From NCBI GenBank assembly GCA_014803525.1, contig JAAVBP010000002.1, positions 6,492 through 70,491 of the forward strand: a stretch of DNA of 64,000 nucleotides. The letters run 5' to 3'. Source of the stretch: a bacterium (GTDB lineage: Bacteria > Pseudomonadota > Alphaproteobacteria > Rs-D84). The notes under the pieces were generated by a model. It was not told the DNA's origin, made no database searches, and saw only the letters and a list, made by a program, of their open reading frames with translations. Within the stretch, counting starts at the first letter, position 1. Each line of letters opens with the position of its first letter. A program made the translations under genes and the position numbers. Positions 1-64,000 of the stretch are shown piece after piece.

Positions 1-1
1 G

Positions 2-997
2 GTTATAAACTACCTGCGACCCGATGCATTGATTGTGGCGGATCCAGGCATTGTTATGTGGGTGCGCGAAAATCATCCAGATATTCCAATTCATATTTCA
101 ACCCAGGCCAATATTTGCAGCAGTGCATCCGTCAAATTCTGGCAGGCGGCCGGCGCAAAACTCTGCGTCCTGGCGCGCGAGGTTACACATAACGACTTTA
201 AAACCATTCGCGCCGCATGCCCAGATATGGGATTGGAAATCTTTGTACATGGTGCAATGTGCATGGCGTATTCGGGACGGTGTTTGCTGTCGAACTTTGT
301 AACGGGGCGACCATCCAATCGTGGGGCATGCGCACAACTGTGCCGGTGGAAATATGATGTAATCTTGCGCGAACATGACAGCGGGATCGAGATGCCAATA
401 ACCGAAGACGACCGCGGCGCATATATTATGAATTCCAAAGATTTGTGTCTGATGCCACGTTTGGCGGATGTTTTGGCCAGTCACCCGGATTCATTAAAGA
501 TCGAAGGTCGCAACCGCAGTGAATATTATGTGGGCAGTGTTGTTCGCGCATATCGCGCGGCGATGGATACATATGCGGCAGACCCGGAACATTTTGATCC
601 GGCGCCGTTTATGGATGCACTGAATGTGTTAGAAACGCGTGGATATACAACCGCATTCTTTGATGGGCCGGTGACCCCAGATGCACATAACTATGACACA
701 ACACGCAGTTCATCGGAATATCACGCCGCCGGCGTTATTACCGCGGTGGCCGATGATGCGATTACATTGGAACTGCGCAATGAATTGCATTCAGGCGATG
801 AAATAACGTTTATATTGCCGGGCGGAATTGATGTGGCACGCGTTACGCTGACACAATTAATCAACGCCGCAAATGGCGAAGTACTTCCTAAATTTGCCGC
901 CGGCATGGGCCACAGTATTATTATACCGCGCGCATGGCTGGGCACGGCCGCGGCCGATAAATTCGTACCATATGTATTGGCGTACAAGCGGAAATAA
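2..997 (+). CDS. Peptidase U32 family protein, 5' end cut by window edge
   Basis: Frame is open from base 2 (..DALIVADPG..). U32 signature EIFVHGAMCMAYSGRCLLS is present. TAA at 995-997. Confidence 0.85.
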   Translation, partial: VINYLRPDALIVADPGIVMWVRENHPDIPIHISTQANICSSASVKFWQAAGAKLCVLAREVTHNDFKTIRAACPDMGLEIFVHGAMCMAYSGRCLLSNFVTGRPSNRGACAQLCRWKYDVILREHDSGIEMPITEDDRGAYIMNSKDLCLMPRLADVLASHPDSLKIEGRNRSEYYVGSVVRAYRAAMDTYAADPEHFDPAPFMDALNVLETRGYTTAFFDGPVTPDAHNYDTTRSSSEYHAAGVITAVADDAITLELRNELHSGDEITFILPGGIDVARVTLTQLINAANGEVLPKFAAGMGHSIIIPRAWLGTAAADKFVPYVLAYKRK

Positions 998-1022
998 AAA
1001 CGGGGACACGCCCCGTTTTTTG
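996..1022. terminator. Bidirectional intrinsic terminator
   Basis: CGGGG-loop-CCCCG hairpin (1001-1015) flanked by an A-run and a T-run, between convergent genes. Confidence 0.7.
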
Positions 1023-1029
1023 CAAATAC

Positions 1030-2478
1030 CTATTTCCATTCCGCCGGGATAGACGTATAATCGTCCAAATTTGTATCGCCGGAATAACAGCCAACAACAT
1101 GCTCTGTGTTGGCGTCCGGCCATATTTCATATAAATATTTACCATTTATACGCGCGGACAGTCCGGCAAGCGATGTACAGCCATAAAACATATCCCCAAA
1201 CATAAAAGTCCTTGCCATGCCCGATATATTACCAAACAGCTTTTCTGGGATGGATGTAAGCTTGCCGCAGTTATAAAATGTGTGAGAAAACATACTATCT
1301 GCCGGCGCACCGAAAATGCCTGCAAAAAGATTTTCCGGGATGGACGTTAAATTACTGCATCCGAAAAATGTTCTGTAAAACATATTGCCCGCCGGCGCGC
1401 CCTTTATCCCCGCAAACAGGCCTTCGGGGATGGATGTCAAACTACGGCATCCCTCAAATGTTCTCTGGAACATATAAGTTGCCGGCGCACCCTTTATCCC
1501 CGCAAACAGGTTTGCCGGAATGGTCGTCAGATTACAACATCCGGCAAATGTGCCACCGAACATATTTGATGCTGGGGCGCCTGATATCCCCGCAAACAAG
1601 TTTTCCGGGATGGACGTCAAATTACTGCATCCAGCAAATGTGCCAAAGAACATATGGTATGCCGGGGCGCCCGATATCTCCGCAAACAAGGTTTCCGGGA
1701 TGGACGTCAAATTACTGCATCCGTCAAATGTGCAAAAGAACATATATTGTACCGCCACCCCCGATACGCCCGCAAACAAATCTCCTGGGATATCGCCGGC
1801 CAGGTTGGTACAGTTGTAAAAAGTCTGATAAAAACGTGGTTGCTGACCATTCACACGGCCGTCCCCAACTGTTGCAAATACCGCCCCCAATGACCCGGAT
1901 ATTCCGGCAACATTTTTATTACTTGCAAAAGATATAGCAACGGCGTTATAGCTGGTGCCATAGCCCGTGGCGCGCCCACCAATGCCGATGGTATGCGCAC
2001 CAGCGGTGGCATACGTGTGACGGTATGCTGTTTCAGTCGTGTTTGTGCGCTTGATTATATCCTTGGTTCCATCACCCCATTCGATTTGAAATGTGCCACG
2101 CGCAGACATTGTGAATTCAAATTCTGCCGTGTCGTTGGTAGTCGTAACAAAAAATTTCGATTCTATTTTTATCAAGCGATTGGTTGCATCAATCGACGCG
2201 TCTGTATCTGCGGCCTGTTTCGTCGCATATTCACTGTGCAGATAATCCGTAGTTGCCGTACCATTCAATCGTTTATTCGTTATATCCACCATCCCGAGTA
2301 GATATTCCATATTTGCCGCGACCTTTGGATTTGTAACAGATGGATTATACGGAATCGAAACACCCCATTTCTGTTCAATTAATAAATGAATATATTCAAC
2401 ATTCACCATTTCCGCCGTATGCGCAGAATGGGACAACAAAATGCCCATAAAACCCAACAAAATCAATAGCCTGCTCAC
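1030..2478 (-). CDS. Secreted BspA/DUF285-like repeat surface protein, paralog 1 (482 aa)
   Basis: GTG start behind a GGAGAGA SD. Signal peptide MSRLLILLGFMGILLSHSAHTA. N-domain (KFFVTTT..FEFTMSA..WGDGT), then units MFxxTFxGCSNLTSIPENLFAGISGAPA, then C-terminal INGKYLYEIWPDA..IPAEWK. Alignable end to end with ORF 27777..29528. Confidence 0.75.
   Translation of the reverse strand: MSRLLILLGFMGILLSHSAHTAEMVNVEYIHLLIEQKWGVSIPYNPSVTNPKVAANMEYLLGMVDITNKRLNGTATTDYLHSEYATKQAADTDASIDATNRLIKIESKFFVTTTNDTAEFEFTMSARGTFQIEWGDGTKDIIKRTNTTETAYRHTYATAGAHTIGIGGRATGYGTSYNAVAISFASNKNVAGISGSLGAVFATVGDGRVNGQQPRFYQTFYNCTNLAGDIPGDLFAGVSGVAVQYMFFCTFDGCSNLTSIPETLFAEISGAPAYHMFFGTFAGCSNLTSIPENLFAGISGAPASNMFGGTFAGCCNLTTIPANLFAGIKGAPATYMFQRTFEGCRSLTSIPEGLFAGIKGAPAGNMFYRTFFGCSNLTSIPENLFAGIFGAPADSMFSHTFYNCGKLTSIPEKLFGNISGMARTFMFGDMFYGCTSLAGLSARINGKYLYEIWPDANTEHVVGCYSGDTNLDDYTSIPAEWK
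1159..1833 (-). repeat. In-frame tandem coding repeats, 90-nt (30-aa) period, about 7.5 units
   Basis: The motif recurs at exactly 30-residue spacing over aa 216-440 of the ORF. The repeats also create the long antisense ORF 1278..1937. Confidence 0.85.
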
Positions 2479-2604
2479 TATTCTCTCCTATGCCTAAAAA
2501 AACGGTCCTTTCGATTAGGCATAGTTGGGGCATAAAAAACACTGGATTTATAAGGGTATTTTTTCTATTATTTGCACGTATTTAAACCACCCTTTTTTTA
2601 CGAC
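2479..2604 (-). promoter_or_regulatory. Conserved 5' leader/promoter block of the repeat-protein genes (copy 1)
   Basis: About 126 nt alignable with 29529..29654. A 72-bp core is flanked by 16-bp imperfect inverted repeats (2496-2511 AAAAAAACGGTCCTTT; 2584-2599 AAACCACCCTTTTTTT). A 10-bp hairpin CTATGCCTAA/TTAGGCATAG lies next to the SD. Confidence 0.55.
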
Positions 2605-2908
2605 ATTTTTACGGGATTGCGACGGTTGTGATCCTTTTGTCACGCCCGCGCTCTTTTTGTCACGCCTAGCTCGGCGGGAGTGGGTCTAAACAGTTTTTGT
2701 TCGCACATAACATTTTTGTCCTTTAACAGACCATCATTTACTATGGTTGATAGACCCTATTCCCGCCGGGCTGGTGATAATACAGGACAGTGGGCATTAT
2801 TGCGTTCCAGAAACGGTCTAATTGCCACCACCCACACTGGGGCTCACGGAAATAAAATTTCCGTGGGTGATTCCTAGAGGAGAACTTTGTTCCTAAACTA
2901 GGCTCATA

Positions 2909-3043
2909 CTAATTGCCCCCGCCTGGGCGGGGGCTGGCGTGTGAAACACGACTGGGGGTGGCCATTTACGTACTCCGCAACACTTGCCACCCCCCGATGG
3001 CTAACGCCATCACCCCCCGCCCGCGGCGGTGGGAATTATTACG
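2909..3043. repeat. GC-rich composite palindromic repeat (units a-b-c)
   Basis: Unit a 2909-2936 (GCCCCCGCCTGGGCGGGGGC), unit b 2950-2975 (GACTGGGGGTGGCCATTTACGTACTCC), unit c 2986-3043 (GCCACCCCCCGATGGC..GCCATC..CGGCGGTGGGAATTA). All three recur at 51684-51899. Confidence 0.75.
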
Positions 3044-3093
3044 CATCCAGCACGCACAACTTTTTCACTCTTTCACTTTTTAACTTTTTCACT

Positions 3094-3121
3094 AAAAAAA
3101 TCCCCATTCCGGGGATTTTTT
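3094..3121 (-). terminator. Intrinsic terminator after cvpA
   Basis: ATCCCC-loop-GGGGAT hairpin with a flanking U-run, directly after the stop codon. Confidence 0.65.
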
Positions 3122-4004
3122 ACTCTGCATTCTCAGCAGCGCGTGCGGCGGTTTCAATTTGTAATAGCTGATTTTCTAATGCCGTCCGCTCTGATGTTTT
3201 ATAGCCGGTCTCGGGCGCGGCGGTTGGCGCCGGGACCGGGGTCGGCTTTGGCGGGGGGGGCTGTTTTTTCACGGGCGCCGCGACCTGGTTCGATTCCGAT
3301 TTTTTCGTCGCAGGTTTGGTTGGCTTTGATTCAGACTTTTTTTCTGTCTTGGCTTCAATTTGCGACGTATTTTTTGCCGGTGTTTTTGATTCTGTTGCGA
3401 TCGGCGCGCCAACTGTCGCTGTATCGACAACCGCCGGATTGATCAGGTTTTTATAAATTTCCATTGCTTCCTGGGTGCCGATTACGTCGCGCTGTAACAA
3501 CTTGTTTTCTTCCCCGGGCAGGAACCATTTATCCAACTTTACCGCGGTTAATTGCATTATCGGGCGCGTACGTGCATCCGCAATCCAGTTTGGCAGCATC
3601 GGCGCATCAGAATAATACCACAGCATTATCCAATACACCACGCCCATGACAACGATACCGCGAACGATACCGAATATTACGCCCAACGTATGATCGGTAA
3701 CATTCATCATGCTTTCCTGGATCTTGTCACGCAGTTTCTGGTTAAAGAACCCAACCACCAACAAGATTACAAAGAATACAATAAAGTATGATGAAACCAA
3801 CGTTCCAACCGTGGATTCTGCCAGTCCAAACCATTTCTGGAACAGTCCATCCAACAACGGCGACACAAAACGTGCGGTTACCGCGGCAACCACCCAAGAT
3901 AATGTTGCCACCGTTTCATATATGCCGCCGCGAATTGTCGCCCATATGGTCGACGCCAGAATTACACCGATATAAACGTAATCAAGACTTGTCAGATTAA
4001 ACAT
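3120..4004 (-). CDS. cvpA: CvpA family membrane protein with low-complexity Pro/Lys/Ala-rich C-terminal tail
   Basis: N-terminal 4-TM CvpA-like region (DYVYIGVILASTIWATIRGG..). The tail contains KKQPPPPKPTPVPAPTAAP. Confidence 0.7.
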   Translation of the reverse strand: MFNLTSLDYVYIGVILASTIWATIRGGIYETVATLSWVVAAVTARFVSPLLDGLFQKWFGLAESTVGTLVSSYFIVFFVILLVVGFFNQKLRDKIQESMMNVTDHTLGVIFGIVRGIVVMGVVYWIMLWYYSDAPMLPNWIADARTRPIMQLTAVKLDKWFLPGEENKLLQRDVIGTQEAMEIYKNLINPAVVDTATVGAPIATESKTPAKNTSQIEAKTEKKSESKPTKPATKKSESNQVAAPVKKQPPPPKPTPVPAPTAAPETGYKTSERTALENQLLQIETAARAAENAE

Positions 4005-4040
4005 ATTTTTTCGCCATTACTTCGCCATAATTTTTTTACA

Positions 4041-4595
4041 CTAATTGCGCTTGTTCCGGCGTATTAAATACGCGCCCAATCCAACAATCAACATTGCCAC
4101 CAGCGCCCCAAACAGTACCGCAGATTTTCCGCCATGTTTTTCCGCGACATTCGCATCTGTTACTGCGTCTGCGCGGTCTGCGTTGGCGGCCTTAAAACCC
4201 GCTGGGTCTGCGGCCATTTTTGCCTTGTTTTCTGTGGCGGCCTGTTTATCGGCATCGGACATGTCCACCTCTATCGCGGCGCGAATGTCATCCTGCATAA
4301 AGTCGGCATATCCCTGGAAACATTTTTCACCGACAACCATAACCGGAACGCCACCGGATTCATATTCGCACTGTTTTAACGCATCTTCGAACAACGGCAG
4401 ATTTCCATCTTCCATAACATTTACCTGGGTTACCTTTATTTGCGGATATTCATATATTAATGTTTCGCCGATAAAATCCAATGCATGATGACAATGCGGG
4501 CATGACGGCGAATAATAAATCGTAATATCCGCAGCCGACGCCGCACCCATAAACGCAAAACCAAATACGGTCGCCAAAACTGATAATTTTTTCAT
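4041..4595 (-). CDS. Exported thioredoxin/glutaredoxin-fold protein (CPHC) with C-terminal membrane anchor
   Basis: Signal peptide MKKLSVLATVFGFAFMGAASA. ITIYYSPSCPHCHH redox motif. GGVPVMVVG. Hydrophobic C-terminal helix. Confidence 0.6.
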   Translation of the reverse strand: MKKLSVLATVFGFAFMGAASAADITIYYSPSCPHCHHALDFIGETLIYEYPQIKVTQVNVMEDGNLPLFEDALKQCEYESGGVPVMVVGEKCFQGYADFMQDDIRAAIEVDMSDADKQAATENKAKMAADPAGFKAANADRADAVTDANVAEKHGGKSAVLFGALVAMLIVGLGAYLIRRNKRN

Positions 4596-4738
4596 TTTTT
4601 CTCCTTAAGAATATTTATGCACTGATTATAGAAAATACACGCGCCCGCGTGCAAGCCATTTTTCGCGAAAATTTTGTAAAAATTTCCTGTTGTAAAGCCG
4701 GTGTTTTATGCGCACAATTATAAAAAAAAGGAGAAAAG

Positions 4739-5323
4739 ATGTTCACATTAACACAATTCCCATTGCCTTATTCCGAGACAGCGTTGGCACCATATATCAG
4801 CGCAGAAACATTAAACTATCATCATGGCAAACATGTTGCAACATACATCAAAAATCTGAACGATTTAATCACAGGCACAAAATATGCGGATATGCCGTTG
4901 ATTGATATTATCAAAGAATCTGATGGAACCGATCAAAAGATATTTAACAATGCCGCCCAGGTGTACAATCACGACTTCTTTTTCAATTGCATGCGTCCGG
5001 CAGATAAGAAATCCACCGTGCCGGTAAAACTGGCCGATGCATTCGGTGGCACAGACAAACTGCGGGACCAGTTCAAGGCGGCCGCATTGTCAGTATTTGG
5101 CAGCGGCTGGGCATGGATTGTCCGCGACGGTGACGAATACAAAATCATAACAACCGCCAACGCTGACACACCAATTGCGCATGGTATGACACCACTGTTT
5201 ACAATCGATGTATGGGAACACGCATACTATCTGGACTATCAAAATCGCCGCGCAGAATTTATCGATGCGGTGTGGGATAATCTGGCCAATTGGGATTTTG
5301 TTGCGGAAAACATGGAATTGTAA
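4739..5323 (+). CDS. sodB: Fe/Mn superoxide dismutase
   Basis: LPYSETALAPYIS..NYHHGKHV and the DVWEHAYYLDYQNRR signature. Confidence 0.92.
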   Translation: MFTLTQFPLPYSETALAPYISAETLNYHHGKHVATYIKNLNDLITGTKYADMPLIDIIKESDGTDQKIFNNAAQVYNHDFFFNCMRPADKKSTVPVKLADAFGGTDKLRDQFKAAALSVFGSGWAWIVRDGDEYKIITTANADTPIAHGMTPLFTIDVWEHAYYLDYQNRRAEFIDAVWDNLANWDFVAENMEL

Positions 5324-5330
5324 CAATTTT

Positions 5331-5362
5331 AAAAAAAACGGGGCCGATGGCCCCTTTTTTTT
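5331..5362. terminator. Bidirectional intrinsic terminator
   Basis: GGGGCC-GAT-GGCCCC hairpin flanked by A8 and T8. Confidence 0.75.
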
Positions 5363-6752
5363 ATTTATACCGATCATATATAACCGGTGTTTTATTTATC
5401 GTATATATCCGCCCGTCATTTTTTCGATTATAGTATATATACATAACATTTGATATTTCGTCATCTGTCATCCATGGGTTGGCGGGGCCGATAACTTGGC
5501 GCTGAGTATTATGGGGAAAGACATGATGAAACGTATTATCAAACACGCGCGTATACGCATCACGAAAAGACGCACTGGTAACCATATTCATAATGATTAC
5601 ACCATCATCAGCAACGCGTGATTTTATCCGGTTCATAAATTCGATCGTGATCAAGTTTTCTGGAATCTGATAAGAATTCGAATACACGTCCAGCAATATC
5701 AGATCATATTTTTCGGGCGTATTTTTCAAATACTGGCTGGCGTCACGAACGATGAACTTTTTGTTGGGTGTCAGTTTCTTGTTTAAAAACTTTTGCTCTG
5801 ATATATCTTTCAGTGTCGGTTCAATATCAACAAATGTATAATCGTTGAAATCATCATTAAGGCCCGCCGTAAAGCCGCCAGCCCCCAATACCAGAATCTT
5901 TCTTTTTTTATCACGCGGCATGTTATAGATAAAATTGTCATTGATATAGTTTATATATTCTGCGCCCATATTATATCCTGGGTAATACACCGACATTGGC
6001 AGACCATTCATATACAGCACACGCACATCATCGCCGCCATTCATAACAGATATTGTGGAATTTGCGTTATTTACCAGTATGCCAAATCGACGTTCCTGCA
6101 GGCCGTTACTGTTTATAACCGCGGCGGCCGCGCATATACATATTGCGGCAACCCCAATACGCACGCGTGGTGTCACAATAAATGCCGCACCCACCGCCAA
6201 TACCACGATTAAAATCACCGTGTTATTCACACCAACAAACGGCATAAACAACAGTGTTGTTGCAATTGATGCAACAACCGACCCAATGGTATCCCATGCC
6301 ATAATATTGCCGGCATAATTTGTATTATATTTATGCAGCATACGTGACAACAGCGTCGTATTAAACCCAAATAAAAACGGCCCAACCGACAGGAATATCA
6401 ACGCAAATATAAATGTTTGAACAACGCCTGATTTAATGCCGACGCCATACATAATGCCAAAGAAATCTGACATTATCGGAAACGATGCGGCGATAACCGC
6501 CATAACCGATATCGTCAGAAACCCGGCACACAGCATTTTACGCGTGCGCGCCACGTCAAAATTACCGCGCGTACCCAGAAAATACCCCAGTGACATAAAC
6601 CCCATAAAGCATCCCATAATAATACTGGTGATGACGGCGGCACTGCCCACGAAAAACGATAATTGACGCATGATCAGCAGTTCCAGGCCCATGCTGACAA
6701 AGCCGTTTAAAAATATAAGAAATACAAGCCAGATTTTCATCTTTTGCGTCAT
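5361..6752 (-). CDS. Fused polytopic membrane / spermidine synthase-like (class I methyltransferase fold) protein
   Basis: About 7 N-terminal TM segments, then ILVLGAGGFTAG..DLILLDVYSN, typical of spermidine-synthase-like domains. Confidence 0.65.
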   Translation of the reverse strand: MTQKMKIWLVFLIFLNGFVSMGLELLIMRQLSFFVGSAAVITSIIMGCFMGFMSLGYFLGTRGNFDVARTRKMLCAGFLTISVMAVIAASFPIMSDFFGIMYGVGIKSGVVQTFIFALIFLSVGPFLFGFNTTLLSRMLHKYNTNYAGNIMAWDTIGSVVASIATTLLFMPFVGVNNTVILIVVLAVGAAFIVTPRVRIGVAAICICAAAAVINSNGLQERRFGILVNNANSTISVMNGGDDVRVLYMNGLPMSVYYPGYNMGAEYINYINDNFIYNMPRDKKRKILVLGAGGFTAGLNDDFNDYTFVDIEPTLKDISEQKFLNKKLTPNKKFIVRDASQYLKNTPEKYDLILLDVYSNSYQIPENLITIEFMNRIKSRVADDGVIIMNMVTSASFRDAYTRVFDNTFHHVFPHNTQRQVIGPANPWMTDDEISNVMYIYYNRKNDGRIYTINKTPVIYDRYK

Positions 6753-6822
6753 GAATTATCCCCTTACCTTTGTACGCGACGCATGCTACTAAAAAAATGA
6801 TTATGCGGCAAATAAAAACTTT

Positions 6823-7134
6823 TTAATGTGCATTCAACAGACGAACATCGCTGAACTCTGGGTGACGACCAAACATTGCCGCCGCAAAAGGACACAGTGC
6901 TATAACCTTGCGTCGTTGGGCGCGCGCCATATCGACCACGGCCGCAACCAGCCCCAGTCCCACACGCGCCCCACGGAAGGCGGCGTCAACCTCGGTATGG
7001 TCAATAATCATTTTATCTGCGCCGGTGTTCACAAATGTTATATTGCCAACATTACGGCCATTATACTGGGCATAGAATCCCTGGCCATCGGCAAACAATA
7101 TATATTTCACGTCATACGCCATTGCAATCCCCAT
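6823..7134 (-). CDS. Small GNAT-like N-acetyltransferase (YjdJ type)
   Basis: IIDHTEVDAAFRGARVGLGLV..ALCPFAAAMF matches the short GNAT-like fold. The start may be Met5 (7122). Confidence 0.6.
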   Translation of the reverse strand: MGIAMAYDVKYILFADGQGFYAQYNGRNVGNITFVNTGADKMIIDHTEVDAAFRGARVGLGLVAAVVDMARAQRRKVIALCPFAAAMFGRHPEFSDVRLLNAH

Positions 7135-7207
7135 TCTTGATATAAAAAATTATAGCCGGACAATACTCGTCCGGCCATAGGGTTGTTATCCCGTGAATTT
7201 ATTGATA

Positions 7208-8137
7208 TCAAATTGCATCGTAATTTTTGCGAATTGTTGCCGCACTGCGACGCAGGGCGGCGGCCTCGGCCACCGACAATTTCGGACGCAGTGACGCCAT
7301 GACCCCCATTTCGCCAACAACGCGCGGCATTGACATTGCAACCGCGTTACGGCCCGTGCCATCGGTCATGCTGACGGTTAAAATGCGACGTTCATCATTT
7401 GCGATGCAACGAACCAGGTCTGCCACCGCCGCACCGATTCCGTCCCATGTCGCGCCACGGCCACGAATGATTTCATATGCCGCATTACGCACGCGATATT
7501 CAATTGTCTGGCGTGTCGTTGCAGCCAAGGTGTTTTTCGTCTGGCGACAAAATTCATCCAACGCCACGCCACCGATGCATGCTGCGTTCCATGCGATAAC
7601 ACTGCTGTCGCCATGTTCGCCCAGAACGTATGCATTAACAGACCGGGTTGATACACTTATTTGTCGGGCTAATATTGTACGCAGACGCGCCGAATCCAGC
7701 ATTGTGCCCGTACCAATCACGCGCGCCGCCGGTAATTTAGACAATTTTTGGGCCAGCATAACCATCACATCCAGCGGATTTGTAACCATGATAATTTTAA
7801 CTTTTTTAGAATCAACATTTGCCATGACACGCGGGATAATATCTGAAATAACCGCAACATTTTTATGCAGCAAATCTGTGCGCGTTTCACCGGGGCGTTG
7901 ATTTGCACCGGCGGCGATAACAACAATATCAGACCCACGAATTGCGCGGTAATTATTCGCCGCCGTAATTTTTATATCATACGAAAATGCCGCGGCATGC
8001 CCCAAATCTTCGGCCGCAGCGCGCGAACGCATACCATCACGATCCATCAAAACCATTTCCCGGGCAAGCCCCGTTCCAGCCACTGCGGTTGCGACCGCCG
8101 CACCAACCGACCCAATACCAATAATTGCTATTTTCAT
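7208..8137 (-). CDS. ldh: L-lactate dehydrogenase
   Basis: MKIAIIGIGSVGAAVA Rossmann motif, AGANQRPGETRTDLL (Gln at the LDH specificity position), VLGEHGDS. GGAGAGGG SD before ATG at 8137. The longer tracked ORF (to 8290) runs into the leader RNA element. Confidence 0.85.
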   Translation of the reverse strand: MKIAIIGIGSVGAAVATAVAGTGLAREMVLMDRDGMRSRAAAEDLGHAAAFSYDIKITAANNYRAIRGSDIVVIAAGANQRPGETRTDLLHKNVAVISDIIPRVMANVDSKKVKIIMVTNPLDVMVMLAQKLSKLPAARVIGTGTMLDSARLRTILARQISVSTRSVNAYVLGEHGDSSVIAWNAACIGGVALDEFCRQTKNTLAATTRQTIEYRVRNAAYEIIRGRGATWDGIGAAVADLVRCIANDERRILTVSMTDGTGRNAVAMSMPRVVGEMGVMASLRPKLSVAEAAALRRSAATIRKNYDAI

Positions 8138-8202
8138 TTTATCCCTCTCCACTCTTTTAGATATAATTATACCATAATTAAGCATGAGTATCGGTAAATA
8201 AT

Positions 8203-8231
8203 TTGCTTTTCTGAAAACAATCCGATATAAT
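8203..8231 (+). promoter_or_regulatory. Sigma70-type promoter of leader RNA copy 1
   Basis: TTGCTT (8203-8208), 17-nt spacer, TATAAT (8226-8231). Nearly identical to the promoter at 51646-51674. Confidence 0.75.
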
Positions 8232-8237
8232 GGTCGT

Positions 8238-8385
8238 GCATCGGGTGACGCCCGGTGCGAGGTGTAGTAACCTCCATAGTGATTCTCCAACTGTGGTTGG
8301 AGGGTCGTGATATATATGAATAAACGACACTATACTATGATAGTTACTAACCTCCAACCGCATCTCGTCAGTGCGGGCTTTTTTA
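8238..8385 (+). ncRNA. Structured leader RNA with intrinsic terminator, copy 1 (unclassified family)
   Basis: P1 8238-8258 (GCATCGGG/CCCGGTGC). Long-range P2 8265-8280 with 8334-8349. P3 8285-8302 (CTCCAAC/GTTGGAG). P4 8304-8328 with the 15-nt loop GATATATATGAATAA. CCTCCAACC 8351-8359 is complementary to the P3 3' arm. Terminator stem 8358-8376 plus T6 at 8379-8384. Same architecture at 51491..51640 and 24908..25100. Confidence 0.7.
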
Positions 8386-8387
8386 TT

Positions 8388-8436
8388 CCCCTCCAGGGCC
8401 CGACGGGGCCCGGTCGGAGGGGTGTCACGAAGTGAC
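8388..8436. repeat. GC-rich nested palindromic insertion between leader terminator and HTH gene
   Basis: CCCCTCC..GGAGGGG (8388-8394 / 8416-8422) encloses GGGCC..GGCCC, followed by the GTCAC-GAA-GTGAC hairpin. Absent from the equivalent position in copies 2 and 3. Confidence 0.5.
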
Positions 8437-8476
8437 GGGGAGGGTTCCTTGTCACGTGAAACATATGGAGGAAAAA

Positions 8477-8764
8477 ATGAAAAAGAAAGCAATCAATGAA
8501 ACAGCCGCACGCGTGGGGCACGCACTGCGCACAGCGCGTCAGACGGCACGCCTGACACATGGCGATTCCGCAGATTTGTTCGGTATAACAATGGAAGAGC
8601 AGTTGCAATACGAACGCGGCACTGCCCAAATACCAATTGAGCTTTTAGAGCATATGTTTGTAATGGGCTACAAACTGATTGGTATTCGGATATTAGAAAA
8701 AAAGTATCGAATCAAGCGTGACTTCATTCGTAAAATAAAACAAACAATAAAAGAGGGTATATAA
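8477..8764 (+). CDS. Small XRE/Cro-type helix-turn-helix protein (95 aa), paralog 1
   Basis: GGAGG SD 5 nt before ATG 8477. HTH pattern LRTARQTARLTHGDSADLFGITMEEQLQYERGT. Clear paralog of 51176..51466. Confidence 0.7.
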   Translation: MKKKAINETAARVGHALRTARQTARLTHGDSADLFGITMEEQLQYERGTAQIPIELLEHMFVMGYKLIGIRILEKKYRIKRDFIRKIKQTIKEGI

Positions 8765-8799
8765 ACTTTTTCACTGTTTTACTTTATAATTATTTAACT

Positions 8800-8830
8800 A
8801 AAAAATCCCGCCATTCGGCGGGGATTTTTT
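8800..8830. terminator. Bidirectional intrinsic terminator
   Basis: ATCCCGCC-ATTC-GGCGGGAT flanked by an A-run and a T-run, between convergent genes. Confidence 0.75.
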
Positions 8831-10265
8831 AATATGACTTGGCGACGAACACGTATGTCGGATCGGCATCATCCAGGCATCGACGTGATATCTTGAATTC
8901 ATCCATCAAGCCTTCGAATTCCGGTGACAAAGTCTGTTCATATTTCAGACGGAAAAATCCAATCTGGCCCGCGTCCAATGCCGCGCGCAAATCTGCAAGC
9001 GCATCAATATTGTGAATCATCGTTTCATTACGGGCCGCGGCCGCGTTATACATATCATGCTGCATGGAATCCAACATGCTGCGCACATCCGCAACAAACA
9101 CGTCCAAGTCCAACGTTTGTTTCGATGATTTGCCCAAATCACGACGTGTGACGGTAACCTGAGATGCATCCATTTCGCGTCCGCCGATTTCCACACGCAG
9201 TGGCACGCCACGCTTAATCCATTTCCACATTTTGTCGGCGCCACGCATATCAGATGTATCCGCCAAAACGCGAATGTCCGCCGCACGCAGTTTCGATGCA
9301 ATTTTTTCCGCGTATTCGTTCAGTGCATCTTCGTTCCCATCACGCGCAATTGGGATAATCACAACCTGGTGCGGGGCAACCGCCGGCGGCAGAATCAGAC
9401 CATCATCATCACTGTGTGTCATAAACAGGCCGCCCATCATACGCGTTGATGTGCCCCAGGATGTCGTCCATGCATGATGCAATTGGCCGTCGGTCCCCAG
9501 ATACTGAATCCCGAATGATTTCGAAAAATGCTGGCCCAGGTCATGCGACGTTCCGGCCTGCAGAGCCTTGCCATCTTGCATAATCTGTTCGGTGGTGTAT
9601 GTATGATCGGCACCGGCAAAGCGTTCCTCGGGCGTCTTTTCACCCATGATAACCGGTATTGCCAAAACATCGCGCATATAGTCTGCGTACAACTTATGCA
9701 TGCGGCGCGCGTCGGCGTTGGCCTCGGCATGTGTGGCGAATGCGTTATGCCCTTCTTGCCAATTAAATTCAGACGTGCGCAGGAACATACGCGGACGCAT
9801 TTCCCAGCGCATTACATTCACCCATTGGTTCAATTTCATCGGCAAGTCGCGATATGATTGCACCCAGCGGGACATCGCATCACCAATAATGGTTTCAGAT
9901 GTCGGGCGAATTATGTACGGATCTGTCAATTTTGATTCCGAATCGGGCTGCAGGTTGCCATCTATCATCTTTAAACGATAGTGTGTGACAACCGCCGCTT
10001 CTTTGGCAAAGCCGGCGACATGCTGGGCCTCGCGGTTAAAGAAATCGATTGGGATCAGCAATGGAAAGTTTGCATTCTGGACGCCGGTTGCCTTGATACG
10101 CCGATCCATCTCGGCCCGCATTAATTCCCAAATCGCCCATCCATATGGCTTTACCGTCATACATCCGCGAACGGGCGCGTTTTCCGCCAAATCTGCCGCA
10201 GTTATTAAATTCTGGTACCATTCGCTGAAATTTTCAGCGCGTGTGGGGGTTATTGCTGTCTTCAT
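8829..10265 (-). CDS. proS: Proline--tRNA ligase (archaeal/eukaryote-like type)
   Basis: N-terminus RAENFSEWYQNLI..VRGCMTVKPYGWAIWE, class II motifs, and a length of ~478 aa typical of this ProRS type. Confidence 0.88.
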   Translation of the reverse strand: MKTAITPTRAENFSEWYQNLITAADLAENAPVRGCMTVKPYGWAIWELMRAEMDRRIKATGVQNANFPLLIPIDFFNREAQHVAGFAKEAAVVTHYRLKMIDGNLQPDSESKLTDPYIIRPTSETIIGDAMSRWVQSYRDLPMKLNQWVNVMRWEMRPRMFLRTSEFNWQEGHNAFATHAEANADARRMHKLYADYMRDVLAIPVIMGEKTPEERFAGADHTYTTEQIMQDGKALQAGTSHDLGQHFSKSFGIQYLGTDGQLHHAWTTSWGTSTRMMGGLFMTHSDDDGLILPPAVAPHQVVIIPIARDGNEDALNEYAEKIASKLRAADIRVLADTSDMRGADKMWKWIKRGVPLRVEIGGREMDASQVTVTRRDLGKSSKQTLDLDVFVADVRSMLDSMQHDMYNAAAARNETMIHNIDALADLRAALDAGQIGFFRLKYEQTLSPEFEGLMDEFKISRRCLDDADPTYVFVAKSY

Positions 10266-11104
10266 TTCTTTAACTCTTTATCTTTTAATTCCATGTATTT
10301 ATCAGATACTATTTTTTGCAGGGTGGTTGCAATTTGCTTGCGATCCATGCCGGATAAATCCGTCGGTTCCATTATAGTGATATCAACGCGAAATCCGCCG
10401 ATTACCATAATGTGAAACAGCTGCATAAACGCACTGCGTTCGCGTTCGCACCGCGGGCCCATATCCTGTTTTGCGTTATCAAAGTACGCATAGTGCGTCG
10501 CCATGTCCGTGTCACTAATGGGCGTGCCGTCACGATAACGATATACCGTCGCCATAGGTTGCACCACAACGTCTGAATTTTCAACAAAATTGAACAGCGT
10601 GCTTTTAAACGCCTTGACATATGCGCCGTTGGTGGTTGTCCCTTCAGGAAACAAGAACATTGGGTAAGACACCGTTTGAACCGTGCGCTGTACGACCGCC
10701 AGGGCGTCACGCGCATGGGACGGACGACGATCAACATATATCACGCCGAACTTTTTTGCGACCCATCCGACAACGGGCCAGGATTCGATTTCTTTCTTGG
10801 CAACAAAGCTGCCGCCGAATGCAACCGGGAATGTTGCGATTTCAAATATGGATATATGGTTTGTTATAACCAGCAAAGGCCGATGCGAAACAAGCTGTCC
10901 CTGAACGCGAATACGGATTCCCGCTGTACGCAGCAAGAACCACATAAACACGCGCATATACGCGACCGATACGCGCCCACGCGGCAGCAATATAATCAGT
11001 GGCAACTGAACAAAAACCAGCAGCCAGAACAGCGTAAACTTCACCACCGCCCAGGTGGTTGTAAAAATATTTTGTTTGCGTATACGTGCCATTGATTTCC
11101 CCAT
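10262..11104 (-). CDS. olsA: Lysophospholipid/1-acyl-glycerol-3-phosphate-type acyltransferase, likely ornithine-lipid OlsA
   Basis: NHISIFE (NHxxxxD/E) and FPEGTTTNG motifs. Directly downstream of the olsB-like gene. Start chosen at ATG 11104, just after the olsB stop; the tracked ORF extends to 11185. Confidence 0.65.
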   Translation of the reverse strand: MGKSMARIRKQNIFTTTWAVVKFTLFWLLVFVQLPLIILLPRGRVSVAYMRVFMWFLLRTAGIRIRVQGQLVSHRPLLVITNHISIFEIATFPVAFGGSFVAKKEIESWPVVGWVAKKFGVIYVDRRPSHARDALAVVQRTVQTVSYPMFLFPEGTTTNGAYVKAFKSTLFNFVENSDVVVQPMATVYRYRDGTPISDTDMATHYAYFDNAKQDMGPRCERERSAFMQLFHIMVIGGFRVDITIMEPTDLSGMDRKQIATTLQKIVSDKYMELKDKELKK

Positions 11105-11114
11105 GTATACCCGG

Positions 11115-12089
11115 TTATTCGCGTGACGCGCCCTCTTCCACTTCTTCGGAATCGTCGCGATATTCGGCATCGGCCGCATCTTCACGCAGCAAGAATTCGA
11201 TAAACGACCCCATAACCTTTAATGGGCCGGTTACCGGGAAAGATACAATCTTGCCGATTGTGCGCATTGTGCCACCATTATCGTCATCCGTATCCAATCC
11301 GGCCAGTGCATTTTCGCGTCCAAGGAAATGCTTTTGATATGCGGGCGCAATATTTTTTGTCTGTAACATTACAAACACGTCGTATGAATTAAACGGTGCA
11401 TCAATAAATACACCACGACCAAATGTCGCCCCCAGACGCAAGTATCCCTTGACCAACGGGGTCATTTCACGTACGGCCATGTCTTTGTCCACAAAAACCT
11501 CTGGCAAGATATTCATGCGCGACAGTTTCGGATTGATACCTTCGGCAAAATTATCTGTTACGACCCGCGCACGCAGATTCAGCGGTGACAAATGATTATA
11601 GTACAGGTATGATATCGCCTGGGCCGCGGCAACCGGATTTTTACCAACCCATGATGCCACACCAAACAAAATAGAAATCTTGCGACGGACAACATATTCA
11701 CCCAGTCCCGCCCACAGCATGCGCATAACCAGCGCATTTTCACGATACTGGCGCGCGACGCATGCACGCGACATTTCGGCGATGTTACCGCGTGACTTTT
11801 TTATTTTCGATATATCAAATTCGGTTTCCGTATAAAATCCGCCCATTTTTTCAGCGGCCGCGCGCGTGATAATACGGTACGTTCCAACAATCTTGCCGGC
11901 GTGCAGAACAACCATGTATTCCGCATGTTTATCATATGCGTCATATTCTTCACGCAGGGCACGCTGTTCTTCGGTGGCACCGGCGCCTTCTTCTTCTACA
12001 AAAACATCATATCGCAATTGACGAACCTGTTTGCGTTCATCTTTATTCCGTGCCAAACGCACCTCATAATCGCGAACCTTGATAGCCAT
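11115..12089 (-). CDS. olsB: GNAT-fold ornithine N-acyltransferase (OlsB / hemolysin-like)
   Basis: RQLRYDVFVEEEG..GKIVGTYRI.. is typical of OlsB-type acyltransferases. Paired with a PlsC-type gene. Confidence 0.7.
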   Translation of the reverse strand: MAIKVRDYEVRLARNKDERKQVRQLRYDVFVEEEGAGATEEQRALREEYDAYDKHAEYMVVLHAGKIVGTYRIITRAAAEKMGGFYTETEFDISKIKKSRGNIAEMSRACVARQYRENALVMRMLWAGLGEYVVRRKISILFGVASWVGKNPVAAAQAISYLYYNHLSPLNLRARVVTDNFAEGINPKLSRMNILPEVFVDKDMAVREMTPLVKGYLRLGATFGRGVFIDAPFNSYDVFVMLQTKNIAPAYQKHFLGRENALAGLDTDDDNGGTMRTIGKIVSFPVTGPLKVMGSFIEFLLREDAADAEYRDDSEEVEEGASRE

Positions 12090-12175
12090 AATTTACGTCC
12101 TTTCATATATAACAATGGGAAGAATATCAAAGAATAACCCCATTGGCAATTATTATATTTTTTAACGATTTTTGC

Positions 12176-13228
12176 TTATTTCAGTTCATCTGCCAATGTG
12201 GCAATCGCAATCGCGTACCAGTTTGAATTATTCCACTTCTTTATCCGATAGAAATTCGGATATGTCAAATATGCATTTATGACACGACGCGGTTGCACAT
12301 CGGTGTCGGAATCAACAACCTCTATCGTGGCCGCCGCCAGTTTCTGTTCAATCGCCGCGGTGTCCGCCACCAGCCCGGCTGTCATATTTGCTGTCGGTAA
12401 CGGCGCGCCATCAGGCAAAGTAACCCCCATCGCGGCCCATTCAGAAAGTGACTTTTTTACATCGCCCTTTAACAGTCCCAAATCGAAATTTGCCGGCACC
12501 GCAACCTGCCGCACAATGCGTTCATTCGGATTCCACCCCAGTTTATTCAGATAATTACCCGCACTGAACATTGCGTCACCAACACTGCCGATAATATCGA
12601 TATGGCCATCACCGTTGCCATCAACACCGTACTGTGCCAATGTTGTCGGAATAAACTGGAAATGACCCATGGCGCCGGCCCAACTGCCCCTGATTGTGGC
12701 GATATCCAGATTATTTTTATCTGCGATTTTCATCAGGGCAAGTAATTGTTCACCAAAGAATTTCTCGCGCCGACCATCATACATTAATGTCAAAAAAGCA
12801 TCGCGCAGGTTGTGCGCCGCCTTGTACTGGCCATAATTGGATTCCAGGCCCCAGAACGCCAAAATTACATGCGATGGCACGCCATATGCATCTTCAACGC
12901 GCGACAACATTGTTGGATATTTGGTTCGCATATTTTTTCCGTTTGCGATACGCGTCGCAGACACAGTACGTTTTAAATACTGATCCAATGTCAATTTAAA
13001 TTCAGACTGATTTTTATCACTGCGTACGATTGACGGGATAAATGCCGGATTTTTTAATGTTGCATTTATCGTTGCATCCGATATGTTTTGCGCGGCCGCC
13101 CGTTCCCGCACATCAGACAAAATTTCATCCCAGCGATCCATATCAAACGTACCACCGGCAAGCACAACCCCTGGCATCACCAACGCCAGCGCCACGGCGC
13201 CCACGCGCAATAGACTGTTGGACATCAT
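12176..13228 (-). CDS. Lytic murein transglycosylase (MltB/SLT_2 type)
   Basis: Signal peptide. WGLESNYG and GSWAGAMGHFQFIPTT motifs. C-terminal PG-binding-like segment. Confidence 0.8.
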   Translation of the reverse strand: MMSNSLLRVGAVALALVMPGVVLAGGTFDMDRWDEILSDVRERAAAQNISDATINATLKNPAFIPSIVRSDKNQSEFKLTLDQYLKRTVSATRIANGKNMRTKYPTMLSRVEDAYGVPSHVILAFWGLESNYGQYKAAHNLRDAFLTLMYDGRREKFFGEQLLALMKIADKNNLDIATIRGSWAGAMGHFQFIPTTLAQYGVDGNGDGHIDIIGSVGDAMFSAGNYLNKLGWNPNERIVRQVAVPANFDLGLLKGDVKKSLSEWAAMGVTLPDGAPLPTANMTAGLVADTAAIEQKLAAATIEVVDSDTDVQPRRVINAYLTYPNFYRIKKWNNSNWYAIAIATLADELK

Positions 13229-13249
13229 AATAATCCCCCATTTATAAAA

Positions 13250-14752
13250 TTAAAATGCGTATTTAACACCCAGGTGCAGGCCAAATGATTGCCATGTCGC
13301 CTCTTTCAACGAATTGCTGACATCAATGGTCTGGGCCGGGCTTGTTTCCAGATATGGCAACCCCTGTTCATCCAGCGCATACTGACCATCATCAGTCATT
13401 GCCCAATGCGTATCTTCGGCCAGGTACAGTTTTCCGCCGATCTTGCCCACATGAAATACGTTCGTATCCACCTTTAACGCCAATTGCATACGATCCGACA
13501 GACGCAGGTTATATTCCATTTCTGCGGCATACGAATATGCGCCACTGCTGCCTTCGTCTGTAAAACTGGGGTTCTGTTGCCAATCATCACGCATTGGCCA
13601 TGTACCATCAGATGAATACTTTGGCAACCCAAATTGCACATAAAAACGCAATTTATCCGCCAGGGTCATTTGCTTTTCAATCTCTAGTCCGACAAAGAAA
13701 CCACTCCACGTCGTGTCATAGATGTGTGTTGTACCTTCGACAATCACTGGGCCATCACCACCGATAATAACACAATCATTTGGTCCGACACCCCATGGCA
13801 CAGTCCCCATAATCGGATCATAATCACCAATAACCAATCCATCCAAATATGCACCTGTGGCGGGCGCACCCGCAGATGCCTGGACCAGTTTTATATCTTC
13901 GGGCGACATACAAACCTGATATAAATCATCCGGCGCCTCAACCCCCTGGGGGAATGCGTAATAATTACCTTCGCCATCGCCAAAGACATAATCACCCTTG
14001 TTCGTCAGCAACGGCAGATAAATCCCCGGATTCGGATAATAATGATCCGACATTTTCAGGTTATGTTTAAAGATTTCATATCCAATCGACGGCGACAGTT
14101 TCCATCCTGCAATATCCCATATATGATGCGCGCCAATACCAAATTTAAAATGATTTGTCGTACCCGACTGGTCCCCCATGGATATCGTAAATATACCATC
14201 ATTGGGTGCCGATGATTCATACGGCTGCAAATCGTAATCCATGGACAGGCCGCCACTTTCCATACGTCCATACGCATACTGACCGTATACGAACATATCA
14301 AAATTACGCAGTGAAAAATTATGCTGGGCACCGACATTTATTTCGTTAAAAATCATGTCATCCCATTCCAAAATGGAATTCACACCCGTTTTAAATTCAA
14401 AGTCCGCAAAACGCCGTGAATATCCGGCATACAGGTTGGTTTTATTATCATTTTGCGCCGGCAACGCGATACCATTTGCAGTCATCATACCCGTGGTCGC
14501 ATATGTCGCGGGCACATTTTCCGCGGTCGCGCGCGGCACCTGATAAGACGTACTGCGCGTGCCGACAACCTGTTTATTCCCGGACGTGCCAACATATTTT
14601 GAATACCCCTGTTGGCTGTACTGGCCATATCCAATCTGGTTTGCATTGGGGCCATTTGACGTCTGATAATATGACGGCACACCCTCATTCGCGGCCATCG
14701 CCGCGATTGGCGCCAATAATCCACATAATAAAATATAAAATCTTGCTTTCAT
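13250..14752 (-). CDS. Outer-membrane beta-barrel protein, family not recognised
   Basis: Signal peptide MKARFYILLCGLLAPIAAMA. Alternating aromatic/hydrophilic strands. C-terminal ..GVKYAF with terminal Phe. Confidence 0.6.
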   Translation of the reverse strand: MKARFYILLCGLLAPIAAMAANEGVPSYYQTSNGPNANQIGYGQYSQQGYSKYVGTSGNKQVVGTRSTSYQVPRATAENVPATYATTGMMTANGIALPAQNDNKTNLYAGYSRRFADFEFKTGVNSILEWDDMIFNEINVGAQHNFSLRNFDMFVYGQYAYGRMESGGLSMDYDLQPYESSAPNDGIFTISMGDQSGTTNHFKFGIGAHHIWDIAGWKLSPSIGYEIFKHNLKMSDHYYPNPGIYLPLLTNKGDYVFGDGEGNYYAFPQGVEAPDDLYQVCMSPEDIKLVQASAGAPATGAYLDGLVIGDYDPIMGTVPWGVGPNDCVIIGGDGPVIVEGTTHIYDTTWSGFFVGLEIEKQMTLADKLRFYVQFGLPKYSSDGTWPMRDDWQQNPSFTDEGSSGAYSYAAEMEYNLRLSDRMQLALKVDTNVFHVGKIGGKLYLAEDTHWAMTDDGQYALDEQGLPYLETSPAQTIDVSNSLKEATWQSFGLHLGVKYAF

Positions 14753-14830
14753 TCCATCCATCCGCAATTCACACTATATCACAATAATTTAACCCTTGCA
14801 AGGGGCGCTGGCATCGATACAATACCCACC

Positions 14831-15883
14831 ATGATACATGACCATAATATATACATTCACGTGCCGTACTGTCGATCAAAGTGCAAATATTGTGCATTCT
14901 TTTCGGCGGCAATTAAACCCGACTGGGAAAAATATGCGCACGATATATGTGCCGAGATTGAATTTTGGGCCAGGAAACTGGGTCGAATAACCGTGCCAAC
15001 CATATTCTTTGGCGGGGGGACGCCATCAATAATGCCGACACCCGTCTTTGAACAAATAATCGAATGCATTCAAAAAAATTTTGATATTGCACCCGACGCC
15101 GAAATTACATTAGAAGCCAATCCCGGAACACTGGATAAAACGCGCCTGCACGAATTTATGGCGGCGGGTGTAAATCGCCTGTCGGTTGGGGTACAATCAT
15201 TGGATGATGCGGAACTGGAACTCTTGGGCCGCACACACACTGCGCGCGATGCAATAAATTTAATTGACGCCGCATGCCGCATGGGCCTGCGCGTTAGTGG
15301 CGATTTTATTTACGGCCTGCCCGGGCAAGATGCGCACGCGGTTGAAAAAATATGTCGCCAAATAAATGATTTGGGGTTGCGTCACTGTTCCATGTATGAA
15401 CTGACGATTGAACCAAGCACGCCATTTGGCAGAATGAACCTGGACATGCCAAGCAATGATGAAATGGCAGATATGTATTCGGCGATTGGGGCTACATTGA
15501 ATCTGCCCCGGTATGAGGTTTCAAATTACGCCGCCCCCACCCAGCATTGCCGGCACAACGAAAACATCTGGGACGGCGCACCATATATCGGCATCGGGCG
15601 CGGCGCGGCGGGCCGGATATTTATGGGTGACCAATGGTTTGAACAGATGGGTGCCGGCGCACGATTTGAACCAATGTCGGCGCATGACCGCGCAATTGAA
15701 AAAATCATTACCGGCATGCGCACAATGCGCGGCGTGGAATTGTCACCCGACGTGGTCGCAGCAGTTGACTGGGATGCGGCGCGCGCAAACGCTGATTTTG
15801 TTAAATGGGATAATAATCGTATGCAGGCGACAGAGGCCGGATTATTGACATTAGACAATTTGCTGATAAAATTAATAGGCTAA
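14831..15883 (+). CDS. hemW: Radical SAM HemN-like heme chaperone
   Basis: IHVPYCRSKCKYCAF (CxxxCxxC) followed by GGGTPS. Confidence 0.8.
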   Translation: MIHDHNIYIHVPYCRSKCKYCAFFSAAIKPDWEKYAHDICAEIEFWARKLGRITVPTIFFGGGTPSIMPTPVFEQIIECIQKNFDIAPDAEITLEANPGTLDKTRLHEFMAAGVNRLSVGVQSLDDAELELLGRTHTARDAINLIDAACRMGLRVSGDFIYGLPGQDAHAVEKICRQINDLGLRHCSMYELTIEPSTPFGRMNLDMPSNDEMADMYSAIGATLNLPRYEVSNYAAPTQHCRHNENIWDGAPYIGIGRGAAGRIFMGDQWFEQMGAGARFEPMSAHDRAIEKIITGMRTMRGVELSPDVVAAVDWDAARANADFVKWDNNRMQATEAGLLTLDNLLIKLIG

Positions 15884-15888
15884 AAAAA

Positions 15889-17880
15889 ATGGAAAACAAA
15901 ACATTAAATATTGTTGGCATTATGGCGGTCGTTATCGCAATTGCAACGGCGTTCTTTTACGTAAAGGGGGATAAAATCATGACACCGGGAATTAAGACTG
16001 AAAATATGGATACGCGCGTAAATCCGGGCGACAATTTCTATGATTATGCAACAAACGGATGGCGTGCGGCAAATCCGATTCCGGACGATTATGCGCGTTA
16101 TGGCGCAATTGAAATATTATATGACACCAACCTGGGGCGCGTACGTGAAATCGCAGAAAATGACACCGGAAAAATCGGAACGCTTTATAAAGTTGCAATG
16201 GATGCAGAACGCTTGAATCGCGACGGAACCGCACCGGTGCAATCATATCTGGACGCGGTGAGTGCCATAAAGTCACGCGATGAATTGCCCGCGTTTTTGG
16301 GTCGCATGCATAAATACACCGGCGGGTTCTGGGGCGATGGTGTGGCACTGGACGAAATGGACAGTGAACACTTTTTATATAACATACACCAGGGTGGCAC
16401 AGGGCTGTCACGCGACTATTATTTTGATAACGATGACAAGTCGATTGAGGTTCGCAAAAAGTACAAAGAATTTATCGCGGCGCAGACCAAAAATTTTGGC
16501 CAGGAAATGGATGCGGATAAATTGTATCTACTCGAAGAGCGCATGGCAAAATCTTTCCACACCAAGGAGGTATTGCGTGATCCACATGCGAACTATCACA
16601 AAATGTCGATTGATGAAATAAAAAAAGACTTTCCGGGGTTTGACTGGGATGCATATCTGGCGGCGCGTGGCGCGACGGCGGCAACACATATAAACATCGG
16701 CCAGCCATCGGCAATCATAGAATCAATAAAAATCATGAATGATACTGATTTAGATTTGATCAAGGATTATCTGAAATTCTGTATCATTCAGTCGGCAGAT
16801 ACTTTGCTGGACGATAAAACATACGACATATCGTTTGATTTCTATAACAAAATCATGGCGGGCCAGAAAGAAAAGAAACCACGCTGGAAACGCGCGGTGG
16901 CATTATTGGATGATACACTTGGCGAAGAAATCGGGCATCTGTATGTGAAAAAATATTTTCCGGCCGCAGCCAAAAAGCGTATGGAAGAATTGGTAAAAAA
17001 TCTGCAACGTGCGTATGCAATGCGTATTGAAAATCTGACATGGATGTCGGACGAAACGCGCACGCGGGCATTGGAAAAGTTAAGCGGATTCCAGGCAAAA
17101 ATCGGATATCCGGATCGGTGGCGCGACTATGGTGATTTAAAGATTTCCAGCGACATATCATTGTGGGAAAATATGGTGCGGGTTGCCGAATTCGAAGATG
17201 CATTTTGGCTGGCCAAAATCGGCAAGGAAAATGATCCGAACCTGTGGTACATGAATGCGCACGAGATTAATGCATATTATGATCCATCCACGAACGAGAT
17301 TTGTTTTCCCGCAGGAATCTTGCAATATCCGTTCTTTGACATGACGGCCGATGACGCATTTAACTATGGCGCGATTGGTGCAATTATCGGCCACGAAATG
17401 ACACACGGCTTCGACGATTCCGGACGCAAGTTTGACCGGCACGGCAACCTGAAAGACTGGTGGACAGAATCTGACGCCGCCGCATTCGAAGAACGCGCAG
17501 GTGTATTGCGCCGGTTCTTTGACGCGATCGAAATCGCACCGGGCGTACATGCCAACGGCGAATTTACACTGGGCGAAAACCTGGCAGATTATGGCGGCGT
17601 TACGATTGCATATACGGCATATAAAGAATTTGGCACGCCGTCAAATACGGTGACAGGTCTGACGCCTGATATGCGGTTCTTTATCGCGTATGCCGGCGCA
17701 TGGGCGCAAAACATCCGCGAATCCGAGGCCCTGCGCCTGACCAAGATGGAGGAACATTCGCTGGGGCATAATCGTGTGAACGGGATACTGCCACATATTG
17801 ACGCATGGTACGACGCGTTTGGAATTACAGCAGACGACAAAATGTATATCGCGCCGGATATGCGTACAAAGCTGTGGTAA
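15889..17880 (+). CDS. M13 family zinc metallopeptidase (PepO/endothelin-converting-enzyme-like)
   Basis: HEMTHGFDD, NAYY and GENLADYGG motifs. N-terminal membrane anchor. Confidence 0.88.
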   Translation: MENKTLNIVGIMAVVIAIATAFFYVKGDKIMTPGIKTENMDTRVNPGDNFYDYATNGWRAANPIPDDYARYGAIEILYDTNLGRVREIAENDTGKIGTLYKVAMDAERLNRDGTAPVQSYLDAVSAIKSRDELPAFLGRMHKYTGGFWGDGVALDEMDSEHFLYNIHQGGTGLSRDYYFDNDDKSIEVRKKYKEFIAAQTKNFGQEMDADKLYLLEERMAKSFHTKEVLRDPHANYHKMSIDEIKKDFPGFDWDAYLAARGATAATHINIGQPSAIIESIKIMNDTDLDLIKDYLKFCIIQSADTLLDDKTYDISFDFYNKIMAGQKEKKPRWKRAVALLDDTLGEEIGHLYVKKYFPAAAKKRMEELVKNLQRAYAMRIENLTWMSDETRTRALEKLSGFQAKIGYPDRWRDYGDLKISSDISLWENMVRVAEFEDAFWLAKIGKENDPNLWYMNAHEINAYYDPSTNEICFPAGILQYPFFDMTADDAFNYGAIGAIIGHEMTHGFDDSGRKFDRHGNLKDWWTESDAAAFEERAGVLRRFFDAIEIAPGVHANGEFTLGENLADYGGVTIAYTAYKEFGTPSNTVTGLTPDMRFFIAYAGAWAQNIRESEALRLTKMEEHSLGHNRVNGILPHIDAWYDAFGITADDKMYIAPDMRTKLW

Positions 17881-17908
17881 TTTTAGAAAAAAATAGACAC
17901 GTAAAAAT

Positions 17909-17938
17909 AATTCGGCGGCAATTACTTGCCGCCGAATT
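17909..17938. terminator. Hairpin terminator between convergent genes
   Basis: 13-bp stem AATTCGGCGGCAA / TTGCCGCCGAATT. Confidence 0.6.
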
Positions 17939-17987
17939 CTCCTCTCCTTTCCGGGAACCGGAAACCATGCCCATATACCGCAATATA

Positions 17988-18323
17988 TTATGCGGCCATG
18001 GCGGTGCCACGTGTTTCAGTCGAATCTGCGGCATCCATAACTTTTTTCGCCTCTGCAAAGACCATTTCTTTGACGCGCAACGCCAAAGTTTTTGTATCCA
18101 AACCTTCGGCGGCAACATCAAAATTATCTGTACGAATTTGCAGGGATACATATGCGCCAACCAATGCCGTGCGGGATAAATCCTCGATCGTGCGGGGCGC
18201 ATTGTTTATACCAATCTGCAATTCATCGGCCAAGGATACAATCTGGCGATCTTCGTTAACCCATACGGTTGTGGTCAAGACCTTGTTTAATGCGATCATT
18301 ATTTCTTTTATATTTTTCGCCAT
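17988..18323 (-). CDS. Hypothetical protein (111 aa)
   Basis: Strong SD AAAGGGGGG before the ATG. No recognisable motif. Confidence 0.55.
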   Translation of the reverse strand: MAKNIKEIMIALNKVLTTTVWVNEDRQIVSLADELQIGINNAPRTIEDLSRTALVGAYVSLQIRTDNFDVAAEGLDTKTLALRVKEMVFAEAKKVMDAADSTETRGTAMAA

Positions 18324-18612
18324 TTTTTATCCCCCCTTTCTGGATTTGGCCGATAATCCGGGACCAAATATGTATTTACAGTCGTATTTACATATTCAGC
18401 CCAAAATTCTCTGTTTTATTTCGTTTTTTGGCAGAATTCCGGTTTTTTGCGGTTTTCTGGGCTTTTTATTTCTTTTTCTCTTGTCTATACACGAATCATA
18501 GAACAAAACCGAATCGCAGGTCAAGAGGAAAATACCCAACCGATTCGTTTTTTATAAAAAATTTTCTAAAAATTAAAAAAAGTGGCAGATATCTGCCATA
18601 TATATCATCCAT

Positions 18613-18640
18613 AAAAAAATCCGGCATACGCCGGATTTTT
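18613..18640 (-). terminator. Intrinsic terminator after the 752-aa gene
   Basis: ATCCGGC-loop-GCCGGAT with a U-run on the minus strand. Confidence 0.7.
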
Positions 18641-20899
18641 TTATGGATTTATAGTGCAAGATGTCCCTGTATTCCACTCAGCCCCCGTTATAGTATCGCA
18701 TTTCGCCTTTGTCACAGCACTGGCACCCTGGAACGCCCTAAGGTTATCACGCCAGATAAAACTGTTGCCATCAATCGTCAATTTGCACTGGTTATTGCTA
18801 GAATCCCATGCGGCATTTGTGATCTTATCACAGCGTTCTTGCGTCATTATATACTGTGTGCCAATTGACATATCCAGCCACTTTTTTTGTTCTGTGCCTT
18901 CATATCCTGTCACGGACATACACGTTGTAATCACAGCGTTACACGCCTTGATCGCAACATCGCTGGGGGTATTTGAATTAGATGTATTATAATAAGACCC
19001 ACTGAAATTATAATTGTTCTGTGACAGACAAGACGCAACATCAGAGATACAGCTGTCGGCATAATCACTTAATACCTGATCTTGCTTTGCCTTGATTTGA
19101 ACCAATGTACGTTGCAGGTATTCCTTGATAACAGAATTGCCATATGTAAAGGATTTATTGGCCCCACTGCCCGTTGTATAGGTCAAATCCTGGCACTTGT
19201 TCAAAACAGATGAACACATGCCAAAGTTTTTACCATCTTTGACATACCCGATCTTGGCCTGCAGGTATTCTATCATATTTGATGTATTCTGCTTTGGTTC
19301 CGTCGTCGAAACACTATTGGCTATATACGCCGCAACCGTACCGTCCGTCCACGGATTGGAGTCTTCTGCCTTATAATTCCATACCTGATATAACCCAGTG
19401 CTAATTTCTCCGCTGTCGGCGCTAACACCGGCCACGCCGGGGGTGCTGCCTGCAACAACGGCGCCGTTTACGATATATTTGCCGGTCGGATCCAGACAGT
19501 TTTCATAATCAGATCCACACACAAAATCATCCTGCATACAGCTGTCCAGGGCGTTTACACATCCACGCAGATCGTATTGATTCTTTTGCTGGGCCACCAT
19601 TAAACGCGCCTTTTGCAGAACACTTTTTGCATTGCGTACCGTCGACGCCATTTGATCGTTCGCCTCGGTCAGGCTGCGCTCGTACGCGATACACTGTTTA
19701 TCTATTTCCAGGTCATATGCATTTGTGATCAGCGACGCATCAACACCCTGGGCGGTACAGCTGTTTAATACAGACGCCTTGCAGCGTGCCGTTGCCGTCT
19801 TGAACAATTGTTCGCCACGCTGATTGCTGATACTGCTGGTGTTGGATGTTACGCCAAACAAATTCGATAAATCAAATCCTGTACTGGATATCGAGAAATC
19901 CAACAACCCAGACAAATCAAACGACAGCCCTGAATCAGACGATACCGCATTACCGCTTTTTACATCGACAATCAGGTTTTTGATCTTGTCCAGATCATTT
20001 TTCAACTGGGTATTATCGGTTTTATTTTGCAGTGTTAATTCCGCCTCAGTCTGACTGAACAAGGTTTCAATATCATCACCGGACAGACCGATATACTGGA
20101 TCTTTTGCGCAACATCTTGCAGGTCTTCGGTCGCCTGTTTCAATGCCGCCTCGGTCGTGGCATAATTCTTTAAATTCGCACTGCAACTGCAACGTCCCTG
20201 GTTATCATCCAGAACGTTACAGAAATTATCCATGCACGACATATACTGCGCCTTGCAGAAATCAGTCAGTTGAGCCAATTCGTCCATATCGGTTGCCGTG
20301 GACGTGGCACTGACCGATGTTTCAGCCACCGTCGCCGCAGATCCCGCCATGCGAATTGTCGGCACACGTGATGTCACATTTGAACGAACACCAACACGCC
20401 CCGTATACAACGGTGTACTTACAGTATCTGTTTGAACAATAGACGATGTTGTCGCCGCACGCGCCGCGGTTGCGGCACCGGTTGATGCGCGACGTGGCGT
20501 AACCGGCATGGCGCCCGCACTGTTTGATGCACGTGACACGGTTGCGCGCGCCGCGGTTGAACGAGATGCAGCATTCACATTTGTCGTTGTACGCGCCGTG
20601 GTACCCGCACTGCGCCCAGATACACCACGCGTTGTCACATTACGTGTCGGGGCCACGGTTGCACCACCGGTCGCAACCGCACGGGACGCATTGCGCGTTG
20701 TGTTTGTACGTGCCGTTGGGGACTTGGCCGCTGTTTGGGCCGCGGGCATAACAACATTATCCTGGATATCTTCTGTAGATTCCGCATCCACCGCATCAAC
20801 GTCAGCATATTCTATCACATCTTCGTAATAAATGGGCGCAACCTCAGCAAATGCGGGCAAAACCAGCAAACCACTAAGTACAGCAATTAATCTTTTCAT
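18641..20899 (-). CDS. Large secreted Cys-rich protein with Arg/Thr/Ala/Ser-rich N-terminal low-complexity region (752 aa)
   Basis: Signal peptide MKRLIAVLSGLLVLPAFA. About 180 aa of R/T/A/S-rich sequence. Then many spaced Cys residues (FCKAQYMSCMDNFCNVLDDNQGRCSCS ..). Confidence 0.65.
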   Translation of the reverse strand: MKRLIAVLSGLLVLPAFAEVAPIYYEDVIEYADVDAVDAESTEDIQDNVVMPAAQTAAKSPTARTNTTRNASRAVATGGATVAPTRNVTTRGVSGRSAGTTARTTTNVNAASRSTAARATVSRASNSAGAMPVTPRRASTGAATAARAATTSSIVQTDTVSTPLYTGRVGVRSNVTSRVPTIRMAGSAATVAETSVSATSTATDMDELAQLTDFCKAQYMSCMDNFCNVLDDNQGRCSCSANLKNYATTEAALKQATEDLQDVAQKIQYIGLSGDDIETLFSQTEAELTLQNKTDNTQLKNDLDKIKNLIVDVKSGNAVSSDSGLSFDLSGLLDFSISSTGFDLSNLFGVTSNTSSISNQRGEQLFKTATARCKASVLNSCTAQGVDASLITNAYDLEIDKQCIAYERSLTEANDQMASTVRNAKSVLQKARLMVAQQKNQYDLRGCVNALDSCMQDDFVCGSDYENCLDPTGKYIVNGAVVAGSTPGVAGVSADSGEISTGLYQVWNYKAEDSNPWTDGTVAAYIANSVSTTEPKQNTSNMIEYLQAKIGYVKDGKNFGMCSSVLNKCQDLTYTTGSGANKSFTYGNSVIKEYLQRTLVQIKAKQDQVLSDYADSCISDVASCLSQNNYNFSGSYYNTSNSNTPSDVAIKACNAVITTCMSVTGYEGTEQKKWLDMSIGTQYIMTQERCDKITNAAWDSSNNQCKLTIDGNSFIWRDNLRAFQGASAVTKAKCDTITGAEWNTGTSCTINP

Positions 20900-21027
20900 G
20901 CGAAATCTTCCCTTCTATTATGTTTACTTTATCACAAATACCATACCCGCGCAAACAAAAAACTGAATTATCTTGTAAAAATCGCAAAATACGATATAAT
21001 CCCAAATCAGAGAAAAAGGGATAAAAA

Positions 21028-22611
21028 TTGTCGTGGTTTAAAAAAGTTTCTATGTTCGTTTTAACATTACCACTGTTGGGATGCACAACTGTTCCAACCA
21101 CAACACACGACAGTCGCCTGGCCGAATATACATCCAAAATAACCGCCAGCGATTTTGAATACGACCCAATGCAGACACCCATTGCCCAGTGTTATGCATC
21201 CGAACTGGCCACACCGGGGATCAGTGGGGCAACACTGATCGACGATGGATTATCTGCGTTTATAATACGCGCCGCGTTTGCACGAATGGCAACAAAAACC
21301 ATTGATCTGCAGACGTATATTTACAGCAACGACTTTTCATCCAAGGTTTTGGTTGGCGAACTGAAAAAAGCCGCCGACCGCGGGGTCAAGGTACGAATAC
21401 TGCTGGACGATTACGGCACAAAATCCGATATTGTTGATGTTATGTTACTGAACCAGCATCCGAATATAGAGGTCAAGGTTTTTAACACCGTCGCAAATCG
21501 ATCAAGATTGCTGTACTATCCACAATTTTTGTTGGATTTTAACCGTCTGAATTCCCGTATGCACAACAAACTGTTTATTGTGGATAATGTCGCATATATT
21601 ACCGGCGGACGCAATGTCGGCAGTAATTATTTCTATCCGGAAACGGCGTCTAATTTTTCCGACACCGACGTATTATTCTTGGGCGATATGACAAAATATG
21701 CCACGGCCAGCTTTAATGAATATTGGGTACATCATCTGTCGATTCCGGCGGACGTTTTTCCAAAAGCGAAATCCAGCCGCGCGATGAAGCGTCTGGAGCA
21801 GCACTTTGCAAAATTCGAACACACCAGCAACGACAGCGTCAATCGATATAACAAAATTATCACAATGGCCCAGCGTGAATTCAAAAATAAAAATTTTGAT
21901 TTCAGTTGGGGGCACGGAAAATTCTTGGCCGACCCACCGGAAAAGGTCGAAATGACCATGCAGGAAAAAGAAAAATATCAGGGTGATATTATCAAAGAAC
22001 TGCAACAATTATGGCGTCGTACAGAACACAATGTTTACATGTCGGCGGCATATTTTGTACCGGGCAATGGGGGCCTGGCCCATATGATGCACGAAGAAAA
22101 TTCCGGCGTACATATGACGATCGTTACAAATTCCCTGTCTTCGACCAATGCACCGACGGTTTATGCAAAATGGGAACAGTATCGCAAGAAACTGATCAAA
22201 TCGGGCGCCGACGTTTATGAATTCATGCTGTCGGCAGAAAACCTGCGCGGCAAGGAACACGACCGCGAAAGAAAACAATCCAGTTTTTCTGTACTGCACA
22301 GTAAAACCATCGTATTCGACGACAATATTTCATGGATCGGCAGCTTTAATCTGGACCCGCGCAGCGCATACTTTAACACCGAAAATGTTGCCGTGTTTGA
22401 AAGTCGTGAGTTTGCAAAAAAACTGCGCGATATGATTATCAGCGACACCATAACATCATGGCATGTGACAATGGATGGCAACACGACAAAATGGACCGGT
22501 TGGCGCACGGGCGACGCGGCCCCAAAAACATATCGGCGCAGCCCGGATACAACCATATTCCGCCGTGCATGGAAATCAATATGCGGATTGGTTCCGGAAA
22601 AATTCGTATAA
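21028..22611 (+). CDS. Phospholipase D / cardiolipin-synthase-family lipoprotein
   Basis: Lipobox LTLPLLGC. Two HKD motifs (HNKLFIVD..GGRN and HSKTIVFD..GSFN). TTG start as tracked, or Met at 21052. Confidence 0.85.
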   Translation: MSWFKKVSMFVLTLPLLGCTTVPTTTHDSRLAEYTSKITASDFEYDPMQTPIAQCYASELATPGISGATLIDDGLSAFIIRAAFARMATKTIDLQTYIYSNDFSSKVLVGELKKAADRGVKVRILLDDYGTKSDIVDVMLLNQHPNIEVKVFNTVANRSRLLYYPQFLLDFNRLNSRMHNKLFIVDNVAYITGGRNVGSNYFYPETASNFSDTDVLFLGDMTKYATASFNEYWVHHLSIPADVFPKAKSSRAMKRLEQHFAKFEHTSNDSVNRYNKIITMAQREFKNKNFDFSWGHGKFLADPPEKVEMTMQEKEKYQGDIIKELQQLWRRTEHNVYMSAAYFVPGNGGLAHMMHEENSGVHMTIVTNSLSSTNAPTVYAKWEQYRKKLIKSGADVYEFMLSAENLRGKEHDRERKQSSFSVLHSKTIVFDDNISWIGSFNLDPRSAYFNTENVAVFESREFAKKLRDMIISDTITSWHVTMDGNTTKWTGWRTGDAAPKTYRRSPDTTIFRRAWKSICGLVPEKFV

Positions 22612-22647
22612 AAAACAAAAAGTAACGCGCCAATATGGCGCGTTTCT

Positions 22648-23058
22648 TTAATCAAAATAGTCGGGCAATTTTGGCCGGTCTTTATCATATATGCTAAGCG
22701 TGCCCGCATCCATTGCACGCGAATAATAATCTATTTTAAAATCTATTATCTTTAGCGTCTTTGTTATGTCGGCCAATTGCTGTTTAACCACCCGTTTACG
22801 CTCCACAAACATATTCAAACGTTGTTCTATTGTTTCATCACCACGCGAACACCAATCAATAAATATTTTAATATCAGCCAATGGCATGCCAGTCTTTTTC
22901 AAACACTCTATCATGCCCAGACGCGTCATATCCGCCGGACCATAATCACGAACACCACCAGCACGCTTTGCCACATCCGGCATTAATCCCGCCTTTTCAT
23001 AAAAGCGCAGAGTATGTTCTGTTAATCCTGTCTTTTTTGCAACCTCGCCTATTTTCAT
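22648..23058 (-). CDS. MerR family transcriptional regulator (NmlR/AdhR-like)
   Basis: MKIGEVAKKTGLTEHTLRFYEKAGL HTH, a single conserved-position Cys in MIECLKKTGM, and a coiled-coil dimerisation helix. Start at ATG 23058. Confidence 0.8.
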   Translation of the reverse strand: MKIGEVAKKTGLTEHTLRFYEKAGLMPDVAKRAGGVRDYGPADMTRLGMIECLKKTGMPLADIKIFIDWCSRGDETIEQRLNMFVERKRVVKQQLADITKTLKIIDFKIDYYSRAMDAGTLSIYDKDRPKLPDYFD

Positions 23059-23069
23059 AAAAAAATCCC

Positions 23070-23100
23070 TTGCCTTAGAGTTCAGTCCAGGGTTTATACT
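23070..23100 (+). promoter_or_regulatory. MerR-type promoter with 19-bp spacer
   Basis: TTGCCT (23070-23075), a 19-nt spacer holding the imperfect dyad CCTTAGAG-TTCA-GTCCAGGG, then TATACT (23095-23100). Divergent from the MerR gene. Confidence 0.6.
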
Positions 23101-23128
23101 TACAACAAAAGCAAAGGAGAAGTCAATC

Positions 23129-24079
23129 ATGAAAACATTTGCCATTATTGGTGTCGCCGCGGCCGCTTTGGTCGCGGTCGGGGTTGGAATTTACCGGGCG
23201 CACAACAATGCTGTGCCAACGGTATATTTTACACGCGACATATCACCCGATGGTTTGGTTCGCGCATATCATGCATCGGGATGGCAGCCGGCAAATGGGC
23301 CGGTTGGCGTAAAAATGTCCACAGGCGAACCACCGGCCAGCAATTATTTGCGCCCAGAACTAATCAGCGATTTGATCCAAGATGTAAATGGCACAATTGT
23401 TGAATGCAACACCGCATATGATGGCCGTCGCGCACAAAGCGCCGAACATTGGAAAGTTATTCGCGAACATGGATTTTTAGATGTCGCACCTGTTGACATT
23501 CAGGACGAAGAAGGCGATTTGGCAATTCCTGTTCCCAATCCGCTGCGCATATCCGAAAACTATGTAGGAACGCATTTTGCAAATTATCCATCGTACATAA
23601 TTCTGTCCCACTTCAAAGGCCACCAGATGGCCGGATATGGCGGCGCACTGAAAAATATTTCAATCGGATTTGGCAGCCGCATGGGCAAATCATGGATTCA
23701 TTCCGGCGGCACGTCCAAGACCAATCCGTGGGGCGGAGAACAGGACGCATTCTTGGATTCCATGGCGGATGCATCGGCCGCAGTAATTGATTATGTTGGT
23801 GCCGACAACATGTTGTACATCAACGTACTGAATCGCATCAGCATTGATTGTGACTGCAACGGAAACCCGGCCGAACCAGACATTCACGATATCGGCATTT
23901 TGGTATCAACCGACCCTGTTGCAATTGACCAGGCCGGCATAGACATGATAACAGCGGCGCCAAATAATGCGGCATTGTTAAATCGTATCGCAGAGCGCAA
24001 TGGCCTGCGCACCATAGAAGCGGCAGAAAAACATAACCTGGGCAGTCGTAAATATAAATTAATTGATTTGGATAAATAA
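23129..24079 (+). CDS. DUF362 domain protein with N-terminal membrane anchor
   Basis: VKMSTGEPPASNYLRPELI..ECNTAYDGRR..EHGF and GFGSRMGKSWIHSGG match the DUF362 pattern. Confidence 0.65.
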   Translation: MKTFAIIGVAAAALVAVGVGIYRAHNNAVPTVYFTRDISPDGLVRAYHASGWQPANGPVGVKMSTGEPPASNYLRPELISDLIQDVNGTIVECNTAYDGRRAQSAEHWKVIREHGFLDVAPVDIQDEEGDLAIPVPNPLRISENYVGTHFANYPSYIILSHFKGHQMAGYGGALKNISIGFGSRMGKSWIHSGGTSKTNPWGGEQDAFLDSMADASAAVIDYVGADNMLYINVLNRISIDCDCNGNPAEPDIHDIGILVSTDPVAIDQAGIDMITAAPNNAALLNRIAERNGLRTIEAAEKHNLGSRKYKLIDLDK

Positions 24080-24096
24080 AAAAACAGGAGAGAGAA

Positions 24097-24633
24097 ATGA
24101 AACAAATCGCAGCAGCAATTTTCGGCATAGTCGCCATGGCGGGCGCGGCAGATGCAAAAACTTTGGTCGCGTATTATTCACGCAGTGGTAATACCGCCGC
24201 CGTGGCCGACATTATCAAAAATTCAACCGGTGCAGATATTTTTGAAATAAAAACAGCGGATGAAAATCACTATCCGGCCGAATATCGCGCCACGACCGAA
24301 GTGGCAAAAAATGAAATCAACAGCGCAACGTTCCCAGCAATAGCCTCCACACCCGACATGACGGAATATGACACCGTATTTATTGGCACGCCATGTTGGT
24401 GGGGCACAATGGCGGGGCCCGTGCATACATTTTTGAGCCAGGTTGACATGTCCGGCAAAACAGTTATTCCGTTTAACACCCATGGCGGCAGTGGCGCCGG
24501 CAGCGTGCACAGCGATATAGAAAAACTAACCCCCAATGCGACACATAAAACAGGCATCGCCATTTGGGGCAATGATGCATCCGATGCAGGTGACGCAATT
24601 AACAAATGGCTGACAGAAATCGGCATAAAATAA
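24097..24633 (+). CDS. Exported flavodoxin-family protein
   Basis: Signal peptide, then LVAYYSRSGNT and IGTPCWWG motifs. Confidence 0.75.
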   Translation: MKQIAAAIFGIVAMAGAADAKTLVAYYSRSGNTAAVADIIKNSTGADIFEIKTADENHYPAEYRATTEVAKNEINSATFPAIASTPDMTEYDTVFIGTPCWWGTMAGPVHTFLSQVDMSGKTVIPFNTHGGSGAGSVHSDIEKLTPNATHKTGIAIWGNDASDAGDAINKWLTEIGIK

Positions 24634-24635
24634 AG

Positions 24636-24662
24636 AAACGGGGCAGATGCCCCGTTTTTTTT
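24636..24662. terminator. Intrinsic terminator shared by convergent genes
   Basis: ACGGGGC-AGAT-GCCCCGT followed by T8. Confidence 0.7.
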
Positions 24663-24885
24663 AATTCATTTTGTAAAGTTCCCATAAACGTAAAAGATAA
24701 TACAGCTCTAATGAGTTACCGCCCTCGCAATCCTTCAAGGCGTCTATGCTAATATCTGCCAGTTCGGATGCATTTTCCAGTGTCAATCCAAAATCCATAC
24801 GCACGGCCTGCAAGAATTTACCGTATTCTACGTTAAATTCCGCTTTTGTCTTTCCCTTTGTCCCTGATGCTGTTGTTTCGACCAT
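24661..24885 (-). CDS. Small XRE-type helix-turn-helix protein (74 aa), divergent paralog 3
   Basis: GAGGGAG SD before ATG 24885. FGLTLENASELADISIDALKDCEGG HTH pattern. Preceded by leader RNA copy 3. Confidence 0.6.
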   Translation of the reverse strand: MVETTASGTKGKTKAEFNVEYGKFLQAVRMDFGLTLENASELADISIDALKDCEGGNSLELYYLLRLWELYKMN

Positions 24886-24907
24886 AATACTCCCTCTTTT
24901 TTGTAAT

Positions 24908-25100
24908 AAAAAAGCCGTCAGTATCTGACGGCGATTGGAGGGACGAACTGTCAACTTTTTAGGAAAAACAGTGTGCTTTATTTATATATATCAGCACACT
25001 CCAATCGCCGTTGGCGATTGATGTTTTACAGCGCCGAAGCGCAAACCTAAAAAGTTGATGTGGGTTCGTCTACCCAATCTGAGCCGTGGCTCAGATACTG
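24908..25100 (-). ncRNA. Structured leader RNA with intrinsic terminator, copy 3 (divergent)
   Basis: On the minus strand: P1 25077-25096. Long-range P2 (GACGAAC/GTTCGTC and CAACTTTTTAGG/CCTAAAAAGTTG). Extra UUCG-capped hairpin 25031-25042. P3 25002-25020 (CAATCGCC/GGCGATTG). P4 24971-24999 with loop GATATATATAAATAA. CTCCAATCGCC (24930-24940) is complementary to the P3 3' arm. Terminator 24914-24932 plus a U-run. Confidence 0.65.
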
Positions 25101-25149
25101 GGAATGTTATACTATTTTTTGACAAGATTCAATAGGAATGTTTCCGCCC

Positions 25150-25476
25150 TTAATGTGCGAATAAATGTAAAATAATGCTGACCATGAAAATGGCCGTTAT
25201 TACCCCAAGTATTATCTTTTGCGTGCGGTGCGAATGGCCGCCGTGACAATGGTCGCATGCACACGCGCAATCGCGCAACACCATCAACCACGACAGCGCC
25301 AACATCAGCCCGGACATCACGAAAATCCACGGTTCCATCCAATGTGGAATCAAAGACCAATGCGCCGCATCCGGCGCGATCAAACCAATCAGTGACAGCG
25401 CAATCGGCAACCCGCAACAGAACACATGCGGCAATATGGTGGCAAGCAGACTTAATTTAACAGCTTTGTTTTTCAT
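25150..25476 (-). CDS. Small Cys/His-rich membrane protein, MerC-like
   Basis: Four hydrophobic segments, VFCCGLP in TM1, and a CACACDHCHGGHSH cluster. Confidence 0.45.
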   Translation of the reverse strand: MKNKAVKLSLLATILPHVFCCGLPIALSLIGLIAPDAAHWSLIPHWMEPWIFVMSGLMLALSWLMVLRDCACACDHCHGGHSHRTQKIILGVITAIFMVSIILHLFAH

Positions 25477-25499
25477 CGGGCTTTATTATATTCGTGCAA

Positions 25500-25519
25500 T
25501 TTTCATTTGCAAATGAAAA
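25500..25519. promoter_or_regulatory. Perfect 20-bp palindrome, candidate operator
   Basis: TTTTCATTTGCAAATGAAAA lies 24-43 bp upstream of the MerC-like start codon. Confidence 0.4.
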
Positions 25520-25569
25520 CAGCGGGAATGTTTTCCGTCTGTGTGGCCCCAATTACATATTCCTTAACA

Positions 25570-26322
25570 TTACCGACTGTGGCCCGAATATTTGCGCATC
25601 AGTGATTTTGGCAGACTGTCCGCGTCATAGACATCCAACACACGTCTAAATTCATCTGGGTGCGTTTTTAAATATCCCGATATCACAGAAATCGCATAAT
25701 CGCGGGTAACATCAAACGTCCAACCGCTAAGCAATCTGCGGAACAACGTCGGATTTTTGGCGGACATTTCTTTTATCACCGCGCAACATATCGGATGCAG
25801 TTTTTCATCCTTGCAACCGCTTAAACCAACCAAGGTTCGCACCAATGAATAATTCAGCTGATTAGCATATATATGTCCATTTAAACACTCAACCGTCTTG
25901 GCTGCGATTTGCATATCATCCTTGGCCCCGACGCGTGCCATCGCGGCCGCCACCACCATCATTATAACGGAAATCAAAGTATAAGCCCCATCGGGAATGC
26001 CAGACGCATCCGTATGTGCGCGACGCGACGCATCGGTCAAAATTGTCACATCATACGCACGGCGCAAGGCATCTGTGTACGATGTATGCTCGGTCCCCGA
26101 CAGTTCGAGATTAGTTATGCCCCAATACGCACTGCCCACGCCAAATGCCAGCAACAGGCCGGCCGCAAAGTTATTAAAACCACGACGCACAACCAACAGA
26201 CGCGTGGCCGCACCCATATCTTCTAACAGCTTTCTTTGTGCAGCTTTCTTTGCGGCCGCCGCACGACGTTTTTCGGCCAACTGCTTTTGCGCATCGCCAC
26301 CGGGGAATATTTTCTTGTCCAT
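25570..26322 (-). CDS. Hypothetical membrane protein (250 aa)
   Basis: Lys/Ala-rich N-terminus and two hydrophobic segments. No recognisable motif. Confidence 0.5.
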   Translation of the reverse strand: MDKKIFPGGDAQKQLAEKRRAAAAKKAAQRKLLEDMGAATRLLVVRRGFNNFAAGLLLAFGVGSAYWGITNLELSGTEHTSYTDALRRAYDVTILTDASRRAHTDASGIPDGAYTLISVIMMVVAAAMARVGAKDDMQIAAKTVECLNGHIYANQLNYSLVRTLVGLSGCKDEKLHPICCAVIKEMSAKNPTLFRRLLSGWTFDVTRDYAISVISGYLKTHPDEFRRVLDVYDADSLPKSLMRKYSGHSR

Positions 26323-26346
26323 AACTTATACCTTTATGAAAATTCT

Positions 26347-26422
26347 TGGCATCCCCACCAGGACTCGAACCTGGATCTAATTCTTAGGAGGAACTTGTTC
26401 TATCCTGTTGAACTATGGGGAC
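26347..26422 (-). tRNA. tRNA-Arg (anticodon CCT)
   Basis: Manual cloverleaf: acceptor GTCCCCA/TGGGGAT, D stem GTTC/GAAC, anticodon loop CTCCTAA, T arm CCAGG-TTCGAGT-CCTGG, encoded CCA. Confidence 0.85.
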
Positions 26423-26515
26423 GCATATTTTGTATTTTATTCACTTGATTTTAATATTGCAAGTTGTAATTGGGACCTGTATAATACCCACGACAAAGTT
26501 TAAGGAAGGGTACCG

Positions 26516-27454
26516 ATGGGCAGCAGACTGATTGGATACGGGTCTTATTTACCGGAAAAAATAATGACCAATCAAGATTTTGAAAAAATTATGGATACCA
26601 CCGACGAATGGATTGTTCAGCGTACCGGTATGCGTACACGGCACTTTGCCGCAGATAACGAAACCGTTGTTGACATGGCCGCCGTCGCGGCCCAGCGCGC
26701 GCTGGATAATGCCGGCATGACAATTGATGACATCGATATGATTATCTGTGCCACAACATCACCGGAACTGGATTTCCCGTCTGTCGGCGTCCAGGTTTTG
26801 GGACGTCTGGGCGCATCGCGAAACCAGCCGGCCTTTGACGTTCGCGGCGCATGCACGGGCTATATTTATGCCATGCACTGTGCACGTGCGTTTTTTACCG
26901 CCGGAATGCATCAACGTATCATGCTGATTGGCGCAGAAAAAATGACACGCTTTGTCGATTTTAATGACCGCAGCACGGCCGTATTATTCGGTGACGGTGC
27001 GGGCGCATTGATTTTTGAACACTCTTCGTCGGGGTACAGCGGCATTATCGACACCGTGGTTATGGCCGATGGACGTGAATTTGACATGCTGCACGGGACG
27101 CCGGATCACAAGATTGCAATGAATGGGCCAGAGACATATAAACGGGCCGTAACCTGTATGCCAGAGGCCGCCAGCTATATCATGGAGCACGCAGGCATTT
27201 CCGCCGATAACGTTGACTGGATAATTCCACACCAGGCAAACCTGCGCATTATAAACAGCGGCGCCCAACGTTTGGGCTTTCCATTGAATAAAATTATTGT
27301 AACCGTGGACAAGCACGCAAATACCAGTGGCGCATCAGGCGTTCTGGCACTTAGTTATGCACTGGATAACGATATTATTAAAAAAGGACAATTAATACTA
27401 TACCCCGCGTTTGGCAGTGGCCTGACATGGGGTGCGGCACTGATAAGGATATAA
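26516..27454 (+). CDS. fabH: 3-oxoacyl-ACP synthase III
   Basis: GACTGYIYA active-site Cys region, IPHQANLRI, ANTSGAS. Confidence 0.9.
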   Translation: MGSRLIGYGSYLPEKIMTNQDFEKIMDTTDEWIVQRTGMRTRHFAADNETVVDMAAVAAQRALDNAGMTIDDIDMIICATTSPELDFPSVGVQVLGRLGASRNQPAFDVRGACTGYIYAMHCARAFFTAGMHQRIMLIGAEKMTRFVDFNDRSTAVLFGDGAGALIFEHSSSGYSGIIDTVVMADGREFDMLHGTPDHKIAMNGPETYKRAVTCMPEAASYIMEHAGISADNVDWIIPHQANLRIINSGAQRLGFPLNKIIVTVDKHANTSGASGVLALSYALDNDIIKKGQLILYPAFGSGLTWGAALIRI

Positions 27455-27456
27455 AG

Positions 27457-27744
27457 ATGGCAACGATAACAAGAATAGATTTTGCAAATAAATTGCGTGA
27501 ACGCTTTGGTTTAACATCAACAGACGCGTATAAATTGGTTGATTTGATTTTTGATGAAATTGCAGAGGCACTGGTCCATGGCGAAGAAGTTAAATTCGCC
27601 GGGTTTGGTTCCTTTAAAATTTTAAACAAGGCTGAACGCCAGGGTCGCAATCCGAAAACGGGTGAACCGGCCGTTATATCTGCGCGTCGGGTTGCAACGT
27701 TCCGTCCATGCAGTGATTTCCGCCGCCGCGTGGCAAAACAATAA
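27457..27744 (+). CDS. ihfA: Integration host factor subunit alpha
   Basis: GFGSFKILNKAERQGRNPKTGEPAVISARRVATFRP. ATG 27457 lies immediately after the fabH stop. Confidence 0.85.
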   Translation: MATITRIDFANKLRERFGLTSTDAYKLVDLIFDEIAEALVHGEEVKFAGFGSFKILNKAERQGRNPKTGEPAVISARRVATFRPCSDFRRRVAKQ

Positions 27745-27753
27745 AAACAAAAT

Positions 27754-27778
27754 AAAAAACGCCAAATGGCGTTTTTTT
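27754..27778. terminator. Bidirectional intrinsic terminator
   Basis: CGCCA-AA-TGGCG flanked by A6 and T7, between convergent genes. Confidence 0.65.
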
Positions 27779-29528
27779 ATTTCCAATTTGCCGGAATATC
27801 CGCATAATCGTCCAGCCCCGTGTCACCATCATAACACGAATCAACCCGGTCCGTGGTTGCGTTTGGCCATATTTCATATAAGTATTTGCCATTTATTTTT
27901 GCAGACGGCCCCGTCAGGGATGCACAACCACAAAACATGCGCGTAAACATACCCGGTTGCGTCGTGCCAGATATATCACCGAACAGGTTTTCTGGAATAG
28001 ACGTCAGACCACTGCACCCATAAAATATGCCGTTGAACATACTCTCTGCCGGGGTACCAAATATCCCCGCAAACAGGTTTTCCGGAATCGCCCCAGAAAG
28101 ACCACTGCATCCATTAAATGTATAATAGAACATAGCCCTCGCCGGGGCACCAGATATCCCCGCAAACAGATTTTCTGGGATCGAACCAGAAAGACCACTG
28201 CATCCAGCAAATGTCTCGCCGAACATATCCCCCGCCGGCGCCCCCGATATCCCAGCAAATAAATTTTCCGGGATCGGACCAGAAAGACCACTGCACCCAT
28301 AAAATGTGGCGTGGAACATATATACTGACGGCGCACCAGATATACCCGCGAACAGTTTTTCAGGAATCGAACCGGTCAGCCCGCTACAGTTACGAAATGT
28401 ATTGTTGAACATAAATAACGCCGGCGCACCCGATATCCCAGCAAATAAATTTTCCGGGATCGACCCAGAAAGACCACTGCACCCAGAAAAGGTGCCGCTG
28501 AACATATACCATGCTGGTGTGCCAGATATCCCCGCAAACAGGTTTTCCGGTATCGAACCAGAAAGGTTGCTGCATCCAGAAAATGTGCTGCTGAACATAT
28601 ACGTCGCCGGCGCCCCAGATACCCCAGCAAACAATTTTTCAGAAATCGAACCAGAAAGGCCGCTGCATCCAGAAAATGTGCTGCTGAACATACTCCGCGC
28701 CGGCGCGCCAGATATCCCCACGAACAGCTTTTCAGGAATATGGCCCGACAGATTTACACAATCTTGAAATGTGCCTTCAAACATATTCATGGCAGAACCA
28801 GATACACCAACAAACAGGTCTTCTGGGATCGTTCCACCCAGATTTGTACACCCCATAAAGGTGTGATAAAATCGCGGCTGATTGCTACTGCTGCCTCCTT
28901 TGCCAATTGTGGGAAACACCGCGCCCAGACGACCCGATATACCCATAATATTCTGATTACCTGCGAATGATATCACCGGAACAATGGGATTTGGATAATT
29001 GTCAGGCGAATACCCCTTAACATATCCACCAATACCGATCATGTATTCGCCGGGCGCAGTGTATGTATGAACGTATGTTGATGCCGTTGTGTCCTCGCGC
29101 TTTATAACGTCATACGTACCATCGCCCCAGTAAATCTGAAACACACCAGACGCAGACATGGTAAATTCAAACTCCGTTGTATCCGCGGTGGTTGTTACGA
29201 AAAACTTTGGCTCTATCTTAACCAGGCGATCCGCCGCATCAATTGCCGCAACGGTGTCGGCCGCATACTGTGTGGCAAACGCGCCATTGCCATAGTCTGT
29301 GGTTGACGTGCCATTTAATATCTTGTTCGCGCGATCCACCGCCGTCAGCAGGTATTTCATATTTGCCGCAACCTTTACGTTTTGCAGCACCGGGTTGTAC
29401 GGAACCGTGATCCCCCATTTTTGTTCAATCAGCAGGTGGATGTATTCAACATTGACCATTTCGGCGGCGCGTGCGGAATTACAAAGAAAACAGCCCACAA
29501 AACCCAATAAAATTAATAACTTGCGCAT
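27777..29528 (-). CDS. Secreted BspA/DUF285-like repeat surface protein, paralog 2 (583 aa)
   Basis: Signal peptide MRKLLILLGFVGCFLCNSARA. Same N-domain and C-terminal INGKYLYEIWPNA..IPANWK as paralog 1. Units MFxxTFSGCSGLSGSIPENLFAGISGAPA. Confidence 0.75.
   Translation of the reverse strand: MRKLLILLGFVGCFLCNSARAAEMVNVEYIHLLIEQKWGITVPYNPVLQNVKVAANMKYLLTAVDRANKILNGTSTTDYGNGAFATQYAADTVAAIDAADRLVKIEPKFFVTTTADTTEFEFTMSASGVFQIYWGDGTYDVIKREDTTASTYVHTYTAPGEYMIGIGGYVKGYSPDNYPNPIVPVISFAGNQNIMGISGRLGAVFPTIGKGGSSSNQPRFYHTFMGCTNLGGTIPEDLFVGVSGSAMNMFEGTFQDCVNLSGHIPEKLFVGISGAPARSMFSSTFSGCSGLSGSISEKLFAGVSGAPATYMFSSTFSGCSNLSGSIPENLFAGISGTPAWYMFSGTFSGCSGLSGSIPENLFAGISGAPALFMFNNTFRNCSGLTGSIPEKLFAGISGAPSVYMFHATFYGCSGLSGPIPENLFAGISGAPAGDMFGETFAGCSGLSGSIPENLFAGISGAPARAMFYYTFNGCSGLSGAIPENLFAGIFGTPAESMFNGIFYGCSGLTSIPENLFGDISGTTQPGMFTRMFCGCASLTGPSAKINGKYLYEIWPNATTDRVDSCYDGDTGLDDYADIPANWK
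27909..28874 (-). repeat. In-frame tandem coding repeats, mostly 93-nt (31-aa) period, about 10 units
   Basis: The motif recurs over aa 219-540. The repeats generate several long antisense ORFs (27957..28767). Confidence 0.85.
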
Positions 29529-29654
29529 TCTTTCTCCTCTGCCTGATAAAAAGGGTGGTTTCGATTAGGCATAGTTTTGGCGCAAAAAACACTGGATTTG
29601 CGGGGGTATTTTTTCTAATATTTATACGTAATTAAAGGACCCTTTTTTTACGGC
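29529..29654 (-). promoter_or_regulatory. Conserved 5' leader/promoter block of the repeat-protein genes (copy 2)
   Basis: Alignable with 2479..2604. The same 72-bp core is flanked by 16-bp inverted repeats (29546-29561 ATAAAAAGGGTGGTTT; 29634-29649 AAAGGACCCTTTTTTT). Confidence 0.55.
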
Positions 29655-29746
29655 AAAAATGAATGAAGTTATATGGATTGTTTCTGGGGTATATTAATAT
29701 AAAAACGCGCCGAAATCGGCGCGTTTTTGGGTGTGAGAAACATAAA

Positions 29747-30808
29747 TTATTCGGCAGATAATTCCGCACGAACATTTGCAATCGCCGCCGCGCGTTCTGC
29801 AATCGCCCCATTCAGGTCCGCATTGGTTAAACCATACGCATGACGAATGGAATTTGCAAATGCCAACGCATCACTGTTACCATGCGTTTTAACCGCAAAT
29901 CCCTTTAGCCCCAAGAACATTGCACCCGCATATGAACGCGGATCAATCTTGTGCTTTAGCCGTTTAAACACATGAATCAGGAAAAACGCCCCAATTTTTG
30001 CCAGCCACGATTTCTGCAAATTTTCTTTCAATACGCGCTTGATCAGGCGGGCGGTACCCTCAACAGTTTTTAACACCACATTACCGGTAAATCCGTCGGT
30101 CACCACAACCTGGACCACGCCGGCACTGATATCAGACCCTTCGACAAAACCGATATATTCGTACGGCAATTCATCTTTATGCGCGGTCAAAACATGATTC
30201 AGATGCTGCAGCGTTTCGTTGCCCTTGGTATCTTCTTCGCCGATATTTAACACGCCCAATTTTGGTCGCGGCATATTACCAATTTTTTCGGCATAAACAC
30301 TGCCCAGTACCGCAAAGTCAAACAGGTTTTCTGCATCACACTGAATATTTGCGCCCAAATCCAACATAACAACGCGACTGTCCCCGCCACCGGACGGCAA
30401 CATTGTTGTAATTGCCGGGCGCGAAATCCCATCAATCGTTTTCAGGGCCAGTTTCGCCAGCGACATCAGAACACCGGTATTACCCGCACTGATAACCGCG
30501 CTGCTGCTTCCTTCACGTACGTCTTTTATCGCCATGTACATGGATGTATCCTGGGCATGGCGGATGACATCGCGAACCTTGTCCGTTGCACGAATGGCAT
30601 TAGGCGCATGGATGATTTCAGAATTGCGCGCCACACGCGGATATTTCGCAGCCAGGCGGCGCAACAGTTTTTCATCACCAAAAACGCGAAAGAAAACATT
30701 CGCATCCATATTCTGATACAAGAATTGATTCATGCCGCCATATACGGCACCGGGCCCCTTGTCCCCGCCCATTGCATCAATTGCTATTACTTTTTTTTCA
30801 GATGACAT
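29747..30808 (-). CDS. plsX: Phosphate acyltransferase
   Basis: IAIDAMGGDKGP N-terminal motif. Located downstream of rpmF as usual. Confidence 0.9.
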   Translation of the reverse strand: MSSEKKVIAIDAMGGDKGPGAVYGGMNQFLYQNMDANVFFRVFGDEKLLRRLAAKYPRVARNSEIIHAPNAIRATDKVRDVIRHAQDTSMYMAIKDVREGSSSAVISAGNTGVLMSLAKLALKTIDGISRPAITTMLPSGGGDSRVVMLDLGANIQCDAENLFDFAVLGSVYAEKIGNMPRPKLGVLNIGEEDTKGNETLQHLNHVLTAHKDELPYEYIGFVEGSDISAGVVQVVVTDGFTGNVVLKTVEGTARLIKRVLKENLQKSWLAKIGAFFLIHVFKRLKHKIDPRSYAGAMFLGLKGFAVKTHGNSDALAFANSIRHAYGLTNADLNGAIAERAAAIANVRAELSAE

Positions 30809-30878
30809 GATGTATTAAAAAAAGCAGATTGGGTGCAATCTGCATGCCCCCAAATCTGCCCTTATATCCCCACATTTA

Positions 30879-31028
30879 TTATTTTGCACCACATGCAGCA
30901 CATACGTGATGCGGACGCTTTTTTTCGCCACATGACTTGCATACAGTGGACGGCATTACAGACAAAGCATCATGAGAGCGACGCTGTGCGCTGCGTGCTT
31001 TACTTGTTTTACTTTTTGGCGTTGCCAT
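30879..31028 (-). CDS. rpmF: 50S ribosomal protein L32 (49 aa, below ORF-track cutoff)
   Basis: Manual translation gives MATPKSKTSKARSAQRRSHDALSVMPSTVCKSCGEKKRPHHVCAACGAK, upstream of plsX. Confidence 0.85.
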   Translation of the reverse strand: MATPKSKTSKARSAQRRSHDALSVMPSTVCKSCGEKKRPHHVCAACGAK

Positions 31029-31143
31029 TTTAAATCCTTTTATTTTTTTAACTTCGTACTATTTTATTTATTTTCCCAGCGTTTGCAAGGAAAATTTACA
31101 CCCGGGCACCCCATATTACATGGCACCCGGGTATTCATTTTTT

Positions 31144-34100
31144 TTAGATGTTCAGCAACTGCTGATGCGCGCCACCTTCGCGTGCCAGGCGTTCGGCTTT
31201 TTCCTCTTCCTTGGCGATTTCGCGAACACGACGTACATACGCACCAGTTCCAATCGGAATCAGTCGACCAACAATCAGGTTTTCATTGATACCAACCAAT
31301 TTATCGGTTGCACCGTTGATCGCGGCATCAACCAATACCTTGGTTGTCTGCTGGAACGACGCATTAGAAATGAACGAACGTGATGTCAATGACGCACGTG
31401 TCAATCCAACCAGAACCTGGGATGCAACCGCCACTTTGCCACCGTCGCGCGCGACGCGTGCATTTTCTTCTTCGAAATCAACACGGTCAACAACCTGGCC
31501 CATCAAGAATCCTGTGTCACCCGGGTTTGTGATTTCAACACGGCGTGTCATTTCACGGATCAAGATTTCAATGTGCTTGTCGTTAATTACCACGCCTTGC
31601 AAACGATAAACCTGCTGAATCTGTTCAACCATAAAGGTTGCCAAGGCTTTCTGGCCCAAGATACGCAGAATATCCTGAGGTACCGGGTCACCATCGACCA
31701 ATTTATCGGCCTTGCGTACGACATCACCGCTGCGCACCAACAGGTTTGTACCCTTTGGCACTGCGTATTCAACAGGCGCCGTACCATCATCCGGTTCAAT
31801 GCGGATAATAATCTTGGACTTGTTATCTTCCAGATCGATTGTACCATCAACCTCTGCCAACAGGGCCGGGTTGGACGGACGACGAACTTCCAACAATTCT
31901 TCTACTCGTGGCAGACCGCCGGTAATATCGCTGGTACGTTTGGTCTGGACCGGGATACGCGCCAGAATATCACCAGCCGCAACACGGTCGCCATTCGCAA
32001 CATTCAATACGGAATACATCGGCAACAGGTATTCAGCAATCTTTTTACCACCCAGCGAGATTACATTACCCTTGTCATCAACCAATGTGACCGCAGGTTT
32101 CAACGCCTTTTTCGTGTTTGTTTTCCAGTTAATAACCTTGCGGGAAACGATACCGGTCATGGAATCAACTTCTTCCTGATACGATACGTTTTCAACCAGG
32201 TCGTTAAAGTTCACAATACCATCTTTTTCAGCGATGATCGTGTTGGAATACGGATCCCATTCAGCCACTTTTGCGCCCTTTTCAACCGCGTCGCCATCGT
32301 TGACAATCAACATGGATGCATACGGCAAGGATGCTGTGAACAGGTTGGCGCCTTTGTCATCAACAACGGACAATTCACCGTTACGTGACAACACTACAAC
32401 GCGACCAGCCGAGTTTTTAATCGTATTAACACCTGTTAACTTAATCTTACCGGCAACAGGAACTTCGATAAAGTGGCTTTCTGCACCACCGGCCGCAATA
32501 CCACCAATGTGGAAGGTACGCAACGTCAACTGGGTACCAGGTTCACCAATGGACTGACCCGCGATAACACCAACCGCTTCGCCAACGTGTACCAGCGCAT
32601 TGCGCGACAAATCCATACCATAGCATTTTGCGCACAGACCGTCACTGCAGCATGTCAGCACACTGCGAACGTCAACGCTCGGCAGGCCGGATTCGTTAAT
32701 CTTTTTCGCGGCAGATTTTGTAATCAGTTCGCCCTTTGGTACAATCATTTCCTTGGTAATCGGATGAACGATGTCATTGGCCGCAGTGCGTCCCAAAACA
32801 ACATCACCCAATGCCACGGACAGTGTAGATCCCTGGTATACCGGTTTTGCCGTAATATATTCAGATGTACCACAATCATGTTCTGTAATAACAGTATTTT
32901 GTGCCAATTCAACCAAACGACGTGTCAGGTATCCAGCCTCAGCTGTTTTCAACGCCGTATCCGACATACCCTTACGCGCACCGTGGGTGGATGTAAAGTA
33001 TTCAGACATGGTCAGACCTTCTTTAAAGTTCGAGATAATCGGAACTTCAATAATAGAACCGTCTGGCTTCTGCATCATACCACGCATACCGGCCAACTGC
33101 TGAATCTGACGTTTAGAGCCACGGGCACCAGACAACGCCATCATCAATACAGAATTCCATCCATCGCCAGATGTTTTGCCCAATGCCGCATATGCCAAGT
33201 CACCAAGCTCGTCGGTTGTTTTCTGCCACAAGTCAATCAATTTATTGTGACGTTCACCACCAGACAATAAACCATTCTGGTACTGCTGTTCAATTTCTTC
33301 GGCGGCTTTTTCTGCCTTGGCAATCATAGTGGTCTTTTCTTCCGGAATTACAATATCGTCGAAACCGATTGAAATACCACTGCGCGCCGCTTGTTCGAAA
33401 CCTGTGTTTTTCAACGCGTCGGCCAACAGAATTGTTTCTTTGTCACCGCAACGTTCGTATGTTGTGGCAAGCAGTGCCTTGATTTCTTTTACCGGCATAA
33501 CCTTGTTAACCAAATCAAACGGCATTTTGTCAGATTTCGGCAACAGTTCGCCCAAAATCATACGGCCGGCTGTTGTCTTATAAATTTTACCATTAATACG
33601 CGCAACAATTGGTGTGTGCAATGTGATAGATTTGTTTTCCAATGCCAACTGCACTTCGTCCATGTTCGCAAAACGCGGTGATTTTTCAGTGTGTTCGCCA
33701 TTAATCAGCGAGATATAGTACACACCCAAAACCATGTCCTGGGACGGCACAATCATGGGTTCACCACTGGCCGGGGACAGAACGTTGTTGGACGACAACA
33801 TCAATGTACGCGCTTCCAATTGCGCTTCCAATGAAATCGGAACGTGAACAGACATCTGGTCACCGTCAAAGTCAGCGTTAAAGCCCTTGCACACCAACGG
33901 GTGCAGACGGATCGCTTTACCTTCGATCAAAACCGGTTCAAATGCCAACAGTGACAAACGGTGCAATGTCGGCGCACGGTTCAACAGAACCGGGTGCTGG
34001 TAAATAACCTTTTCCAGGATTTCCCATACGATGTCTTCGCCGTTTTCAACCATTTTACGTGCGGTTTTCAATGTGTTTGCATAATCCCCCGCAAGCAAAC

Positions 34101-35253
34101 GTGCATAAACGAACGGTTTGAACAATTCCAATGCCATTGTTTTCGGCAGACCCACCTGATGCAATTTCAGGTTCGGCCCCGACACAATAACAGAACGACC
34201 GGAATAGTCCACACGTTTACCCAACATGTTCATACGGAAACGACCGGATTTACCACGCAAAGAATCAGACAATGATTTCAACGGACGACGATTCTGGGAA
34301 ACCATCGGGCGCGCTTTGTGGCCGTTATCGAACAGGGAATCAACCGCTTCTTGCAACATGCGCTTTTCATTGCGAACAATGATTTCCGGCGCGTGCATTT
34401 CCATAAATCTTTTCAGACGATTGTTACGGATGATAACACGACGATACAAATCGTTCAGGTCAGATGCCGCGACGTGCCCCGCATCCAATGTGACCAATGG
34501 GCGCATATCTGGCGGGATAACCGGGATAATATCCGGTAACATCCATGCCGGTTCCGTTTTGGAATCCAAGAACGCCTCAACCAATTTCAATTGCTTGATC
34601 AGGGCCTTGCGCTTGGTTTCTGATTTTGTTTCCTGTAATTCTGCACGCAGACGCGTACGTTCATCGCCCATATCCAGGCTGGAAATAATGCTGCGTACGC
34701 CTTCGGCACCGATGCCAACGCGGAACGCATCCGGGCCAAATTCTTCAACGGCCGCCTGGTATTCATCTTCGCTGATAACATCATATTGTTTCAGGTTTGT
34801 TAAACCCGGTTCAATAACGATGTATGCATCGTATGAAATAACCTGTTCCAACTTTTTCTGGGGCAGATTGTTCAGCAATGTGGCAATTTTACCCTCACGC
34901 AGGAACCAAGTATGCGCAACCGGCATGGCCAGTTTAATGTGTCCCATGTTTTCACGGCGAACCGACGATGGGCCAACAACCACACCGCACTTTTCGCAAA
35001 CAACGCCGCGGAATTTGATGCGTTTATATTTTCCGCATGCGCACTCATAATCCTTGACTGGTCCAAAAATCTGCTGACAGAACAGACCTTCTGCTTCTGG
35101 TTTTAAAGAATGATAGTTTATTGTTTCCGGCTTCTTTACCTCGCCATGGGACCAGGACAGAATTTCTTCTGGTGATGCAATGGTGATGCGCAGTGCGTCA
35201 AACTGTTCCTTTGTTTCAATTTGTCCGAATATCTTCTGCAACATATTTGTCAT
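31144..35253 (-). CDS. rpoC: DNA-directed RNA polymerase subunit beta'
   Basis: NADFDGDQMSVHVP catalytic motif; 1369 aa; follows rpoB. Confidence 0.97.
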   Translation of the reverse strand: MTNMLQKIFGQIETKEQFDALRITIASPEEILSWSHGEVKKPETINYHSLKPEAEGLFCQQIFGPVKDYECACGKYKRIKFRGVVCEKCGVVVGPSSVRRENMGHIKLAMPVAHTWFLREGKIATLLNNLPQKKLEQVISYDAYIVIEPGLTNLKQYDVISEDEYQAAVEEFGPDAFRVGIGAEGVRSIISSLDMGDERTRLRAELQETKSETKRKALIKQLKLVEAFLDSKTEPAWMLPDIIPVIPPDMRPLVTLDAGHVAASDLNDLYRRVIIRNNRLKRFMEMHAPEIIVRNEKRMLQEAVDSLFDNGHKARPMVSQNRRPLKSLSDSLRGKSGRFRMNMLGKRVDYSGRSVIVSGPNLKLHQVGLPKTMALELFKPFVYARLLAGDYANTLKTARKMVENGEDIVWEILEKVIYQHPVLLNRAPTLHRLSLLAFEPVLIEGKAIRLHPLVCKGFNADFDGDQMSVHVPISLEAQLEARTLMLSSNNVLSPASGEPMIVPSQDMVLGVYYISLINGEHTEKSPRFANMDEVQLALENKSITLHTPIVARINGKIYKTTAGRMILGELLPKSDKMPFDLVNKVMPVKEIKALLATTYERCGDKETILLADALKNTGFEQAARSGISIGFDDIVIPEEKTTMIAKAEKAAEEIEQQYQNGLLSGGERHNKLIDLWQKTTDELGDLAYAALGKTSGDGWNSVLMMALSGARGSKRQIQQLAGMRGMMQKPDGSIIEVPIISNFKEGLTMSEYFTSTHGARKGMSDTALKTAEAGYLTRRLVELAQNTVITEHDCGTSEYITAKPVYQGSTLSVALGDVVLGRTAANDIVHPITKEMIVPKGELITKSAAKKINESGLPSVDVRSVLTCCSDGLCAKCYGMDLSRNALVHVGEAVGVIAGQSIGEPGTQLTLRTFHIGGIAAGGAESHFIEVPVAGKIKLTGVNTIKNSAGRVVVLSRNGELSVVDDKGANLFTASLPYASMLIVNDGDAVEKGAKVAEWDPYSNTIIAEKDGIVNFNDLVENVSYQEEVDSMTGIVSRKVINWKTNTKKALKPAVTLVDDKGNVISLGGKKIAEYLLPMYSVLNVANGDRVAAGDILARIPVQTKRTSDITGGLPRVEELLEVRRPSNPALLAEVDGTIDLEDNKSKIIIRIEPDDGTAPVEYAVPKGTNLLVRSGDVVRKADKLVDGDPVPQDILRILGQKALATFMVEQIQQVYRLQGVVINDKHIEILIREMTRRVEITNPGDTGFLMGQVVDRVDFEEENARVARDGGKVAVASQVLVGLTRASLTSRSFISNASFQQTTKVLVDAAINGATDKLVGINENLIVGRLIPIGTGAYVRRVREIAKEEEKAERLAREGGAHQQLLNI

Positions 35254-35342
35254 ATATTTTGCTCCTTAGCTGTCGCTTTCACAGTATTGTCGCGCGTACC
35301 GGACGTGATGAAATTATCACCACACCCGGCACGCAGCCGTTT

Positions 35343-38300
35343 TTAATCTACTTTCTTTGGTGTCATGGCCAAGCCCAAACCTTTCAGTTCGCGCACGAAC
35401 ACGTTAAAGGCTTCTGGCGTGCCGGTTTGGATATCATTGCTGCCGGAAATGATGGATTCGTACATCTTGTTACGGCCAACGATATCGTCAGACTTTACCG
35501 TCAACATTTCACGTAACAGGTGTGCCGCACCATGCGCTTCCAGTGCCCAAACCTCCATTTCACCCAGTCGCTGACCACCCATGTGGGCCTTACCGGACAA
35601 CGGCTGCTGTGTTACCAATGAATAGTTACCGATTGAACGTGCGTGAATCTTTTCATCCACAAAGTGATGCAGTTTCAGCATGTACATAATACCAACGGTG
35701 ACTGGACGTGCAAACTTTTCACCGGTCATACCGTCGTACAGATCAAACTGACCTGTTTCCGGCAGCCCCGCCAGTTTCAGCATGCTGCGAATATCTTCTG
35801 GGGTCGCACCGTCAAATGTCGGTGTTGCCATCGGCACACCATCACGCAACAGTGCCGCCTCTGCCCGGACATCGGTATCCGTCATCTTTTCCAATTTTTC
35901 TGCAACGTCTTTGCCATAGATTTTGCCCATAATGCTGCGCAAATCATCGGTTACCGCACGTTTGGCCTTTACTTCTTCCAGGACCACACCAATCTGGGCA
36001 CCCAATGTGCGCGCCGCCATACCAAGGTGGGTTTCCAAAATCTGGCCAATGTTCATACGCGACGGCACACCCAACGGATTCAGAACCAGGTCAACCGGCG
36101 TACCATCTGCCAGGTGCGGCATATCTTCGACAGGCACAACCTTGGATACAATACCCTTGTTTCCGTGACGACCCGCCATTTTATCACCCGGCTGCAGTTT
36201 CATCTTGTGCGCGATGTAAACCTTGACCTCTTTCAATACACCTGCGTTCAAAGAATTGGATTCCGTCGCCTTTGAAACCTCTGCATCTGCACGCTCGTTC
36301 AACAATTTCAGTTTAACAACATGCTGTTCGCGCAGTTCATCGATTTTCGCCTGGACTTCCTTATTCTTCACAACCAGCTTTTTAACATCCGATGCCTTGA
36401 TACCTTCGAATACTTCCGCTGTCAGCTTCTTGCCGATGAACGGTTTCAAGCTGCCAGTGCCGGATTCGATGGTCTGACCTTCGGCAATTTGGAAAATCTG
36501 GTCTGCAAAGCCCTTTTCGATGATGGCTGTTTCTTCATCGCGGTCTTTGTTGATCTTTTCTATTTTCTGCAGTTCAATCATCTGGGTGCGTTCGTCTTTC
36601 TTGACACCATGACGTGTCAAAACGTTAACACCGATAACTGTACCTTCTTCGTTCGGGCCAACACGCAGTGATGTATCCTTTACATTCAATGCCTTTTCAC
36701 CAAAGATGTTGCGCAGCAACGCTTCTTCGGGGGTCAGCAGTGTTTCGGACTTCGGCGACACACGGCCAACCAAAATATCACCCTGTTTCACACGTGCACC
36801 AACATAAATGATACCGGATTCGTCCAGGTTTTTCAGGGCATCTTCACCAACGTTTGGAATATCACGGGTAAAGCTTTCCGGCCCCAGTTGCGTATCACGA
36901 ACCTTGAATTCTTTTTCAACAATCTTGATGGATGTGAACACATCATCACGTGAAATACGTTCGGAAATAACGATAGAGTCTTCATAGTTATAACCACGCC
37001 ACGGCATAAATGCCACCAATACGTTGCGGCCCAATGCCAATTCACCATAATTCATTGACGCACCGTCCGCGATAATGTCACCCGCAGAAATACGGTCACC
37101 AACCTTTACCAACGGTTTCTGGTGAATCAGGGTTTCACTGTTACTGCGTTCAAATTTTTCCAGGTTATAAATATCTACACCTGTCACAACGTTGCGGCTG
37201 TTCATGCACTTTACCACGATACGGTTTGCATCCACTGATTCAACCACACCACTGTGTTTTGCAACAACACCTGTGCGGGAATCGCGTGCAACTTCGCGTT
37301 CGATACCGGTACCAACCAATGGTGCCTGAACGCGCATCAATGGAACCGCCTGGCGCTGCATGTTTGAACCCATCAAGGCACGGTTCGCGTCGTCATTTTC
37401 AACGAACGGGATCAGACCTGTGGCAATGGATACCACCTGGCGCGGTTCAACGTCGATTAAATCAACTTCATCTTTTGGCACCATGGTAAATTCGCCGTCA
37501 ACACGGGCTGTTACCATATCTTCGGCCAAAACACCGGCCGCGGTTGTCGGGGTATTACCCTGGGCAATTTTGTGTCCCAATTCTTCATCCGCCGTCAGAT
37601 ATACCATTTCTTTGGTGATCTTACTGTCTTTTACAACATAATATGGTGTTTCGATAAAGCCATACGGATTTACACGCGCATATGTAGACAAGTGGTTAAT
37701 CAGACCAATATTCGCACCTTCGGGTGTGTGAATTGGGCACAGACGTCCATAGTGTGTCGGATGAACGTCGCGGACGTCAATGCCGGCGCGTTCACGGTTC
37801 AAGCCCCCAGGACCCAACGCAGAAATCAAACGTTTGTGTTCCAATTCGGACAACGGATTATAAGAATCCATAAACTGGGACAGCTGGGACGTACCCAAGA
37901 ATTCAGCAACCAACGACATCAACGGTTTTACATTGATTACATCCTGGGGCTGCATATTTGCGATGTTCGGACTGGACAATGCTTCACGAACCAGACGTTC
38001 GATACGAACCATACCAGTGCGGAAATTCTGTTCTAACAATTCACCAACAGTACGAACACGACGATTGGACAGGTTATCGATATCATCAACAACATCCTTG
38101 CGATCAATAATGTTGGTCAATGTCTTTAACACTGCCAAAAAGTCTTCCTTAGACAACAGGCGTTCATCTTCTGGCTTTTTGCCGGATTCGATTTTCAAAC
38201 GCTTGTTCATCTTGAAACGCCCAACCGCCGACAGGTCATAGTATGCCGGATCGAATCCCTGGCGTGCGAACAGATTGGTTGCCGCCTCGATCGTTGGACG

Positions 38301-39479
38301 TTCACCCGGACGGATGATGTTATAAATTTCAATCAGCGCTTCTTCGCGGTTTGTTGTCTTGTCCGCCATCAGCGTATTGCGCATATGCGCAGAAATAGTC
38401 GTATTGTCGATAGAAATCAGTGAAATTTCACGTACCCCCATCTTTTCCAAATCGGCCAAAACTTCTTCGGTAATTTCTGTACCCGCCGGGAATACAATAT
38501 CGCCCGCATTTGTTATCGGATCAAACAGATATTCGCCAATCAAGCTATCCGTGTCAATACCAAAGTTCTTGGACGCAGACATAATCTTGGACAGGCGTTT
38601 CGCCGACAGACGATCACCCTTGGCCGCCAAAACTTTTTTGTCTTTTGGATTAATCAGATCATAGTTCAGACGATATTTATCCAGCCCTTCGAATACAGCC
38701 GTGTCGCCAATCCAATATTTACCATCAAATGACAATGGGATACGTTTATAGAACGCGCCCAAAATTTCAGTATCGGTCATACCGCGAACACCGGCCTTAC
38801 GCGGGTCGGCGGCCCATTTCTTTTCATCTTCGCTTGTGGGCAAGCAACGCAACAGAACCGTTGCCGGAACTTTACGGCGACGGTCTATACGAACATAAAT
38901 TATACCTTTGGATTCTTCGAAATCGATCCATGAACCATGTTCCGGGATGATACGTGCGGTATATGTTGTCGGATTACCGGCAACCTTGGATTCTTTGGTC
39001 GTTGCAAAAACCACACCTTGGGCGCGATGCATCTGGGAAACGATAACACGTTCAACGCCAGACGCGATAAAGCTGCCGCGTTCTGTCATCAACGGCACTT
39101 CGCCCATAAATATCTCTTGTTCCTTGATGTCGCGTAGTGTCTTCTTGCCATCTTCTGCGACATCCCATAAAATCAATCTTAGCTTCAATTTCAGCTTGCT
39201 GGAATATGTCATATTACGCAGCATGCATTCCTTGACGTTATAGACAGGTTTGTCCAGTGTATACTCTACGAATTCCAAATCTGCAATTCCCGCATAATCC
39301 TTGATTGGGAACATTGATGAAAATACATTCTGCAAACCGATATTTTTACGGTTCTGGGGCTCTACATCCGCCTGCAGGAAATCTTTGTAAGAATCATATT
39401 GAATTTCAACCAAGTCAGGAAGCGGAGTTTGCAAAAAACCTTTACCAAAAGACTTTCTATATTTCTGGATAACTGCCAT
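35343..39479 (-). CDS. rpoB: DNA-directed RNA polymerase subunit beta
   Basis: GRHGNKGIVSK and other beta-subunit motifs. Start taken at MAVIQKYRKSFGK (ATG 39479); the tracked ORF begins 33 nt upstream. Confidence 0.96.
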   Translation of the reverse strand: MAVIQKYRKSFGKGFLQTPLPDLVEIQYDSYKDFLQADVEPQNRKNIGLQNVFSSMFPIKDYAGIADLEFVEYTLDKPVYNVKECMLRNMTYSSKLKLKLRLILWDVAEDGKKTLRDIKEQEIFMGEVPLMTERGSFIASGVERVIVSQMHRAQGVVFATTKESKVAGNPTTYTARIIPEHGSWIDFEESKGIIYVRIDRRRKVPATVLLRCLPTSEDEKKWAADPRKAGVRGMTDTEILGAFYKRIPLSFDGKYWIGDTAVFEGLDKYRLNYDLINPKDKKVLAAKGDRLSAKRLSKIMSASKNFGIDTDSLIGEYLFDPITNAGDIVFPAGTEITEEVLADLEKMGVREISLISIDNTTISAHMRNTLMADKTTNREEALIEIYNIIRPGERPTIEAATNLFARQGFDPAYYDLSAVGRFKMNKRLKIESGKKPEDERLLSKEDFLAVLKTLTNIIDRKDVVDDIDNLSNRRVRTVGELLEQNFRTGMVRIERLVREALSSPNIANMQPQDVINVKPLMSLVAEFLGTSQLSQFMDSYNPLSELEHKRLISALGPGGLNRERAGIDVRDVHPTHYGRLCPIHTPEGANIGLINHLSTYARVNPYGFIETPYYVVKDSKITKEMVYLTADEELGHKIAQGNTPTTAAGVLAEDMVTARVDGEFTMVPKDEVDLIDVEPRQVVSIATGLIPFVENDDANRALMGSNMQRQAVPLMRVQAPLVGTGIEREVARDSRTGVVAKHSGVVESVDANRIVVKCMNSRNVVTGVDIYNLEKFERSNSETLIHQKPLVKVGDRISAGDIIADGASMNYGELALGRNVLVAFMPWRGYNYEDSIVISERISRDDVFTSIKIVEKEFKVRDTQLGPESFTRDIPNVGEDALKNLDESGIIYVGARVKQGDILVGRVSPKSETLLTPEEALLRNIFGEKALNVKDTSLRVGPNEEGTVIGVNVLTRHGVKKDERTQMIELQKIEKINKDRDEETAIIEKGFADQIFQIAEGQTIESGTGSLKPFIGKKLTAEVFEGIKASDVKKLVVKNKEVQAKIDELREQHVVKLKLLNERADAEVSKATESNSLNAGVLKEVKVYIAHKMKLQPGDKMAGRHGNKGIVSKVVPVEDMPHLADGTPVDLVLNPLGVPSRMNIGQILETHLGMAARTLGAQIGVVLEEVKAKRAVTDDLRSIMGKIYGKDVAEKLEKMTDTDVRAEAALLRDGVPMATPTFDGATPEDIRSMLKLAGLPETGQFDLYDGMTGEKFARPVTVGIMYMLKLHHFVDEKIHARSIGNYSLVTQQPLSGKAHMGGQRLGEMEVWALEAHGAAHLLREMLTVKSDDIVGRNKMYESIISGSNDIQTGTPEAFNVFVRELKGLGLAMTPKKVD

Positions 39480-39642
39480 GGGTTTTAATCCTTTTTTTTG
39501 TGCGTTTTGCAAACAAACATTTTTTATATGTCTTTTTACGCCGCTGGGCCCGCCTGGGATTTTATTCCCCAGGCGGGCGGCGGAGTACCGTGGAAAACCA
39601 CGGATTTTTTATTTTGAACCGTTTTGGTTCAGGTGGGTTAAA

Positions 39643-40008
39643 TTATTTCAATTCAACCTTTGCACCAGCAGCTTCGATAGTCGCCTTCAGCTTTTCAGCT
39701 TCGTCTTTGGCAACTGCTTCTTTTACTGTTTTCGGTGCGCCTTCTACCAGAGCTTTTGCTTCGCCCAGGCCCAGACCTGTGATGTCTTTTACAGCCTTGA
39801 TAACAGCCAGCTTGTTCGCGCCAACTTCAGCCAAAACTACATCAAATTCTGTTTTTTCTTCAGCAGCGGCAGCAGCCGGACCAGCAGCAACAGCTACTGC
39901 AGCGGCGGCGGAAACGCCCCATGCTTCTTCCAACGCCTTGGACAGTTCAACAGCTTCCAAAACGCTCAATTTTGACAATTCTTCAACTAATTTCTGAATG
40001 TCTGCCAT
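39643..40008 (-). CDS. rplL: 50S ribosomal protein L7/L12
   Basis: Ala-rich hinge and C-terminal [26 protein letters not shown]. Confidence 0.95.
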
Positions 40009-40056
40009 TTTTTGCTCCTATTTATTATTACCAGAATGTCGCCATTCTGAATTTTA

Positions 40057-40536
40057 TTATTGTTCTTTCTTTCCATACTCTGCGGAAACGCGGGCCAGAC
40101 GTGATCCCGGTTCGACCAAGATACGCGCGATTGTGCCGCGGATTTCCAGCAAGGACGGAAGCTTGGATAATTGCATAACGCCGTCTGTGTCTAAGACATC
40201 TGCATCCATTTTACCACCAATAATGGTCAGGTTCGGGTGCGCTTCTGCGAACTTTGCCAGAACCTTGGTCACGGCCAACGCATCTGTTGCGATTGCAACG
40301 GCGGTCGGACGCTTCATCATTTCGGATACAGGTTCGAAATCGGTGCCTTTCAGCGCCAATTTCATCAAACGGTTTTTAACGACTTTGAATGTGGAAACCA
40401 ATGGACGCAGTTCATTGCGCAATTCTTCCATTTCTTTCACAGTCACACCGTGGTTTTCAACCACGAAGATACCGTTTGCATCTTTCAGGGACGACTGCAA
40501 CGCTGAAATCAAATCTGATTTTTCTTCGCGTTTCAT
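40057..40536 (-). CDS. rplJ: 50S ribosomal protein L10
   Basis: MKREEKSDLISALQSSLKDANGIFVVENHGVTV. Located upstream of rplL. Confidence 0.9.
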   Translation of the reverse strand: MKREEKSDLISALQSSLKDANGIFVVENHGVTVKEMEELRNELRPLVSTFKVVKNRLMKLALKGTDFEPVSEMMKRPTAVAIATDALAVTKVLAKFAEAHPNLTIIGGKMDADVLDTDGVMQLSKLPSLLEIRGTIARILVEPGSRLARVSAEYGKKEQ

Positions 40537-40715
40537 CTTTATATCCTTACTCCATTTTGTTAACTTTCCATTCGGGTTTCCCCGAACGGGGCTTGGTTCC
40601 TGCCCCAAAGAATTTTTCTTTGTCTATGATGGAAATTAAGTCTTGGTGACACCATCAGTCTCGGACAGAAATCTGTGTTCGCCGCGGGACGCATTTGCGC
40701 CCACACGGCGGATTA
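40537..40715 (-). promoter_or_regulatory. Possible L10 (rplJL) autoregulatory leader
   Basis: 179-nt untranslated gap at the position where L10 leaders occur, with hairpins such as CCCCGAACGGGG. Structure not verified. Confidence 0.3.
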
Positions 40716-41390
40716 TTATTTTGCCTCTACCTTCAGGCCCGGACCCTGGGTTGTCGCAACCGAGATTCCCAAGATATACTGACCCTTAGATGACGCCGGC
40801 TTTACCTTTTTCAGCTGGTCAATCAACGCCATCGCATTTTCAACCAACGCGTCTGTCTTGAACGACATTTTGCCGATACCGGCGTGGATGATACCTTTCT
40901 TTTCCGCACGGTATTCAATCTGACCCGCTTTGGCAACCTTAACTGCTTCTGCCACGTTGTTTGTAACAGTGCCCAATTTCGGGTTCGGCATCAAGCCTTT
41001 CGGACCCAAAACGCGTGCGATTTTTGACATTTTCGGCATCATATCCGGTGTTGCGATAACGCGGTCGAAATTGATTTCACCGCCGGCAACTTTTTCAATC
41101 AGTTCTTCGCCGCCAACAACATCGGCACCCGCCTTTTTCGCTTCGTCCTGAGAATTGATGGTAAATACGGCAACGCGAACGCTTTTACCTGTGCCATTCG
41201 GCAGGGACAGCATACCACGGATATTCTGATCGGCCTTGGTTACATCGATACCCAAACGGATTGCGATTTCCAAGCTTTCGTCGAACTTTTTAGACGCATA
41301 CGGACGCAATGCTTCGATTGCTTCGGCCAAGGAATATACTTTATCCTGATCCAATGCCGCCCAAGTCTGTTGTCTTTTTGTCGCTTTCAT
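40716..41390 (-). CDS. rplA: 50S ribosomal protein L1
   Basis: FDESLEIAIRLGIDV..GTGKSVRVAVF pattern and operon position. Confidence 0.93.
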   Translation of the reverse strand: MKATKRQQTWAALDQDKVYSLAEAIEALRPYASKKFDESLEIAIRLGIDVTKADQNIRGMLSLPNGTGKSVRVAVFTINSQDEAKKAGADVVGGEELIEKVAGGEINFDRVIATPDMMPKMSKIARVLGPKGLMPNPKLGTVTNNVAEAVKVAKAGQIEYRAEKKGIIHAGIGKMSFKTDALVENAMALIDQLKKVKPASSKGQYILGISVATTQGPGLKVEAK

Positions 41391-41393
41391 ATC

Positions 41394-41825
41394 TTATTCC
41401 TCCACCTTTACGCCCATAGAACGGCACTGACCCGCAACGATGTTCATCGCAGATTCAATGGAAGAGCAATTCAAGTCCGGCATTTTCGCTTCGGCAATTT
41501 CCTTGATCTGAGCCTTGGAAATTGTGCCTACGAAATCACGGCCCGGTTTGTGGGAACCGATTTTCAGCTTTAATGCATTTTTGATGTAGTACGACACCGG
41601 CGGCAACTTCATGATAAATTCAAAGCTGCGGTCGGTATAAACAGTGATAATACAAGGTATCGGCATACCCGGTGTTTTATCAGATGTTTTGTCGTTAAAC
41701 TGTTTGCAGAATTCGGCGATGTTAACACCCGCCGCACCCAACGCCGGTCCAATCGGAGGCGCAGGATTTGCTTGTTTCGCCGGCACAACCAGCTTTACCA
41801 AGCCTTTAACTTCTTTCTTTGCCAT
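41394..41825 (-). CDS. rplK: 50S ribosomal protein L11
   Basis: [22 protein letters not shown] motif. Confidence 0.95.
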
Positions 41826-41923
41826 TTTTTCACTCCATTTTTTTGGTTAGTGTCGTGGTACGATGTGGCGCATCTACCACCACGGATTTTTAGCGAAACC
41901 ATTCCGCAAAAATCCAAAAACTT

Positions 41924-42103
41924 TTATCTCTTCTTCTGTGCGTCGATTTCTGCCACCAGATTTCTTACCCACGACTTGCGTTCAGCCGCCTCTTTAGCCA
42001 TCATCGCCTTGGTTTCCGGCTTGCTCCGCCACTGCTTTAGCGCAGCATGCATTTCTTCGCGCGACATCTCAACCTTGTAAACAGTTTGTCTCGTAATTTT
42101 CAT
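41924..42103 (-). CDS. Candidate small basic protein (59 aa) between nusG and rplK
   Basis: Manual translation gives MKITRQTVYKVEMSREEMHAALKQWRSKPETKAMMAKEAAERKSWVRNLVAEIDAQKKR. The ATG overlaps the nusG stop as TAATG. Just below the ORF-track cutoff. Confidence 0.4.
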   Translation of the reverse strand: MKITRQTVYKVEMSREEMHAALKQWRSKPETKAMMAKEAAERKSWVRNLVAEIDAQKKR

Positions 42104-42636
42104 TACACCCGCTCTACCTGTTCAAAGTCCAGTTCAACACTGGTTTCGCGACCGAACACCAGAATCGTTACGGTCATTTTCTGTTTTACATTATCAACCT
42201 CGGACGCAACACCATTAAATCCATTGAACGGCCCGTCGATAACATGCACTTCTTGACCAACCTCATATTCAACATCATCTGGCAAGAAGCTACCCTCTTC
42301 TACCTGCTTCTGCAGACGGCGCGCCTCTTCCTCGGTCACTGCGATCGGCTTGTTCTTAGCGCCCAAGAACATAACAACCTGGGGCATCAGCTTTACCAGT
42401 GAGAACGTCTCGTTATTCATAACCATCTGAACAACGATATAACCCGGAAAGAATTTTCTTTCGGCACGAACGCGTTTACCACCCTTAATCTCGGTCACTT
42501 CGCGTGTCGGCACCAAGATTTCACCAAACAGCGCATTCAGGCGACGCTTATCAATCTGTTCACGCAGACCACGCGCGACCTTATCTTCGCACCCGCTATG
42601 AACATTTACAACAAACCATTGCATATTGCCATCCAT
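42103..42636 (-). CDS. nusG: Transcription termination/antitermination factor NusG
   Basis: WFVVNVHSG..FPGYIVVQM NGN domain and KOW motif (VHVIDGPFNGFNGVASEV). Start could be Met5 (42624). Confidence 0.93.
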   Translation of the reverse strand: MDGNMQWFVVNVHSGCEDKVARGLREQIDKRRLNALFGEILVPTREVTEIKGGKRVRAERKFFPGYIVVQMVMNNETFSLVKLMPQVVMFLGAKNKPIAVTEEEARRLQKQVEEGSFLPDDVEYEVGQEVHVIDGPFNGFNGVASEVDNVKQKMTVTILVFGRETSVELDFEQVERV

Positions 42637-42657
42637 AATTATTCGCCCCCCAATGCG

Positions 42658-42837
42658 TTAGAAAACCCAACCAACAATTGCGTTTAATACACTGTCCACA
42701 ACAAAAAAGAACAGCGCAGCCAGGCCAGAAAACACCAAAATCATTATCGTTGCACGAACAACACTGTCACGCGACGGCCATACAATCTTGAACCATTCTG
42801 CGCGCACCGATTTAATATATTCCAGCATTTTCTTCAT
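42658..42837 (-). CDS. secE: Preprotein translocase subunit SecE (59 aa, below ORF-track cutoff)
   Basis: Manual translation gives MKKMLEYIKSVRAEWFKIVWPSRDSVVRATIMILVFSGLAALFFFVVDSVLNAIVGWVF. Located between tRNA-Trp and nusG. Confidence 0.85.
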   Translation of the reverse strand: MKKMLEYIKSVRAEWFKIVWPSRDSVVRATIMILVFSGLAALFFFVVDSVLNAIVGWVF

Positions 42838-42880
42838 AAATATTTCCGCCTGTTTTCAGATACAAATCCGGCATTTTATT

Positions 42881-42954
42881 TGGCAGGGGCTAAAGGAATC
42901 GAACCCTTATCCGCGGTTTTGGAGACCGATATTCTACCGTTGAACTAAGCCCCT
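42881..42954 (-). tRNA. tRNA-Trp (anticodon CCA)
   Basis: Manual cloverleaf: acceptor AGGGGCT/AGCCCCT, anticodon loop CTCCAAA, T arm AAGGG-TTCGATT-CCTTT, encoded CCA. Canonical position before secE. Confidence 0.88.
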
Positions 42955-43158
42955 GTTATTGCCTGTTTTACCGCACATGCATCACAATATTCTGCGATAC
43001 AATACCACAGTTATGCGGAAAATCAAGCAGAAAGTATTATAAGATTTTATCACGACCCGCGCAAGCAAAAAAGTACATTCAAATCGACCACAAATGCGCA
43101 CAATCACAAAAAACACTTCACAAATTCTATTTTTACGGGTCTTTTTGACTTTTTTCGC

Positions 43159-43188
43159 TTGCGGGGGCGATATTTTTTTGTCTACAAT
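43159..43188 (+). promoter_or_regulatory. Candidate promoter of the virB8-10 operon
   Basis: TTGCGG, 18-nt spacer, TACAAT, about 30 nt before the GTG start. Confidence 0.35.
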
Positions 43189-43215
43189 CAATAAAAATAC
43201 GAAAGGGAGAGATAC

Positions 43216-43881
43216 GTGCCGGATCAAGTTCGTCCACCGGTTTTAATATCCAGACTTATGGCGTTTGTATTGGCGACCGCACTGGTTGTGCTGGGGGCGC
43301 TTGTCATCACATTATGGTCCATGTTCCCACTGAACCGGCCCCAAGTGTTCTTTCTGACCACCCAGATGCGTCCAGACATGGATATCAAGCTGTATGCAAT
43401 GAACACGGACGAAAAGTATACAGAACTGTATAAAATATCCTTTATCAAAGAATACATCAAGGCACGCAACGAAATCGTCCCGAATACAAATGTTATGCAG
43501 CGCAAATGGGCAAATTCCGAAGACGGCATTGTCAATATGTGGTCAACCGGTGAAATATTTGATGAATTTACACAGACAAATATGTGGAATGCGGCGATGT
43601 ATTCCAATGCAAACATCGACGTTACATGCACGGTAGAGTTCCCACCACGACCAATATCAGAACGAACATCTGATAAAATGACATATACGGCAAATTTTAG
43701 CTATGTTTGCGTAAATAGTGATGGACAGACCGATAAAAAAGATTATACAATTATAATAGAATTGGAAAAGGCGGACAACGACACTATTAAATGGGGCGAC
43801 CGAACAAACAACCCGCTGGGGCTGTATGTGCGGCGTTATGAAATTGATTCAGGCGGTACAGATCCGCTGGATTTCGAATAA
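43216..43881 (+). CDS. virB8: Type IV secretion VirB8-like protein
   Basis: GTG start behind an AAGGGAGAG SD. One N-terminal TM helix, then a ~170-aa periplasmic domain (FIKEYIKARNE..W). First gene of an 8-9-10 order. Confidence 0.6.
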   Translation: MPDQVRPPVLISRLMAFVLATALVVLGALVITLWSMFPLNRPQVFFLTTQMRPDMDIKLYAMNTDEKYTELYKISFIKEYIKARNEIVPNTNVMQRKWANSEDGIVNMWSTGEIFDEFTQTNMWNAAMYSNANIDVTCTVEFPPRPISERTSDKMTYTANFSYVCVNSDGQTDKKDYTIIIELEKADNDTIKWGDRTNNPLGLYVRRYEIDSGGTDPLDFE

Positions 43882-43923
43882 TAACGCGTGGGACGCAACA
43901 TCTGGTACAAGGGAAGGATTGCA

Positions 43924-45447
43924 ATGAAATTCGCAAACGCAATTAAATTAAATGTTTCTATATTCTGTCTGGGGGCAATGTGCATTGGCGCGATGCCGGC
44001 ATTGGCCGCGCAAAGTGCATGGGATAATCCAAACGCCAACATGGCCGCCGGCAGTACCAAGCCCGGATATGCGCAATTGCCATGGTCACCGGGTGGTGTT
44101 TTGCCTGTAAAACTGCGCCAGGGCATGGCGACAATGATAACCCTGCCGAATGGCGAACAGATTTCAGATGTAATCGTTGGCAATAATGAATTGTTTCAAA
44201 TTGACACAACCCAGGGTTCCCGCACCATGTTTATGAGTCCGAACAGCGTCGGCGACACAAACATGATTGTTCAGGGGAAATCCGGCAACACTTATTTATT
44301 CTATCTGCGCGCCGAAGAAGCAGGTAGCAGTGAAATCACATATTCCCAGGTGGATGTTGTTCTGGATGGCAATGCAACCGTCCCCAACGCCAGTGCCGCG
44401 ACCACTACCCCATCGGGCAGCATGAATTCAATCTTTGCAAAGAAGTCAAATACCACCGGTACCGTTGGTGTTGATGGCGAAGATTATGGATGGATAAAAT
44501 CGATGAAGATTGATCCGTCAGAGTTCCGTTTTGATTTGGATATATTTGTACCCAATCCGGATGACTATGTAATTGCGCCGGAACGCGTATGGCGCGACCG
44601 TATATTCACATACATCGATTTCGGGGACAAGGTTATTTCCATGACCCAGCGTCCGGTGGTATCATTATTGGTCGAGGGTGGCGAATCCCCGGTCGGATTC
44701 CGTACCGATGGCGAAGATGGCAGATTGTTGATTGTTGAGGCCGTCGGCGACATGATCCTGCGCAGTGGTCAACGTATTGTTTGTATTAAAAAGCGTGAAA
44801 AACCGTTCCTGATTGCGGATACTGCATCTGTCATGGCACTGGCCGAGGCGAATGTTGCGCAGAGTATGATGTCGGGGCAATCACTGAATAACATCGCATA
44901 CCAGATGGACGTAAATGCCATGAATATGGCGGGCACGAATTACACCGGCACGCCGGTTTATGTGGGCCAGAATGCAAATGCCGCGACCGGTGTCGGCACA
45001 TATATGCCGATGGGTTACGGAACACAGGCATCACTTGCCGGCGGTGCGGTTGCAACATCCAGTGGCGTTACAATGATGCCAACCCAACGTGTTACCGCGG
45101 GCAGCTATCTGCCACAATCAAACATACCGCTGATCACCAGCAATCAAAACGGTGTTGCGGTTGAATTAAAATCAGATACATCGGTCAAGGCATTGGATGA
45201 TTATTGGACGGGGCTGCTGGCTAAATTCAGTGGCGAAGATGGCCAGGGGTTGTTGACCCCGTACAAAGACATGGTATTCTTTGCGGTTGATGAACAGGGC
45301 GTGGGCGATTTGGGCAGTGGTGCATCATCTGCGCGTCTGTATCGTTTGCGCATTGGGCCAATGGCGGATATTGATGCGGCACAAAAACTGTGCGACCAAT
45401 TGCTGAAATTCAGTGGCGCCAGTTGCAGCGTAGTTCGCATCCAGTAA
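43924..45447 (+). CDS. virB9: Type IV secretion VirB9/TrbG-like protein with C-terminal SPOR-like domain
   Basis: Signal peptide. LRQGMATMITLPNGEQISDVIVGNNELFQI..TNMIVQGKSGNTYLFYL (VirB9 N-domain). VWRDRIFTYIDFG..RIVCIKK (VirB9 C-domain). Tail LYRLRIGPMADIDAAQKLCDQLLKFSGASCSVVRIQ resembles SPOR. Confidence 0.7.
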   Translation: MKFANAIKLNVSIFCLGAMCIGAMPALAAQSAWDNPNANMAAGSTKPGYAQLPWSPGGVLPVKLRQGMATMITLPNGEQISDVIVGNNELFQIDTTQGSRTMFMSPNSVGDTNMIVQGKSGNTYLFYLRAEEAGSSEITYSQVDVVLDGNATVPNASAATTTPSGSMNSIFAKKSNTTGTVGVDGEDYGWIKSMKIDPSEFRFDLDIFVPNPDDYVIAPERVWRDRIFTYIDFGDKVISMTQRPVVSLLVEGGESPVGFRTDGEDGRLLIVEAVGDMILRSGQRIVCIKKREKPFLIADTASVMALAEANVAQSMMSGQSLNNIAYQMDVNAMNMAGTNYTGTPVYVGQNANAATGVGTYMPMGYGTQASLAGGAVATSSGVTMMPTQRVTAGSYLPQSNIPLITSNQNGVAVELKSDTSVKALDDYWTGLLAKFSGEDGQGLLTPYKDMVFFAVDEQGVGDLGSGASSARLYRLRIGPMADIDAAQKLCDQLLKFSGASCSVVRIQ

Positions 45448-45488
45448 ACCGGATGACGGATAACGGATAACGAGTGACGGGTAACGAC

Positions 45489-47900
45489 ATGAGCAAAATA
45501 AAGCAGCAATTTTCAGATTTGCGGAAAACGACGCCAAAACACGTTCAGTGGCTGCTGTTGGCGGCGGCATTTGTTGTGGTGCTGATATTGTTGACGTTGC
45601 TGGTTGGTGGATGGGGCAAAAACAAAGATAATATGCCCGCATCAGACGATCGGGAAATGACACTGAAAATCGACCCGAATGAAACACTTGATTGGGCCGG
45701 AACGCCTGTTGGCGAAATAAAAACACAACAGTATACGATTACTGCGACCGCACCCGTAAAAATACTGAATGTTCGCACCAGTGATGAAACACCGGGTCTG
45801 AGCATGGCGCACCAATGTCCGCCTGAATTGATCATAGATGAAAAAACAGGGTGTCGTATAACGGTAAAGTATGCCCCAGATGGTCCGATGTCCACCACGG
45901 GCGTTGCGCTGTATGTGGATTGGCGCGGGAAAGGCCAACCCGATACGGTCAAAAAAATCGCCAAGATAACAATGGCCATTGGCGCCAAAGCGACGGCGAC
46001 AGCACAACCGGCGGATGTAAAAAAAACCGAACCGCAACCAGAACCAGCGCCCATCGCGGAACCGACACCAATTGAAACACCGGTAACAGAACCTGTCGCC
46101 GAACCAGAACAAGAACCGGAATCCGACGCGGCGCCTGCGCCATTTATTGAACCAGATCCGGTGTCGGCCGCCATACCAGTCAAACAGGAAATCCGACAAG
46201 AGATTGAAGCAATTGCGCCATCGCTGTCGGAAATGGCACCGGTCGTGACCACAGAACCGTCTTATGCACAATCCGAGACATGTTCGGATTTTGCATTCCC
46301 GGGATATAACGCGTCCGGCCGTCAGATTGGTTGGATCAAACCAGAACGTGGTGCATATTATTTCCATCCGTTTTCGGACAAGAACTGTGACAGCCCGACG
46401 GGTGTTTACAATCCGGATAATGGTATAATCAGCGACATCAAAGATGCGTCTAAAAAAATTGGAACAGATGCCGAACATATAGGTTTTGCGGCGGTGACAA
46501 ATGGTGCGTTACCCCAGCTGTCGGCCGCCCCGAATAAAAAAAATCGCAGCAGTTCGACGGAACCATCGGCCCCCAGCGGTCAAATGGCGTTTGTAGAGAT
46601 GAAAAAGGTTCCCAGTGAAGTAGAATATGCTTCAACCGGTCAAGATACTGTTATCAGCACACAGATATACGATCGCAGCTTTATATTACGTCAGTATAAA
46701 CCAATTCCGGCCACAATTGTATCTGATGTTCGTGCGGATGCAACACTGATAAACGGTAAACAGTTTTTACCAGTTCGCGCAACCGTTGATCGCAATGTTT
46801 ATGCAGATAACGGTCGTACAGTTATTATTCCAACCGGAACACTGTTATTGGGATATGTAGATGGTGAAGTTCCTGGCCCATATAAGTCAATTGGTCGTAT
46901 GGAAATAAAGTGGTACCAGTTTGTTTTACCAAACGGTGTTGAGTTTAATTTTAATGGTTCGAATGATCCGTTTTCTGGCGACGCCCAGGGACGTGTTGGC
47001 GTACCAGGCCGTGGCAGTACGGATTACCTGGAACAATTTGTTATGCCAATGTTAACCGCAATTGTGCCGGCGGCGGTAAATATGATCGCACCGGTTGCGG
47101 ACAAGTTTGTGAACCAAATCGATTTAGATAATAACACGGTTGTACAAAGTGGTACGGTGCGTTCATCAGAACTGGCAAAAAATGAAATTATCACCGCATG
47201 GAACCAGGTTGCCCAGAAATTGATGGTTGATATGATGGATAACTCGGTACCACCATTTACAATCCCTGCTGGCACACGCATTACCGTATATTCACCAGCA
47301 GACTTACAGGTTTCATGTGGAACACCCGAATCAGGAAAACCAGAAAAGTGTGCGGTTGGATATGGCAACAATCAACGGCAATTATGGCAGCATAAGGCAA
47401 CTGCTGCTCAGGATGATTCTTGGGTTGGTCAGGTACGTTCCTTTAATGCAGAAAATTACTGTGAACAAAAGAACGGTTTATGGACCGCAAAGGCAGAATG
47501 TGCGCAAGGTACTTGTGGTGGAATGGATTACAGAAATCTGTTATTCTATTGTCAGACTCTGAATTACAAAGCGGTTAACAATGCAAAGCAAGAAGCAGTT
47601 TGGCAGAACCAAAATTCTGCGTCCAATACCAACAGCATTTCCAGCATGGGCGGTGTTGGCAGTCAGACATACAATGAACAGGTATTGGGATTGAAATATG
47701 ACGATGATACGGGCGCGATTATCAATCCGTTCCAGTCACTGCCCAAGGAAGAGGCACCGGCCGCAATAACATGCCCGGATGATGGATCCGCCCCGGATGC
47801 AAATGGTTGCTGTACGGGCGAAATATACACCGATATGGGCGACCAGGGATTCAATTGTTGCCCGGAAACAGGAGGCGACTGTTTCCCACCGATACTATAA
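45489..47900 (+). CDS. virB10: Type IV secretion VirB10/TrbI-like protein, oversized (803 aa) with Pro-rich linker and Cys-rich C-terminal extension
   Basis: TM anchor. EPQPEPAPIAEPTPIETPVTEPVAEPEQEPE linker. Core IPTGTLLLGYVDGEV..RMEIKWYQFVLPNGVEF..GRVGVPG matches the VirB10 barrel domain. The last ~200 aa hold 13 Cys. Confidence 0.75.
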   Translation: MSKIKQQFSDLRKTTPKHVQWLLLAAAFVVVLILLTLLVGGWGKNKDNMPASDDREMTLKIDPNETLDWAGTPVGEIKTQQYTITATAPVKILNVRTSDETPGLSMAHQCPPELIIDEKTGCRITVKYAPDGPMSTTGVALYVDWRGKGQPDTVKKIAKITMAIGAKATATAQPADVKKTEPQPEPAPIAEPTPIETPVTEPVAEPEQEPESDAAPAPFIEPDPVSAAIPVKQEIRQEIEAIAPSLSEMAPVVTTEPSYAQSETCSDFAFPGYNASGRQIGWIKPERGAYYFHPFSDKNCDSPTGVYNPDNGIISDIKDASKKIGTDAEHIGFAAVTNGALPQLSAAPNKKNRSSSTEPSAPSGQMAFVEMKKVPSEVEYASTGQDTVISTQIYDRSFILRQYKPIPATIVSDVRADATLINGKQFLPVRATVDRNVYADNGRTVIIPTGTLLLGYVDGEVPGPYKSIGRMEIKWYQFVLPNGVEFNFNGSNDPFSGDAQGRVGVPGRGSTDYLEQFVMPMLTAIVPAAVNMIAPVADKFVNQIDLDNNTVVQSGTVRSSELAKNEIITAWNQVAQKLMVDMMDNSVPPFTIPAGTRITVYSPADLQVSCGTPESGKPEKCAVGYGNNQRQLWQHKATAAQDDSWVGQVRSFNAENYCEQKNGLWTAKAECAQGTCGGMDYRNLLFYCQTLNYKAVNNAKQEAVWQNQNSASNTNSISSMGGVGSQTYNEQVLGLKYDDDTGAIINPFQSLPKEEAPAAITCPDDGSAPDANGCCTGEIYTDMGDQGFNCCPETGGDCFPPIL

Positions 47901-47904
47901 ACCC

Positions 47905-47925
47905 AACCCGCCGTCGGCGGGTTTT
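47905..47925 (+). terminator. Intrinsic terminator after virB10
   Basis: AACCCGCC-GTC-GGCGGGTT followed by a T-run. Confidence 0.7.
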
Positions 47926-47991
47926 AATTCAAATAAAGATGAACCAAGAAAAAATGATTTAGAAAATGATAATATTTCACGCAACATTTTT

Positions 47992-48017
47992 GCGCGCCAT
48001 TTGGCGCGCTTTTTTTA
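47992..48017 (+). terminator. Second tandem intrinsic terminator
   Basis: GCGCGCC-ATTT-GGCGCGC followed by T7. Confidence 0.65.
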
Positions 48018-48196
48018 ATTCGCGCGCACCACCGATATTAACACAGCCGATTCGGTTGCTTTTTGCGATTCGTTTTCAAAACACAAAAAACGTAAAATGA
48101 TTCAGAAATCCGATTCGCAGTTCAACCGACGGTTGTAATATTTTACATACTTCTAGTCTTTGGCTATATATCAATTAGAGAAAAAGGAGGAAAAAT

Positions 48197-48553
48197 ATGT
48201 TATCCCAAACAGCACAGAATTATATCAACGCAGAAAAATTCCAGAACGCAGAACAATTGTGGTTCTGGTTTTTATATTCAAAATCACTGCGTGGGCAATT
48301 CTGTCATAATCACAGCGCGGCCAATCAATCACGTAAAATATGTGAATTGATTGATGTGGAAACATTGGTTACAAAACTGTACCTGGCCGGGCGATTAACG
48401 GATGAACAATTGTCCGTGATGAAACAATTTGGTGATCGCCGTCGCGCCCCACACCAGTATATATGGACCGAAAACCGGGCCGCCGCCCTGTGGCGTGATG
48501 CGATGCAGACCCTGCAGGCCGCGGCCACACATCGTGGTTGGATTGCCGAATAA
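48197..48553 (+). CDS. Hypothetical protein (118 aa)
   Basis: Strong SD AAGGAGG. Trp-rich. No recognisable motif. Confidence 0.55.
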   Translation: MLSQTAQNYINAEKFQNAEQLWFWFLYSKSLRGQFCHNHSAANQSRKICELIDVETLVTKLYLAGRLTDEQLSVMKQFGDRRRAPHQYIWTENRAAALWRDAMQTLQAAATHRGWIAE

Positions 48554-48596
48554 AAAATCTATACAGAAACAGAAAATAAACAGGATAGGTATCAAT

Positions 48597-48935
48597 ATGG
48601 TTATTATCGCTTTCTCTGATAAAACATCAAAAGTCATTCCACGTATTGTGTGTCATAAATTTAAACATTGCGCACCGATTATCCCAACGGGCCACGACAT
48701 GGTTATGTATCAATTCACGCGACCGGGACATGTGACACCCATAAAAATAAATATGTCGGGGATTCGCAGGCTGCGACAACATGGCTGGCAATTTATATAC
48801 GTGCCACATGACACACCACCGAATTTTACCACGCGCGGCGCAATCAGCTGTGTTGACTTATCCAAGCGAGCATTAGGACTGCGTGCGGCATGGATATGGC
48901 GGCCGGATGGTTTATATACATATCTGCGCAATTAA
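48597..48935 (+). CDS. Hypothetical protein (112 aa), possibly a permuted papain-like (His..Cys) hydrolase
   Basis: Internal ATG 48597 behind an AGGATAGG SD; the tracked ORF from 48429 overlaps the previous gene. KHCAPIIP..GH.. and ..AISCVDLSKRALGL resemble His-before-Cys permuted NlpC/P60-type proteins (weak). Confidence 0.45.
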   Translation: MVIIAFSDKTSKVIPRIVCHKFKHCAPIIPTGHDMVMYQFTRPGHVTPIKINMSGIRRLRQHGWQFIYVPHDTPPNFTTRGAISCVDLSKRALGLRAAWIWRPDGLYTYLRN

Positions 48936-48964
48936 AAAACGTCCCCACTCGGGGACGTTTTTTG
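48934..48964. terminator. Bidirectional intrinsic terminator
   Basis: ACGTCCCC-ACTC-GGGGACGT flanked by an A-run and a T-run. Confidence 0.75.
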
Positions 48965-48967
48965 TTC

Positions 48968-50542
48968 TTATTTACTGCGATGCTTGATTATATACATCTG
49001 GACGATACCAAACAGGTTCGACACCGTCCAATACAAAACCAACCCGGCCGGCATCCATGCAAACAGTATTGTAAACAGAACCGGCATCCATTTCATCATA
49101 CGCTGGGTCTGGGCAATGGCATCATTTGTATTGCCAGATGTTTTCGGCGTCTGTAATCTGGACTGGAACCACATGGTCGCACCCATCAGAATCGGCAATA
49201 TAAAATACGGATCCATCGCGGCCAGATCGCGAATCCACAGGAAATGTGCACCCCGCATCGGAACAGATATCAATAACGCCTTGTACAATGCAAAGAATAT
49301 CGGAATCTGTAACAGCATTGGCAGACATCCCGACATCGGTGATGTCTTGTGAGTCTGGTACAGACGCATCATTTCAATTTGCATGCGCGCCTTGTCATTG
49401 GCGTACAGTTTCTGGATACGTGCCATTTCCGGCTGCATTTTCTGCATGGCGGCCATTGATGTATAAGACTTGCGCGTCAGTGGCCACATCAGCAAACGCA
49501 ACAGTATCGTCATCAATATAATCGCAATACCATAATTCATAACGACCGCATTTATTGCATTCAACACCCACAACATCGGCCGTGCCAAGAACCAGAACCA
49601 ACCATAATCCACCGTTTTATTTACACCCGGTATCATACGCGCGGCGTCGTTCAAAATGCTTTGATCGCGTGGACCGGCAAAGATCCGTGACACAATCGTC
49701 TGCGACGCACCAGGTGCAATGGCGACCGCGCCAGCGGCGGTGTCGGCCGCAAACATATCGCCGGACTTTTTCGCACGCATTGTTTGATCCGGATGATCAA
49801 TCGCGACAAATGTTTCCCAATATTGGTCTGCAAATCCGACAAAGCCATTCGTCGTCGTATATGCATATGAACGTTTGCCCAACGCGCGCCAGCTGTCATG
49901 TTCAATGTCGTTATTGGCAAATGCAACCGCCCCGGTATAAACACCGGCGGCCGCGGTATCTTTGTCCGACCGCATAATGCGCGCATATGGCGTGACCGCA
50001 ATTTGTGCGGCGGTATTATTTTTCACCGTATCATTAATTGTGATTACATAACCGTCGGTTGTGATTGTGCGTTCGAATTCCACGCCCGCCGGATTACGCC
50101 ATGTCATTACGCTGTCGGTGGTGCGCCAAACAGTATCCGCCGCCGGTGCCGTTGTATTCTGGGACAGCAGGCCCACCTCTGCAAATGCGCCAGCATCACG
50201 CGGCATCAATACAACCGGCGCGTCCGAATTTTTATCGCCGCCCGCTTTATAATCTAATAACTCGACCCCAGATATACGAGTGCCCTGGACATCAAATGCG
50301 ATTTTATCCGTATCAACGCGCGTGATCGGAACGTTCGACACATCAACCGTTGGCGCGGTGTCTGTGGGTGCGTTATCCTGCACGGCCGGGCGCATAAACA
50401 TTCCAATTAACCACCAGCATGCGACAAATATCGCCGTCCACCACAGGAATGATGTAAACCACGACTTCTTTTTCTGGGGCGCATTTGCGGCGCACCACTG
50501 ACCAAATCCGGAATTTTTATTATTATCCAAATATTTTACCAT
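48968..50542 (-). CDS. yidC: Membrane protein insertase YidC
   Basis: Large periplasmic P1 domain, then a conserved C-terminal 5-TM core (..GCLPMLLQIPIFFALYKAL..). Confidence 0.92.
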   Translation of the reverse strand: MVKYLDNNKNSGFGQWCAANAPQKKKSWFTSFLWWTAIFVACWWLIGMFMRPAVQDNAPTDTAPTVDVSNVPITRVDTDKIAFDVQGTRISGVELLDYKAGGDKNSDAPVVLMPRDAGAFAEVGLLSQNTTAPAADTVWRTTDSVMTWRNPAGVEFERTITTDGYVITINDTVKNNTAAQIAVTPYARIMRSDKDTAAAGVYTGAVAFANNDIEHDSWRALGKRSYAYTTTNGFVGFADQYWETFVAIDHPDQTMRAKKSGDMFAADTAAGAVAIAPGASQTIVSRIFAGPRDQSILNDAARMIPGVNKTVDYGWFWFLARPMLWVLNAINAVVMNYGIAIILMTILLRLLMWPLTRKSYTSMAAMQKMQPEMARIQKLYANDKARMQIEMMRLYQTHKTSPMSGCLPMLLQIPIFFALYKALLISVPMRGAHFLWIRDLAAMDPYFILPILMGATMWFQSRLQTPKTSGNTNDAIAQTQRMMKWMPVLFTILFAWMPAGLVLYWTVSNLFGIVQMYIIKHRSK

Positions 50543-50544
50543 TT

Positions 50545-51075
50545 TTATTTACCACCTTTGTTTGATGCACGCACGCGCGCAATAACCCAATTCAACAGAT
50601 ACAATCCAACACCCACGCAGATGCAAATATCTGCGACATTAAACGATGGATAGTGTAACGACCCGATATGAAAATCCAAGAAATCAACCACCGCACCAAA
50701 GCGAATTCGATCAATCAAATTACCAATCGCGCCACCCAAAATCAATGCCAGCGGCAGGCGTTCATTCGCACCCGCACGACGTAATGCATAATATCCAATA
50801 AACCCGATAATTGCCGCCGTCGCCACAACCATGAAAATCGGCGCAGCCTCGCCCAGTGCGCGAAACATTGAAAACGACGCGCCCGGATTCCATGTAAACA
50901 CGATGTTAAAGAAATCGGTTACACGTGCGATTATCCAAGGCTGGGGTACGATACTCCATGCGGCGCCATATAATGGAACCGTGCCGGTTACCAGATACAG
51001 CAGAATCCCTTTTGAAATTTGGTCCAGCAAAATCGCCCCGAAAATCACGGCCAAAAATTTAAATAATGACTTCAT
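50545..51075 (-). CDS. lspA: Lipoprotein signal peptidase II
   Basis: WNPGASFSMF, GGAIGNLIDR and FNVADICI motifs. Start at ATG 51075 behind AAAGGGAAAGG. Confidence 0.88.
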   Translation of the reverse strand: MKSLFKFLAVIFGAILLDQISKGILLYLVTGTVPLYGAAWSIVPQPWIIARVTDFFNIVFTWNPGASFSMFRALGEAAPIFMVVATAAIIGFIGYYALRRAGANERLPLALILGGAIGNLIDRIRFGAVVDFLDFHIGSLHYPSFNVADICICVGVGLYLLNWVIARVRASNKGGK

Positions 51076-51175
51076 TTGTCCTTTCCCTTTGTCACAGTCT
51101 ATGCAATATAGCAACACGCCGGCAGAAAAGCAAATATAATCGCCCCCGGGAATATAATTTCGGGGGCTGACTTTT

Positions 51176-51466
51176 TTACGGTATTTCTGCAACGGTGTGT
51201 CTTAATTTATTAAACACACGGCGTTGACGACGATACCGGTCTTCCAGTGTGCGAACGCGTATCATTTTATAGCCCATAACAATTACGCGTTCCAATACAT
51301 CCGCCGGGATTTTTGTTGTACCGCGTTCGTATTCCAACATCTCGGTCGGGGATATCAACAGCATTTTTGCAACTTCGTCATGGGTCATATAACATATGCG
51401 ACGCGCATTGCACATAATTGCGCCCAGGCGCGATGCGGTTTCATCAATTGGTTTTTGTTTTTGCAT
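51176..51466 (-). CDS. Small XRE/Cro-type helix-turn-helix protein (96 aa), paralog 2
   Basis: SD and spacing identical to paralog 1 (GGAGGAAAAAATG). MTHDEVAKMLLISPTEMLEYERGTTKIP. Confidence 0.7.
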   Translation of the reverse strand: MQKQKPIDETASRLGAIMCNARRICYMTHDEVAKMLLISPTEMLEYERGTTKIPADVLERVIVMGYKMIRVRTLEDRYRRQRRVFNKLRHTVAEIP

Positions 51467-51490
51467 TTTTTCCTCCTTGCTTTTTCTTAT

Positions 51491-51640
51491 AAAAAAGTCC
51501 GCTTTGACGAGAAGCGGTTGGAGGTTAACAACTATTAAAGGTAATAGCGCTGTTTATTTATGTATATCACAGCCCTCCAACCAACGTTGGAGTTTCCTTT
51601 ATGAGGTTGTTAAGCCTCGCACCGGGCGTCACCCGATGCA
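51491..51640 (-). ncRNA. Structured leader RNA with intrinsic terminator, copy 2
   Basis: On the minus strand: P1 51619-51639 (identical to copy 1), P3 51575-51592, P4 51549-51573 with loop GATATACATAAATAA, CCTCCAACC (51516-51524), terminator stem 51499-51517 plus U6. Only ~25 nt to the HTH start codon. Confidence 0.7.
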
Positions 51641-51645
51641 TGCAT

Positions 51646-51674
51646 ATTATATCTGATTGTTTTTGGAAAAGCAA
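51646..51674 (-). promoter_or_regulatory. Sigma70-type promoter of leader RNA copy 2
   Basis: On the minus strand: TTGCTT (51669-51674), 17-nt spacer, TATAAT (51646-51651). Confidence 0.75.
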
Positions 51675-51683
51675 ATTATTATA

Positions 51684-51899
51684 GCCACCCCCCGATGGCA
51701 TTCGCCATCACCCCCCCGCCAACGGCGGTGGGAATTAGTACGTTCACAGCTCGGGCTAATGGCCCCCGCCCGGGCGGGGGCTGTCGCCAAGGGCGACTGG
51801 GGGTGGCCGTTTACGTACTTCCCTATATTTGCTACCCCCCCGCAGTCCACCCACAAAAACATTCGTTTTTGCGGGGCCCAGAAACGGCGGTGGGAATTG
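51684..51899. repeat. GC-rich composite palindromic repeats (units c-a-b-c')
   Basis: Unit c 51684-51742, a 51756-51783, b 51795-51822, variant c' 51831-51899. Same units as at 2909-3043 but in circularly shifted order. Confidence 0.75.
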
Positions 51900-51937
51900 C
51901 TCTGCGACATCATCTGCACTCTGAAAACTGAACTCTA

Positions 51938-51964
51938 TAAAAAATCCCGCGGTTGCGGGATTTT
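51938..51964 (-). terminator. Intrinsic terminator after the CPA2 antiporter gene
   Basis: ATCCCGC-loop-GCGGGAT with a U-run on the minus strand. Confidence 0.7.
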
Positions 51965-51966
51965 CG

Positions 51967-53670
51967 TTAATGATTTTCCGATATCAGGCATAACTTTTCA
52001 TAATTGTCCGCCCGCATTTCATCCATCATTGCATCAATCTTGGCATCTGACAGCCCCAGGTGTTCCAGCACACCGTGACTGAGTGCGAATGATGATTCAA
52101 TCGTTTCTGGCAGCGCTTCGGCCGCGCCTTCTTTCATCAGCATTTTTGAATCGGCCAGATTACGTGCACGTGCAAATATCTTTACCCGCGGCGCAATCGA
52201 CTTTACCGTCAGAATCGTATCACGCGCCGTCGTCGCATTATCCAGCGCGACCACAACCGCACGTGTTGTGCGTGGACGCAACCCCAGGCACCCCAGCACA
52301 TCGCCGTTCGTAGAATCACCATATACAACGTTATATCCTGCATCACGTCCAACCATTACTGCATTGACACTTAAATCAATTGCGACATATGGTATTTTCT
52401 GGGCGGCCAACATTTTCGCCACAATTTGGCCCACGCGACCGAATCCACAGATTACAACCGCGGGTGCTTCTGCGGTATCACTGTCCTTGATACAATGTGC
52501 GCGACGCTTTGGGAATTTGCCGCCCCGCTTTTGCACCCAATCATATACGGCCAACAGCAACGGCGTTGCAATAATCGACAGTATAATTATCGCGGCCAAA
52601 ATTTCTTCGGCAGATTTTGGAATCGCGTTAATGCCGCCCTGTTTCATTGTCTGTAACATCAACAGACCGAATTCGCCACCCTGGGCCAGGATTAATGCAA
52701 TCTTGGTCGCGTCATATGTTGGCACATTACGCACACGCGCAACGATAAAGATGGCCAGGAATTTCAACGCAATCAGGCCGACCAGTCCAACCAATACCAG
52801 ATACCATTTATCCATCAGGAATGGCAGATTTAACCCCATCCCCAACGACACAAAGAACAGCGCCAGGAACAGCATCGAATATGGTGCAATTTCCGCGCTG
52901 ATTTGATGACGGTAAATTGTTTCAGACATCAACATACCGGCCATAAATGCACCCAGCCCCGCCGGCAACCCGCACAGCCCCAGCAGCACCGCCCACACAA
53001 CGATGGTTAACATGATTACGATAATAAACGCCTCTTTGCAGCGCAGTTTTGCAACCATACGCAGCAATGGATTCAAGATAAAGCGACCGACAACAACAAC
53101 GCCCAATATCAAGCCCAATGACAAAACCAAAATATCAATTGCCGTCGCCCCCAGATTGAATGATCGGCCCGCAAACACCGGCAACATCGCCAGCAACGGA
53201 ATCGACAGCAAATCCTGGAACAATAAAATTGAAAAAGTCTGATGGCCCATGTTGGTGTTTAATTCGTCACGATCCGCCAGTAATTGCAAGTCTTCGGATG
53301 TACTGGACATCGCCAGCAATAATGCCACCATTATCCCGCCCATTATCGACCACGATGTTGTCATATGCAATATCGGGAACAGCATGACAGCCACCATCAT
53401 AACCTGGGCCGCGCCAAAACCAAATATTGTACGCTTCATCTTCCACAGACGTTTCATATTTATCTGCAGACCGATGTTGAACCATAAAAAGATTATGCCC
53501 AGTTCGCCCAAGAAGCTCCACGTATCCGTTAACTGGAACAAGTTCAGAACAAACGGCCCGGACAAGACACCGGCGAATAAAAACGCAACAACGGTGCCGA
53601 TGCGTGCCGCACGCAGTATGAATACCAGCGCAAACAATACTGCAAAAAATATTAACACAGACAGTGACAT
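51967..53670 (-). CDS. CPA2 family monovalent cation:proton antiporter (KefB/KefC-like) with TrkA-N domain
   Basis: About 12 TM segments, then VVICGFGRVGQIVAKML Rossmann motif. Confidence 0.85.
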   Translation of the reverse strand: MSLSVLIFFAVLFALVFILRAARIGTVVAFLFAGVLSGPFVLNLFQLTDTWSFLGELGIIFLWFNIGLQINMKRLWKMKRTIFGFGAAQVMMVAVMLFPILHMTTSWSIMGGIMVALLLAMSSTSEDLQLLADRDELNTNMGHQTFSILLFQDLLSIPLLAMLPVFAGRSFNLGATAIDILVLSLGLILGVVVVGRFILNPLLRMVAKLRCKEAFIIVIMLTIVVWAVLLGLCGLPAGLGAFMAGMLMSETIYRHQISAEIAPYSMLFLALFFVSLGMGLNLPFLMDKWYLVLVGLVGLIALKFLAIFIVARVRNVPTYDATKIALILAQGGEFGLLMLQTMKQGGINAIPKSAEEILAAIIILSIIATPLLLAVYDWVQKRGGKFPKRRAHCIKDSDTAEAPAVVICGFGRVGQIVAKMLAAQKIPYVAIDLSVNAVMVGRDAGYNVVYGDSTNGDVLGCLGLRPRTTRAVVVALDNATTARDTILTVKSIAPRVKIFARARNLADSKMLMKEGAAEALPETIESSFALSHGVLEHLGLSDAKIDAMMDEMRADNYEKLCLISENH

Positions 53671-53699
53671 TTTTCCCTCTCCCTACTTTGATATTGCGA

Positions 53700-54527
53700 T
53701 TATAGCACTATATTTTCAGATAATTCCAGAAATTTTTCGGGCGTAATATTTTCGGCGCGTTCGGTACCAGCAAGACCGTATTTTGCCCAATCTACACCCG
53801 GTATAATTCCGCGTATCATTTTGCGACGCATGCCAAATAATTTTGCCGTTAATTGTTCCAATGCATTCAGATTTTTTATACGCGCGATTTTTTCCGCGTT
53901 TGGAATAATCTGCACCACAGCACTTTCAACCTTGGGCCGCGGAACAAACGCGGTCGATGGCACATCAAATAAAATTCGCGCATCGGCAATCAGTGATGTC
54001 AACACCGCCAGCCGACCATACTGCGCGTCACCGGTGCGCGCGGTGATGCGATGTGCCACCTCGCGCTGAAACATTAGAGTTAATGACTTTATCGGTGCGC
54101 CCGCCGCCATCATATGCAACCATCCGATTAACAACTCTGTCCCGACATTGTATGGCAGGTTTGCACACACAGCGTATTCATTTAACCCCAGCGCCGCAAA
54201 ATCTGTCTTTAACGCATCACCATAAATAACATTCAGACGCCCGTCGGCGGCATCGATTATGCGCGATAAAATTGGCGCGGTCGCCCGGTCTTTTTCAATC
54301 GCAATAACGCGCGGTGCACCCGCCATCAGCAACGCACGCGTCAGGCCCGCAGGACCCGGCCCAACCTCTACCACCGGTATGGTTTCAATATCCGGCACGC
54401 TGCGCGCGATACGGCCCGTCAAATTCAAATCAAACAGGAAATTTTGGCCGAACTGTTTTTTCGGTTCCAACCCAGCGTCACGCATCATTTCAGACACAGG
54501 TGGTAAATTTGCGACAGTGTCCGTCAT
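53700..54527 (-). CDS. rsmA: 16S rRNA (adenine1518/1519-N6)-dimethyltransferase
   Basis: KKQFGQNFL and VVEVGPGPAGLT motifs. Confidence 0.9.
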   Translation of the reverse strand: MTDTVANLPPVSEMMRDAGLEPKKQFGQNFLFDLNLTGRIARSVPDIETIPVVEVGPGPAGLTRALLMAGAPRVIAIEKDRATAPILSRIIDAADGRLNVIYGDALKTDFAALGLNEYAVCANLPYNVGTELLIGWLHMMAAGAPIKSLTLMFQREVAHRITARTGDAQYGRLAVLTSLIADARILFDVPSTAFVPRPKVESAVVQIIPNAEKIARIKNLNALEQLTAKLFGMRRKMIRGIIPGVDWAKYGLAGTERAENITPEKFLELSENIVL

Positions 54528-55123
54528 AATGTTTTTCGTCCCCCAAACGCCAGTGTTAACGTGCCATCATCAATATAATCCAGGTCACCGCCCAACGGCA
54601 CGCCGGACGCCAATTCAGAGAATGCAACATCCGATGAATCTTGCACAATTGACATAACATAATGCTGGGTTGTTTTACCCTCAACCGTATTGGGCAATGC
54701 GAAAATTATTTCTGTGATTTTTTCATCCGCAATTCGCGCAGGCAATGATGCAATGTTTAAATCATCCGGCATTGTTCCCGCCGCCCCCGACAAAACACCG
54801 CCGATAATATGATAACGGCCATGAAAGACAGATGCCTTTTCCAATGTCCAAACATCCGCCAGGTCGCGCACCACGCACAGCTGACCGTTCGCACGCGAAC
54901 TATCGCGACAAAATTCACATGCATCCGAATCCCGGTCCGTCAACACACCACACCGCGGACATGGTGCAATTGATGTGGCCGCGTCTGACAGCACCGTCGC
55001 CAGCGCCGCCGCGCGTCCTGTTTTATCCTGTAACAACGCCAAGACGATACGCTGACCGCCGCGCGCGCCAACACGTGGTAATTTTGCAAATTGTTTTATC
55101 AGTTTTTCTATTTTCGGATTCAT
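54524..55123 (-). CDS. recR: Recombination protein RecR
   Basis: LPRVGARGGQRI HhH, CPRCG..CEFC zinc finger, Toprim region. Start at ATG 55123. Confidence 0.9.
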   Translation of the reverse strand: MNPKIEKLIKQFAKLPRVGARGGQRIVLALLQDKTGRAAALATVLSDAATSIAPCPRCGVLTDRDSDACEFCRDSSRANGQLCVVRDLADVWTLEKASVFHGRYHIIGGVLSGAAGTMPDDLNIASLPARIADEKITEIIFALPNTVEGKTTQHYVMSIVQDSSDVAFSELASGVPLGGDLDYIDDGTLTLAFGGRKTL

Positions 55124-55142
55124 GGTACCAGCGATAATATCA

Positions 55143-56267
55143 TTAATGAAAAATATAGCAATCAATTCCCGCAGCGGTCGCACGCGATTTTATGTCGGAT
55201 GCAGAACCTTCGGACAAGCCATTTGCACGCACGCGATACATGCCCGAACCATTTGGTTCCACAACAGGCGTGATACCAATTGCGCTTTGCACACGCGCAA
55301 CCTGGGCTGCGGCGGCAGCCTCTGATGAAAACGCCCCAAACTGCACCCCCGCACTTCCAGATGTTGCCGGAACCGTTACAACTGGCTTTGGTTTCGGCTG
55401 CGCTGATGGTGCGGGCGCCTGAACAGGCGCCGTAACCGGCGTTGTTTTTGTGACCGGCGCAGCGTTTGTGCCCAGCATATTAAAACCCTTGTTCAACAGG
55501 TTGGTTGAAACCGACGCACGAACATCTTTGTTTTCAGCCCCCAGCACCACCGACATCAAGCGATGCCCATCACGCGCGGCGGTCGCCACAAGCGAATATT
55601 TAGACTTGTTTGTATATCCGGTCTTCATCCCGTCGCACCCCGGATATGTACCCAGTAACCGATTGCCATTTGTATATGTTTTACCGTTATATGTCCACGT
55701 CTTTATCCCGAAATATTTCCAATATTGCGGGAAATGTTTATACACCGCCATGGACAGCAATGCGATATCACGCGCCGTCGACATATGATCATCGTTCGGC
55801 AGACCTGATGAATTTTCAAAGTGCGTTTTGGCCAATCCAATTTCACCCGCGACGCGCGTCATCAGTGATGCAAAGTTACCTTCTTTGCCGCCCTTTAAAT
55901 TTTCAGCCAAAACGCGGGCGACATCATTCGCACTGACCACTGCGACGGCCTTGATCGCATCTTCGACCTTGATCTTGCTGCCCGCGGCCAGACCAAGTTT
56001 TACCGGCGATGCATCGGCGGCGGCCTTGGACACAATCAGATAATCATCCATATGCAGGCGGCCGTGCTCCAACGCATCAAACGTTAAATACAGCGTCATG
56101 ATTTTGGTCAAACTGGCTGGATAATTCAAATCATTCGCATTTTCAGAATATAGTACCCGGCCCGTGTCCATATCGGCAACCAATGCCGCACGATACCCTG
56201 CAGCAGTCGCCACAGATGGTGCACAGACAATCACGGCGGCACAGATAAAACGCAAAAATCCTCTCAT
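55143..56267 (-). CDS. D-alanyl-D-alanine carboxypeptidase (PBP5/6, S11) with C-terminal SPOR domain
   Basis: ASLTKIMT (SxxK) and KTGYT. C-terminal GVQFGAFSSEAAAAAQVARV..MYRVRANGL..GIDCYIF is SPOR-like. Confidence 0.85.
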   Translation of the reverse strand: MRGFLRFICAAVIVCAPSVATAAGYRAALVADMDTGRVLYSENANDLNYPASLTKIMTLYLTFDALEHGRLHMDDYLIVSKAAADASPVKLGLAAGSKIKVEDAIKAVAVVSANDVARVLAENLKGGKEGNFASLMTRVAGEIGLAKTHFENSSGLPNDDHMSTARDIALLSMAVYKHFPQYWKYFGIKTWTYNGKTYTNGNRLLGTYPGCDGMKTGYTNKSKYSLVATAARDGHRLMSVVLGAENKDVRASVSTNLLNKGFNMLGTNAAPVTKTTPVTAPVQAPAPSAQPKPKPVVTVPATSGSAGVQFGAFSSEAAAAAQVARVQSAIGITPVVEPNGSGMYRVRANGLSEGSASDIKSRATAAGIDCYIFH

Positions 56268-56338
56268 AATTTTTTATGCTACAAAAAATCCGCCCTTGAC
56301 GTCAAGGGCGGATGTAATCACAACAAATAAATTTGCGA

Positions 56339-57712
56339 TTATTTTACCAATGATACGATGCGTTTGCAACCGCATACCGATACCAATGTGCCTTCGACGC
56401 CGCATTTTTTGGCCGCGGCCGCCGCATCATGGGATGCAAACAGATCCGCATCCAGGATAGAACGCACGCCACGTGACAACGCCAACTGGTTCGCAACAAC
56501 TTCTTTGTCGCATACCGCAATAATCGGCATATTCGGACGACGGCAAGAAATTTCGGTTGCCGCAGCCGTATCCGGCGCGAACACAACGATTGCGTCTGCA
56601 TCATTCAATTCGGCCATAACCGCAACAGACAGCGACCAATCATTTTCCGGCAGATCTTCTACATCCGACCAATCCTGGGAATTTTCAACAGAATCAATAT
56701 CCGCGTTCAGCAAAATTTTTGCCATTGTTGCGGCAACGAACGGCGGATTTTCGCTGATGGTTGTTTCTTCGGATGTCATTGTTGAATCAACATGCAGATA
56801 TGCCGCTGTTGCAATGTCAGAAATTTCTGCACGTGTCGGGAAATCACTGTTAACCATAGAACCCAACATCTGTGTCGCCATGATAACCGGTTTGTTCTTT
56901 TCACGGCACAGGCGAACAATACGACGGGAAATTGCCGGTACTTTTTCAAACGGAACCTCTACCGCCAAGTCACCACGTGCAATCATGATACCATCGGCCG
57001 CGTCAACAATTTCTTCGATTTTCTCAACCGCTTGGGGTCGTTCAATTTTCGCAATGATCTTTACCGGATGTGATGTACGCGCAGTGATGAATTCACGTGT
57101 TTCCGCGACGTCTTCTGGTTTCTGTACGAACGAAATCGCAACAAAGTCCGGGTTCTTGGTCAAAACATATTCCAAGTCCGCACGATCTTTGGCCGTCAGA
57201 ACAGATGTTGCAACCTCGGTATCCGGCAGATTGAATCCACGACGGGACCAGATTTCGGTACCACGGATAACAATGGCTTCGATGCTGTCAGAGTTTACTT
57301 TTTCAACCTGCATTTCAATCTTACCATCGTTCAGCAAGATGCGATCGCCAGCCTTTAATGAATGAATAACGTCCATATCCGGCAACTGTACACGGTTGGA
57401 ATTACCCGGGGTCGGATCGGAATCGAATACGAATTTCTGGCCCGGTTTGATCGGGAATTTATCTTCGGTTTCAAAGTTACCAATGCGGTGTTTCGGCCCC
57501 TGCAGGTCGGCCAGAATCGCAACCGGATTACCAGTGCGCGCAGAAATTTCGCGAACCGCATCAATTTTTGCACCCTGAACATCGCCGCCATCATGGCTGA
57601 AATTCAAACGGCATACGTTTACACCCGCCGCAATCATTTTCTCCAGCATTTCTGTGCTGCCACTTTTCGGGCCGATGGACGAAGTAATTTTCGTGAATCT
57701 TTTCATTTCCAA
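56339..57712 (-). CDS. pyk: Pyruvate kinase
   Basis: TKITSSIGP..MLEKMIAAGVNVCRLNFSH and MIARGDLAVE motifs. Confidence 0.92.
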   Translation of the reverse strand: MEMKRFTKITSSIGPKSGSTEMLEKMIAAGVNVCRLNFSHDGGDVQGAKIDAVREISARTGNPVAILADLQGPKHRIGNFETEDKFPIKPGQKFVFDSDPTPGNSNRVQLPDMDVIHSLKAGDRILLNDGKIEMQVEKVNSDSIEAIVIRGTEIWSRRGFNLPDTEVATSVLTAKDRADLEYVLTKNPDFVAISFVQKPEDVAETREFITARTSHPVKIIAKIERPQAVEKIEEIVDAADGIMIARGDLAVEVPFEKVPAISRRIVRLCREKNKPVIMATQMLGSMVNSDFPTRAEISDIATAAYLHVDSTMTSEETTISENPPFVAATMAKILLNADIDSVENSQDWSDVEDLPENDWSLSVAVMAELNDADAIVVFAPDTAAATEISCRRPNMPIIAVCDKEVVANQLALSRGVRSILDADLFASHDAAAAAKKCGVEGTLVSVCGCKRIVSLVK

Positions 57713-57797
57713 TCCTTTAAGGTTATTAAATTTGTTTTCTTGATTTTTGGCTTTTATGGTATATCATGGAATTTAGGAATTAACAAGGGGAATTTTC

Positions 57798-58046
57798 ATG
57801 AAAAACGCAAATCACGGCGCAATTGACAATCAGCAGTTGTTGACCATTATTGAACGCATAGAAAAGCTGAACGAGGATACGGCCGCCATCGCTGCAGATA
57901 TCAAGGAAATTTATAGCGAAGCGAAATCTGCCGGATTCGATCCTAAATATATCCGCCAGATGATACGCCTGCGCAAACTGGATCCGGATGAATTGGATGA
58001 GGCAGACGAACTGACAAAAATGTATCGCAGCGCGCTGGGGATATAA
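57798..58046 (+). CDS. gapR: DUF2312/UPF0335 nucleoid-associated protein (GapR family)
   Basis: QLLTIIERIEKLNEDTAAIAADIKEIYSEAKSAGFDPKYIRQMIRLRK. Confidence 0.8.
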   Translation: MKNANHGAIDNQQLLTIIERIEKLNEDTAAIAADIKEIYSEAKSAGFDPKYIRQMIRLRKLDPDELDEADELTKMYRSALGI

Positions 58047-58360
58047 TGAAAAAATTCACACGACGCATCGAAGATTTTAACTGCGCCCATTGCGGCGCAG
58101 TTGTTCATGGAAACGGATATACAAACCACTGCCCGAAATGCATTTGGTCACGGCATGTGGATATCAACCCGGGCGATCGGGCGGCGACGTGTATGGGCAT
58201 GATGCGTCCCATCGCCGCCGCACCGGCGAGTGACCATTTTATAATTACACACAAATGCGAAACGTGCGGCAAGACAATACGTCAAAAATCATCCCCCGAT
58301 GATGATACGGACACGATTATAAAAATTAGTGCCAACGACGATTTTATCTTTGGCAAATAG
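58046..58360 (+). CDS. RNHCP domain protein
   Basis: FNCAHCGAVVHGNGYTNHCPKCIWSRHVD. Confidence 0.75.
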   Translation: MKKFTRRIEDFNCAHCGAVVHGNGYTNHCPKCIWSRHVDINPGDRAATCMGMMRPIAAAPASDHFIITHKCETCGKTIRQKSSPDDDTDTIIKISANDDFIFGK

Positions 58361-58385
58361 CGTTTTTATTCCTATAATCGCATCC

Positions 58386-60353
58386 ATGAAAGATTGGATT
58401 CGTGCGCAATATCAAAATGCATTTCTATGGGCACCGTTTTTAATGACGGCGGGGGCTGGTGCCTATTTTACACTGGCGAATAATGTGTGCGGTGTATTAT
58501 GCGGGGCGGCTGCGACGATTGCATGTATGGGAATTATTTTCAAAAACAAATATGTATTTCGCGGGGCCGGACTGTTTCTGTTTGGATTTTTATATACAAT
58601 ATTATTCACACATATTTTTGCAACGCCACAAATATGGCGCCCAACCCGTAATACGGAAATCACAGGACGCGTAACATCAATTGATTACAGCACAGATAAA
58701 ACACGTATATTTTTATCCATACCGCGTGATGTAATTAAATCGGGTGTGCACGGAAACGCAACCGTTCGCCTGAACATCAAAGACGATATGCCAATTCCAA
58801 ATATCGGCGATAAGATCAATGCAACCGCCAGTATATTTCCACCAGCAATTGCCGATGCACCGGAAACATTTGATTATGCGCGATGGGCGTACTTTAATAA
58901 TCTGTCCGGGACAGGATACATTACAGACATGCAAATTATCCGACATGATAATGCCGGTGGTATCACCAAATTGCGTGACCGGTTGCACCATGCGGCAAAT
59001 TCTTTTTTAAGTGACGGTTTGGTTTTGGGGTATAAAGGAACACTGCCCAGCGACGATCGCGAAACATGGACAACAATTGGCATCGGTCACGTATGGGCGA
59101 TCAGTGGATTTCACATGACGTTGGTATCCACATGGTTCTTTTTGATATTCTTTGCCATATTCCGCAGGATTCCATATATCACACGTCGCGTGCCCGCACG
59201 AATTCCGGCGTTGATATGTGCATGGTTCGGATTACTGATGTATCTATTAATATCGGGAATGAGTGTTGCAACCGTGCGTGCATTCTTGATGGCGACATTG
59301 ATATTCAGCGCATTTATTATCGGACGCACGGCCCTGTCGATGCGTAATATCTGTTTGGTATTTTGCGCAATATTTCTGATTAATCCACATTATATAATGC
59401 AACCTGGATTCCAGTTATCTTTTTCCGCGGTATTCGGTCTGATATGGTTTTGGTCGCAATACAGACCCGCACGACGCCAAACCCGCATCGGCCGAACAGT
59501 ATTTGCAATTTATGCAGCTGCCATGACATCAATTGTCGCGACAATATTTACCGCCCCATTTGTTGCAATGCATTTCTATGCCATGCCCATGTATGGATTG
59601 ATTGGGAACCTGATACTGTTGCCGATATTTTCATTTGCAATCATGCCATTGGTTTTCATCGGAACATTTATTGCGGCACTTGGATGGCATGGACCGATAT
59701 GCTTGGCGCATCATGTTTATACTTTTACACTGGATATCGCCCAGGAAATTGTAGACCTGCCACACGCAAATATTGCGATGCCGCATATTCCAAATGTGGC
59801 GGTTGCGATAATAATATTTGGATTTTTATGCCTGATGTTTATCCGCAACACTGAAAACGCCAGACGCATTATGCGCGGATTACGTTATTATATATTCATC
59901 GCATGTGTTGCGACGGGAATTTATATTATCGCAACCGCACCGCGACCGGTCTTTTATGCGACCGCCGATCATGAATTAATTGCGTTTGTCGAGAACGGAA
60001 AACTGATATTTAGCAAATCATATGCATCCGGTCACTTCTTTACATTTGACACGTGGCGTCAATTAAATGGCGAACCCGTCGGCACCCCACCCATTAAACG
60101 CAAGGCAGAACGCGGCGTATGGATGTATAAATCAGAAAACTTTACCGTCGTATATATTCAACGCTTTAAACCGTTGTCGCGGGAAATTGTAAATATGTGT
60201 CGCGATGATAATATCGATTATATCGTGTCATACTTTGATGTGCAGAGTCCGAAATGCAATCATAAAATTTTGCGTGGTGGGTTTGTTATCTATCCCGATG
60301 GGCATGTACGCCAGAGTTTTATTCCGCGCCCGTGGAATAATCCGCAGAAATAA
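58386..60353 (+). CDS. comEC: ComEC/Rec2 family competence membrane protein
   Basis: Polytopic; GIGHVWAISGFHM core motif. Start at ATG 58386 (MKDWIRAQ). Confidence 0.8.
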   Translation: MKDWIRAQYQNAFLWAPFLMTAGAGAYFTLANNVCGVLCGAAATIACMGIIFKNKYVFRGAGLFLFGFLYTILFTHIFATPQIWRPTRNTEITGRVTSIDYSTDKTRIFLSIPRDVIKSGVHGNATVRLNIKDDMPIPNIGDKINATASIFPPAIADAPETFDYARWAYFNNLSGTGYITDMQIIRHDNAGGITKLRDRLHHAANSFLSDGLVLGYKGTLPSDDRETWTTIGIGHVWAISGFHMTLVSTWFFLIFFAIFRRIPYITRRVPARIPALICAWFGLLMYLLISGMSVATVRAFLMATLIFSAFIIGRTALSMRNICLVFCAIFLINPHYIMQPGFQLSFSAVFGLIWFWSQYRPARRQTRIGRTVFAIYAAAMTSIVATIFTAPFVAMHFYAMPMYGLIGNLILLPIFSFAIMPLVFIGTFIAALGWHGPICLAHHVYTFTLDIAQEIVDLPHANIAMPHIPNVAVAIIIFGFLCLMFIRNTENARRIMRGLRYYIFIACVATGIYIIATAPRPVFYATADHELIAFVENGKLIFSKSYASGHFFTFDTWRQLNGEPVGTPPIKRKAERGVWMYKSENFTVVYIQRFKPLSREIVNMCRDDNIDYIVSYFDVQSPKCNHKILRGGFVIYPDGHVRQSFIPRPWNNPQK

Positions 60354-61065
60354 AATAGAGTCCCGCCGCCGGTGCGGTTGGGCCGGCCGCGCTGCGATTT
60401 TTTGCCGCAAAAATTTCATCGACATCGTATGGTTTTCCGAGTCCAATCTCAACCAGCGTTCCCACAATATTTCGCACCATGTGATGCAGAAACGAACGCG
60501 CGGAAAATTCAAAAATTATTTTATCGCCGTCGCGCACAACGCGCGCAACGTCCAGTGTTTTTATCGGACTTTTTGCCTGGCATTCGGATGCGCGAAAACT
60601 GGTAAAATCATGATTGCCGATAAGTTTATCTGCAGCCACGCGCATCGCATCAACATCCAATTCGCGCGGCACCCACCACACGCGATTTTTTTCCAATACC
60701 GGCGCCGCCCGACGATTTAGCACCACGTATTTATAATGACGCGCGGTGCAATCAAAGCGCGCATGAAAATCATCCGGCACAATTTCACATGATAAAATTG
60801 ACACCGGTTTATCCGTTAAATAAAAGTTCACCGCACGCATAACGGTGTTTGCATCGCGGTCGCCCGGCAAATCAAAGTGCGCCGTCATCCCAACCGCATG
60901 CACACCAGCATCCGTACGCCCGGCGGCCACAACATCGGGGCGCGCGCCACAGAATTTTTCGATGGCGTCCTTTATTAACGATTGCACGGACGGGCCCTGG
61001 CGGTTTTCCTGCCACCCTATTAAATCCGTCCCATCGTATTCAAGAGTTACCCTGTATCGTGTCAT
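60319..61065 (-). CDS. truA: tRNA pseudouridine(38-40) synthase
   Basis: TLEYDGTDLIGWQ and AAGRTDAGVHA catalytic motif. Start at ATG 61065. Confidence 0.9.
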   Translation of the reverse strand: MTRYRVTLEYDGTDLIGWQENRQGPSVQSLIKDAIEKFCGARPDVVAAGRTDAGVHAVGMTAHFDLPGDRDANTVMRAVNFYLTDKPVSILSCEIVPDDFHARFDCTARHYKYVVLNRRAAPVLEKNRVWWVPRELDVDAMRVAADKLIGNHDFTSFRASECQAKSPIKTLDVARVVRDGDKIIFEFSARSFLHHMVRNIVGTLVEIGLGKPYDVDEIFAAKNRSAAGPTAPAAGLYFISADYSTGAE

Positions 61066-61466
61066 TATCTTGTCTTGTATTCGTATGCTTGACATAACTG
61101 GCAACGGCTTTTTTGCACTAAATCCAGTTCTGCCCGCTCCGCCGCCAGTTTTTCAAATGTCGAACAACCATGACAATGCGTGCCGAAACATTTCAAGCAT
61201 GGGCACGTGCCGTTATCGTTATGTTCGGACACCGCGACATTCGCGTGAAATAATCCGCACATGGGTTTTGATTGCATCATCATCTTAACGTGAACGCCCG
61301 CCATAATTTTTGTGATATCGAAAGCGCGAACAATATCCGTCATACGCCACAATCTTGGGCCCCAAAAACGCCAAATGCAACAGTGACACGTCATAGCATG
61401 CAAACCACACGCGATAATTGCCAAAGTGTCTGCAATATCTGCATTGTTTTGGATATGGATTTCCAT
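61065..61466 (-). CDS. Cys/His-rich hypothetical protein (133 aa) between fmt and truA
   Basis: Stop overlaps the truA start as TAATG. 12 Cys, including TCHCC and CPCLKCFGTHCHGC. Family not recognised. Confidence 0.5.
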   Translation of the reverse strand: MEIHIQNNADIADTLAIIACGLHAMTCHCCIWRFWGPRLWRMTDIVRAFDITKIMAGVHVKMMMQSKPMCGLFHANVAVSEHNDNGTCPCLKCFGTHCHGCSTFEKLAAERAELDLVQKSRCQLCQAYEYKTR

Positions 61467-61516
61467 TTACATTTTTATTCACATGTTTGCTGGCGCCAAA
61501 TTCTATCTCCGACATA

Positions 61517-62326
61517 TTATTCCCCTATTTTTATATCCGCGCCGCGGTGACCGTTTAGGAAACTTTTCCAATCCATCGGCTTTTTCCCCGCGGGTTGCAG
61601 ACGCAATATTTCAAGTGCACCATCCGCGCCGATGCGCGTTTCCAAAATCTTTACATCCACACCGTTTATCTTTGTTCGCCCCGCGCCCAGGGCACGGATC
61701 ATATTATGAATTTCACGCGGTGGTTTGCCCCAATCGATGATTTCATCGTCGCCTGTAAATTTGCGTGTAAATGTGGGCGTGCCACTTTGCGGCACGGCCG
61801 GGTAAAGAGATGGATTCTTCAAATACTCAATTACCATATCCGCACCGATTTCGGCAACGCGCGCCTCTATCATTTCATTGGTGTCGTTTTCACCAATTTC
61901 AAATGGCGTACGCATATAAACATCACCCGCATCCAGTTCCGGCGTCACCGCCATCAAACAAACCGCCGACGCCGCATCCCCGTTATAAATCGCCGTGCGT
62001 ATCGGTGCCGGCCCGCGATAACGCGGCAGGTCACTTGGGTGAATATTAATGCACGGCGCAGAATTCAAAACATTATCACGCAGAATTGCCCCATAAGACA
62101 CAACCACAACCATATCGGGATGCATATCGTATTCACGCGGATTGTGATGCACTGGGATTCCGCGTGCATCGGCCCATGTGTGCACCGGTGATGGCGTTAA
62201 AATTTGTTTGCGTCCCACCGGTTTCGGCCCACGGGTGTACACGGCCATTATTTCATGACCAGCGTTTGCAATTTTTTCAAAAATCGGAACAACGAACGCG
62301 TTTGTTCCCATCAGTACCAGCTTCAT
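61517..62326 (-). CDS. fmt: Methionyl-tRNA formyltransferase (short form, 269 aa)
   Basis: INIHPSDLPRYRGPAPI motif. Overlaps the def stop. Confidence 0.88.
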   Translation of the reverse strand: MKLVLMGTNAFVVPIFEKIANAGHEIMAVYTRGPKPVGRKQILTPSPVHTWADARGIPVHHNPREYDMHPDMVVVVSYGAILRDNVLNSAPCINIHPSDLPRYRGPAPIRTAIYNGDAASAVCLMAVTPELDAGDVYMRTPFEIGENDTNEMIEARVAEIGADMVIEYLKNPSLYPAVPQSGTPTFTRKFTGDDEIIDWGKPPREIHNMIRALGAGRTKINGVDVKILETRIGADGALEILRLQPAGKKPMDWKSFLNGHRGADIKIGE

Positions 62327-62823
62327 TTTCTTTTCCGAACCTTTCTCATTACCATTTCGCGACGCACCGGCGCCAACAAATCGATAAACAACCGCCCATC
62401 CAGATGATCTGTTTCATGCTGCACGATGCGGGCCGGCACGCCCGACATTTCGGCGACGCATTTTTTACCGTTTTCATCCGTCCATTCAACAACCACAGAT
62501 GCCGGGCGCACCACATAAGCAAACACCGGCAGATTATCGGGCCCCAGCACGGACAGGCAGCCCTCTTCCAGTTTGGCTGTTTCGTCGCTGTATGACACTA
62601 TGCGCGGGTTTATCATTTTATAAACCGTTTCCGTATCCGGATCCATCATCACGATAAAGCGGCGCGCGATTCCAACCTGGGGCGCGGCCAGACCAACACC
62701 GTTTTGTTCGCGCATCATTTCCACCATTTCATCCAATGTCGCGCACAGATCGGGCGTAATGTTATCGACCGGCGCACATTTTTCACGCAAAACCAAGTCA
62801 CCGCAAAGTTTCATTTGCAACAT
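62323..62823 (-). CDS. def: Peptide deformylase
   Basis: GVGLAAPQVG, EGCLS and HETDHLDG motifs. Confidence 0.93.
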   Translation of the reverse strand: MLQMKLCGDLVLREKCAPVDNITPDLCATLDEMVEMMREQNGVGLAAPQVGIARRFIVMMDPDTETVYKMINPRIVSYSDETAKLEEGCLSVLGPDNLPVFAYVVRPASVVVEWTDENGKKCVAEMSGVPARIVQHETDHLDGRLFIDLLAPVRREMVMRKVRKRK

Positions 62824-62865
62824 ATCTAAATCCTTTTATAATTGATATTAGCAAAGGATTAGGAA

Positions 62866-63747
62866 ATGACAACTTATATTTTAATTTTGTTGGTTGTAAT
62901 TGTGGCATTGCAAATGGTGATGCTGATGCGGCGGCCGGCACCAGTGGACTTTTCGCCACTGAACGAAAGTAATACGCGCCTGCGCGAAGTGTTGGCGGAT
63001 CGCCTTGGCAAACTGTCACAGAATGCGGTGGAATTAAAAAACATTGGTGATGATATTGCGAACTTTAAAAATATTTTAATGGGCAACAAACAGGCACGCG
63101 GCACATTTGGCGAAAGACAATTAGAAGACCTGATCGCCGACATTATGCCGCCGGAAAGTTATGCGTTTCAATGCGTATTGGATACAGGCGTGCGGCCGGA
63201 TTGCATAATCCGCCTGCCATATCCGCCAGGCGACATGGTAATTGACAGCAAGTTTCCGTTAGAAAGCTTTTCGCGTATGACGGCAGATCACACCGACGGC
63301 ATGGCGCGCAAACAATTTGAATTGGATGTGCGCAAGCATATTGATGCCATCGCCGAAAAATATATTATTGCCGGCGTCACGGCGGAATCCGCCATGATGT
63401 TTATCGCATCGGAATCGATATTTGAAACATTACATCGCGAATTTCCGGCGACGATCGAATATGCCGCACGACGCAAAGTCTTTATCGTATCACCATCAAC
63501 ACTGTGGGCGACATTGAACACAATTCGCGCAGTACTGTCGGATATAAAGATTAAGCGCGTTGCACAAAAGATAAAACGCGAATTGGATATGTTATTAACA
63601 GACCTGGGACGCTTGGCCGATCGGGCAGATAATTTGGGACGACACTTTGCACAAACAAATGCGGATATTGAACAATTGCAAACATCCGTGCGCAAAATCA
63701 CGCCACGTGCAACCGCCCTGCGCGATATGGATTTTGGTGAAGAGTAA
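62866..63747 (+). CDS. rmuC: DNA recombination protein RmuC (short, 293 aa)
   Basis: RGTFGERQLEDLI..PDCIIRLP..VIDSKFPLE..FIASESIF pattern. Confidence 0.8.
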   Translation: MTTYILILLVVIVALQMVMLMRRPAPVDFSPLNESNTRLREVLADRLGKLSQNAVELKNIGDDIANFKNILMGNKQARGTFGERQLEDLIADIMPPESYAFQCVLDTGVRPDCIIRLPYPPGDMVIDSKFPLESFSRMTADHTDGMARKQFELDVRKHIDAIAEKYIIAGVTAESAMMFIASESIFETLHREFPATIEYAARRKVFIVSPSTLWATLNTIRAVLSDIKIKRVAQKIKRELDMLLTDLGRLADRADNLGRHFAQTNADIEQLQTSVRKITPRATALRDMDFGEE

Positions 63748-64000
63748 ACCCTAACCCTTGTTTCCACAAATCCGGAATTTCAGAATAGTCGGATAACCCA
63801 TCGTCATAGATGTAACAGGCGCCAACCTGGTCGGGGGTTGCGTCCGGCCAAATCTGATACAGTGGTACACCATCTATCCGGGCCGATTGACCGGCCAGGC
63901 CGTGACACTCGCCAAACGTGTACACAAACATTCCCGGTGCGGCGTCCCCTGAAATTCCAGCAAACAAATCCGCCGGTATTTCCGTCAGACCGCTGCACCC
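63698..64000 (-). CDS. BspA/DUF285-like repeat surface protein, paralog 3, 3' part only (gene continues beyond window)
   Basis: Frame open to base 64000 (GCSGLTEIPADLFAGISGDAAPGMF..IDGVPLYQIWPDA..IPDLWK). The family stop after WK is replaced by CAA, which gives a 24-aa tail. Confidence 0.7.
   Translation of the reverse strand, partial: GCSGLTEIPADLFAGISGDAAPGMFVYTFGECHGLAGQSARIDGVPLYQIWPDATPDQVGACYIYDDGLSDYSEIPDLWKQGLGFTLHQNPYRAGRLHVA

Follow-up and report, generated by a model that had tools for sequence, protein, structure and literature searches.

What is a promoter, followed by a chain of nested RNA helices and a terminator, doing in front of a small helix-turn-helix (HTH) gene? The question is raised by positions 8203-8764 (+) of a 64,000-nt stretch of alphaproteobacterial DNA of the lineage Rs-D84, hereafter the window. 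An earlier note on this DNA had described a promoter-to-terminator structured leader RNA here, laid out as a terminator/antiterminator switch. The leader RNA is real: sequence, RNAfold and a covariance model all bear it out, and the coordinates given for it agree throughout with a direct reading of the sequence. The elements of this leader (copy 1) and its gene, all on the forward strand, are as follows.

8203..8231, +: promoter, with -35 TTGCTT at 8203-8208, a 17-nt spacer and -10 TATAAT at 8226-8231
8238..8258, +: P1, 5'-terminal hairpin, with double changes in all 7 pairs family-wide
8259..8273, +: toggle segment G-AGG-U-GUAGUAA-CCU (sequence and covariation)
8275..8281, +: segment X, CAUAGUG, 5' strand of P2b (RNAfold)
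8285..8291, +: region 1, P3 5' arm CUCCAAC, putative anti-antiterminator (sequence, RNAfold)
8295..8303, +: region 2, GGUUGGAGG (covariation)
8304..8328, +: P4, 5-bp stem with a conserved 15-nt AU-rich loop (motif count, covariation)
8329, +: junction nucleotide A8329, tertiary Watson-Crick partner of U8263 (mutual-information scan)
8330..8343, +: P5, hairpin CUAU...AUAG of the antiterminator state, its loop being segment X' (covariation)
8344..8359, +: P2 core 3' strand UUACUAA (8344-8350), then region 3, CCUCCAACC (8351-8359)
8358..8384, +: intrinsic terminator, stem 8358-8376 and T6 8379-8384, in agreement with a terminator scan
8386..8448, +: GC-rich palindromic insert between terminator and HTH start codon (alignment of three copies)
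8477..8764, +: gene for a 95-aa XRE/Cro-C1-type HTH protein, RBS GGAGG at 8467-8471

The promoter is absent from promoter-scan output because its -35 element matches only three of six consensus positions. Among the three leaders in the window the GC-rich insert is confined to copy 1, and a second promoter within it was rejected, as transcription from the sole promoter-like match (8449-8478) would begin only beyond the ATG.

Several segments of copy 1 have two potential partners. The long-range helix joins 8259-8271 and 8275-8281 to 8333-8339 and 8343-8354, and the pairing of 8265-8280 with 8334-8349 reported earlier is the core of this fuller helix, with GUAGUAA as the 5' strand of the P2 core. 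AGG at 8260-8262 pairs with CCU 8351-8353 at the base of P2 in the terminator state and with CCU 8271-8273, forming hairpin H2, in the antiterminator state. The partner of segment X, 8333-8339, lies within the P5 loop. P3 consists of CTCCAAC (8285-8291) and GTTGGAG (8296-8302), so that GGUUGGAGG has two roles: in the terminator state it provides the 3' arm of P3, and in the alternative fold the antiterminator helix takes it as 5' strand. The P4 loop reads GATATATATGAATAA / GAUAUAUAUGAAUAA at 8309-8323. At 8351-8359 the sequence reads CCTCCAACC, and the last two bases of CCUCCAACC are the first two of the terminator stem.

Three copies in the window

The covariance model identified exactly three copies in the window, at 8234-8383 (+), 51492-51643 (-) and 24908-25100 (-), with scores of 135.7, 140.8 and 82.6 bits and no further match above 22 bits even with filters off. 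This confirms the two additional copies that had been proposed in front of 51176..51466 and 24661..24885. The 15-nt loop motif likewise occurs three times in the window, compared with 0.02 occurrences expected. For all three copies the minimum free energy structure calculated by RNAfold is the terminator-state fold (z = -4.7, -5.8 and -9.9), and a small XRE/Cro-C1-type ORF lies downstream of each. Copies 2 and 3 are composed as follows.

51492..51674, -: copy 2 leader (sequence, RNAfold, covariance model)
51669-51674 and 51646-51651, -: copy 2 promoter, -35 TTGCTT and -10 TATAAT
51619-51639, -: copy 2 P1; antiterminator 5' strand 51574-51582; P4 51549-51573; P5 51532-51547
51516-51524, -: copy 2 CCUCCAACC; terminator stem 51499-51517; U tract to 51492
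51176..51466, -: copy 2 gene, 96-aa XRE-type HTH protein with 43% identity to the copy 1 protein
24908..25132, -: copy 3 leader, a divergent long form with an extra hairpin P2c (RNAfold, covariance model)
25106-25111, -: copy 3 promoter, less clear, -10 TATAAC
25077-25096, -: copy 3 P1; region 2 GGCGAUUGGAG at about 24999-25009; P4 24973-24997; P5 24948-24971
about 24930-24940, -: copy 3 CUCCAAUCGCC; terminator stem 24915-24934
24661..24885, -: copy 3 gene, 74-aa HTH_31-like protein

Compared with copies 1 and 2, regions 2 and 3 of copy 3 have changed in a matching way, and the copy 2 equivalent of the U8263:A8329 pair is C51614:G51548.

A large leader family in Candidatus Enterousia

Instead of the three-copy module of the earlier note, the covariance model revealed a large multi-copy family, with 124 copies (E < 1e-8) in 100 loci of gut and rumen Alphaproteobacteria MAGs. 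The hosts belong to Candidatus Enterousia and the order Rs-D84, with genomes under 1 Mb. One MAG contains at least 12 copies, and a genome pattern scan found at least 112 loci with the leader. The copy 1 HTH protein has only four relatives among 5.8 billion proteins; their contigs bear the same leader and are too close to be informative, and the family was therefore collected via a DNA pattern. Most members were thus gathered by an exact pattern forcing TTGGAG, GATAT, AATAA and CCTCCAA, only about 19 covariance-model matches being independent of it, and the covariation counts given below ignore relatedness. An exact motif scan of IMG/VR viral contigs yielded no match, hence there is no sign of a phage-borne element.

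The unit has a constant order: promoter, 5' hairpin, 150-190 nt of structured RNA, intrinsic terminator and, about 25 nt further on, RBS and start codon. The promoter is conserved and keeps its distance to P1: a TAnnnT hexamer is present in 111 of 118 leaders, ending 6-7 nt before P1 in 92 of these, and 79 leaders carry TTGnnn 16-18 nt upstream as well. Intrinsic terminators were identified in 109/118 copies, the stem beginning at the CC of CCUCCAACC, or at the preceding A, in 99 of the 109. A co-oriented RBS and ORF follow in 112/124 copies, and their median distance of 25 nt from the U tract leaves no room for another promoter. Some units form tandem arrays, in which each has its own promoter and the upstream ones lack an ORF. 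A MITE-like mobile element was rejected by inspection, as the orientation is always promoter, RNA, gene; compensatory divergence between copies also speaks against it, and flanking target duplications were not seen.

Covariation in two mutually exclusive folds

The terminator state consists of the long-range helix P2/P2b, P3, P4 and the terminator, the antiterminator state of hairpin H2, P4, P5, a 9-bp helix GGUUGGAGG:CCUCCAACC, a pseudoknot and a tertiary pair. Compensatory changes occur in both of these mutually exclusive folds across the 124 homologues, supporting the switch layout proposed earlier. In particular, CCUCCAACC had been predicted to pair with the P3 3' arm in place of the P3 5' arm, and this region 2:3 helix is 99.7% paired in the 124 homologues, with double changes in 5/9 pairs. 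Its covariants include GGUCAGGAGG:CCUCCUGACC, GGCAGGAGA:UCUCCUGCC and GGUUGGAGU:ACUCCAACC, and coordinated region 2/3 variants are also found among matches outside the selection of the search pattern. The overlap of CCUCCAACC with the terminator stem holds family-wide, with 2-3 nt shared.

Over the whole antiterminator state 98.2% of cells are paired and 25/31 pairs show double changes, a level reached by none of 500 shuffles; including pseudoknot and tertiary pair, 39 pairs are 96.5% paired and 34 of them have double changes. The terminator state is 95.3% paired, as counted on an alignment fitted to the antiterminator fold, and within P2 double changes amount to about 50% at pairs 48:321, 49:320 and 50:318. 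Family-wide, the longest X:X' helix measures 8 bp at the median, compared with 5 bp for mismatched partners. The closing pair of H2 is A-U in 43 copies, G-C in 39, G-U in 32 and A-C in one (Fisher p = 8e-10). In P5 one pair switches from UA (91) to AU (31) and another from UA to CG (7). The tertiary pair emerged from a mutual-information scan: the U8263:A8329 column is UA in 64 copies, CG in 38 and AG in 12, and the covariation persists inside the long-form subgroup. P3/regions 2-3 and the P4 loop keep their sequence, all other helices covarying freely. The earlier description had overlooked the 5' GAGG(U) segment pairing with CCUC, as well as H2, P5, the pseudoknot and U8263:A8329.

Two candidate pairings were discarded. 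A tenth antiterminator base pair is paired in 87/124 copies where 83.7 are expected, and P2 pairing of column 45 with 323 fits poorly (53 unpaired); the mutual-information scan replaces it by 46:323 and the tertiary pair 45:290.

A probable attenuation cassette, proposed to be off by default

What does a leader with two folds do? On the sequence and covariation data, each copy is probably a self-contained, cis-acting transcription-attenuation cassette, and the best reading of it is a default-off attenuator that would be riboswitch-like or controlled by a protein. RNA synthesis would start at P1 from the sigma-70-type promoter of the unit, the transcript then adopting one of two folds. In the terminator state, the 5' G-RGG and CCUC would close the long P2/P2b helix, CUCCAAC (region 1) and GGUUGGAGG (region 2) would form P3, and the CC of CCUCCAACC (region 3) would begin the intrinsic terminator (3:4), such that RNA polymerase halts about 25 nt before the RBS. 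In the antiterminator state, RGG and CCY would pair locally as H2, whose loop would retain the P2 core as a pseudoknot, P5 and the Y:R tertiary pair would form, and the 9-bp region 2:3 helix would take the first bases of the short terminator stem, permitting read-through into the downstream gene. The scheme would follow the classical 1:2 / 2:3 / 3:4 attenuator logic, with a second lock at the RGG segment. Attenuation is favoured by the energies computed for short-form copies, where the gap between the two states is only 1.7-4 kcal/mol. Against it, the antiterminator displaces no more than 2-3 bp of the terminator stem, the nested antiterminator fold of long-form copies is calculated to lie 13-35 kcal/mol above the terminator fold and would need the pseudoknot and/or a factor, and tandem arrays with ORF-less upstream units would suit a stand-alone sRNA as well. 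The two folds, their covariation and the placing of promoter, terminator and genes are established here; we infer that termination is regulated, that OFF is the default and that an effector exists. Read-through would need this effector to stabilise the pseudoknotted antiterminator junction or to destabilise P3/P2, the candidates being a small ligand, a second messenger or an RNA-binding protein.

The proposed cassette shares much with known terminator-type systems. As in terminator-type riboswitches and the trp leader, anti-antiterminator (P3), antiterminator (2:3) and terminator (3:4) share strands, a G+C-rich hairpin with a U tract lies directly upstream of the ORF, and a conserved alternative helix shares bases with the terminator stem; the tandem units recall tandem riboswitches. 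Unlike classical attenuators, the leader has no leader peptide, its sensing domain and expression platform are interwoven, RGG can pair with either of two CCY segments as a second lock, and the unit includes a conserved promoter. A ribosome-mediated attenuator is excluded by the missing conserved AUG, which occurs in no alignment column in more than 28/124 copies. T-box leaders are similarly long and multi-helical and choose between terminator and antiterminator, but our leader has no T-box match in Rfam, no specifier loop, no T-box bulge and no aminoacyl-tRNA-related genes downstream. Among second-messenger riboswitches, c-di-GMP-I (GEMM) occurs in many copies per genome in front of non-metabolic genes, including those for regulators and for surface or secreted proteins. 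The leader resembles it in copy number, in its non-metabolic gene set and in a multi-helix junction with tertiary contacts, yet its fold is different and it matches no Rfam riboswitch in sequence or structure. The junction with its tertiary pair, the many copies and the tandem units are indirect hints of a riboswitch.

Downstream genes and possible control by XRE proteins

About half of the downstream genes family-wide encode XRE-type HTH proteins of one superfamily. The others encode mostly signal-peptide or Cys-rich surface proteins and OMPs, and also include two type II DNA methylases and a PLD nuclease. The view that RNA plus HTH gene is the conserved unit was therefore too narrow. The HTH proteins of the window score 15-18 bits with Pfam HTH_3/HTH_19/HTH_31, below curated cut-offs of 23-30 bits, and HTH_31 matches 36/111 downstream proteins at E < 0.01 (best E = 9e-11). 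An HTH profile matches Xre regulators, PezA, C.BclI and P22 C2 (best E = 5.9e-9). An AlphaFold model of the copy 1 protein (pLDDT 82) displays a three-helix HTH and, C-terminal to it, a basic helix of 41 residues, with C.BclI, ClgR, HipB and Aca2 as structural matches (TM 0.5-0.7).

The small XRE proteins could themselves be the effectors, binding the P3/region 2 hairpin, which is invariant in sequence, or the P4 loop, so that HTH genes would be autoregulated and surface-protein genes controlled in trans. In line with this, short-form leaders precede HTH genes almost exclusively (37 vs 4), sequence conservation is concentrated in P3/regions 2-3 and the P4 loop while the remaining helices are free to covary, and the long basic helix predicted for the copy 1 protein would suit the role. 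Against it, DNA binding is the norm for XRE proteins; identity between the HTH subfamilies is only 20-40%, yet the RNA motif hardly varies; P4 loop type does not go with gene class; and the three-way pairing constraint by itself would also keep regions 1-3 conserved. A favourable precedent is given by the HTH regulators Aca2 and Aca1, each of which binds hairpins within its own 5' UTR (PMC13551039), and the acr-aca systems likewise place a small HTH regulator gene behind a conserved structured 5' UTR, with the Aca2 fold among the matches of the copy 1 protein. In contrast to the Aca RNA motifs, which are one or two simple hairpins affecting translation or stability, the leader is 150-190 nt long, bistable and terminator-based, and it serves many non-HTH genes; protein binding to it is hypothetical. 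Taken together, we consider control by XRE proteins unlikely.

Other readings of the leader

The leader might also work without any specific ligand or protein, as a constitutive 5' UTR (an RNA stabiliser whose leaky terminator sets the expression level) or as a kinetic sensor of polymerase speed, NTP levels or temperature. Such a device would account for the very diverse genes served and for the 5'-terminal hairpin P1, which is typical of stabilising 5' ends. The closeness in energy of the two folds in short-form copies also points in this direction. The elaborate conserved architecture with pseudoknot, tertiary pair and invariant 15-nt loop exceeds the needs of a leaky terminator, however, and selection acts on both alternative folds, which makes an effector-free device distinctly improbable.

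The leader could instead be a multi-copy, stand-alone trans-acting small RNA, with downstream expression as incidental read-through. Every unit has its own -35/-10 and intrinsic terminator, and the ORF-less upstream units of tandem arrays are also compatible with a stand-alone sRNA. Moreover, the best sub-threshold Rfam match, sRNA-Xcc1 (RF02221), is itself described as a trans-acting sRNA, scoring 29.4 and 30 bits for loci L074 and L045 against a gathering score of 53 bits, with no match in copy 1 of the window. The 3' half of some copies resembles it in having a three-way junction with two hairpins, a 6-nt joining strand and, as closing helix, a G/C-rich one of 9 bp, GGNNGGNGG:CCNCCNNCC. Like the leader, sRNA-Xcc1 is found immediately in front of protein genes, namely symE on integron cassettes and an ORF6N gene in APSE phages. 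A scan for sRNA-Xcc1-like patterns returned mostly chance GC-rich matches and one convincing example, L137, which unlike the leader family has no upstream region 1, P1 or P2. The covariance model R1 gave no match at E <= 10 in 38 sRNA-Xcc1-like viral loci, L137 included. Given the sub-threshold scores and the failure of R1 to recover L137, homology was rejected and the resemblance is one of topology only. Against a trans-acting sRNA, 112/124 units stand within about 25 nt of a co-oriented RBS and ORF that lacks its own promoter, the antiterminator helix, H2 and P5 covary though incompatible with the terminated fold, and a conserved single-stranded seed region is not evident apart from the P4 loop. 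We regard this explanation as very improbable.

That the palindromes are DNA-level operators for HTH proteins, with incidental RNA structure, is barely credible: P3 does form a perfect inverted repeat of conserved sequence, CTCCAAC-N-GTTGGAG, which lies before HTH genes some 50 nt into the transcript, but its invariant half-sites are spaced 5 to 14 nt apart, which is unfit for a fixed-geometry dimer and rules out an operator at P3, P1, P2, P2b, P4, P5 and the terminator vary in sequence yet keep pairing, G-U pairs are tolerated, and half of the leaders precede non-HTH genes.

Novelty and significance

The earlier note had recognised no named RNA family, and a scan against Rfam 15 upheld this: at the gathering threshold the whole window contains two tRNAs only, the best E-value within 8150-8800 is 0.46 (let-7, spurious), and at seven other loci no threshold match overlaps the element. 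The literature searched on Enterousia, Rs-D84, XRE-associated RNA motifs and the motif sequences holds no published description of it. The leader RNA family is previously undescribed in Rfam 15 and in this literature. Fremin and Bhatt 2021 remark only on the frequency of HTH-XRE genes close to their unnamed candidate RNAs, among which this family may be.

The family is a well-supported orphan structured RNA with comparative evidence for both switch conformers, which is rarely obtainable for expression platforms. As a compact switch with its own promoter and terminator, it is directly amenable to reporter or in vitro transcription assays. Its effector would be either an unrecognised small signal, making the pseudoknotted four-helix junction a new riboswitch class, or the XRE HTH proteins; its identity would reveal a new signalling molecule or a new form of RNA-mediated transcription control by HTH proteins. 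If XRE proteins act as RNA-binding anti- or pro-terminators, dual DNA/RNA binding of the Aca2 type would be extended to transcription attenuation.

Riboswitches are thought to be dominant in other streamlined genomes. With at least 12 copies in a genome of ~1 Mb, the leader may be a dominant regulatory mechanism in this uncultured, genome-reduced gut lineage. We see it as possible, if somewhat short of probable, that it is the main gene-control device of the reduced-genome Rs-D84/Enterousia, a new effector-sensing RNA class gating at least a dozen transcription units. Its regulon would then comprise XRE regulators, surface proteins and restriction-modification genes, and the nature of the controlled genes (regulators, Cys-rich surface proteins, OMPs, restriction-modification) suggests that the cell surface and host or phage interactions are what it controls.

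Three copies of a structured leader

Reading the sequence directly showed that all coordinates the earlier note had given for copy 1 are right.

Features of copy 1, read from the sequence
8203-8208 and 8226-8231, + strand: promoter (TTGCTT, 17-nt spacer, TATAAT)
8238-8258, + strand: P1
8265-8281 with 8333-8349, + strand: core of the long-range helix
8285-8302, + strand: P3
8304-8328, + strand: P4, with loop GATATATATGAATAA
8351-8359, + strand: CCTCCAACC
8358-8376, + strand: terminator, followed by T6

The terminator was called by a generic scan from which the promoter is missing, because only 3/6 positions of its -35 hexamer agree with the consensus. For all three window copies, the minimum free energy structure from RNAfold has this architecture (z-scores -4.7, -5.8, and -9.9), and the P4 loop motif, expected 0.02 times in the window, is found three times. 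The proposed number of copies was borne out by covariance model R1, which matches exactly three, even with filters off, a density of 3 copies in 64 kb. All three ORFs behind them encode small XRE/Cro-C1-type proteins.

A leader family in reduced alphaproteobacterial genomes

Only four relatives of the copy 1 protein were found in a large protein collection, preceded by the same leader where their short contigs extend far enough (loci L001 and L002). A DNA pattern derived from the RNA (TTGGAG, the P4 loop, and CCTCCAA), scanned against one genome per species, returned at least 112 loci, of which one (L035) is a chance match. R1 was built from A3, an alignment of 84 non-redundant copies, and among the matches listed it identifies 124 copies at E < 1e-8 in 100 loci. 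Most copies were gathered by the motif pattern, which biases the sampling of the family, and ~19 of the 124 are free of this bias because they do not match the original pattern.

Nearly all listed loci derive from gut or rumen MAGs labeled Alphaproteobacteria, Candidatus Enterousia, or “uncultured Rickettsiales”, several of them syntenic with the window at 72–84% nucleotide identity. Genomes of the order Rs-D84, to which Enterousia belongs, are mostly <1 Mb and lack the TCA cycle and respiration (PMC12306168). At least 12 copies occur in one MAG and at least 8 in another. A few loci lie in other-labeled bins, including Bacteroides fragilis (L009, L084) and Muribaculaceae (L036, L071, L104); the neighboring genes on these contigs are typical of the same alphaproteobacterial clade, and the labels probably reflect bin contamination or mislabeling.

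Two alternative folds show coordinated variation

The RNAalifold fold of A3 is not the one that has minimum free energy in single sequences. It comprises P1, a local hairpin H2 (RGG with CCY), a shortened terminator, and a 9-bp antiterminator helix, GGUUGGAGG:CCUCCAACC, enclosing P4 and P5. Across the 124-sequence alignment this antiterminator fold is 98.2% paired and changes on both sides in 25/31 pairs, a count reached in 0/500 shuffles, all covariation counts being made with the kinship of sequences ignored. Copies matched only by the model vary in concert on both antiterminator strands (GGUCAGGAGG:CCUCCUGACC, GGCAGGAGA:UCUCCUGCC, GGUUGGAGU:ACUCCAACC, GGAUUGGAGG:CCUCCAAUCC, and GGUUGGGG:CCCCAACC). 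The H2 closing pair is A-U in 43, G-C in 39, G-U in 32, and A-C in 1 (Fisher p = 8e-10, a statistic ignoring phylogeny), and P5 alternates between CUAU:AUAG and CAAU:AUUG (31 cases).

Counts for the terminator fold are not biased towards it, because the alignment was fitted to the antiterminator fold. P2 is strongly supported, with double changes in about half of the sequences and at most two unpaired cells at column pairs 48:321, 49:320, and 50:318. P2b, formed by X (after CCYC) and X' (within the P5 loop), is not alignable by column; the longest X:X' helix, measured per sequence, has a median of 8 bp versus 5 bp with X' from another copy. P3 is 95% paired and varies little. The linkers flanking X' span only 0–2 nt and, by our reading of the geometry, P2b and P5 are mutually exclusive. 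For the RGG segment, CCUC, region 2 (the P3 3' arm), and the terminator's first bases there is a choice of two partners in each case. Judged from these alignments, both folds appear to be under selection, and the terminator/antiterminator layout proposed earlier thus gains comparative evidence for each conformer. A DNA operator was rejected, as the invariant P3 half-sites vary in spacing from 5 to 14 nt and all other helices change sequence yet stay paired, and so was a leader-peptide attenuator, the family alignment having no conserved AUG.

A mutual-information scan of the alignment recovered all known helices, lengthened P4 by two pairs (253:289 and 255:288), and replaced pair 45:323 by 46:323. 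It further revealed a long-range Watson-Crick pair between column 45, the nucleotide after RGG, and column 290, the single nucleotide between P4 and P5 (UA 64, CG 38, AG 12). The association persists within the long-form subgroup, which carries an extra hairpin P2c, in dozens of different helix contexts, and the pair differs between close paralogues (U8263:A8329 in copy 1 versus C51614:G51548 in copy 2). It is geometrically sensible only if the H2 loop is still paired to the strand between P5 and the antiterminator (the P2 core), which would therefore create an H-type pseudoknot and turn the three-way junction into a four-helix junction. The pseudoknotted antiterminator fold contains 39 pairs, is 96.5% paired, and shows double changes in 34.

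Promoter and terminator belong to the conserved unit

A TAnnnT hexamer is present in 111 of the 118 copies with sufficient upstream sequence (exactly TATAAT in 60) and ends 6–7 nt before P1 in 92 of those 111; 79 copies also have TTGnnn 16–18 nt farther upstream. Given this set distance, the promoter belongs to the conserved unit and P1 lies at the extreme 5' end of the RNA. A canonical intrinsic terminator is found in 109/118 copies, its stem starting at the CC of CCUCCAACC, or at the A directly before it, in 99 of the 109. A co-oriented ORF with RBS follows 112 of the 124 copies, and a median of 25 nt past the U tract leaves it no promoter of its own, so that its expression would depend on leader read-through. 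Six loci carry tandem arrays of two to four units.

Tandem leader arrays
L087 1881-2526, - strand: three units
L054 2939-3735, - strand: four units, some partial
L063 1648-2076, + strand: array
L075 1068-2126, - strand: array
L038 375-788, + strand: array
L113 about 415-650, + strand: array

The two arrays that were read, L087 and L063, consist of units each with a promoter and terminator of its own; an ORF follows the last unit only. We weighed a stand-alone sRNA, with which the promoter and terminator of each unit and the tandem arrays, each unit with its own -35/-10, agree; it leaves unexplained the conservation of antiterminator-specific helices and the RBS abutting nearly every unit.

Copy 1 carries a GC-rich palindromic insert (8386-8448) between terminator and HTH start codon that copies 2 and 3 lack, and 5' of the copy 2 promoter there are two repeats with TTCCCACCGCCGTT (51721-51734 and 51883-51896, within 51700-51900); all of these resemble small REP- or MITE-like elements. 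In the 95-aa HTH subfamily, promoters have in common an AATCCGA spacer motif just before the -10 (window 8209-8225 and 51652-51668; L015, L110, L095, L108), which in L015 and L110 forms the palindrome GGATTTAATCC and could be a subfamily-specific autoregulatory DNA operator.

Genes behind the leader

The view that RNA plus HTH gene is the unit of conservation proved too narrow, many downstream genes being of other kinds. Among 111 downstream proteins scanned against Pfam, matches comprised HTH_31 (36), HTH_3 (16), and HTH_19 (15; overlapping families), Listeria-Bacteroides repeats (5), OMP beta-barrels (2), and one each of an EcoRI-type methylase, a C5 methylase, and a PLD nuclease; the rest are mostly unannotated proteins with signal peptides, often Cys-rich.

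DNA-modification and nuclease genes after a leader
L102 2375-4495, - strand: C5 DNA methylase and overlapping 354-aa ORF
L030 1182-2415, - strand: EcoRI-type methylase
L054 2349-3120, - strand: PLD-family nuclease, DrmC-like

The 354-aa ORF is probably a restriction enzyme, making L102 a likely type II restriction-modification operon. Of the short-form leaders, 37 stand in front of small HTH proteins and 4 in front of signal-peptide proteins; long-form leaders precede 39 signal-peptide, 19 small, and 12 other proteins. P2c, largely limited to signal-peptide gene leaders, often has a conserved GUGUCCGUGGGGACA with an A-rich linker after it (e.g., L006, L030, L048; window 25017-25061).

Together the small proteins make up a single XRE superfamily, whose several subfamilies are 20–40% identical to one another. 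The model of the copy 1 protein (8477-8764) shows a three-helix HTH followed by a basic helix of 41 residues, with restriction-modification controller proteins, ClgR, HipB, and Aca2 as its best fold matches. This long Arg/Lys-rich C-terminal helix (residues 54-94, KKYRIKRDFIRKIKQ), kept in the 95-aa subfamily as (K/R)(K/R)Y(R/H)xxR(R/K), may serve dimerisation or nucleic-acid binding. In three species the leader-HTH unit adjoins a proS orthologue (window 8200-10265, L082 27-5465, L100 9-2887) with different HTH subfamilies (95 aa, 74–85 aa, and 70 aa, respectively), which suggests gene turnover behind a retained leader.

Relation to known RNA families

Consistent with the earlier failure to recognize a named family, Rfam 15 gave no leader match at gathering score and no meaningful match to copy 1 at E <= 10. 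In 2/7 other loci the leader 3' half reached 29–30 bits with the sRNA-Xcc1 model (gathering score 53).

Sub-threshold sRNA-Xcc1 matches, leader 3' half
L074 608-681, - strand
L045 1644-1721, - strand

Both RNAs share a three-way junction closed by a 9-bp G/C-rich helix and a position directly 5' of genes, for sRNA-Xcc1 e.g. symE and an ORF6N gene, whereas the clearest sRNA-Xcc1-like example lacks region 1, P1, and P2, and R1 does not detect sRNA-Xcc1-like sequences. This points to resemblance, not membership. The symE and ORF6N genes immediately behind it raise the possibility that sRNA-Xcc1, too, is a 5' leader and not a free sRNA. No published description of the leader element was found.

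A proposed default-off switch with two locks

We propose a small toggle with two locks: in the terminator state RGG would pair with the CCU that opens CCUCCAACC and region 2 with region 1 (the P3 5' arm), and in the antiterminator state RGG would pair with the nearby CCY and region 2 with region 3 (the antiterminator 3' strand). The computed optimum is the terminator state in 6/6 copies examined. With the terminator not yet transcribed, the nested antiterminator fold of short-form copies is worse by only 1.7–4 kcal/mol (copy 1: -46.8 versus -50.6 kcal/mol for the terminator state), and that of long-form copies by 13–35 kcal/mol, the pseudoknot not being counted. From these energies we infer a default-off switch whose antiterminator state would need stabilisation.

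The encoded HTH proteins are candidates for controlling the leader: regions 1–3 and the P4 loop are invariant in sequence, XRE genes are enriched downstream, and there is precedent in Aca2 and Aca1, which bind hairpins in their own 5' UTRs (PMC13551039), although one RNA target would then have to serve divergent HTH subfamilies. A putative small-molecule or second-messenger effector fits as well, in agreement with the junction architecture, copy number, and non-metabolic gene set.

The leader represents a new family within a known class of devices, the terminator/antiterminator leaders. It is unusual in its integral promoter, its double lock with pseudoknot, the very large number of copies that a reduced genome carries, and a predicted regulon that spans regulators, surface proteins, and restriction-modification genes.

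Follow-up and report, generated by a model that had tools for sequence, protein, structure and literature searches.

Copy 3 of a repeated leader in the 64-kb stretch of DNA analyzed here (the window) is a genuine, though divergent, member of a previously undescribed leader-RNA family of 155-200 nt. Judged from its sequence, it is likely to be a cis-acting transcription attenuator built along the lines of a riboswitch, located in the 5' leader of its own gene, and in this model the downstream gene is probably switched on or off by a signal via two mutually exclusive folds. The structured RNA family itself is well supported and is absent from Rfam and from the literature searched.

Copy 3 is encoded on the minus strand and spans 25111..24908 from a putative -10 element to the terminator. 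It is followed by an SD (AGAGGGAG, 24890-24897) and an ORF for a 74-aa, weakly Xre-like HTH protein (24885..24661 including the stop codon; HTH_31 E = 0.03, below the Pfam cut-off). The putative -10 hexamer TATAAC (25106..25111, minus strand) was assigned from its position and conservation: it stands where other family members have TATAAT, its sequence is kept in the orthologous locus L082, and TTGAAT is located 15 bp upstream. It was not called by a promoter consensus scan. Since SD and ORF follow 47 nt after the last leader segment, seg3, and a promoter-like -10 lies upstream, copy 3 is placed in a sense-strand 5' UTR.

All helices that a sequence-only reading had listed for copy 3 were found, within 25095..24908 of the minus strand. 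The 5' end of the leader forms hairpin P1 (25078..25095; UCUGAGCC-ACGG-GGCUCAGA, comprising TCTGAGC(C)/(G)GCTCAGA). The two long-range helices are P2a, in which GACGAAC (25070-25064) pairs with GTTCGTC (24948-24942), and P2b, formed by the 5' strand CAACTTTTTAGG (25046..25057; CAACUUUUUAGG in the parts list) and the 3' strand CCTAAAAAGTTG (24963-24952; CCUAAAAAGUUG as RNA). They enclose hairpin Px (GCGC-UUCG-GCGC, 25031..25042) and P3, in which CAATCGCC is paired with GGCGATTG. The 5' arm of P3 is seg1 (25013..25020; CAAUCGCC in the parts list), the predicted anti-antiterminator strand, and the 3' arm belongs to seg2 (ACGGCGAUUGGAG, 24999..25011), which is also the 5' arm of the predicted antiterminator. 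Hairpin P4 (GTGTGCT/AGCACAC, 24970..25000) carries a 15-nt loop, GATATATATAAATAA (GAUAUAUAUAAAUAA), at 24978-24992. The antiterminator 3' arm, seg3 (CUCCAAUCGCCGU, 24928..24940), contains the previously noted competitor CTCCAATCGCC and shares 5 nt with the 8-nt 5' arm of the putative intrinsic terminator (GCCGTCAG/CTGACGGC, or GCCGUCAG-AUAC-CUGACGGC, followed by U6; 24908..24932).

The minimum free energy (MFE) fold of the 206-nt copy 3 RNA includes all listed helices, among them P1, P2a, P2b and Px, at -84.1 kcal/mol, compared to -44.4 ± 4.2 kcal/mol for shuffled sequences (z = -9.45), and none of 200 shuffles was equally good. The competitor had been described as fully complementary to the P3 3' arm; indeed, the pairing is even longer, with 13 bp between ACGGCGAUUGGAG and CUCCAAUCGCCGU. 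P3 itself pairs as described. Compared with the family P3, however, its pairs are not compensated one by one, and the 5' arm is shifted by 3 nt. The complementarity of the leader segment TCCCTC to the SD (GAGGGA) is real but not informative, as it is expected for any CCUCC segment versus any SD.

Two helices that had been overlooked earlier, Pa and H5, belong to an alternative fold and are both kept in copy 3. Pa is a local hairpin (UGGG-UAGACGAA-CCCA, 25061..25076) found by RNAalifold on the family; its loop contains the P2a 5' strand GACGAAC (25064-25070), and it appears in the copy 3 fold when the antiterminator is enforced. H5 is formed by ACUGU (24968-24972) and ACAGU (24947-24951) and encloses the P2b 3' strand. 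The family sequence of H5 is ACUAU/AUAGU or GCAAU/AUUGU, and copy 3 shows a compensated A:U to G:C change. Thus, copy 3 carries the helices of both folds, namely P1, Pa, P2a, P2b, P3, P4, H5, the antiterminator helix (AT) and the terminator, as well as Px.

The window contains exactly three copies of the leader. Copy 1, with promoter (TTGCTT-17-TATAAT), leader and terminator at 8203..8384 of the plus strand, is followed by an ORF for a 95-aa HTH protein (8478..8764), and copy 2, with promoter, leader and terminator at 51491..51674 of the minus strand, by an ORF for a 96-aa HTH protein (51466..51176). Both adopt the same fold architecture as copy 3, and Px is missing from both. A candidate fourth copy at 56279-56343 was rejected as a terminator alone. 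The three HTH proteins match Pfam HTH models only under the cut-offs, and no similarity could be detected between the proteins of copies 1 and 3. Among 5.8 billion proteins, the copy 2 protein had only 4 homologs, and the copy 3 protein retrieved itself and one fragment only; this fragment led to the ortholog locus L082. The neighboring genes in the window are housekeeping genes (ProRS, flavodoxin, lspA, yidC and the rpoBC region).

A sequence pattern gave 44 matches, nearly all in metagenome-assembled genomes (MAGs) of Alphaproteobacteria, and a covariance model added divergent members. The family comprises at least 51 members from MAGs of uncultured gut Alphaproteobacteria, some of them labelled Ca. 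Enterousia, and one draft genome has at least nine copies. Pattern matches in Sneathiella, Bacteroidota, Clostridia and others were regarded as chance or unrelated, and six metagenome matches to a pattern for copy-3-like seg2 variants (HTTGGAG...loop) were all false positives. Membership of copy 3 was evaluated with covariance model R2, for which 37 sequences from other genomes and none from the window were used. Copy 3 matched over the full length (model positions 1-182) with 61.3 bits and an E-value of about 1.5e-13; copies 1 and 2 scored 120.8 and 132.1 bits, respectively. About 34 of the 50 members have Px; the GCGC-UUCG-GCGC hairpin is the family norm, optional across members and lacking in copies 1 and 2, and not an extra insertion.

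The only Rfam matches in the whole window at gathering thresholds were two tRNAs, and with E-values of up to 1-10 the search of copies 1 and 3 and three family loci against Rfam 15 gave noise only. Literature searches by sequence strings and by lineage plus riboswitch found no description of the family, and the motif is absent from the first 200 of the 408 supplementary files of a survey of structured RNAs in the human microbiome (PMC8040213).

The P4 loop is the most conserved feature. Across the family it is near-invariant, with about 46 of the 51 members keeping it. In the window its motif occurs three times, with 0.29 occurrences expected. Possible pairs within the loop (U3:A14, A4:U13 and U5:A12) are not kept in members L010 and L041b, and an internal sigma-70 promoter inside P4 was rejected by eye, as neither the hexamers nor their spacing match.

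In 36 of 44 members an ORF on the same strand begins 40-75 nt after seg3. No convincing ORF was found directly downstream at L012:6231-6424, L001, L002, L011 and L048. In L010 and L041 a single gene is preceded by tandem leader units, and several family terminators, for example those of L001 and L042, have weak U-tracts. Besides HTH proteins, the downstream genes encode secreted repeat proteins, a Dcm methylase and a DksA/TraR-type protein. The leader is thus not HTH-specific, and the earlier view of a leader/HTH module as a unit had to be given up, since the leader precedes several unrelated gene types.

The copies without a downstream ORF fit a different reading, in which each copy is a stand-alone gene for a trans-acting small RNA, from promoter to terminator. 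Either an exposed, anti-SD-like CCUCC or the P4 loop would pair with mRNAs, or a processed seg2 piece, as in phage P4, would pair with seg1 and seg3 of the nascent transcripts of all copies, which would make copy 3 a specificity class of its own. A strong promoter and a terminator bound a discrete, very stable RNA, of which the terminated form is the MFE structure; seg1 to seg3 and the P4 loop hardly vary between copies or genomes, in contrast to the turnover of all other helices; and variant and canonical copies adjoin within one genome. However, in most members orientation and spacing to the start codon are fixed, the overlap of seg3 with the terminator stem is a requirement of a cis antiterminator, and the AT helix covaries inside single molecules. 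A search of the window for a trans partner of the P4 loop matched the three copies themselves only, so that the loop has no complementary partner there, and the triple pairing constraint suffices to explain the slow evolution of seg1 to seg3. A trans-acting small RNA is therefore considered unlikely.

The sequence-only reading had proposed a structure-guided alignment of the three copies with RNAalifold, and this was extended to the whole family. Two folds are considered in the following. Fold T has the long-range helices P2a and P2b, P3 and the terminator; fold A has Pa, H5 and the AT helix. The counts were made on an alignment of 50 distinct sequences fitted to fold T, which inflates the fold T figures: 94.4% of the cells are paired, both-sided changes occur in 36 of 48 pairs and none of 500 shuffles was as good. 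When the fold T partners were slid by 1-3 columns, pairing dropped from 94% to 35-46%. Both-sided changes were found in 7 of 8 pairs of P1, in all pairs of P2a (7/7), P2b (7/7), Px (4/4) and P4 (5/5), and in 4 of 6 pairs of the terminator; P3 is almost invariant (double changes in 2 of 7 pairs). For fold A, including the competitor helix, 93.7% of the cells are paired and both-sided changes occur in 27 of 37 pairs (Pa 3/4, H5 3/5, AT 5/11). RNAalifold on the family alignment returned fold A with default scoring and fold T with ribosum scoring.

The AT helix has compensatory changes of its own. AT pair 217:305 is G:C in 42 sequences and U:A in four. In these four sequences the change of C305 to A breaks the fold T pair 47:305, whereas in fold A it is compensated by the change of G217 to U. 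AT pair 210:312 is G:C in 46 sequences and A:U in two, copy 3 and L012:6231-6424. Since both folds covary and AT has its own compensatory changes, the earlier claim of selection on RNA pairing, including that between the P3 3' arm and its competitor, is borne out.

As the equivalent alternative, selection on a DNA cruciform had been named. More generally, the element could act at the DNA level, as operators for the adjacent HTH proteins, as cruciforms or as a REP/MITE-like dispersed repeat. P3 is a near-perfect palindrome beside HTH genes, the element is multi-copy, and the opposite strand of copy 3 folds equally well (-89.8 kcal/mol vs -84.1 kcal/mol for the sense strand). Because copy 3 alone cannot give the strand, this was taken from G·U counts in the family. 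G·U/U·G cells outnumber A·C/C·A cells in the helices by 134:14 and 80:6 (total 214:20, about 10 to 1), and variation in seg1 and seg3 consists mostly of transitions that preserve G·U pairing on the leader strand. This large excess of G·U over A·C indicates that the selected molecule is RNA of the leader strand and not a DNA cruciform. In addition, non-HTH genes are also preceded by the element, and its orientation relative to promoter, U-tract and ORF is fixed, in contrast to the free orientation and spacing of REP/MITE repeats. A DNA-level function is thus very unlikely.

Joint changes in seg1, seg2 and seg3 were found in copy 3, its ortholog L082, L012:6231-6424 and L045:7796-8000. In copy 3, seg1 and seg3 differ from the consensus by one base each (AAUCUCCAAC to AAUCGCCAAC and CUCCAACCGCC to CUCCAAUCGCC) and seg2 has changed from GGUUGGAG to GGCGAUUGGAG; it is complementary to both seg1 (8-9 bp) and seg3 (13 bp). 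L082 is 84% identical to copy 3 in the leader and 94% in the ORF, and retains the helices via double changes in P2a, P2b and Px (in P2a, for example, G:C to U:A). L045:7796-8000 alters the three strands jointly to CCCUGAC, GGUCGGGGAG and CUCCCCGACC. The GGAG core of seg2 is kept in every variant, as is CUCC in seg1 and seg3. Covariation supports two mutually exclusive predicted folds, and the case for competition between seg1:seg2 and seg2:seg3 pairing comes from these few variant copies.

At their ends, Pa and H5 share only 1-2 nt with P2a and P2b, and all four might conceivably coexist as one pseudoknot. From this, the leader could be one static pseudoknotted structure without switching, in which Pa, P2a, P2b, H5 and either P3 or AT are formed together, the terminator is a leaky constitutive attenuator, and the leader, for example, stabilizes the mRNA or acts as a platform for processing or protein binding. 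Hairpin loops that are fully paired to a distal strand occur in kissing complexes, and the covariation of P2a and P2b is as strong as that of the local hairpins. However, seg2 is unable to pair with seg1 and seg3 simultaneously, seg3 cannot be in AT and the terminator at once, and both partners are maintained by joint changes in three independent variants, which makes a static structure quite improbable.

In the attenuator model, a constitutive-looking promoter would start an RNA with two mutually exclusive folds. In fold T, P2a and P2b would form, seg1 would hide seg2 in P3, and the intrinsic terminator would form about 45 nt before the start codon. In fold A, Pa, H5 and the long seg2:seg3 antiterminator helix would form, and in copy 3 this helix would use up 5 of the 8 nt of the terminator 5' arm. 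Fold T is predicted to be the more stable one by a median of about 6 kcal/mol, with 2-2.5 kcal/mol for copies 1 and 2, and in copy 3 fold A is disfavored by 10 kcal/mol. As fold T would be the thermodynamic default, transcription would mostly stop unless an effector favors fold A. We infer in vivo switching between the folds, a working terminator and this direction of regulation.

The chance is roughly even that a macromolecular effector, either a protein or an RNA, recognizes the conserved single-stranded P4 loop or the GGAG/CUCC segments. A small-molecule ligand, which would make the leader a true riboswitch, is a possible but clearly less favored effector, and the same weight is given to the absence of a dedicated effector, with temperature, ions or transcription kinetics deciding between the folds. 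Points against the two-fold model are that it gives the P4 loop no role, the size of the energy gap in copy 3, the weak U-tracts of several terminators and the members with no convincing downstream ORF.

The translating ribosome could also make the decision, as in trp-type attenuation, with a leader peptide across seg1 and seg2 deciding between 2:3 and 3:4 pairing. The 1:2, 2:3, 3:4 segment design is identical, and copies 1, 2 and 3 share an open frame that runs from P1 to a UGA where the P4 loop begins. However, this frame is open in 16 of 46 members, compared to 10 and 10 for the other frames, and the mean open lengths of the three frames are alike (18.5, 19.0 and 18.1 codons). As no start codon, SD or reading frame is conserved among the 46 members, leader-peptide attenuation was rejected and is regarded as extremely improbable.

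A wider form of the effector question is a genome-wide RNA regulon wired by SD/anti-SD mimicry, in which the leaders would sense a trans factor that reads seg1 to seg3 or the P4 loop; this is improbable. The factor could be free 30S subunits, a protein that binds the 16S 3' end, or a processed seg2-P4 RNA that targets every copy as in phage P4, and copy 3, L012:6231-6424 and L045:7796-8000 would be orthogonal specificity classes that arose by joint changes in three strands. UAACCUCC resembles the 16S 3' tail, a similarity offered for such mimicry.

The attenuator reading has consequences for the biology of the hosts. These are an uncultured lineage with genomes of about 1 Mb, in which few regulators are expected, and the element heads at least nine transcription units in one draft genome. 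Among the genes presumably regulated are those of many small transcription factors and of secreted surface proteins, and therefore the leader may occupy the highest level of the regulatory hierarchy in these gut symbionts. Copy 3, L082, L012:6231-6424 and L045:7796-8000 represent a natural mutate-and-rescue series for a terminator/antiterminator mechanism. The near-invariant P4 loop provides a concrete handle on the effector, and the family would be a new orphan riboswitch or else a new kind of sensor, working by RNA-protein or RNA-RNA contact.

Several known systems resemble the family in part. The trp, his and leu attenuators have the same three-way competition of seg1:seg2 (P3), seg2:seg3 and seg3:terminator; in contrast, the leader family has no conserved leader peptide and adds the long-range helices P2a and P2b and the hairpins Pa and H5. 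T-box, LicT/BglG RAT, PyrR, TRAP and ANTAR systems are similar in that a terminator/antiterminator decision is made in a 5' leader under a macromolecular effector. The signature motifs and Rfam matches of T-box and protein-dependent antiterminators are absent from the family, its genes do not belong to the aaRS, pyr, trp or sugar groups, and no gene for a cognate binding protein is linked.

In phage P4 immunity (Sabbattini, Forti, Briani, Deho and co-workers), seqA, CI RNA/seqB and seqC reportedly control premature termination; the middle segment is said to act in trans as the processed CI RNA, and its pairing to cause termination. The leader family likewise has three segments arranged in this order, of which the middle one is complementary to each of its two flanking segments, but its pairing is predicted to occur in cis and to prevent termination. 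It also appears to differ in context, with chromosomal housekeeping genes instead of a prophage, and has no sequence or Rfam similarity to the phage system. CcsR or 'cuckoo' RNAs are short trans-acting hairpin sRNAs with a CCUCC anti-SD motif in their loops. Like the family, they are multi-copy in Alphaproteobacteria and have conserved CCUCC segments; in the leader family, however, CCUCC is located in strands that pair with internal GGAGG, and the unit is a 5' leader.

Riboswitches and orphan candidates with terminator platforms share the sense-strand 5' leader, the covarying multi-helix junction, the exclusive terminator/antiterminator, the many copies per genome before diverse genes and the occasional tandem units, which are known for the glycine, TPP and c-di-GMP riboswitch classes. 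The family differs from riboswitches by having no Rfam 15 match even at E-values up to 10, by having its conserved unpaired nucleotides in a 15-nt AU-rich hairpin loop and not in a junction pocket, and by a predicted refolding of the whole RNA, not just of a P1 helix. Some of the features by which a riboswitch is recognized were nevertheless found in the family: a sense-strand 5' UTR location, a covarying structured domain and, in the model, a predicted exclusive terminator/antiterminator platform.

The copy-3 element is encoded on the minus strand and, read 5' to 3' from window position 25111, opens with a -10-like TATAAC, identified by sequence reading. This is followed by the P1 hairpin (UCUGAGCC/GGCUCAGA), UGGG-UAGACGAA-CCCA, CAACUUUUUAGG and the tetraloop hairpin GCGC-UUCG-GCGC. 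Between the tetraloop hairpin and the P4 hairpin, which carries the loop GAUAUAUAUAAAUAA, lies CAAUCGCC-AACG-GGCGAUUGGAG. Downstream of P4, the segments ACUGU, CCUAAAAAGUUG, ACAGU and GUUCGUC follow in that order, and CCCUCCAAUCGCC leads into the terminator GCCGUCAG-AUAC-CUGACGGC-U6, which was also recovered in the consensus scan; AGAGGGAG and the ATG of a 74-aa ORF follow. The minimum free energy fold of copy 3 (-84.1 kcal/mol, z = -9.45) was matched by 0/200 shuffles and contained every helix listed for this copy by the sequence-only reading. A bidirectional terminator at 24632-24661 is shared by the copy-3 gene and the flavodoxin gene.

An unfiltered covariance-model search identified exactly three copies in the window, and a fourth, weak match was rejected as it consisted of a terminator only. 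Copies 1 (8203-8384, plus strand) and 2 (51674-51491, minus strand) have the copy-3 architecture without the tetraloop hairpin. The surrounding genes are those of an ordinary chromosome, with rpoB/rpoC-sized ORFs, ProRS, flavodoxin, lspA, yidC and two tRNAs. The transcription units of copies 1 and 3 are monocistronic, that of copy 1 being located opposite a convergent ProRS gene. Downstream of the copy-2 HTH ORF (51466..51176, minus strand), an lspA-like ORF and a long YidC (48968..50542) lie in the same orientation, and the copy-2 leader may therefore control an operon at 48968-51466 (minus strand). GC-rich, REP-like nested palindromes (e.g., CCCCTCC-AGGGCCCGACGGGGCCCGG-TCGGAGGGG) were observed at 8391-8460 (plus strand), between the copy-1 terminator and the SD, and at about 51690-51780 (minus strand), just upstream of the copy-2 promoter.

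Model R2, trained on 37 sequences from other genomes only, aligned to copy 3 over all 182 positions with 61.3 bits (E about 1.5e-13), and scored copies 1 and 2 at 120.8 and 132.1 bits, respectively. Although divergent, copy 3 is certainly a member of the family. A homolog search with its HTH protein yielded essentially no relatives; one fragment match pointed to L082, a locus in another genome that is an ortholog of the entire copy-3 locus, including the flavodoxin neighbour (84% identity in the leader, 94% in the ORF). In L082, double changes were found in P2a (G:C to U:A), in Px (C:G to U:A) and, paired manually, at two positions of P2b (AAUUUCUACG/CGUAGAAAUU). One closing pair of P4 is lost on both sides, and an A to G change in seg3, the 3' arm of the antiterminator helix (AT), retains a G·U pair with seg2. 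The HTH ortholog at L082:661-822 has an in-frame TAG which shortens it to 53 aa versus 74; the upstream leader is intact, and the gene may be a pseudogene or its stop codon an error of the assembly.

Scanning one genome per species for the exact pattern gave 75 loci, and the full element was present in 44 of these, the three window copies included. Almost all hosts are uncultured Alphaproteobacteria, represented by MAGs from the guts of animals and humans, with labels including Ca. Enterousia, 'Rickettsiales' UMGS, and RUG or RGIG bins. The order Rs-D84 includes Ca. Enterousia, and genomes there are mostly <1 Mb (PMC12306168). The draft genome RUG12675 has 8 pattern matches and one divergent copy; another genome has 5. 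One member, in a bin labelled Bacteroides fragilis (L027, CAVGNU010000006.1), is almost identical, together with its HTH gene, to the alphaproteobacterial loci L055 and L018, and is therefore probably a binning contaminant. Pattern loci from Sneathiella spp. and marine metagenomes (L020, L028, L044, L070, L076, L079) were set aside, having their own conserved region of ~200 nt unrelated to the leader family.

Covariance model R1 added members without the exact pattern, resulting in 51 aligned sequences; among these additions are tandem units ahead of one gene, with a separate TATAAT for every unit. Such arrays precede a single small HTH gene at L010:374-546 + 613-792, L041:4260-4107 + 4082-3897 and L012:6594-6005 (minus strand), the last holding three units in a row, of which one is decayed, one is a seg1-3 variant whose P4 loop is altered, and one is canonical. 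In many members, a near-consensus promoter (TTGCAA-17-TATAAT) lies a few bases ahead of P1. An extended motif, gGTAAATATTTGCAAA-N14-TATAAT, is found upstream of P1 in L014, L019, L038, L041, L048 and L056, and its TAATAATTTGCTTTTC variant in the promoters of copies 1 and 2 (8190-8231 and 51646-51690), which suggests that a conserved UP-like or -35 element may form part of the leader module.

In 36 of the 44 members, an SD and an ORF of at least 55 aa follow on the same strand, the ORF beginning 40-75 nt past seg3. Small Xre-type HTH proteins are the largest class of downstream products; the others include secreted Listeria-Bacteroides-repeat proteins, Cys-rich secreted proteins, a Dcm methyltransferase and a DksA/TraR zinc-finger protein. 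The leader family is not HTH-specific.

Single-sequence folding gave fold T, in which P1 is followed by a long P2a+P2b helix around Px, P3 (seg1:seg2) and P4, and then by the terminator. RNAalifold on the family alignment returned fold T with ribosum scoring and a different structure, fold A, with default scoring. Fold A consists of P1, the local hairpin Pa (GRGG-N8-CCYC) with the P2a 5' strand as its loop, AT, in which seg2 (GGUUGGAGG) pairs with seg3 (CCUCCAACC) around P4, and the local hairpin H5 (ACUAU...AUAGU) with the P2b 3' strand as its loop. Among 50 distinct sequences, 94.4% of the fold T cells were paired and 36/48 pairs had changes on both sides (P1 7/8, P2a 7/7, P2b 7/7, Px 4/4, P4 5/5, terminator 4/6); these values were reached by 0/500 shuffles, and pairing fell to 35-46% when partners were slid by 1-3 columns. 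Two-sided changes were low in P3 (2/7) and in the GRGG:distal-CCUC extension (0/4).

For fold A, 93.7% of cells were paired, with double changes in 3/4 Pa pairs (pair 44:62 being G:C, A:U and G·U in 17, 15 and 14 sequences, respectively), 3/5 H5 pairs (pair 274:295, U:A in 33 and A:U in 16) and 5/11 AT pairs. Because the alignment was fitted to fold T, the counts lean to that fold; the fold A helices are outside the model and therefore constitute the more independent test. Both folds are thus supported by family covariation. Where the two compete, C305 to A in four sequences breaks the fold T pair 47:305 and is offset in AT by G217 to U, and the G46 to A change of two sequences has its compensating partner at the local C60 rather than the distal C306; these details favour the fold A pairs. 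The folds share nucleotides at every joint, as C59 pairs with G47 or G296, G296 with C59 or C273, seg2 with seg1 or seg3, and seg3 with GRGG, seg2 or the terminator. As far as P3, AT and the terminator are concerned, at least, they are therefore alternative and not additive.

Seg1, seg2 and seg3 are nearly invariant family-wide, and variation in seg1 and seg3 is mostly C to U or A to G, keeping G·U against an unchanged seg2. Three members escape this, with all three strands altered jointly: copy 3 (seg1 CAAUCGCC, seg2 ACGGCGAUUGGAG, seg3 CUCCAAUCGCCGU), L012:6231-6424 (GCUCUAU, GGGAUUGGAGC, (A)CUCCAAUCCC) and L045:7796-8000 (CCCUGAC, GGUCGGGGAG, CUCCCCGACC). Copy 3 had been proposed to be informative on the pairing of P3 and its competitor, and it is, as the three segments change together in it. 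The route is short, with one substitution each in seg1 and seg3 and a 3-nt change in seg2; with these, P3 moves 3 nt out of its usual register and AT is extended to 13 bp, covering 5/8 nt of the terminator 5' arm. Pa (UGGG/CCCA) and H5 are retained, and in H5 an A:U pair has become G:C through changes on both sides. The highly divergent L045:7796-8000 (plus strand), which ends at the locus edge, keeps all helices with different sequences (H5 AAUCA/UGAUU), and its P4 loop is UACCGUAAGG and not the conserved AU-rich 15-mer.

Palindromes of this kind could also be DNA cruciforms or operators for the HTH protein, and the complement of copy 3 folds equally well (-89.8 kcal/mol), so that copy 3 alone does not decide on the strand. 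Across the family, however, G·U/U·G cells outnumber A·C/C·A cells 134:14 in the helices of fold T and 80:6 in those specific to fold A. This excess, the promoter, the U-tract and the downstream ORF jointly argue against both DNA readings and identify the functional molecule as an RNA of the minus strand. The original observation on copy 3 was confirmed and its interpretation supported, amended in that the leader is not tied to HTH genes and that a cruciform is disfavoured relative to RNA.

The leader would act as a cis-acting terminator/antiterminator switch of riboswitch-like design, OFF by default and allowing read-through when fold A is favoured. In transcripts ending at seg3, with a possible P2a loop-to-linker pseudoknot in fold A left out of the energies, the advantage of fold T over fold A was only 2.0-2.5 kcal/mol for copies 1 and 2 but 10 kcal/mol for copy 3 (family median, 6 kcal/mol). 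On these modelled energies, termination would be the default, with fold A within reach of an effector. The 15-nt P4 loop GA(U)AUAYAURAAUAA is the sole conserved sequence that folds T and A leave unexplained. It is found in both folds, no partner for it exists in either the leader or the window, and two otherwise complete members (L012:6231-6424 and L045:7796-8000) have a different loop in its place. This pattern suggests a modular site at which a protein, a trans RNA or a ligand could provide the input. Every variant retains the GGAG core of seg2 and the CUCC of seg1 and seg3, which, judged by their sequence, mimic an SD and an anti-SD; GGUUGGA and ACCUCC are both present in the 16S 3' tail of E. 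coli. The complementarity of UCCCUC to the copy-3 SD (GAGGGA), pointed out earlier, is real and recurs in L082 (CCCUCC with GGAGGG), but is inseparable from generic SD/anti-SD complementarity.

No match to the family was found in Rfam 15 at any threshold tried, full-text searches with sequences and with the lineage plus 'riboswitch' returned nothing on it, and the motif was absent from the searched part of the supplementary files of a microbiome-wide candidate-RNA catalogue. The family merits follow-up as an orphan regulatory RNA in a gut lineage that is uncultured and genome-reduced. Its expression platform would work like those of riboswitches and attenuators; it belongs to none of the known classes tested. 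The 1:2, 2:3, 3:4 logic is shared with trp-type attenuators, but a leader peptide is absent, and attenuation by a leader peptide was therefore rejected. The A-B-C complementarity layout is shared with phage P4 immunity, whereas the context differs, as probably does the sign of regulation. The leader RNA is a new family with a design of known type.

Follow-up and report, generated by a model that had tools for sequence, protein, structure and literature searches.

The locus and its setting

Three genes of type IV secretion system (T4SS) families lie side by side in the genome (approximately 0.9 Mb) of Candidatus Enterousia, a gut bacterium of the order Rs-D84 in the Alphaproteobacteria, and the question is what kind of machine such a partial set belongs to. 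They are present in a window of 64,000 nucleotides, the stretch of DNA to which the positions refer. Positions 43216-47900 contain three co-oriented open reading frames (ORFs) coding for homologs of VirB8, VirB9 and VirB10 (221, 507 and 803 aa), with intergenic gaps of 42 bp (virB8/virB9) and 41 bp (virB9/virB10). This operon probably codes for the core structure of a divergent T4SS of P-type (VirB/D4-like), dispersed or reduced in this organism. The family assignments had been proposed in a first-pass annotation and are borne out by profile searches, as all three Pfam matches are above the gathering scores. The genes and surrounding signals are:

43145..43174, + strand: candidate sigma-70-type promoter, TTGACT-18-GATATT (consensus scan, 9/12 matches)
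43216..43881, + strand: virB8-like gene, 221 aa (Pfam PF04335, E=4.8e-10, profile positions 22-211 of 213)
43924..45447, + strand: virB9-like gene, 507 aa, ending in a SPOR-type domain (Pfam CagX, E=2e-21; TIGR02781 VirB9, E=4.7e-14)
45489..47900, + strand: virB10-like gene, 803 aa (Pfam TrbI, E=1.3e-17; NCBIfam T4SS_VirB10, E=1.4e-15)
47992..48016, + strand: strong intrinsic terminator closing the operon (scan and direct reading; 7 G-C pairs and T7)
48197..48935, + strand: two small conserved ORFs (118 and 112 aa) that have a ribosome-binding site and a terminator of their own

The virB9-like frame spans 43888/43924-45447, the called product of 507 aa beginning at the ATG at 43924, and the virB10-like frame spans 45474/45489-47900. 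The candidate promoter, located upstream of virB8 in the divergent gap adjoining tRNA-Trp, is weak, because such sites are no more common in this region than in shuffled sequence. Of the two tandem terminators that had been proposed downstream of virB10, the one at 47992-48016 is strong, whereas the hairpin just past the virB10 stop codon (approximately 47905-47929) is followed by four T only and failed the + strand terminator scan. A third, weak hairpin is found at 48044-48066. The two small ORFs come after the trio in Enterousia and may possibly be tied to the secretion system; the one of 118 aa shows 57-80% identity in most Enterousia loci. Neither has a Pfam match, and no counterpart was found after VirB10 in a distant relative (L090).

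The slot nusG/secE/tRNA-Trp next to virB8-virB9-virB10 is kept in all 80 species-level Enterousia genomes compared, with intact frames throughout and a fixed chromosomal place amid housekeeping genes. The VirB8-like protein, which consists of an N-terminal transmembrane helix followed by the periplasmic VirB8 domain, has an ortholog in each of these 80 loci (identity 38-67%), while VirB9 identity is 72-89% over the 80 species. In the C-terminal domain of VirB9, amino-acid identity reaches 97.7%, versus 56% at third codon positions. The comparison shows strong purifying selection on the trio across the genus. The G+C content of the trio is in line with that of its surroundings, and relatives occur in 262 species genomes in all (tblastn).

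A SPOR-type tail on VirB9

The VirB9-like protein, which matches TrwF/VirB9 of R388 in profile searches, can be divided as follows:

43924..44007, + strand: predicted Sec signal peptide, aa 1-28 (...PALA/AQ), inferred from sequence and alignment
44467..44883, + strand: C-terminal (outer-membrane cap) domain, aa 182-320, nearly invariant in the alignment
44884..45135, + strand: low-complexity linker of approximately 84 aa, rich in Ala, Gly, Thr, Asn and Met (indels and low conservation in the alignment)
45136..45444, + strand: SPOR-type domain, aa 405-507 (Pfam SPOR, 22.7-26 bits; cutoff 21)

Because there is no lipobox, the protein is probably not a lipoprotein. Near the end of the cap domain lies Cys287, which we take to be placed like Cys262 of Agrobacterium VirB9, also near its domain end and bonded to VirB7.

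The first-pass annotation had likened the VirB9 tail to a SPOR domain. This holds at the level of sequence: a Pfam SPOR match of 22.7 bits (cutoff 21) spans the last 35 residues, SPOR is matched by 17 of 19 divergent VirB9 tails and is the sole recurring Pfam match in the tails of several lineages, and in two relatives (L132 and L090) the match is near full-length. The evidence from the fold is weak. The AlphaFold model of the tail has the element order beta-alpha-beta-beta-alpha-beta at low confidence (pLDDT 58), its structural matches are generic ferredoxin-like ones, and neither sequence nor fold searches retrieved a solved SPOR structure. In its first half, the domain has diverged and contains an insertion. 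Since the model is of low confidence and its matches are generic, the assignment rests on sequence profiles, according to which the tail is a divergent SPOR domain. A PBP5-type carboxypeptidase at 55143-56267 does bear a SPOR domain (E=7.4e-9), as had been stated.

Both the profile match and the modeled element order are shared with the classical SPOR proteins (FtsN, DamX, DedD, RlpA; PF05036), but these are division or wall-remodeling factors and not parts of secretion systems. In some of them, e.g., FtsN, a Cys pair in the SPOR domain forms a disulfide, and the two invariant Cys of the VirB9 tail (490 and 501) may do likewise. A precedent for a peptidoglycan-binding module in a T4SS outer-membrane complex is the OmpA-like module of DotK from the Legionella Dot/Icm core complex, but DotK is a separate subunit with another fold.

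Profile comparisons show SPOR-tailed VirB9 to be common to a large alphaproteobacterial T4SS clade, in which the tail is, on this evidence, an ancestral trait and not peculiar to the Enterousia gene. The clade comprises more than 2,300 clusters at 90% identity (summed match totals), the tail itself having been checked in approximately two dozen members. Databases annotate its members plainly as 'TrbG/VirB9 family', and no description of a SPOR-tailed VirB9 was found in the literature, in line with the initial suspicion; the fusion is widespread, although it seems undescribed.

An enlarged VirB10

VirB10 is approximately twice the canonical size, and the N-terminal beta segment, acidic Pro-rich linker and Cys-rich tail of approximately 200 aa noticed earlier are all recovered by alignment and AlphaFold:

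45489..45617, + strand: cytoplasmic N-tail, aa 1-20, and inner-membrane helix, aa 21-43 (alignment, AlphaFold)
45663..45989, + strand: periplasmic PapD-like/ASH-type Ig beta-sandwich, aa 59-167 (AlphaFold pLDDT 85-94)
45990..46277, + strand: acidic Pro/Glu-rich disordered linker, aa 168-263 (variable in the alignment; pLDDT <45)
46278..46478, + strand: second conserved beta module, aa 264-330 (CSDFAFPGY...GTDAEHIGY; pLDDT 84-88)
46692..47303, + strand: TrbI/VirB10 beta-barrel domain, aa 402-605 (Pfam PF03743; Foldseek and PDB profile matches)
47025..47237, + strand: antenna-like two-helix hairpin, aa 513-583 (helices 513-546 and 559-583, low pLDDT)
47304..47897, + strand: Cys-rich C-terminal extension, aa 606-803, with 12 Cys, ending ...GCCTGEIYTDMGDQGFNCCPETGGDCFPPIL (alignment, Cys count)

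The N-terminal helices are modeled at residues 2-14 and 17-40 (pLDDT 72-87). The beta-sandwich, with two conserved Cys and weak conservation in the giant VirB10 of relatives, is matched in Foldseek by HYDIN PapD-like domains, CEP192 SPD-2 and Caf1M. PARP/TonB-like matches in the linker are spurious and due to composition. The second beta module, which had not been singled out before, contains Cys265 and Cys300 and is conserved in VirB10 of two distant relatives (L090 and L092). The Cys-rich tail is absent from both of these proteins and has no family match in Pfam. It contains 12 Cys rather than the 13 first counted, out of 16 in the whole protein; ten are invariant in the alignment.

The VirB10 model matches the TrwE/VirB10 O-layer (7o3j_A, E=1.4e-4) and CagY in Foldseek, and profile searches return CagY and ComB10. 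VirB9 and VirB10 thus share families, by profile and fold, with the solved core complexes of R388 (TrwH/F/E; 7o3j, 8rt6) and Helicobacter (CagX/CagY; 8cb2, 9vgf), and the predicted two-helix antenna is a further likeness to solved VirB7-VirB9-VirB10 complexes. By analogy with solved VirB10 structures this hairpin, an invariant block among Enterousia species, is a candidate outer-membrane pore. However, the similarity is very low (E 1e-4 to 1e-5), the VirB9 of the solved complexes is devoid of a peptidoglycan-binding domain, the Enterousia locus has no VirB7 gene, and its VirB10 is twice the size of TrwE.

Missing partners and fuller relatives

The trio had been described as isolated. Locally this is correct: neither VirB4, VirB11, VirD4, VirB6 nor pilin families occur among the genes of the window and the adjoining approximately 17 kb of the contig, lineage-matched queries (VirB2, B3, B4, B11 and D4) gave no tblastn match around the trio, and VirB4, VirB11, VirD4, VirB6, VirB2 and VirB7 are lacking both in these approximately 82 kb and in 83 Enterousia loci. 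The isolation is a local statement only, and for the family as a whole the description fails. Elsewhere, the loci compared show clade members together with VirB7, VirB11 and a weak VirB6-like match, or with a full conjugative set. In two related gut Alphaproteobacteria (L084 and L085), VirB9-SPOR is encoded in the order VirB8, VirB7-like lipoprotein (58-63 aa in such relatives), VirB8, VirB9, giant VirB10, VirB11. In a VirB11 scan of metagenomes (best 80 of 168 matches), a VirB10-like gene lies upstream of VirB11 wherever the upstream flank is long enough, as does a VirB9-like gene where the flank reaches far enough. A weak VirB6/TrbL match adjoins one relative's locus. The Enterousia terminator sits precisely where relatives have virB11. 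Two features are specific to Enterousia: VirB7 and VirB11 genes no longer adjoin the trio, and VirB10 has the Cys-rich tail.

The closest cultured, and best annotated, matches are plasmid systems of Sphingomonadales (Sphingosinicella sp. BN140058 p1, NZ_CP035502.1; Erythrobacter aureus, NZ_CP031358.1). Their VirB9, 37-38% identical in the core, is likewise long (430-432 aa). In Sphingosinicella its tail is homologous to that of Enterousia (hhalign probability 96.6%, E=6e-10), and in Erythrobacter it gives a sub-threshold SPOR match (16.8 bits). In contrast to the Enterousia locus, these systems are plasmid-borne and complete (VirB2, B3, B4, B8-B11, VirD4, MobA/MobL relaxase, topoisomerase, primase), and their VirB10 (approximately 530-550 aa) has no Cys-rich tail.

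A parallel in organization is the rvh T4SS, likewise a chromosomal P-type system of Alphaproteobacteria with reduced genomes, whose genes are split over several islets (PMC4676284, PMC2653234). In Rickettsia typhi, the order is rvhB8-II | rvhB7, rvhB8-I, rvhB9-II, rvhB10, rvhB11 | rvhD4, with the remaining rvh genes in separate clusters (PMC4676284); compared by gene order, rvhB8-II/B7/B8-I/B9/B10/B11 equals the order in L084 and L085, and a large VirB6-like gene may adjoin one relative's locus. Enterousia differs in belonging to Rs-D84 and not to Rickettsiales, in missing VirB7, the second VirB8, VirB11 and VirD4 at the locus, and in its larger VirB10 with extra modules, while a SPOR tail on RvhB9 is not mentioned (PMC4676284, PMC2653234).

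Alternative explanations

A less probable explanation is that VirB4, VirB11, VirD4 and VirB6 were lost altogether and that VirB8-VirB9-VirB10 were put to a new use as a wall-anchored complex bridging both membranes, e.g., as a tether within the envelope or as a passive conduit in the outer membrane by which DNA or metabolites would be taken up from the gut or a partner cell. An operon that terminates past virB10, with the T4SS ATPases not found in approximately 82 kb or 83 loci, would fit such a relic, as would the recurrence of the trio-only arrangement in a lineage at 50% identity (L090/L091), the extremely strong selection on the VirB9 cap domain and ComEC in the window. VirB7, the second VirB8 and the VirB10 beta-flower repeats of relatives are all missing, which suggests a reduction trend, and standard transporters are missing from the Enterousia genome (PMC12306168). 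Nevertheless, the search covered less than 10% of the genome, and in Rickettsiales T4SS genes are as a rule scattered (PMC4676284). VirB10 also retains its conserved cytoplasmic N-tail and transmembrane helix. In canonical systems, these parts couple to the ATPases, and to our knowledge no T4SS-derived complex works without VirB4.

Rather doubtful is a role as the outer part of a transformation machine, passing DNA through the periplasm to ComEC as a nucleotide source for a genome with little biosynthesis. The model here is Helicobacter ComB8-10, a VirB8-VirB9-VirB10-type operon without VirB11 or VirD4 that works with ComEC. ComEC is encoded in the window (58329-60353), two genes past virB11 in a distant relative (L086) and within 10 kb in two others (L048, L062); the NCBIfam ComB10 model gives 49 bits on VirB10, the PDB ComB10 entry E=0.004, and JGI has named one homolog 'ComB9'. 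Yet VirB10 and CagY models outscore ComB10, relatives carry the VirB11 that ComB lacks, and the nearest relatives from cultured bacteria are relaxase-bearing conjugation systems. Moreover, eleven housekeeping genes separate ComEC from the trio, and ComEC is common in bacteria regardless of T4SS. ComB also requires ComB4, ComB2/3 and ComB6/7, and no ComB4/VirB4 was seen in the approximately 82 kb or the 83 loci.

That the trio is a functionless, decaying remnant of an integrated conjugative element, as its plasmid relatives and missing neighbors might suggest, is extremely improbable and effectively refuted by the conservation data, i.e., intact frames in all 80 loci, the spread over 262 species genomes, the fixed position, the matching G+C content and a cap domain preserved despite nearly saturated synonymous sites.

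A probable T4SS core, dispersed or reduced

The reading as the core of a divergent P-type T4SS has observations against it as well. The ATPase genes were not found in the region or loci searched and the operon ends before the virB11 position; the trio-only arrangement also occurs in L090/L091; the VirB11 scan (best 80 of 168) returned no Enterousia-like orphan virB11; and a secretion system is not mentioned in the published account of Rs-D84 genomes (PMC12306168). In a genome so strongly reduced, the ATPases could plausibly have been lost. Because VirB9-SPOR relatives have fuller sets and rvh genes are split in islets, the trio is most simply explained as a fragment of a machine of known type, and not as a stand-alone system.

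In such a machine, VirB8 would nucleate assembly at the inner membrane, where the N-terminal helix of VirB10 would be anchored, its two beta modules and Pro-rich linker spanning the periplasm. The outer-membrane cap would consist of the TrbI barrel and the VirB9 C-terminal domain, and its putative pore would be lined by the antenna helices. By means of the flexible linker of approximately 84 residues, each VirB9 would extend its SPOR domain back to the peptidoglycan, fastening the cap to the wall, and the Cys-rich VirB10 tail may replace the stapling role of the lost VirB7 lipoprotein. Genes for VirB6 and for the motor (VirB4, perhaps with VirB11 and VirD4) would lie elsewhere in the genome, in the manner of the rvh system of Rickettsiales. 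SPOR domains prefer denuded septal glycan, and the machine may therefore be deposited at division sites, and hence at new poles. A role in delivering effectors to a partner cell, or in exchange with one, would fit the partner-dependent lifestyle that has been proposed for the Rs-D84 lineage (PMC12306168).

Family assignment and extent of the operon

The trio consists of three genes that share one orientation in the ORF listing, with product lengths taken from gene calls on the identical public contig:

43216-43881 (+), virB8-like, 221 aa
43888/43924-45447 (+), virB9-like, 507 aa
45474/45489-47900 (+), virB10-like, 803 aa

The first-pass annotation had placed the products in the VirB8, VirB9 and VirB10 families of type IV secretion systems (T4SSs), and profile searches bear this out. 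The matches to VirB8 (PF04335, E=4.8e-10, profile covered almost end to end), CagX/VirB9 (PF03524, E=2e-21) and TrbI/VirB10 (PF03743, E=1.3e-17) exceed the Pfam gathering scores, and NCBIfam is concordant, with matches to VirB9 (TIGR02781, E=4.7e-14), T4SS_VirB10 and ComB10. All NCBIfam scores lie far under the equivalog cutoffs, and the proteins are therefore divergent. Each has the architecture of its P-type T4SS counterpart. VirB8 is a bitopic inner-membrane protein, with an N-terminal hydrophobic helix read from the sequence and a periplasmic VirB8 (NTF2-like) domain. VirB9 combines N- and C-terminal beta-sandwich domains of the CagX/TrbG family and matches TrwF in two stretches in a profile comparison, while VirB10 has an N-terminal transmembrane helix, a Pro-rich region and a TrbI barrel with a helical antenna. 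Hits of T2SS-T3SS_pil_N (25.5 bits) and TraK_N to the VirB9 N-domain overlap the CagX match and reflect related beta-sandwich similarity, not a separate domain. Two tandem terminators had been proposed to close the operon. A strong one is present at 47992-48016, but the hairpin directly after the virB10 stop codon is weak, as is a third at 48044.

Conservation in Candidatus Enterousia

A scan of species-representative genomes found a VirB9 homologue in 262 genomes. The 80 loci retained come from metagenome-assembled genomes (MAGs) labelled Alphaproteobacteria or Candidatus Enterousia. Their gut hosts are human, rodent, ruminant, horse and chicken. Genome records and the literature (PMC12306168) assign the organisms to Candidatus Enterousia, order Rs-D84, a few records being loosely labelled 'uncultured Rickettsiales'. 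Enterousia genomes measure 0.75-1.0 Mb and encode neither a TCA cycle nor respiration nor standard transporters; it has been proposed that these bacteria depend on a partner (PMC12306168). Three Enterousia locus contigs (L023, L041 and P0224) have been assigned to Bacteroides fragilis and Muribaculaceae bins, which is probably mis-binning in public MAGs. A search of sequencing runs turned up no RNA run and a single DNA run, which contained 7% of the sampled words.

The trio occupies an identical slot in all 80 loci, flanked by rplK-nusG-secE-tRNA-Trp and, at its other end, usually by orf118-yidC-lspA. VirB9 shows the highest identity across loci (72-89%), VirB8 and VirB10 ranging from 38 to 67% and from 41 to 71%, respectively. 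In the VirB9 cap, the C-terminal domain spanning aa 182-320, amino-acid identity is 97.7% versus 56% at third codon positions; in the tail that follows further downstream (aa 405-507) it is 85.5% versus 57%. Purifying selection on VirB9 is very strong, and on this comparison a decaying remnant is therefore ruled out.

The SPOR-type tail of VirB9

The VirB9 tail had been described as SPOR-like. SPOR domains bind denuded peptidoglycan glycan strands and localize to the septum. In the protein of the window, the last 35 residues match SPOR (PF05036) at 22.7-26.0 bits (cutoff 21), over profile positions 42-76 only, so that this match taken alone is marginal and partial. The family gives a clearer picture. 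When 1.84 billion representative proteins were searched exhaustively, full-length VirB9 relatives that retain the tail at only 38-43% identity were recovered, and SPOR is matched by 17 of 19 divergent tails (best E=4.5e-7), with no other Pfam family recurring. The tails of two further lineages cover almost the whole profile (L132, positions 9-76, 24.6 bits; L090, positions 8-69, 26.5 bits). Two Cys are invariant in the tail family, and the first half of the tail domain carries an insertion. From these profile matches, the tail is concluded to be a divergent SPOR homologue, for which peptidoglycan binding may be inferred.

Structural support is limited to topology. The AlphaFold model of the tail has the beta-alpha-beta-beta-alpha-beta order expected of SPOR at a mean pLDDT of 58, which is consistent with a SPOR fold and does not demonstrate it. 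Foldseek with this low-confidence model returned generic ferredoxin-like folds only (E ~0.02) and no SPOR entry; PDB sequence-profile searches with tail alignments A2 and A4 likewise found none, the best hits being antibodies (E >0.1). The latter negatives are taken as a lack of sensitivity and not as evidence against SPOR. A resemblance to the second SPOR protein of the window had also been proposed. This is a PBP5-type D-alanyl-D-alanine carboxypeptidase (55143-56267, -) whose C-terminus is clearly a SPOR domain (E=7.4e-9). By hhalign, the tail family and the PBP5 domain are only marginally similar, at a probability of 5.7% over 33 columns. No published description of a SPOR-tailed VirB9 was found, and at present these proteins carry only the generic annotation 'TrbG/VirB9'.

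Anatomy of VirB10

The layout of VirB10 was derived from an alignment of 25 orthologues and an AlphaFold model. Shallow alignments limit both the VirB9 tail model and the VirB10 model to low overall confidence.

Layout of VirB10
aa 1-43, cytoplasmic tail and transmembrane helix (alignment, AlphaFold)
aa 59-167, beta-sandwich (confident in AlphaFold; Foldseek matches to PapD-like/ASH Ig domains)
between aa 59-167 and aa 264-330, disordered Pro/Glu linker
aa 264-330, second beta module (confident in AlphaFold), common to distant relatives
aa 402-605, TrbI domain (low pLDDT in the barrel)
aa 513-583, invariant two-helix antenna (predicted helices 513-546 and 559-583)
C-terminal extension of 198 aa, with 12 Cys, 10 of them invariant

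The description of VirB10 as oversized and Cys-rich holds for its 803 aa, its extra modules and its Cys-rich extension, although the extension contains 12 Cys and not 13. The model matches the TrwE/VirB10 O-layer structure 7o3j_A (Foldseek E=1.4e-4) and also CagY, and the sequence profile weakly matches CagY and ComB10 in the PDB profile search. VirB10 of L090, a lineage with a trio-only locus, and of the comparison locus L092 has four Cys only; the Cys-rich extension is specific to Enterousia. Matches to Trypan_PARP, TonB and 'Bubble' are artefacts that arise from the biased composition of the Pro-rich and Cys-rich parts.

Missing partners, relatives and known systems

VirB4 is the ATPase that serves as the universal signature of T4SSs. 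No T4SS ATPase, VirB6 or pilin was found in the window and ~17 kb of flanking contig by precomputed and fresh Pfam annotation, and lineage-matched tblastn queries for VirB2, B3, B4, B11 and D4 had no match in either the window or 83 Enterousia loci. The trio operon neither contains nor adjoins a small lipoprotein ORF that could encode VirB7. An SLT_2-type lytic transglycosylase adjoins a 500-aa 'Pom' (PF17251) protein at 12176-14767 (-); this wall-remodelling pair lies ~30 kb from the trio and by annotation is not VirB1-like.

The trio had been called isolated. Locally this holds for the window, its flanks and the 83 loci, but elsewhere VirB9-SPOR is accompanied by a VirB7-like protein, VirB11 or complete systems. 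A profile of distant VirB9-SPOR proteins retrieved >1,400 additional clusters, each of them from uncultured Alphaproteobacteria. The gene order in these relatives is VirB8, a lipoprotein of 58-63 aa, VirB8, VirB9-SPOR, a giant VirB10 (1,500-2,350 aa) and VirB11. The lipoprotein is marked by its lipobox and also contains a conserved SPCAC motif; it has no tblastn match in Enterousia loci, short proteins being hard to detect. The ATPase aligns end to end with TIGR02788 VirB11. Giant VirB10 genes, some split in two, lie at 11825-18889 in L085, 11563-16086 in L086, 11452-21429 in L084 and 1831-9982 in L132. Their products bear beta-flower (PF21784/PF21785), DUF3659 and RHS-like repeats N-terminal to the TrbI domain, whereas Enterousia VirB10 has no such repeats.

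Among the best 80 of 168 metagenome matches to VirB11, a VirB10-like gene lies upstream wherever upstream DNA sufficed, with VirB11 coming directly after it, and a VirB9-like gene is found upstream as well where the flank is long enough. These 80 included only loci of other lineages and no orphan Enterousia virB11. In one VirB11-bearing locus (L123), a neighbouring 920-aa gene weakly matches TrbL/VirB6 (21 bits versus a cutoff of 25.9). Upstream of the VirB8 genes, L085 (323-8229) and L084 (1598-8109) contain 5-7 tightly packed, co-oriented genes of no matched family, which may be unrecognised parts of the system; one L084 gene upstream of VirB8 is a Peptidase_M23. As a source of T4SS partners for the trio this set was rejected, having neither family matches nor homologues in Enterousia loci.

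A comparable order is known from the Rickettsiales vir homologue (rvh) T4SS. In Rickettsia typhi it reads rvhB8-II, rvhB7, rvhB8-I, rvhB9-II, rvhB10, rvhB11, the remaining rvh genes being in separate islets (PMC4676284). L084 and L085 share this B8-B7-B8-B9-B10-B11 order, whereas the window has B8-B9-B10 alone. The rvh system has duplicated B4, B8 and B9 and several large VirB6 paralogues; L084 and L085 have two VirB8, and in Enterousia loci neither a duplicated VirB8 nor VirB6 paralogues were seen. Hosts of rvh belong to the order Rickettsiales, unlike Enterousia (Rs-D84).

The best plasmid matches by tblastn are VirB9 of Sphingosinicella sp. BN140058 p1 and of an Erythrobacter aureus plasmid (430-432 aa, 37-38% identity in the core). 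Both plasmids encode complete systems with VirB2, VirB3, VirB4, VirB8, VirB9, VirB10, VirB11, VirD4 and a MobA/MobL relaxase. The Sphingosinicella tail aligns with the tail family (hhalign 96.6%, E=6e-10), and the Erythrobacter tail matches SPOR below threshold. It follows that the SPOR-type tail dates far back in a T4SS clade to which ordinary conjugation machines also belong.

Neighbouring genes

Downstream of the trio lie two small ORFs with a strong ribosome-binding site of their own and a bidirectional terminator that also serves yidC:

48197-48553 (+), orf118, 118 aa
48597-48935 (+), orf112, 112 aa

Neither has a family match. The former is conserved in most loci, and the latter is seen again in at least one locus, L050, which comes from a complete genome; orf118 does not match the gene after VirB10 in L090. 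Between orf118 and yidC, L050 has a 3-5 kb insertion with a 751-aa protein (15085-17340, -) and a 188-aa ORF with a signal-peptide-like N-terminus, and several other loci have an insertion of like size. The 751-aa protein is a probable paralogue of a similarly built 752-aa secreted protein of the window (18641-20899, -), which has a long Thr/Ala/Arg/Ser-rich N-terminal region, 22 Cys and no family match; a comparison found the latter unrelated to the Cys-rich tail of VirB10.

Further paralogous secreted proteins of 583, 482 and 616 aa are encoded at 27777-29528 (-) and 1030-2478 (-) in the window and at 10833-12683 in the comparison locus L088. They have a common N-terminal domain and many ~25-aa tandem repeats (...SGSIPENLFAGISGAPA..MF..TF.GCS.L...) that resemble BspA-type leucine-rich repeats, with no real Pfam assignment, and may be surface or adhesion proteins. 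Some ~1-10 kb past the 3' end of the window, L088 12941-20882 encodes a MarR regulator, a TolC-like/RND efflux set (OEP, YknX_C, ACR_tran) and a phage-type integrase; an integrated element may have its border here.

Possible roles of the trio

The most economical reading is that the trio is the core-complex operon of the SPOR-tail clade T4SS, streamlined in Enterousia. Streamlining would have left one VirB8, no adjoining VirB7 or VirB11 and a VirB10 without the repeat array. The new VirB10 tail, disulfide-rich or metal-binding, may take over from VirB7 in stabilising the cap, and the motor would be encoded at other loci, on the rvh pattern. Judging from solved T4SS structures and known SPOR behaviour, the antenna would line the pore of the cap, and the SPOR domain would tether the cap to the wall through a flexible linker, with possible septal or polar placement.

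The main rival holds that the ATPases are truly gone and that the trio has a passive role. The terminator closing the operon, the overall genome reduction and the fact that L090, a lineage at 50% identity, likewise has a trio-only locus speak for it; it is nonetheless considered unlikely. Slightly less probable still is its fullest form, in which the trio is the whole T4SS remnant in both Enterousia and the independent L090 lineage: a peptidoglycan-anchored, two-membrane-spanning, ATPase-free structure, very strongly selected in a ~0.9 Mb genome. Such a trio might be an envelope tether or a passive conduit for uptake or contact and, if real, would be without precedent among known T4SS core complexes in having been recruited to work independently of an ATPase.

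A ComB-like role in DNA uptake has also been suggested by the position of ComEC (Competence and DUF4131), which is encoded at 58329-60353 (+), ~10 kb downstream of the trio, and in L086 (38% VirB9 identity) at 18865-21015, two genes after virB11. This may reflect residual synteny or a functional link with DNA uptake. For Enterousia VirB10, ComB10 scores under VirB10 and CagY; the ComB system uses ComB2/3/4 and ComB6/7 with ComB8-10, whereas the Enterousia locus has B8-B10 homologues only. Moreover, VirB11 occurs in the relatives, and the closest systems from cultured organisms serve conjugation, both of which argue against such a role.

The relation of the T4SS outer-membrane complex to the cell wall is poorly understood. 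The clade-wide VirB9-SPOR fusion points to direct anchoring of the machine in the wall, perhaps with septal or polar placement. Members of the clade abound in uncultured Alphaproteobacteria from human and livestock guts, bacteria with reduced genomes and a proposed dependence on partners; the VirB9-SPOR apparatus is therefore a prime candidate for their partner interaction. If the Enterousia version is truly without ATPases, a secretion core would be reusable as a passive envelope structure.
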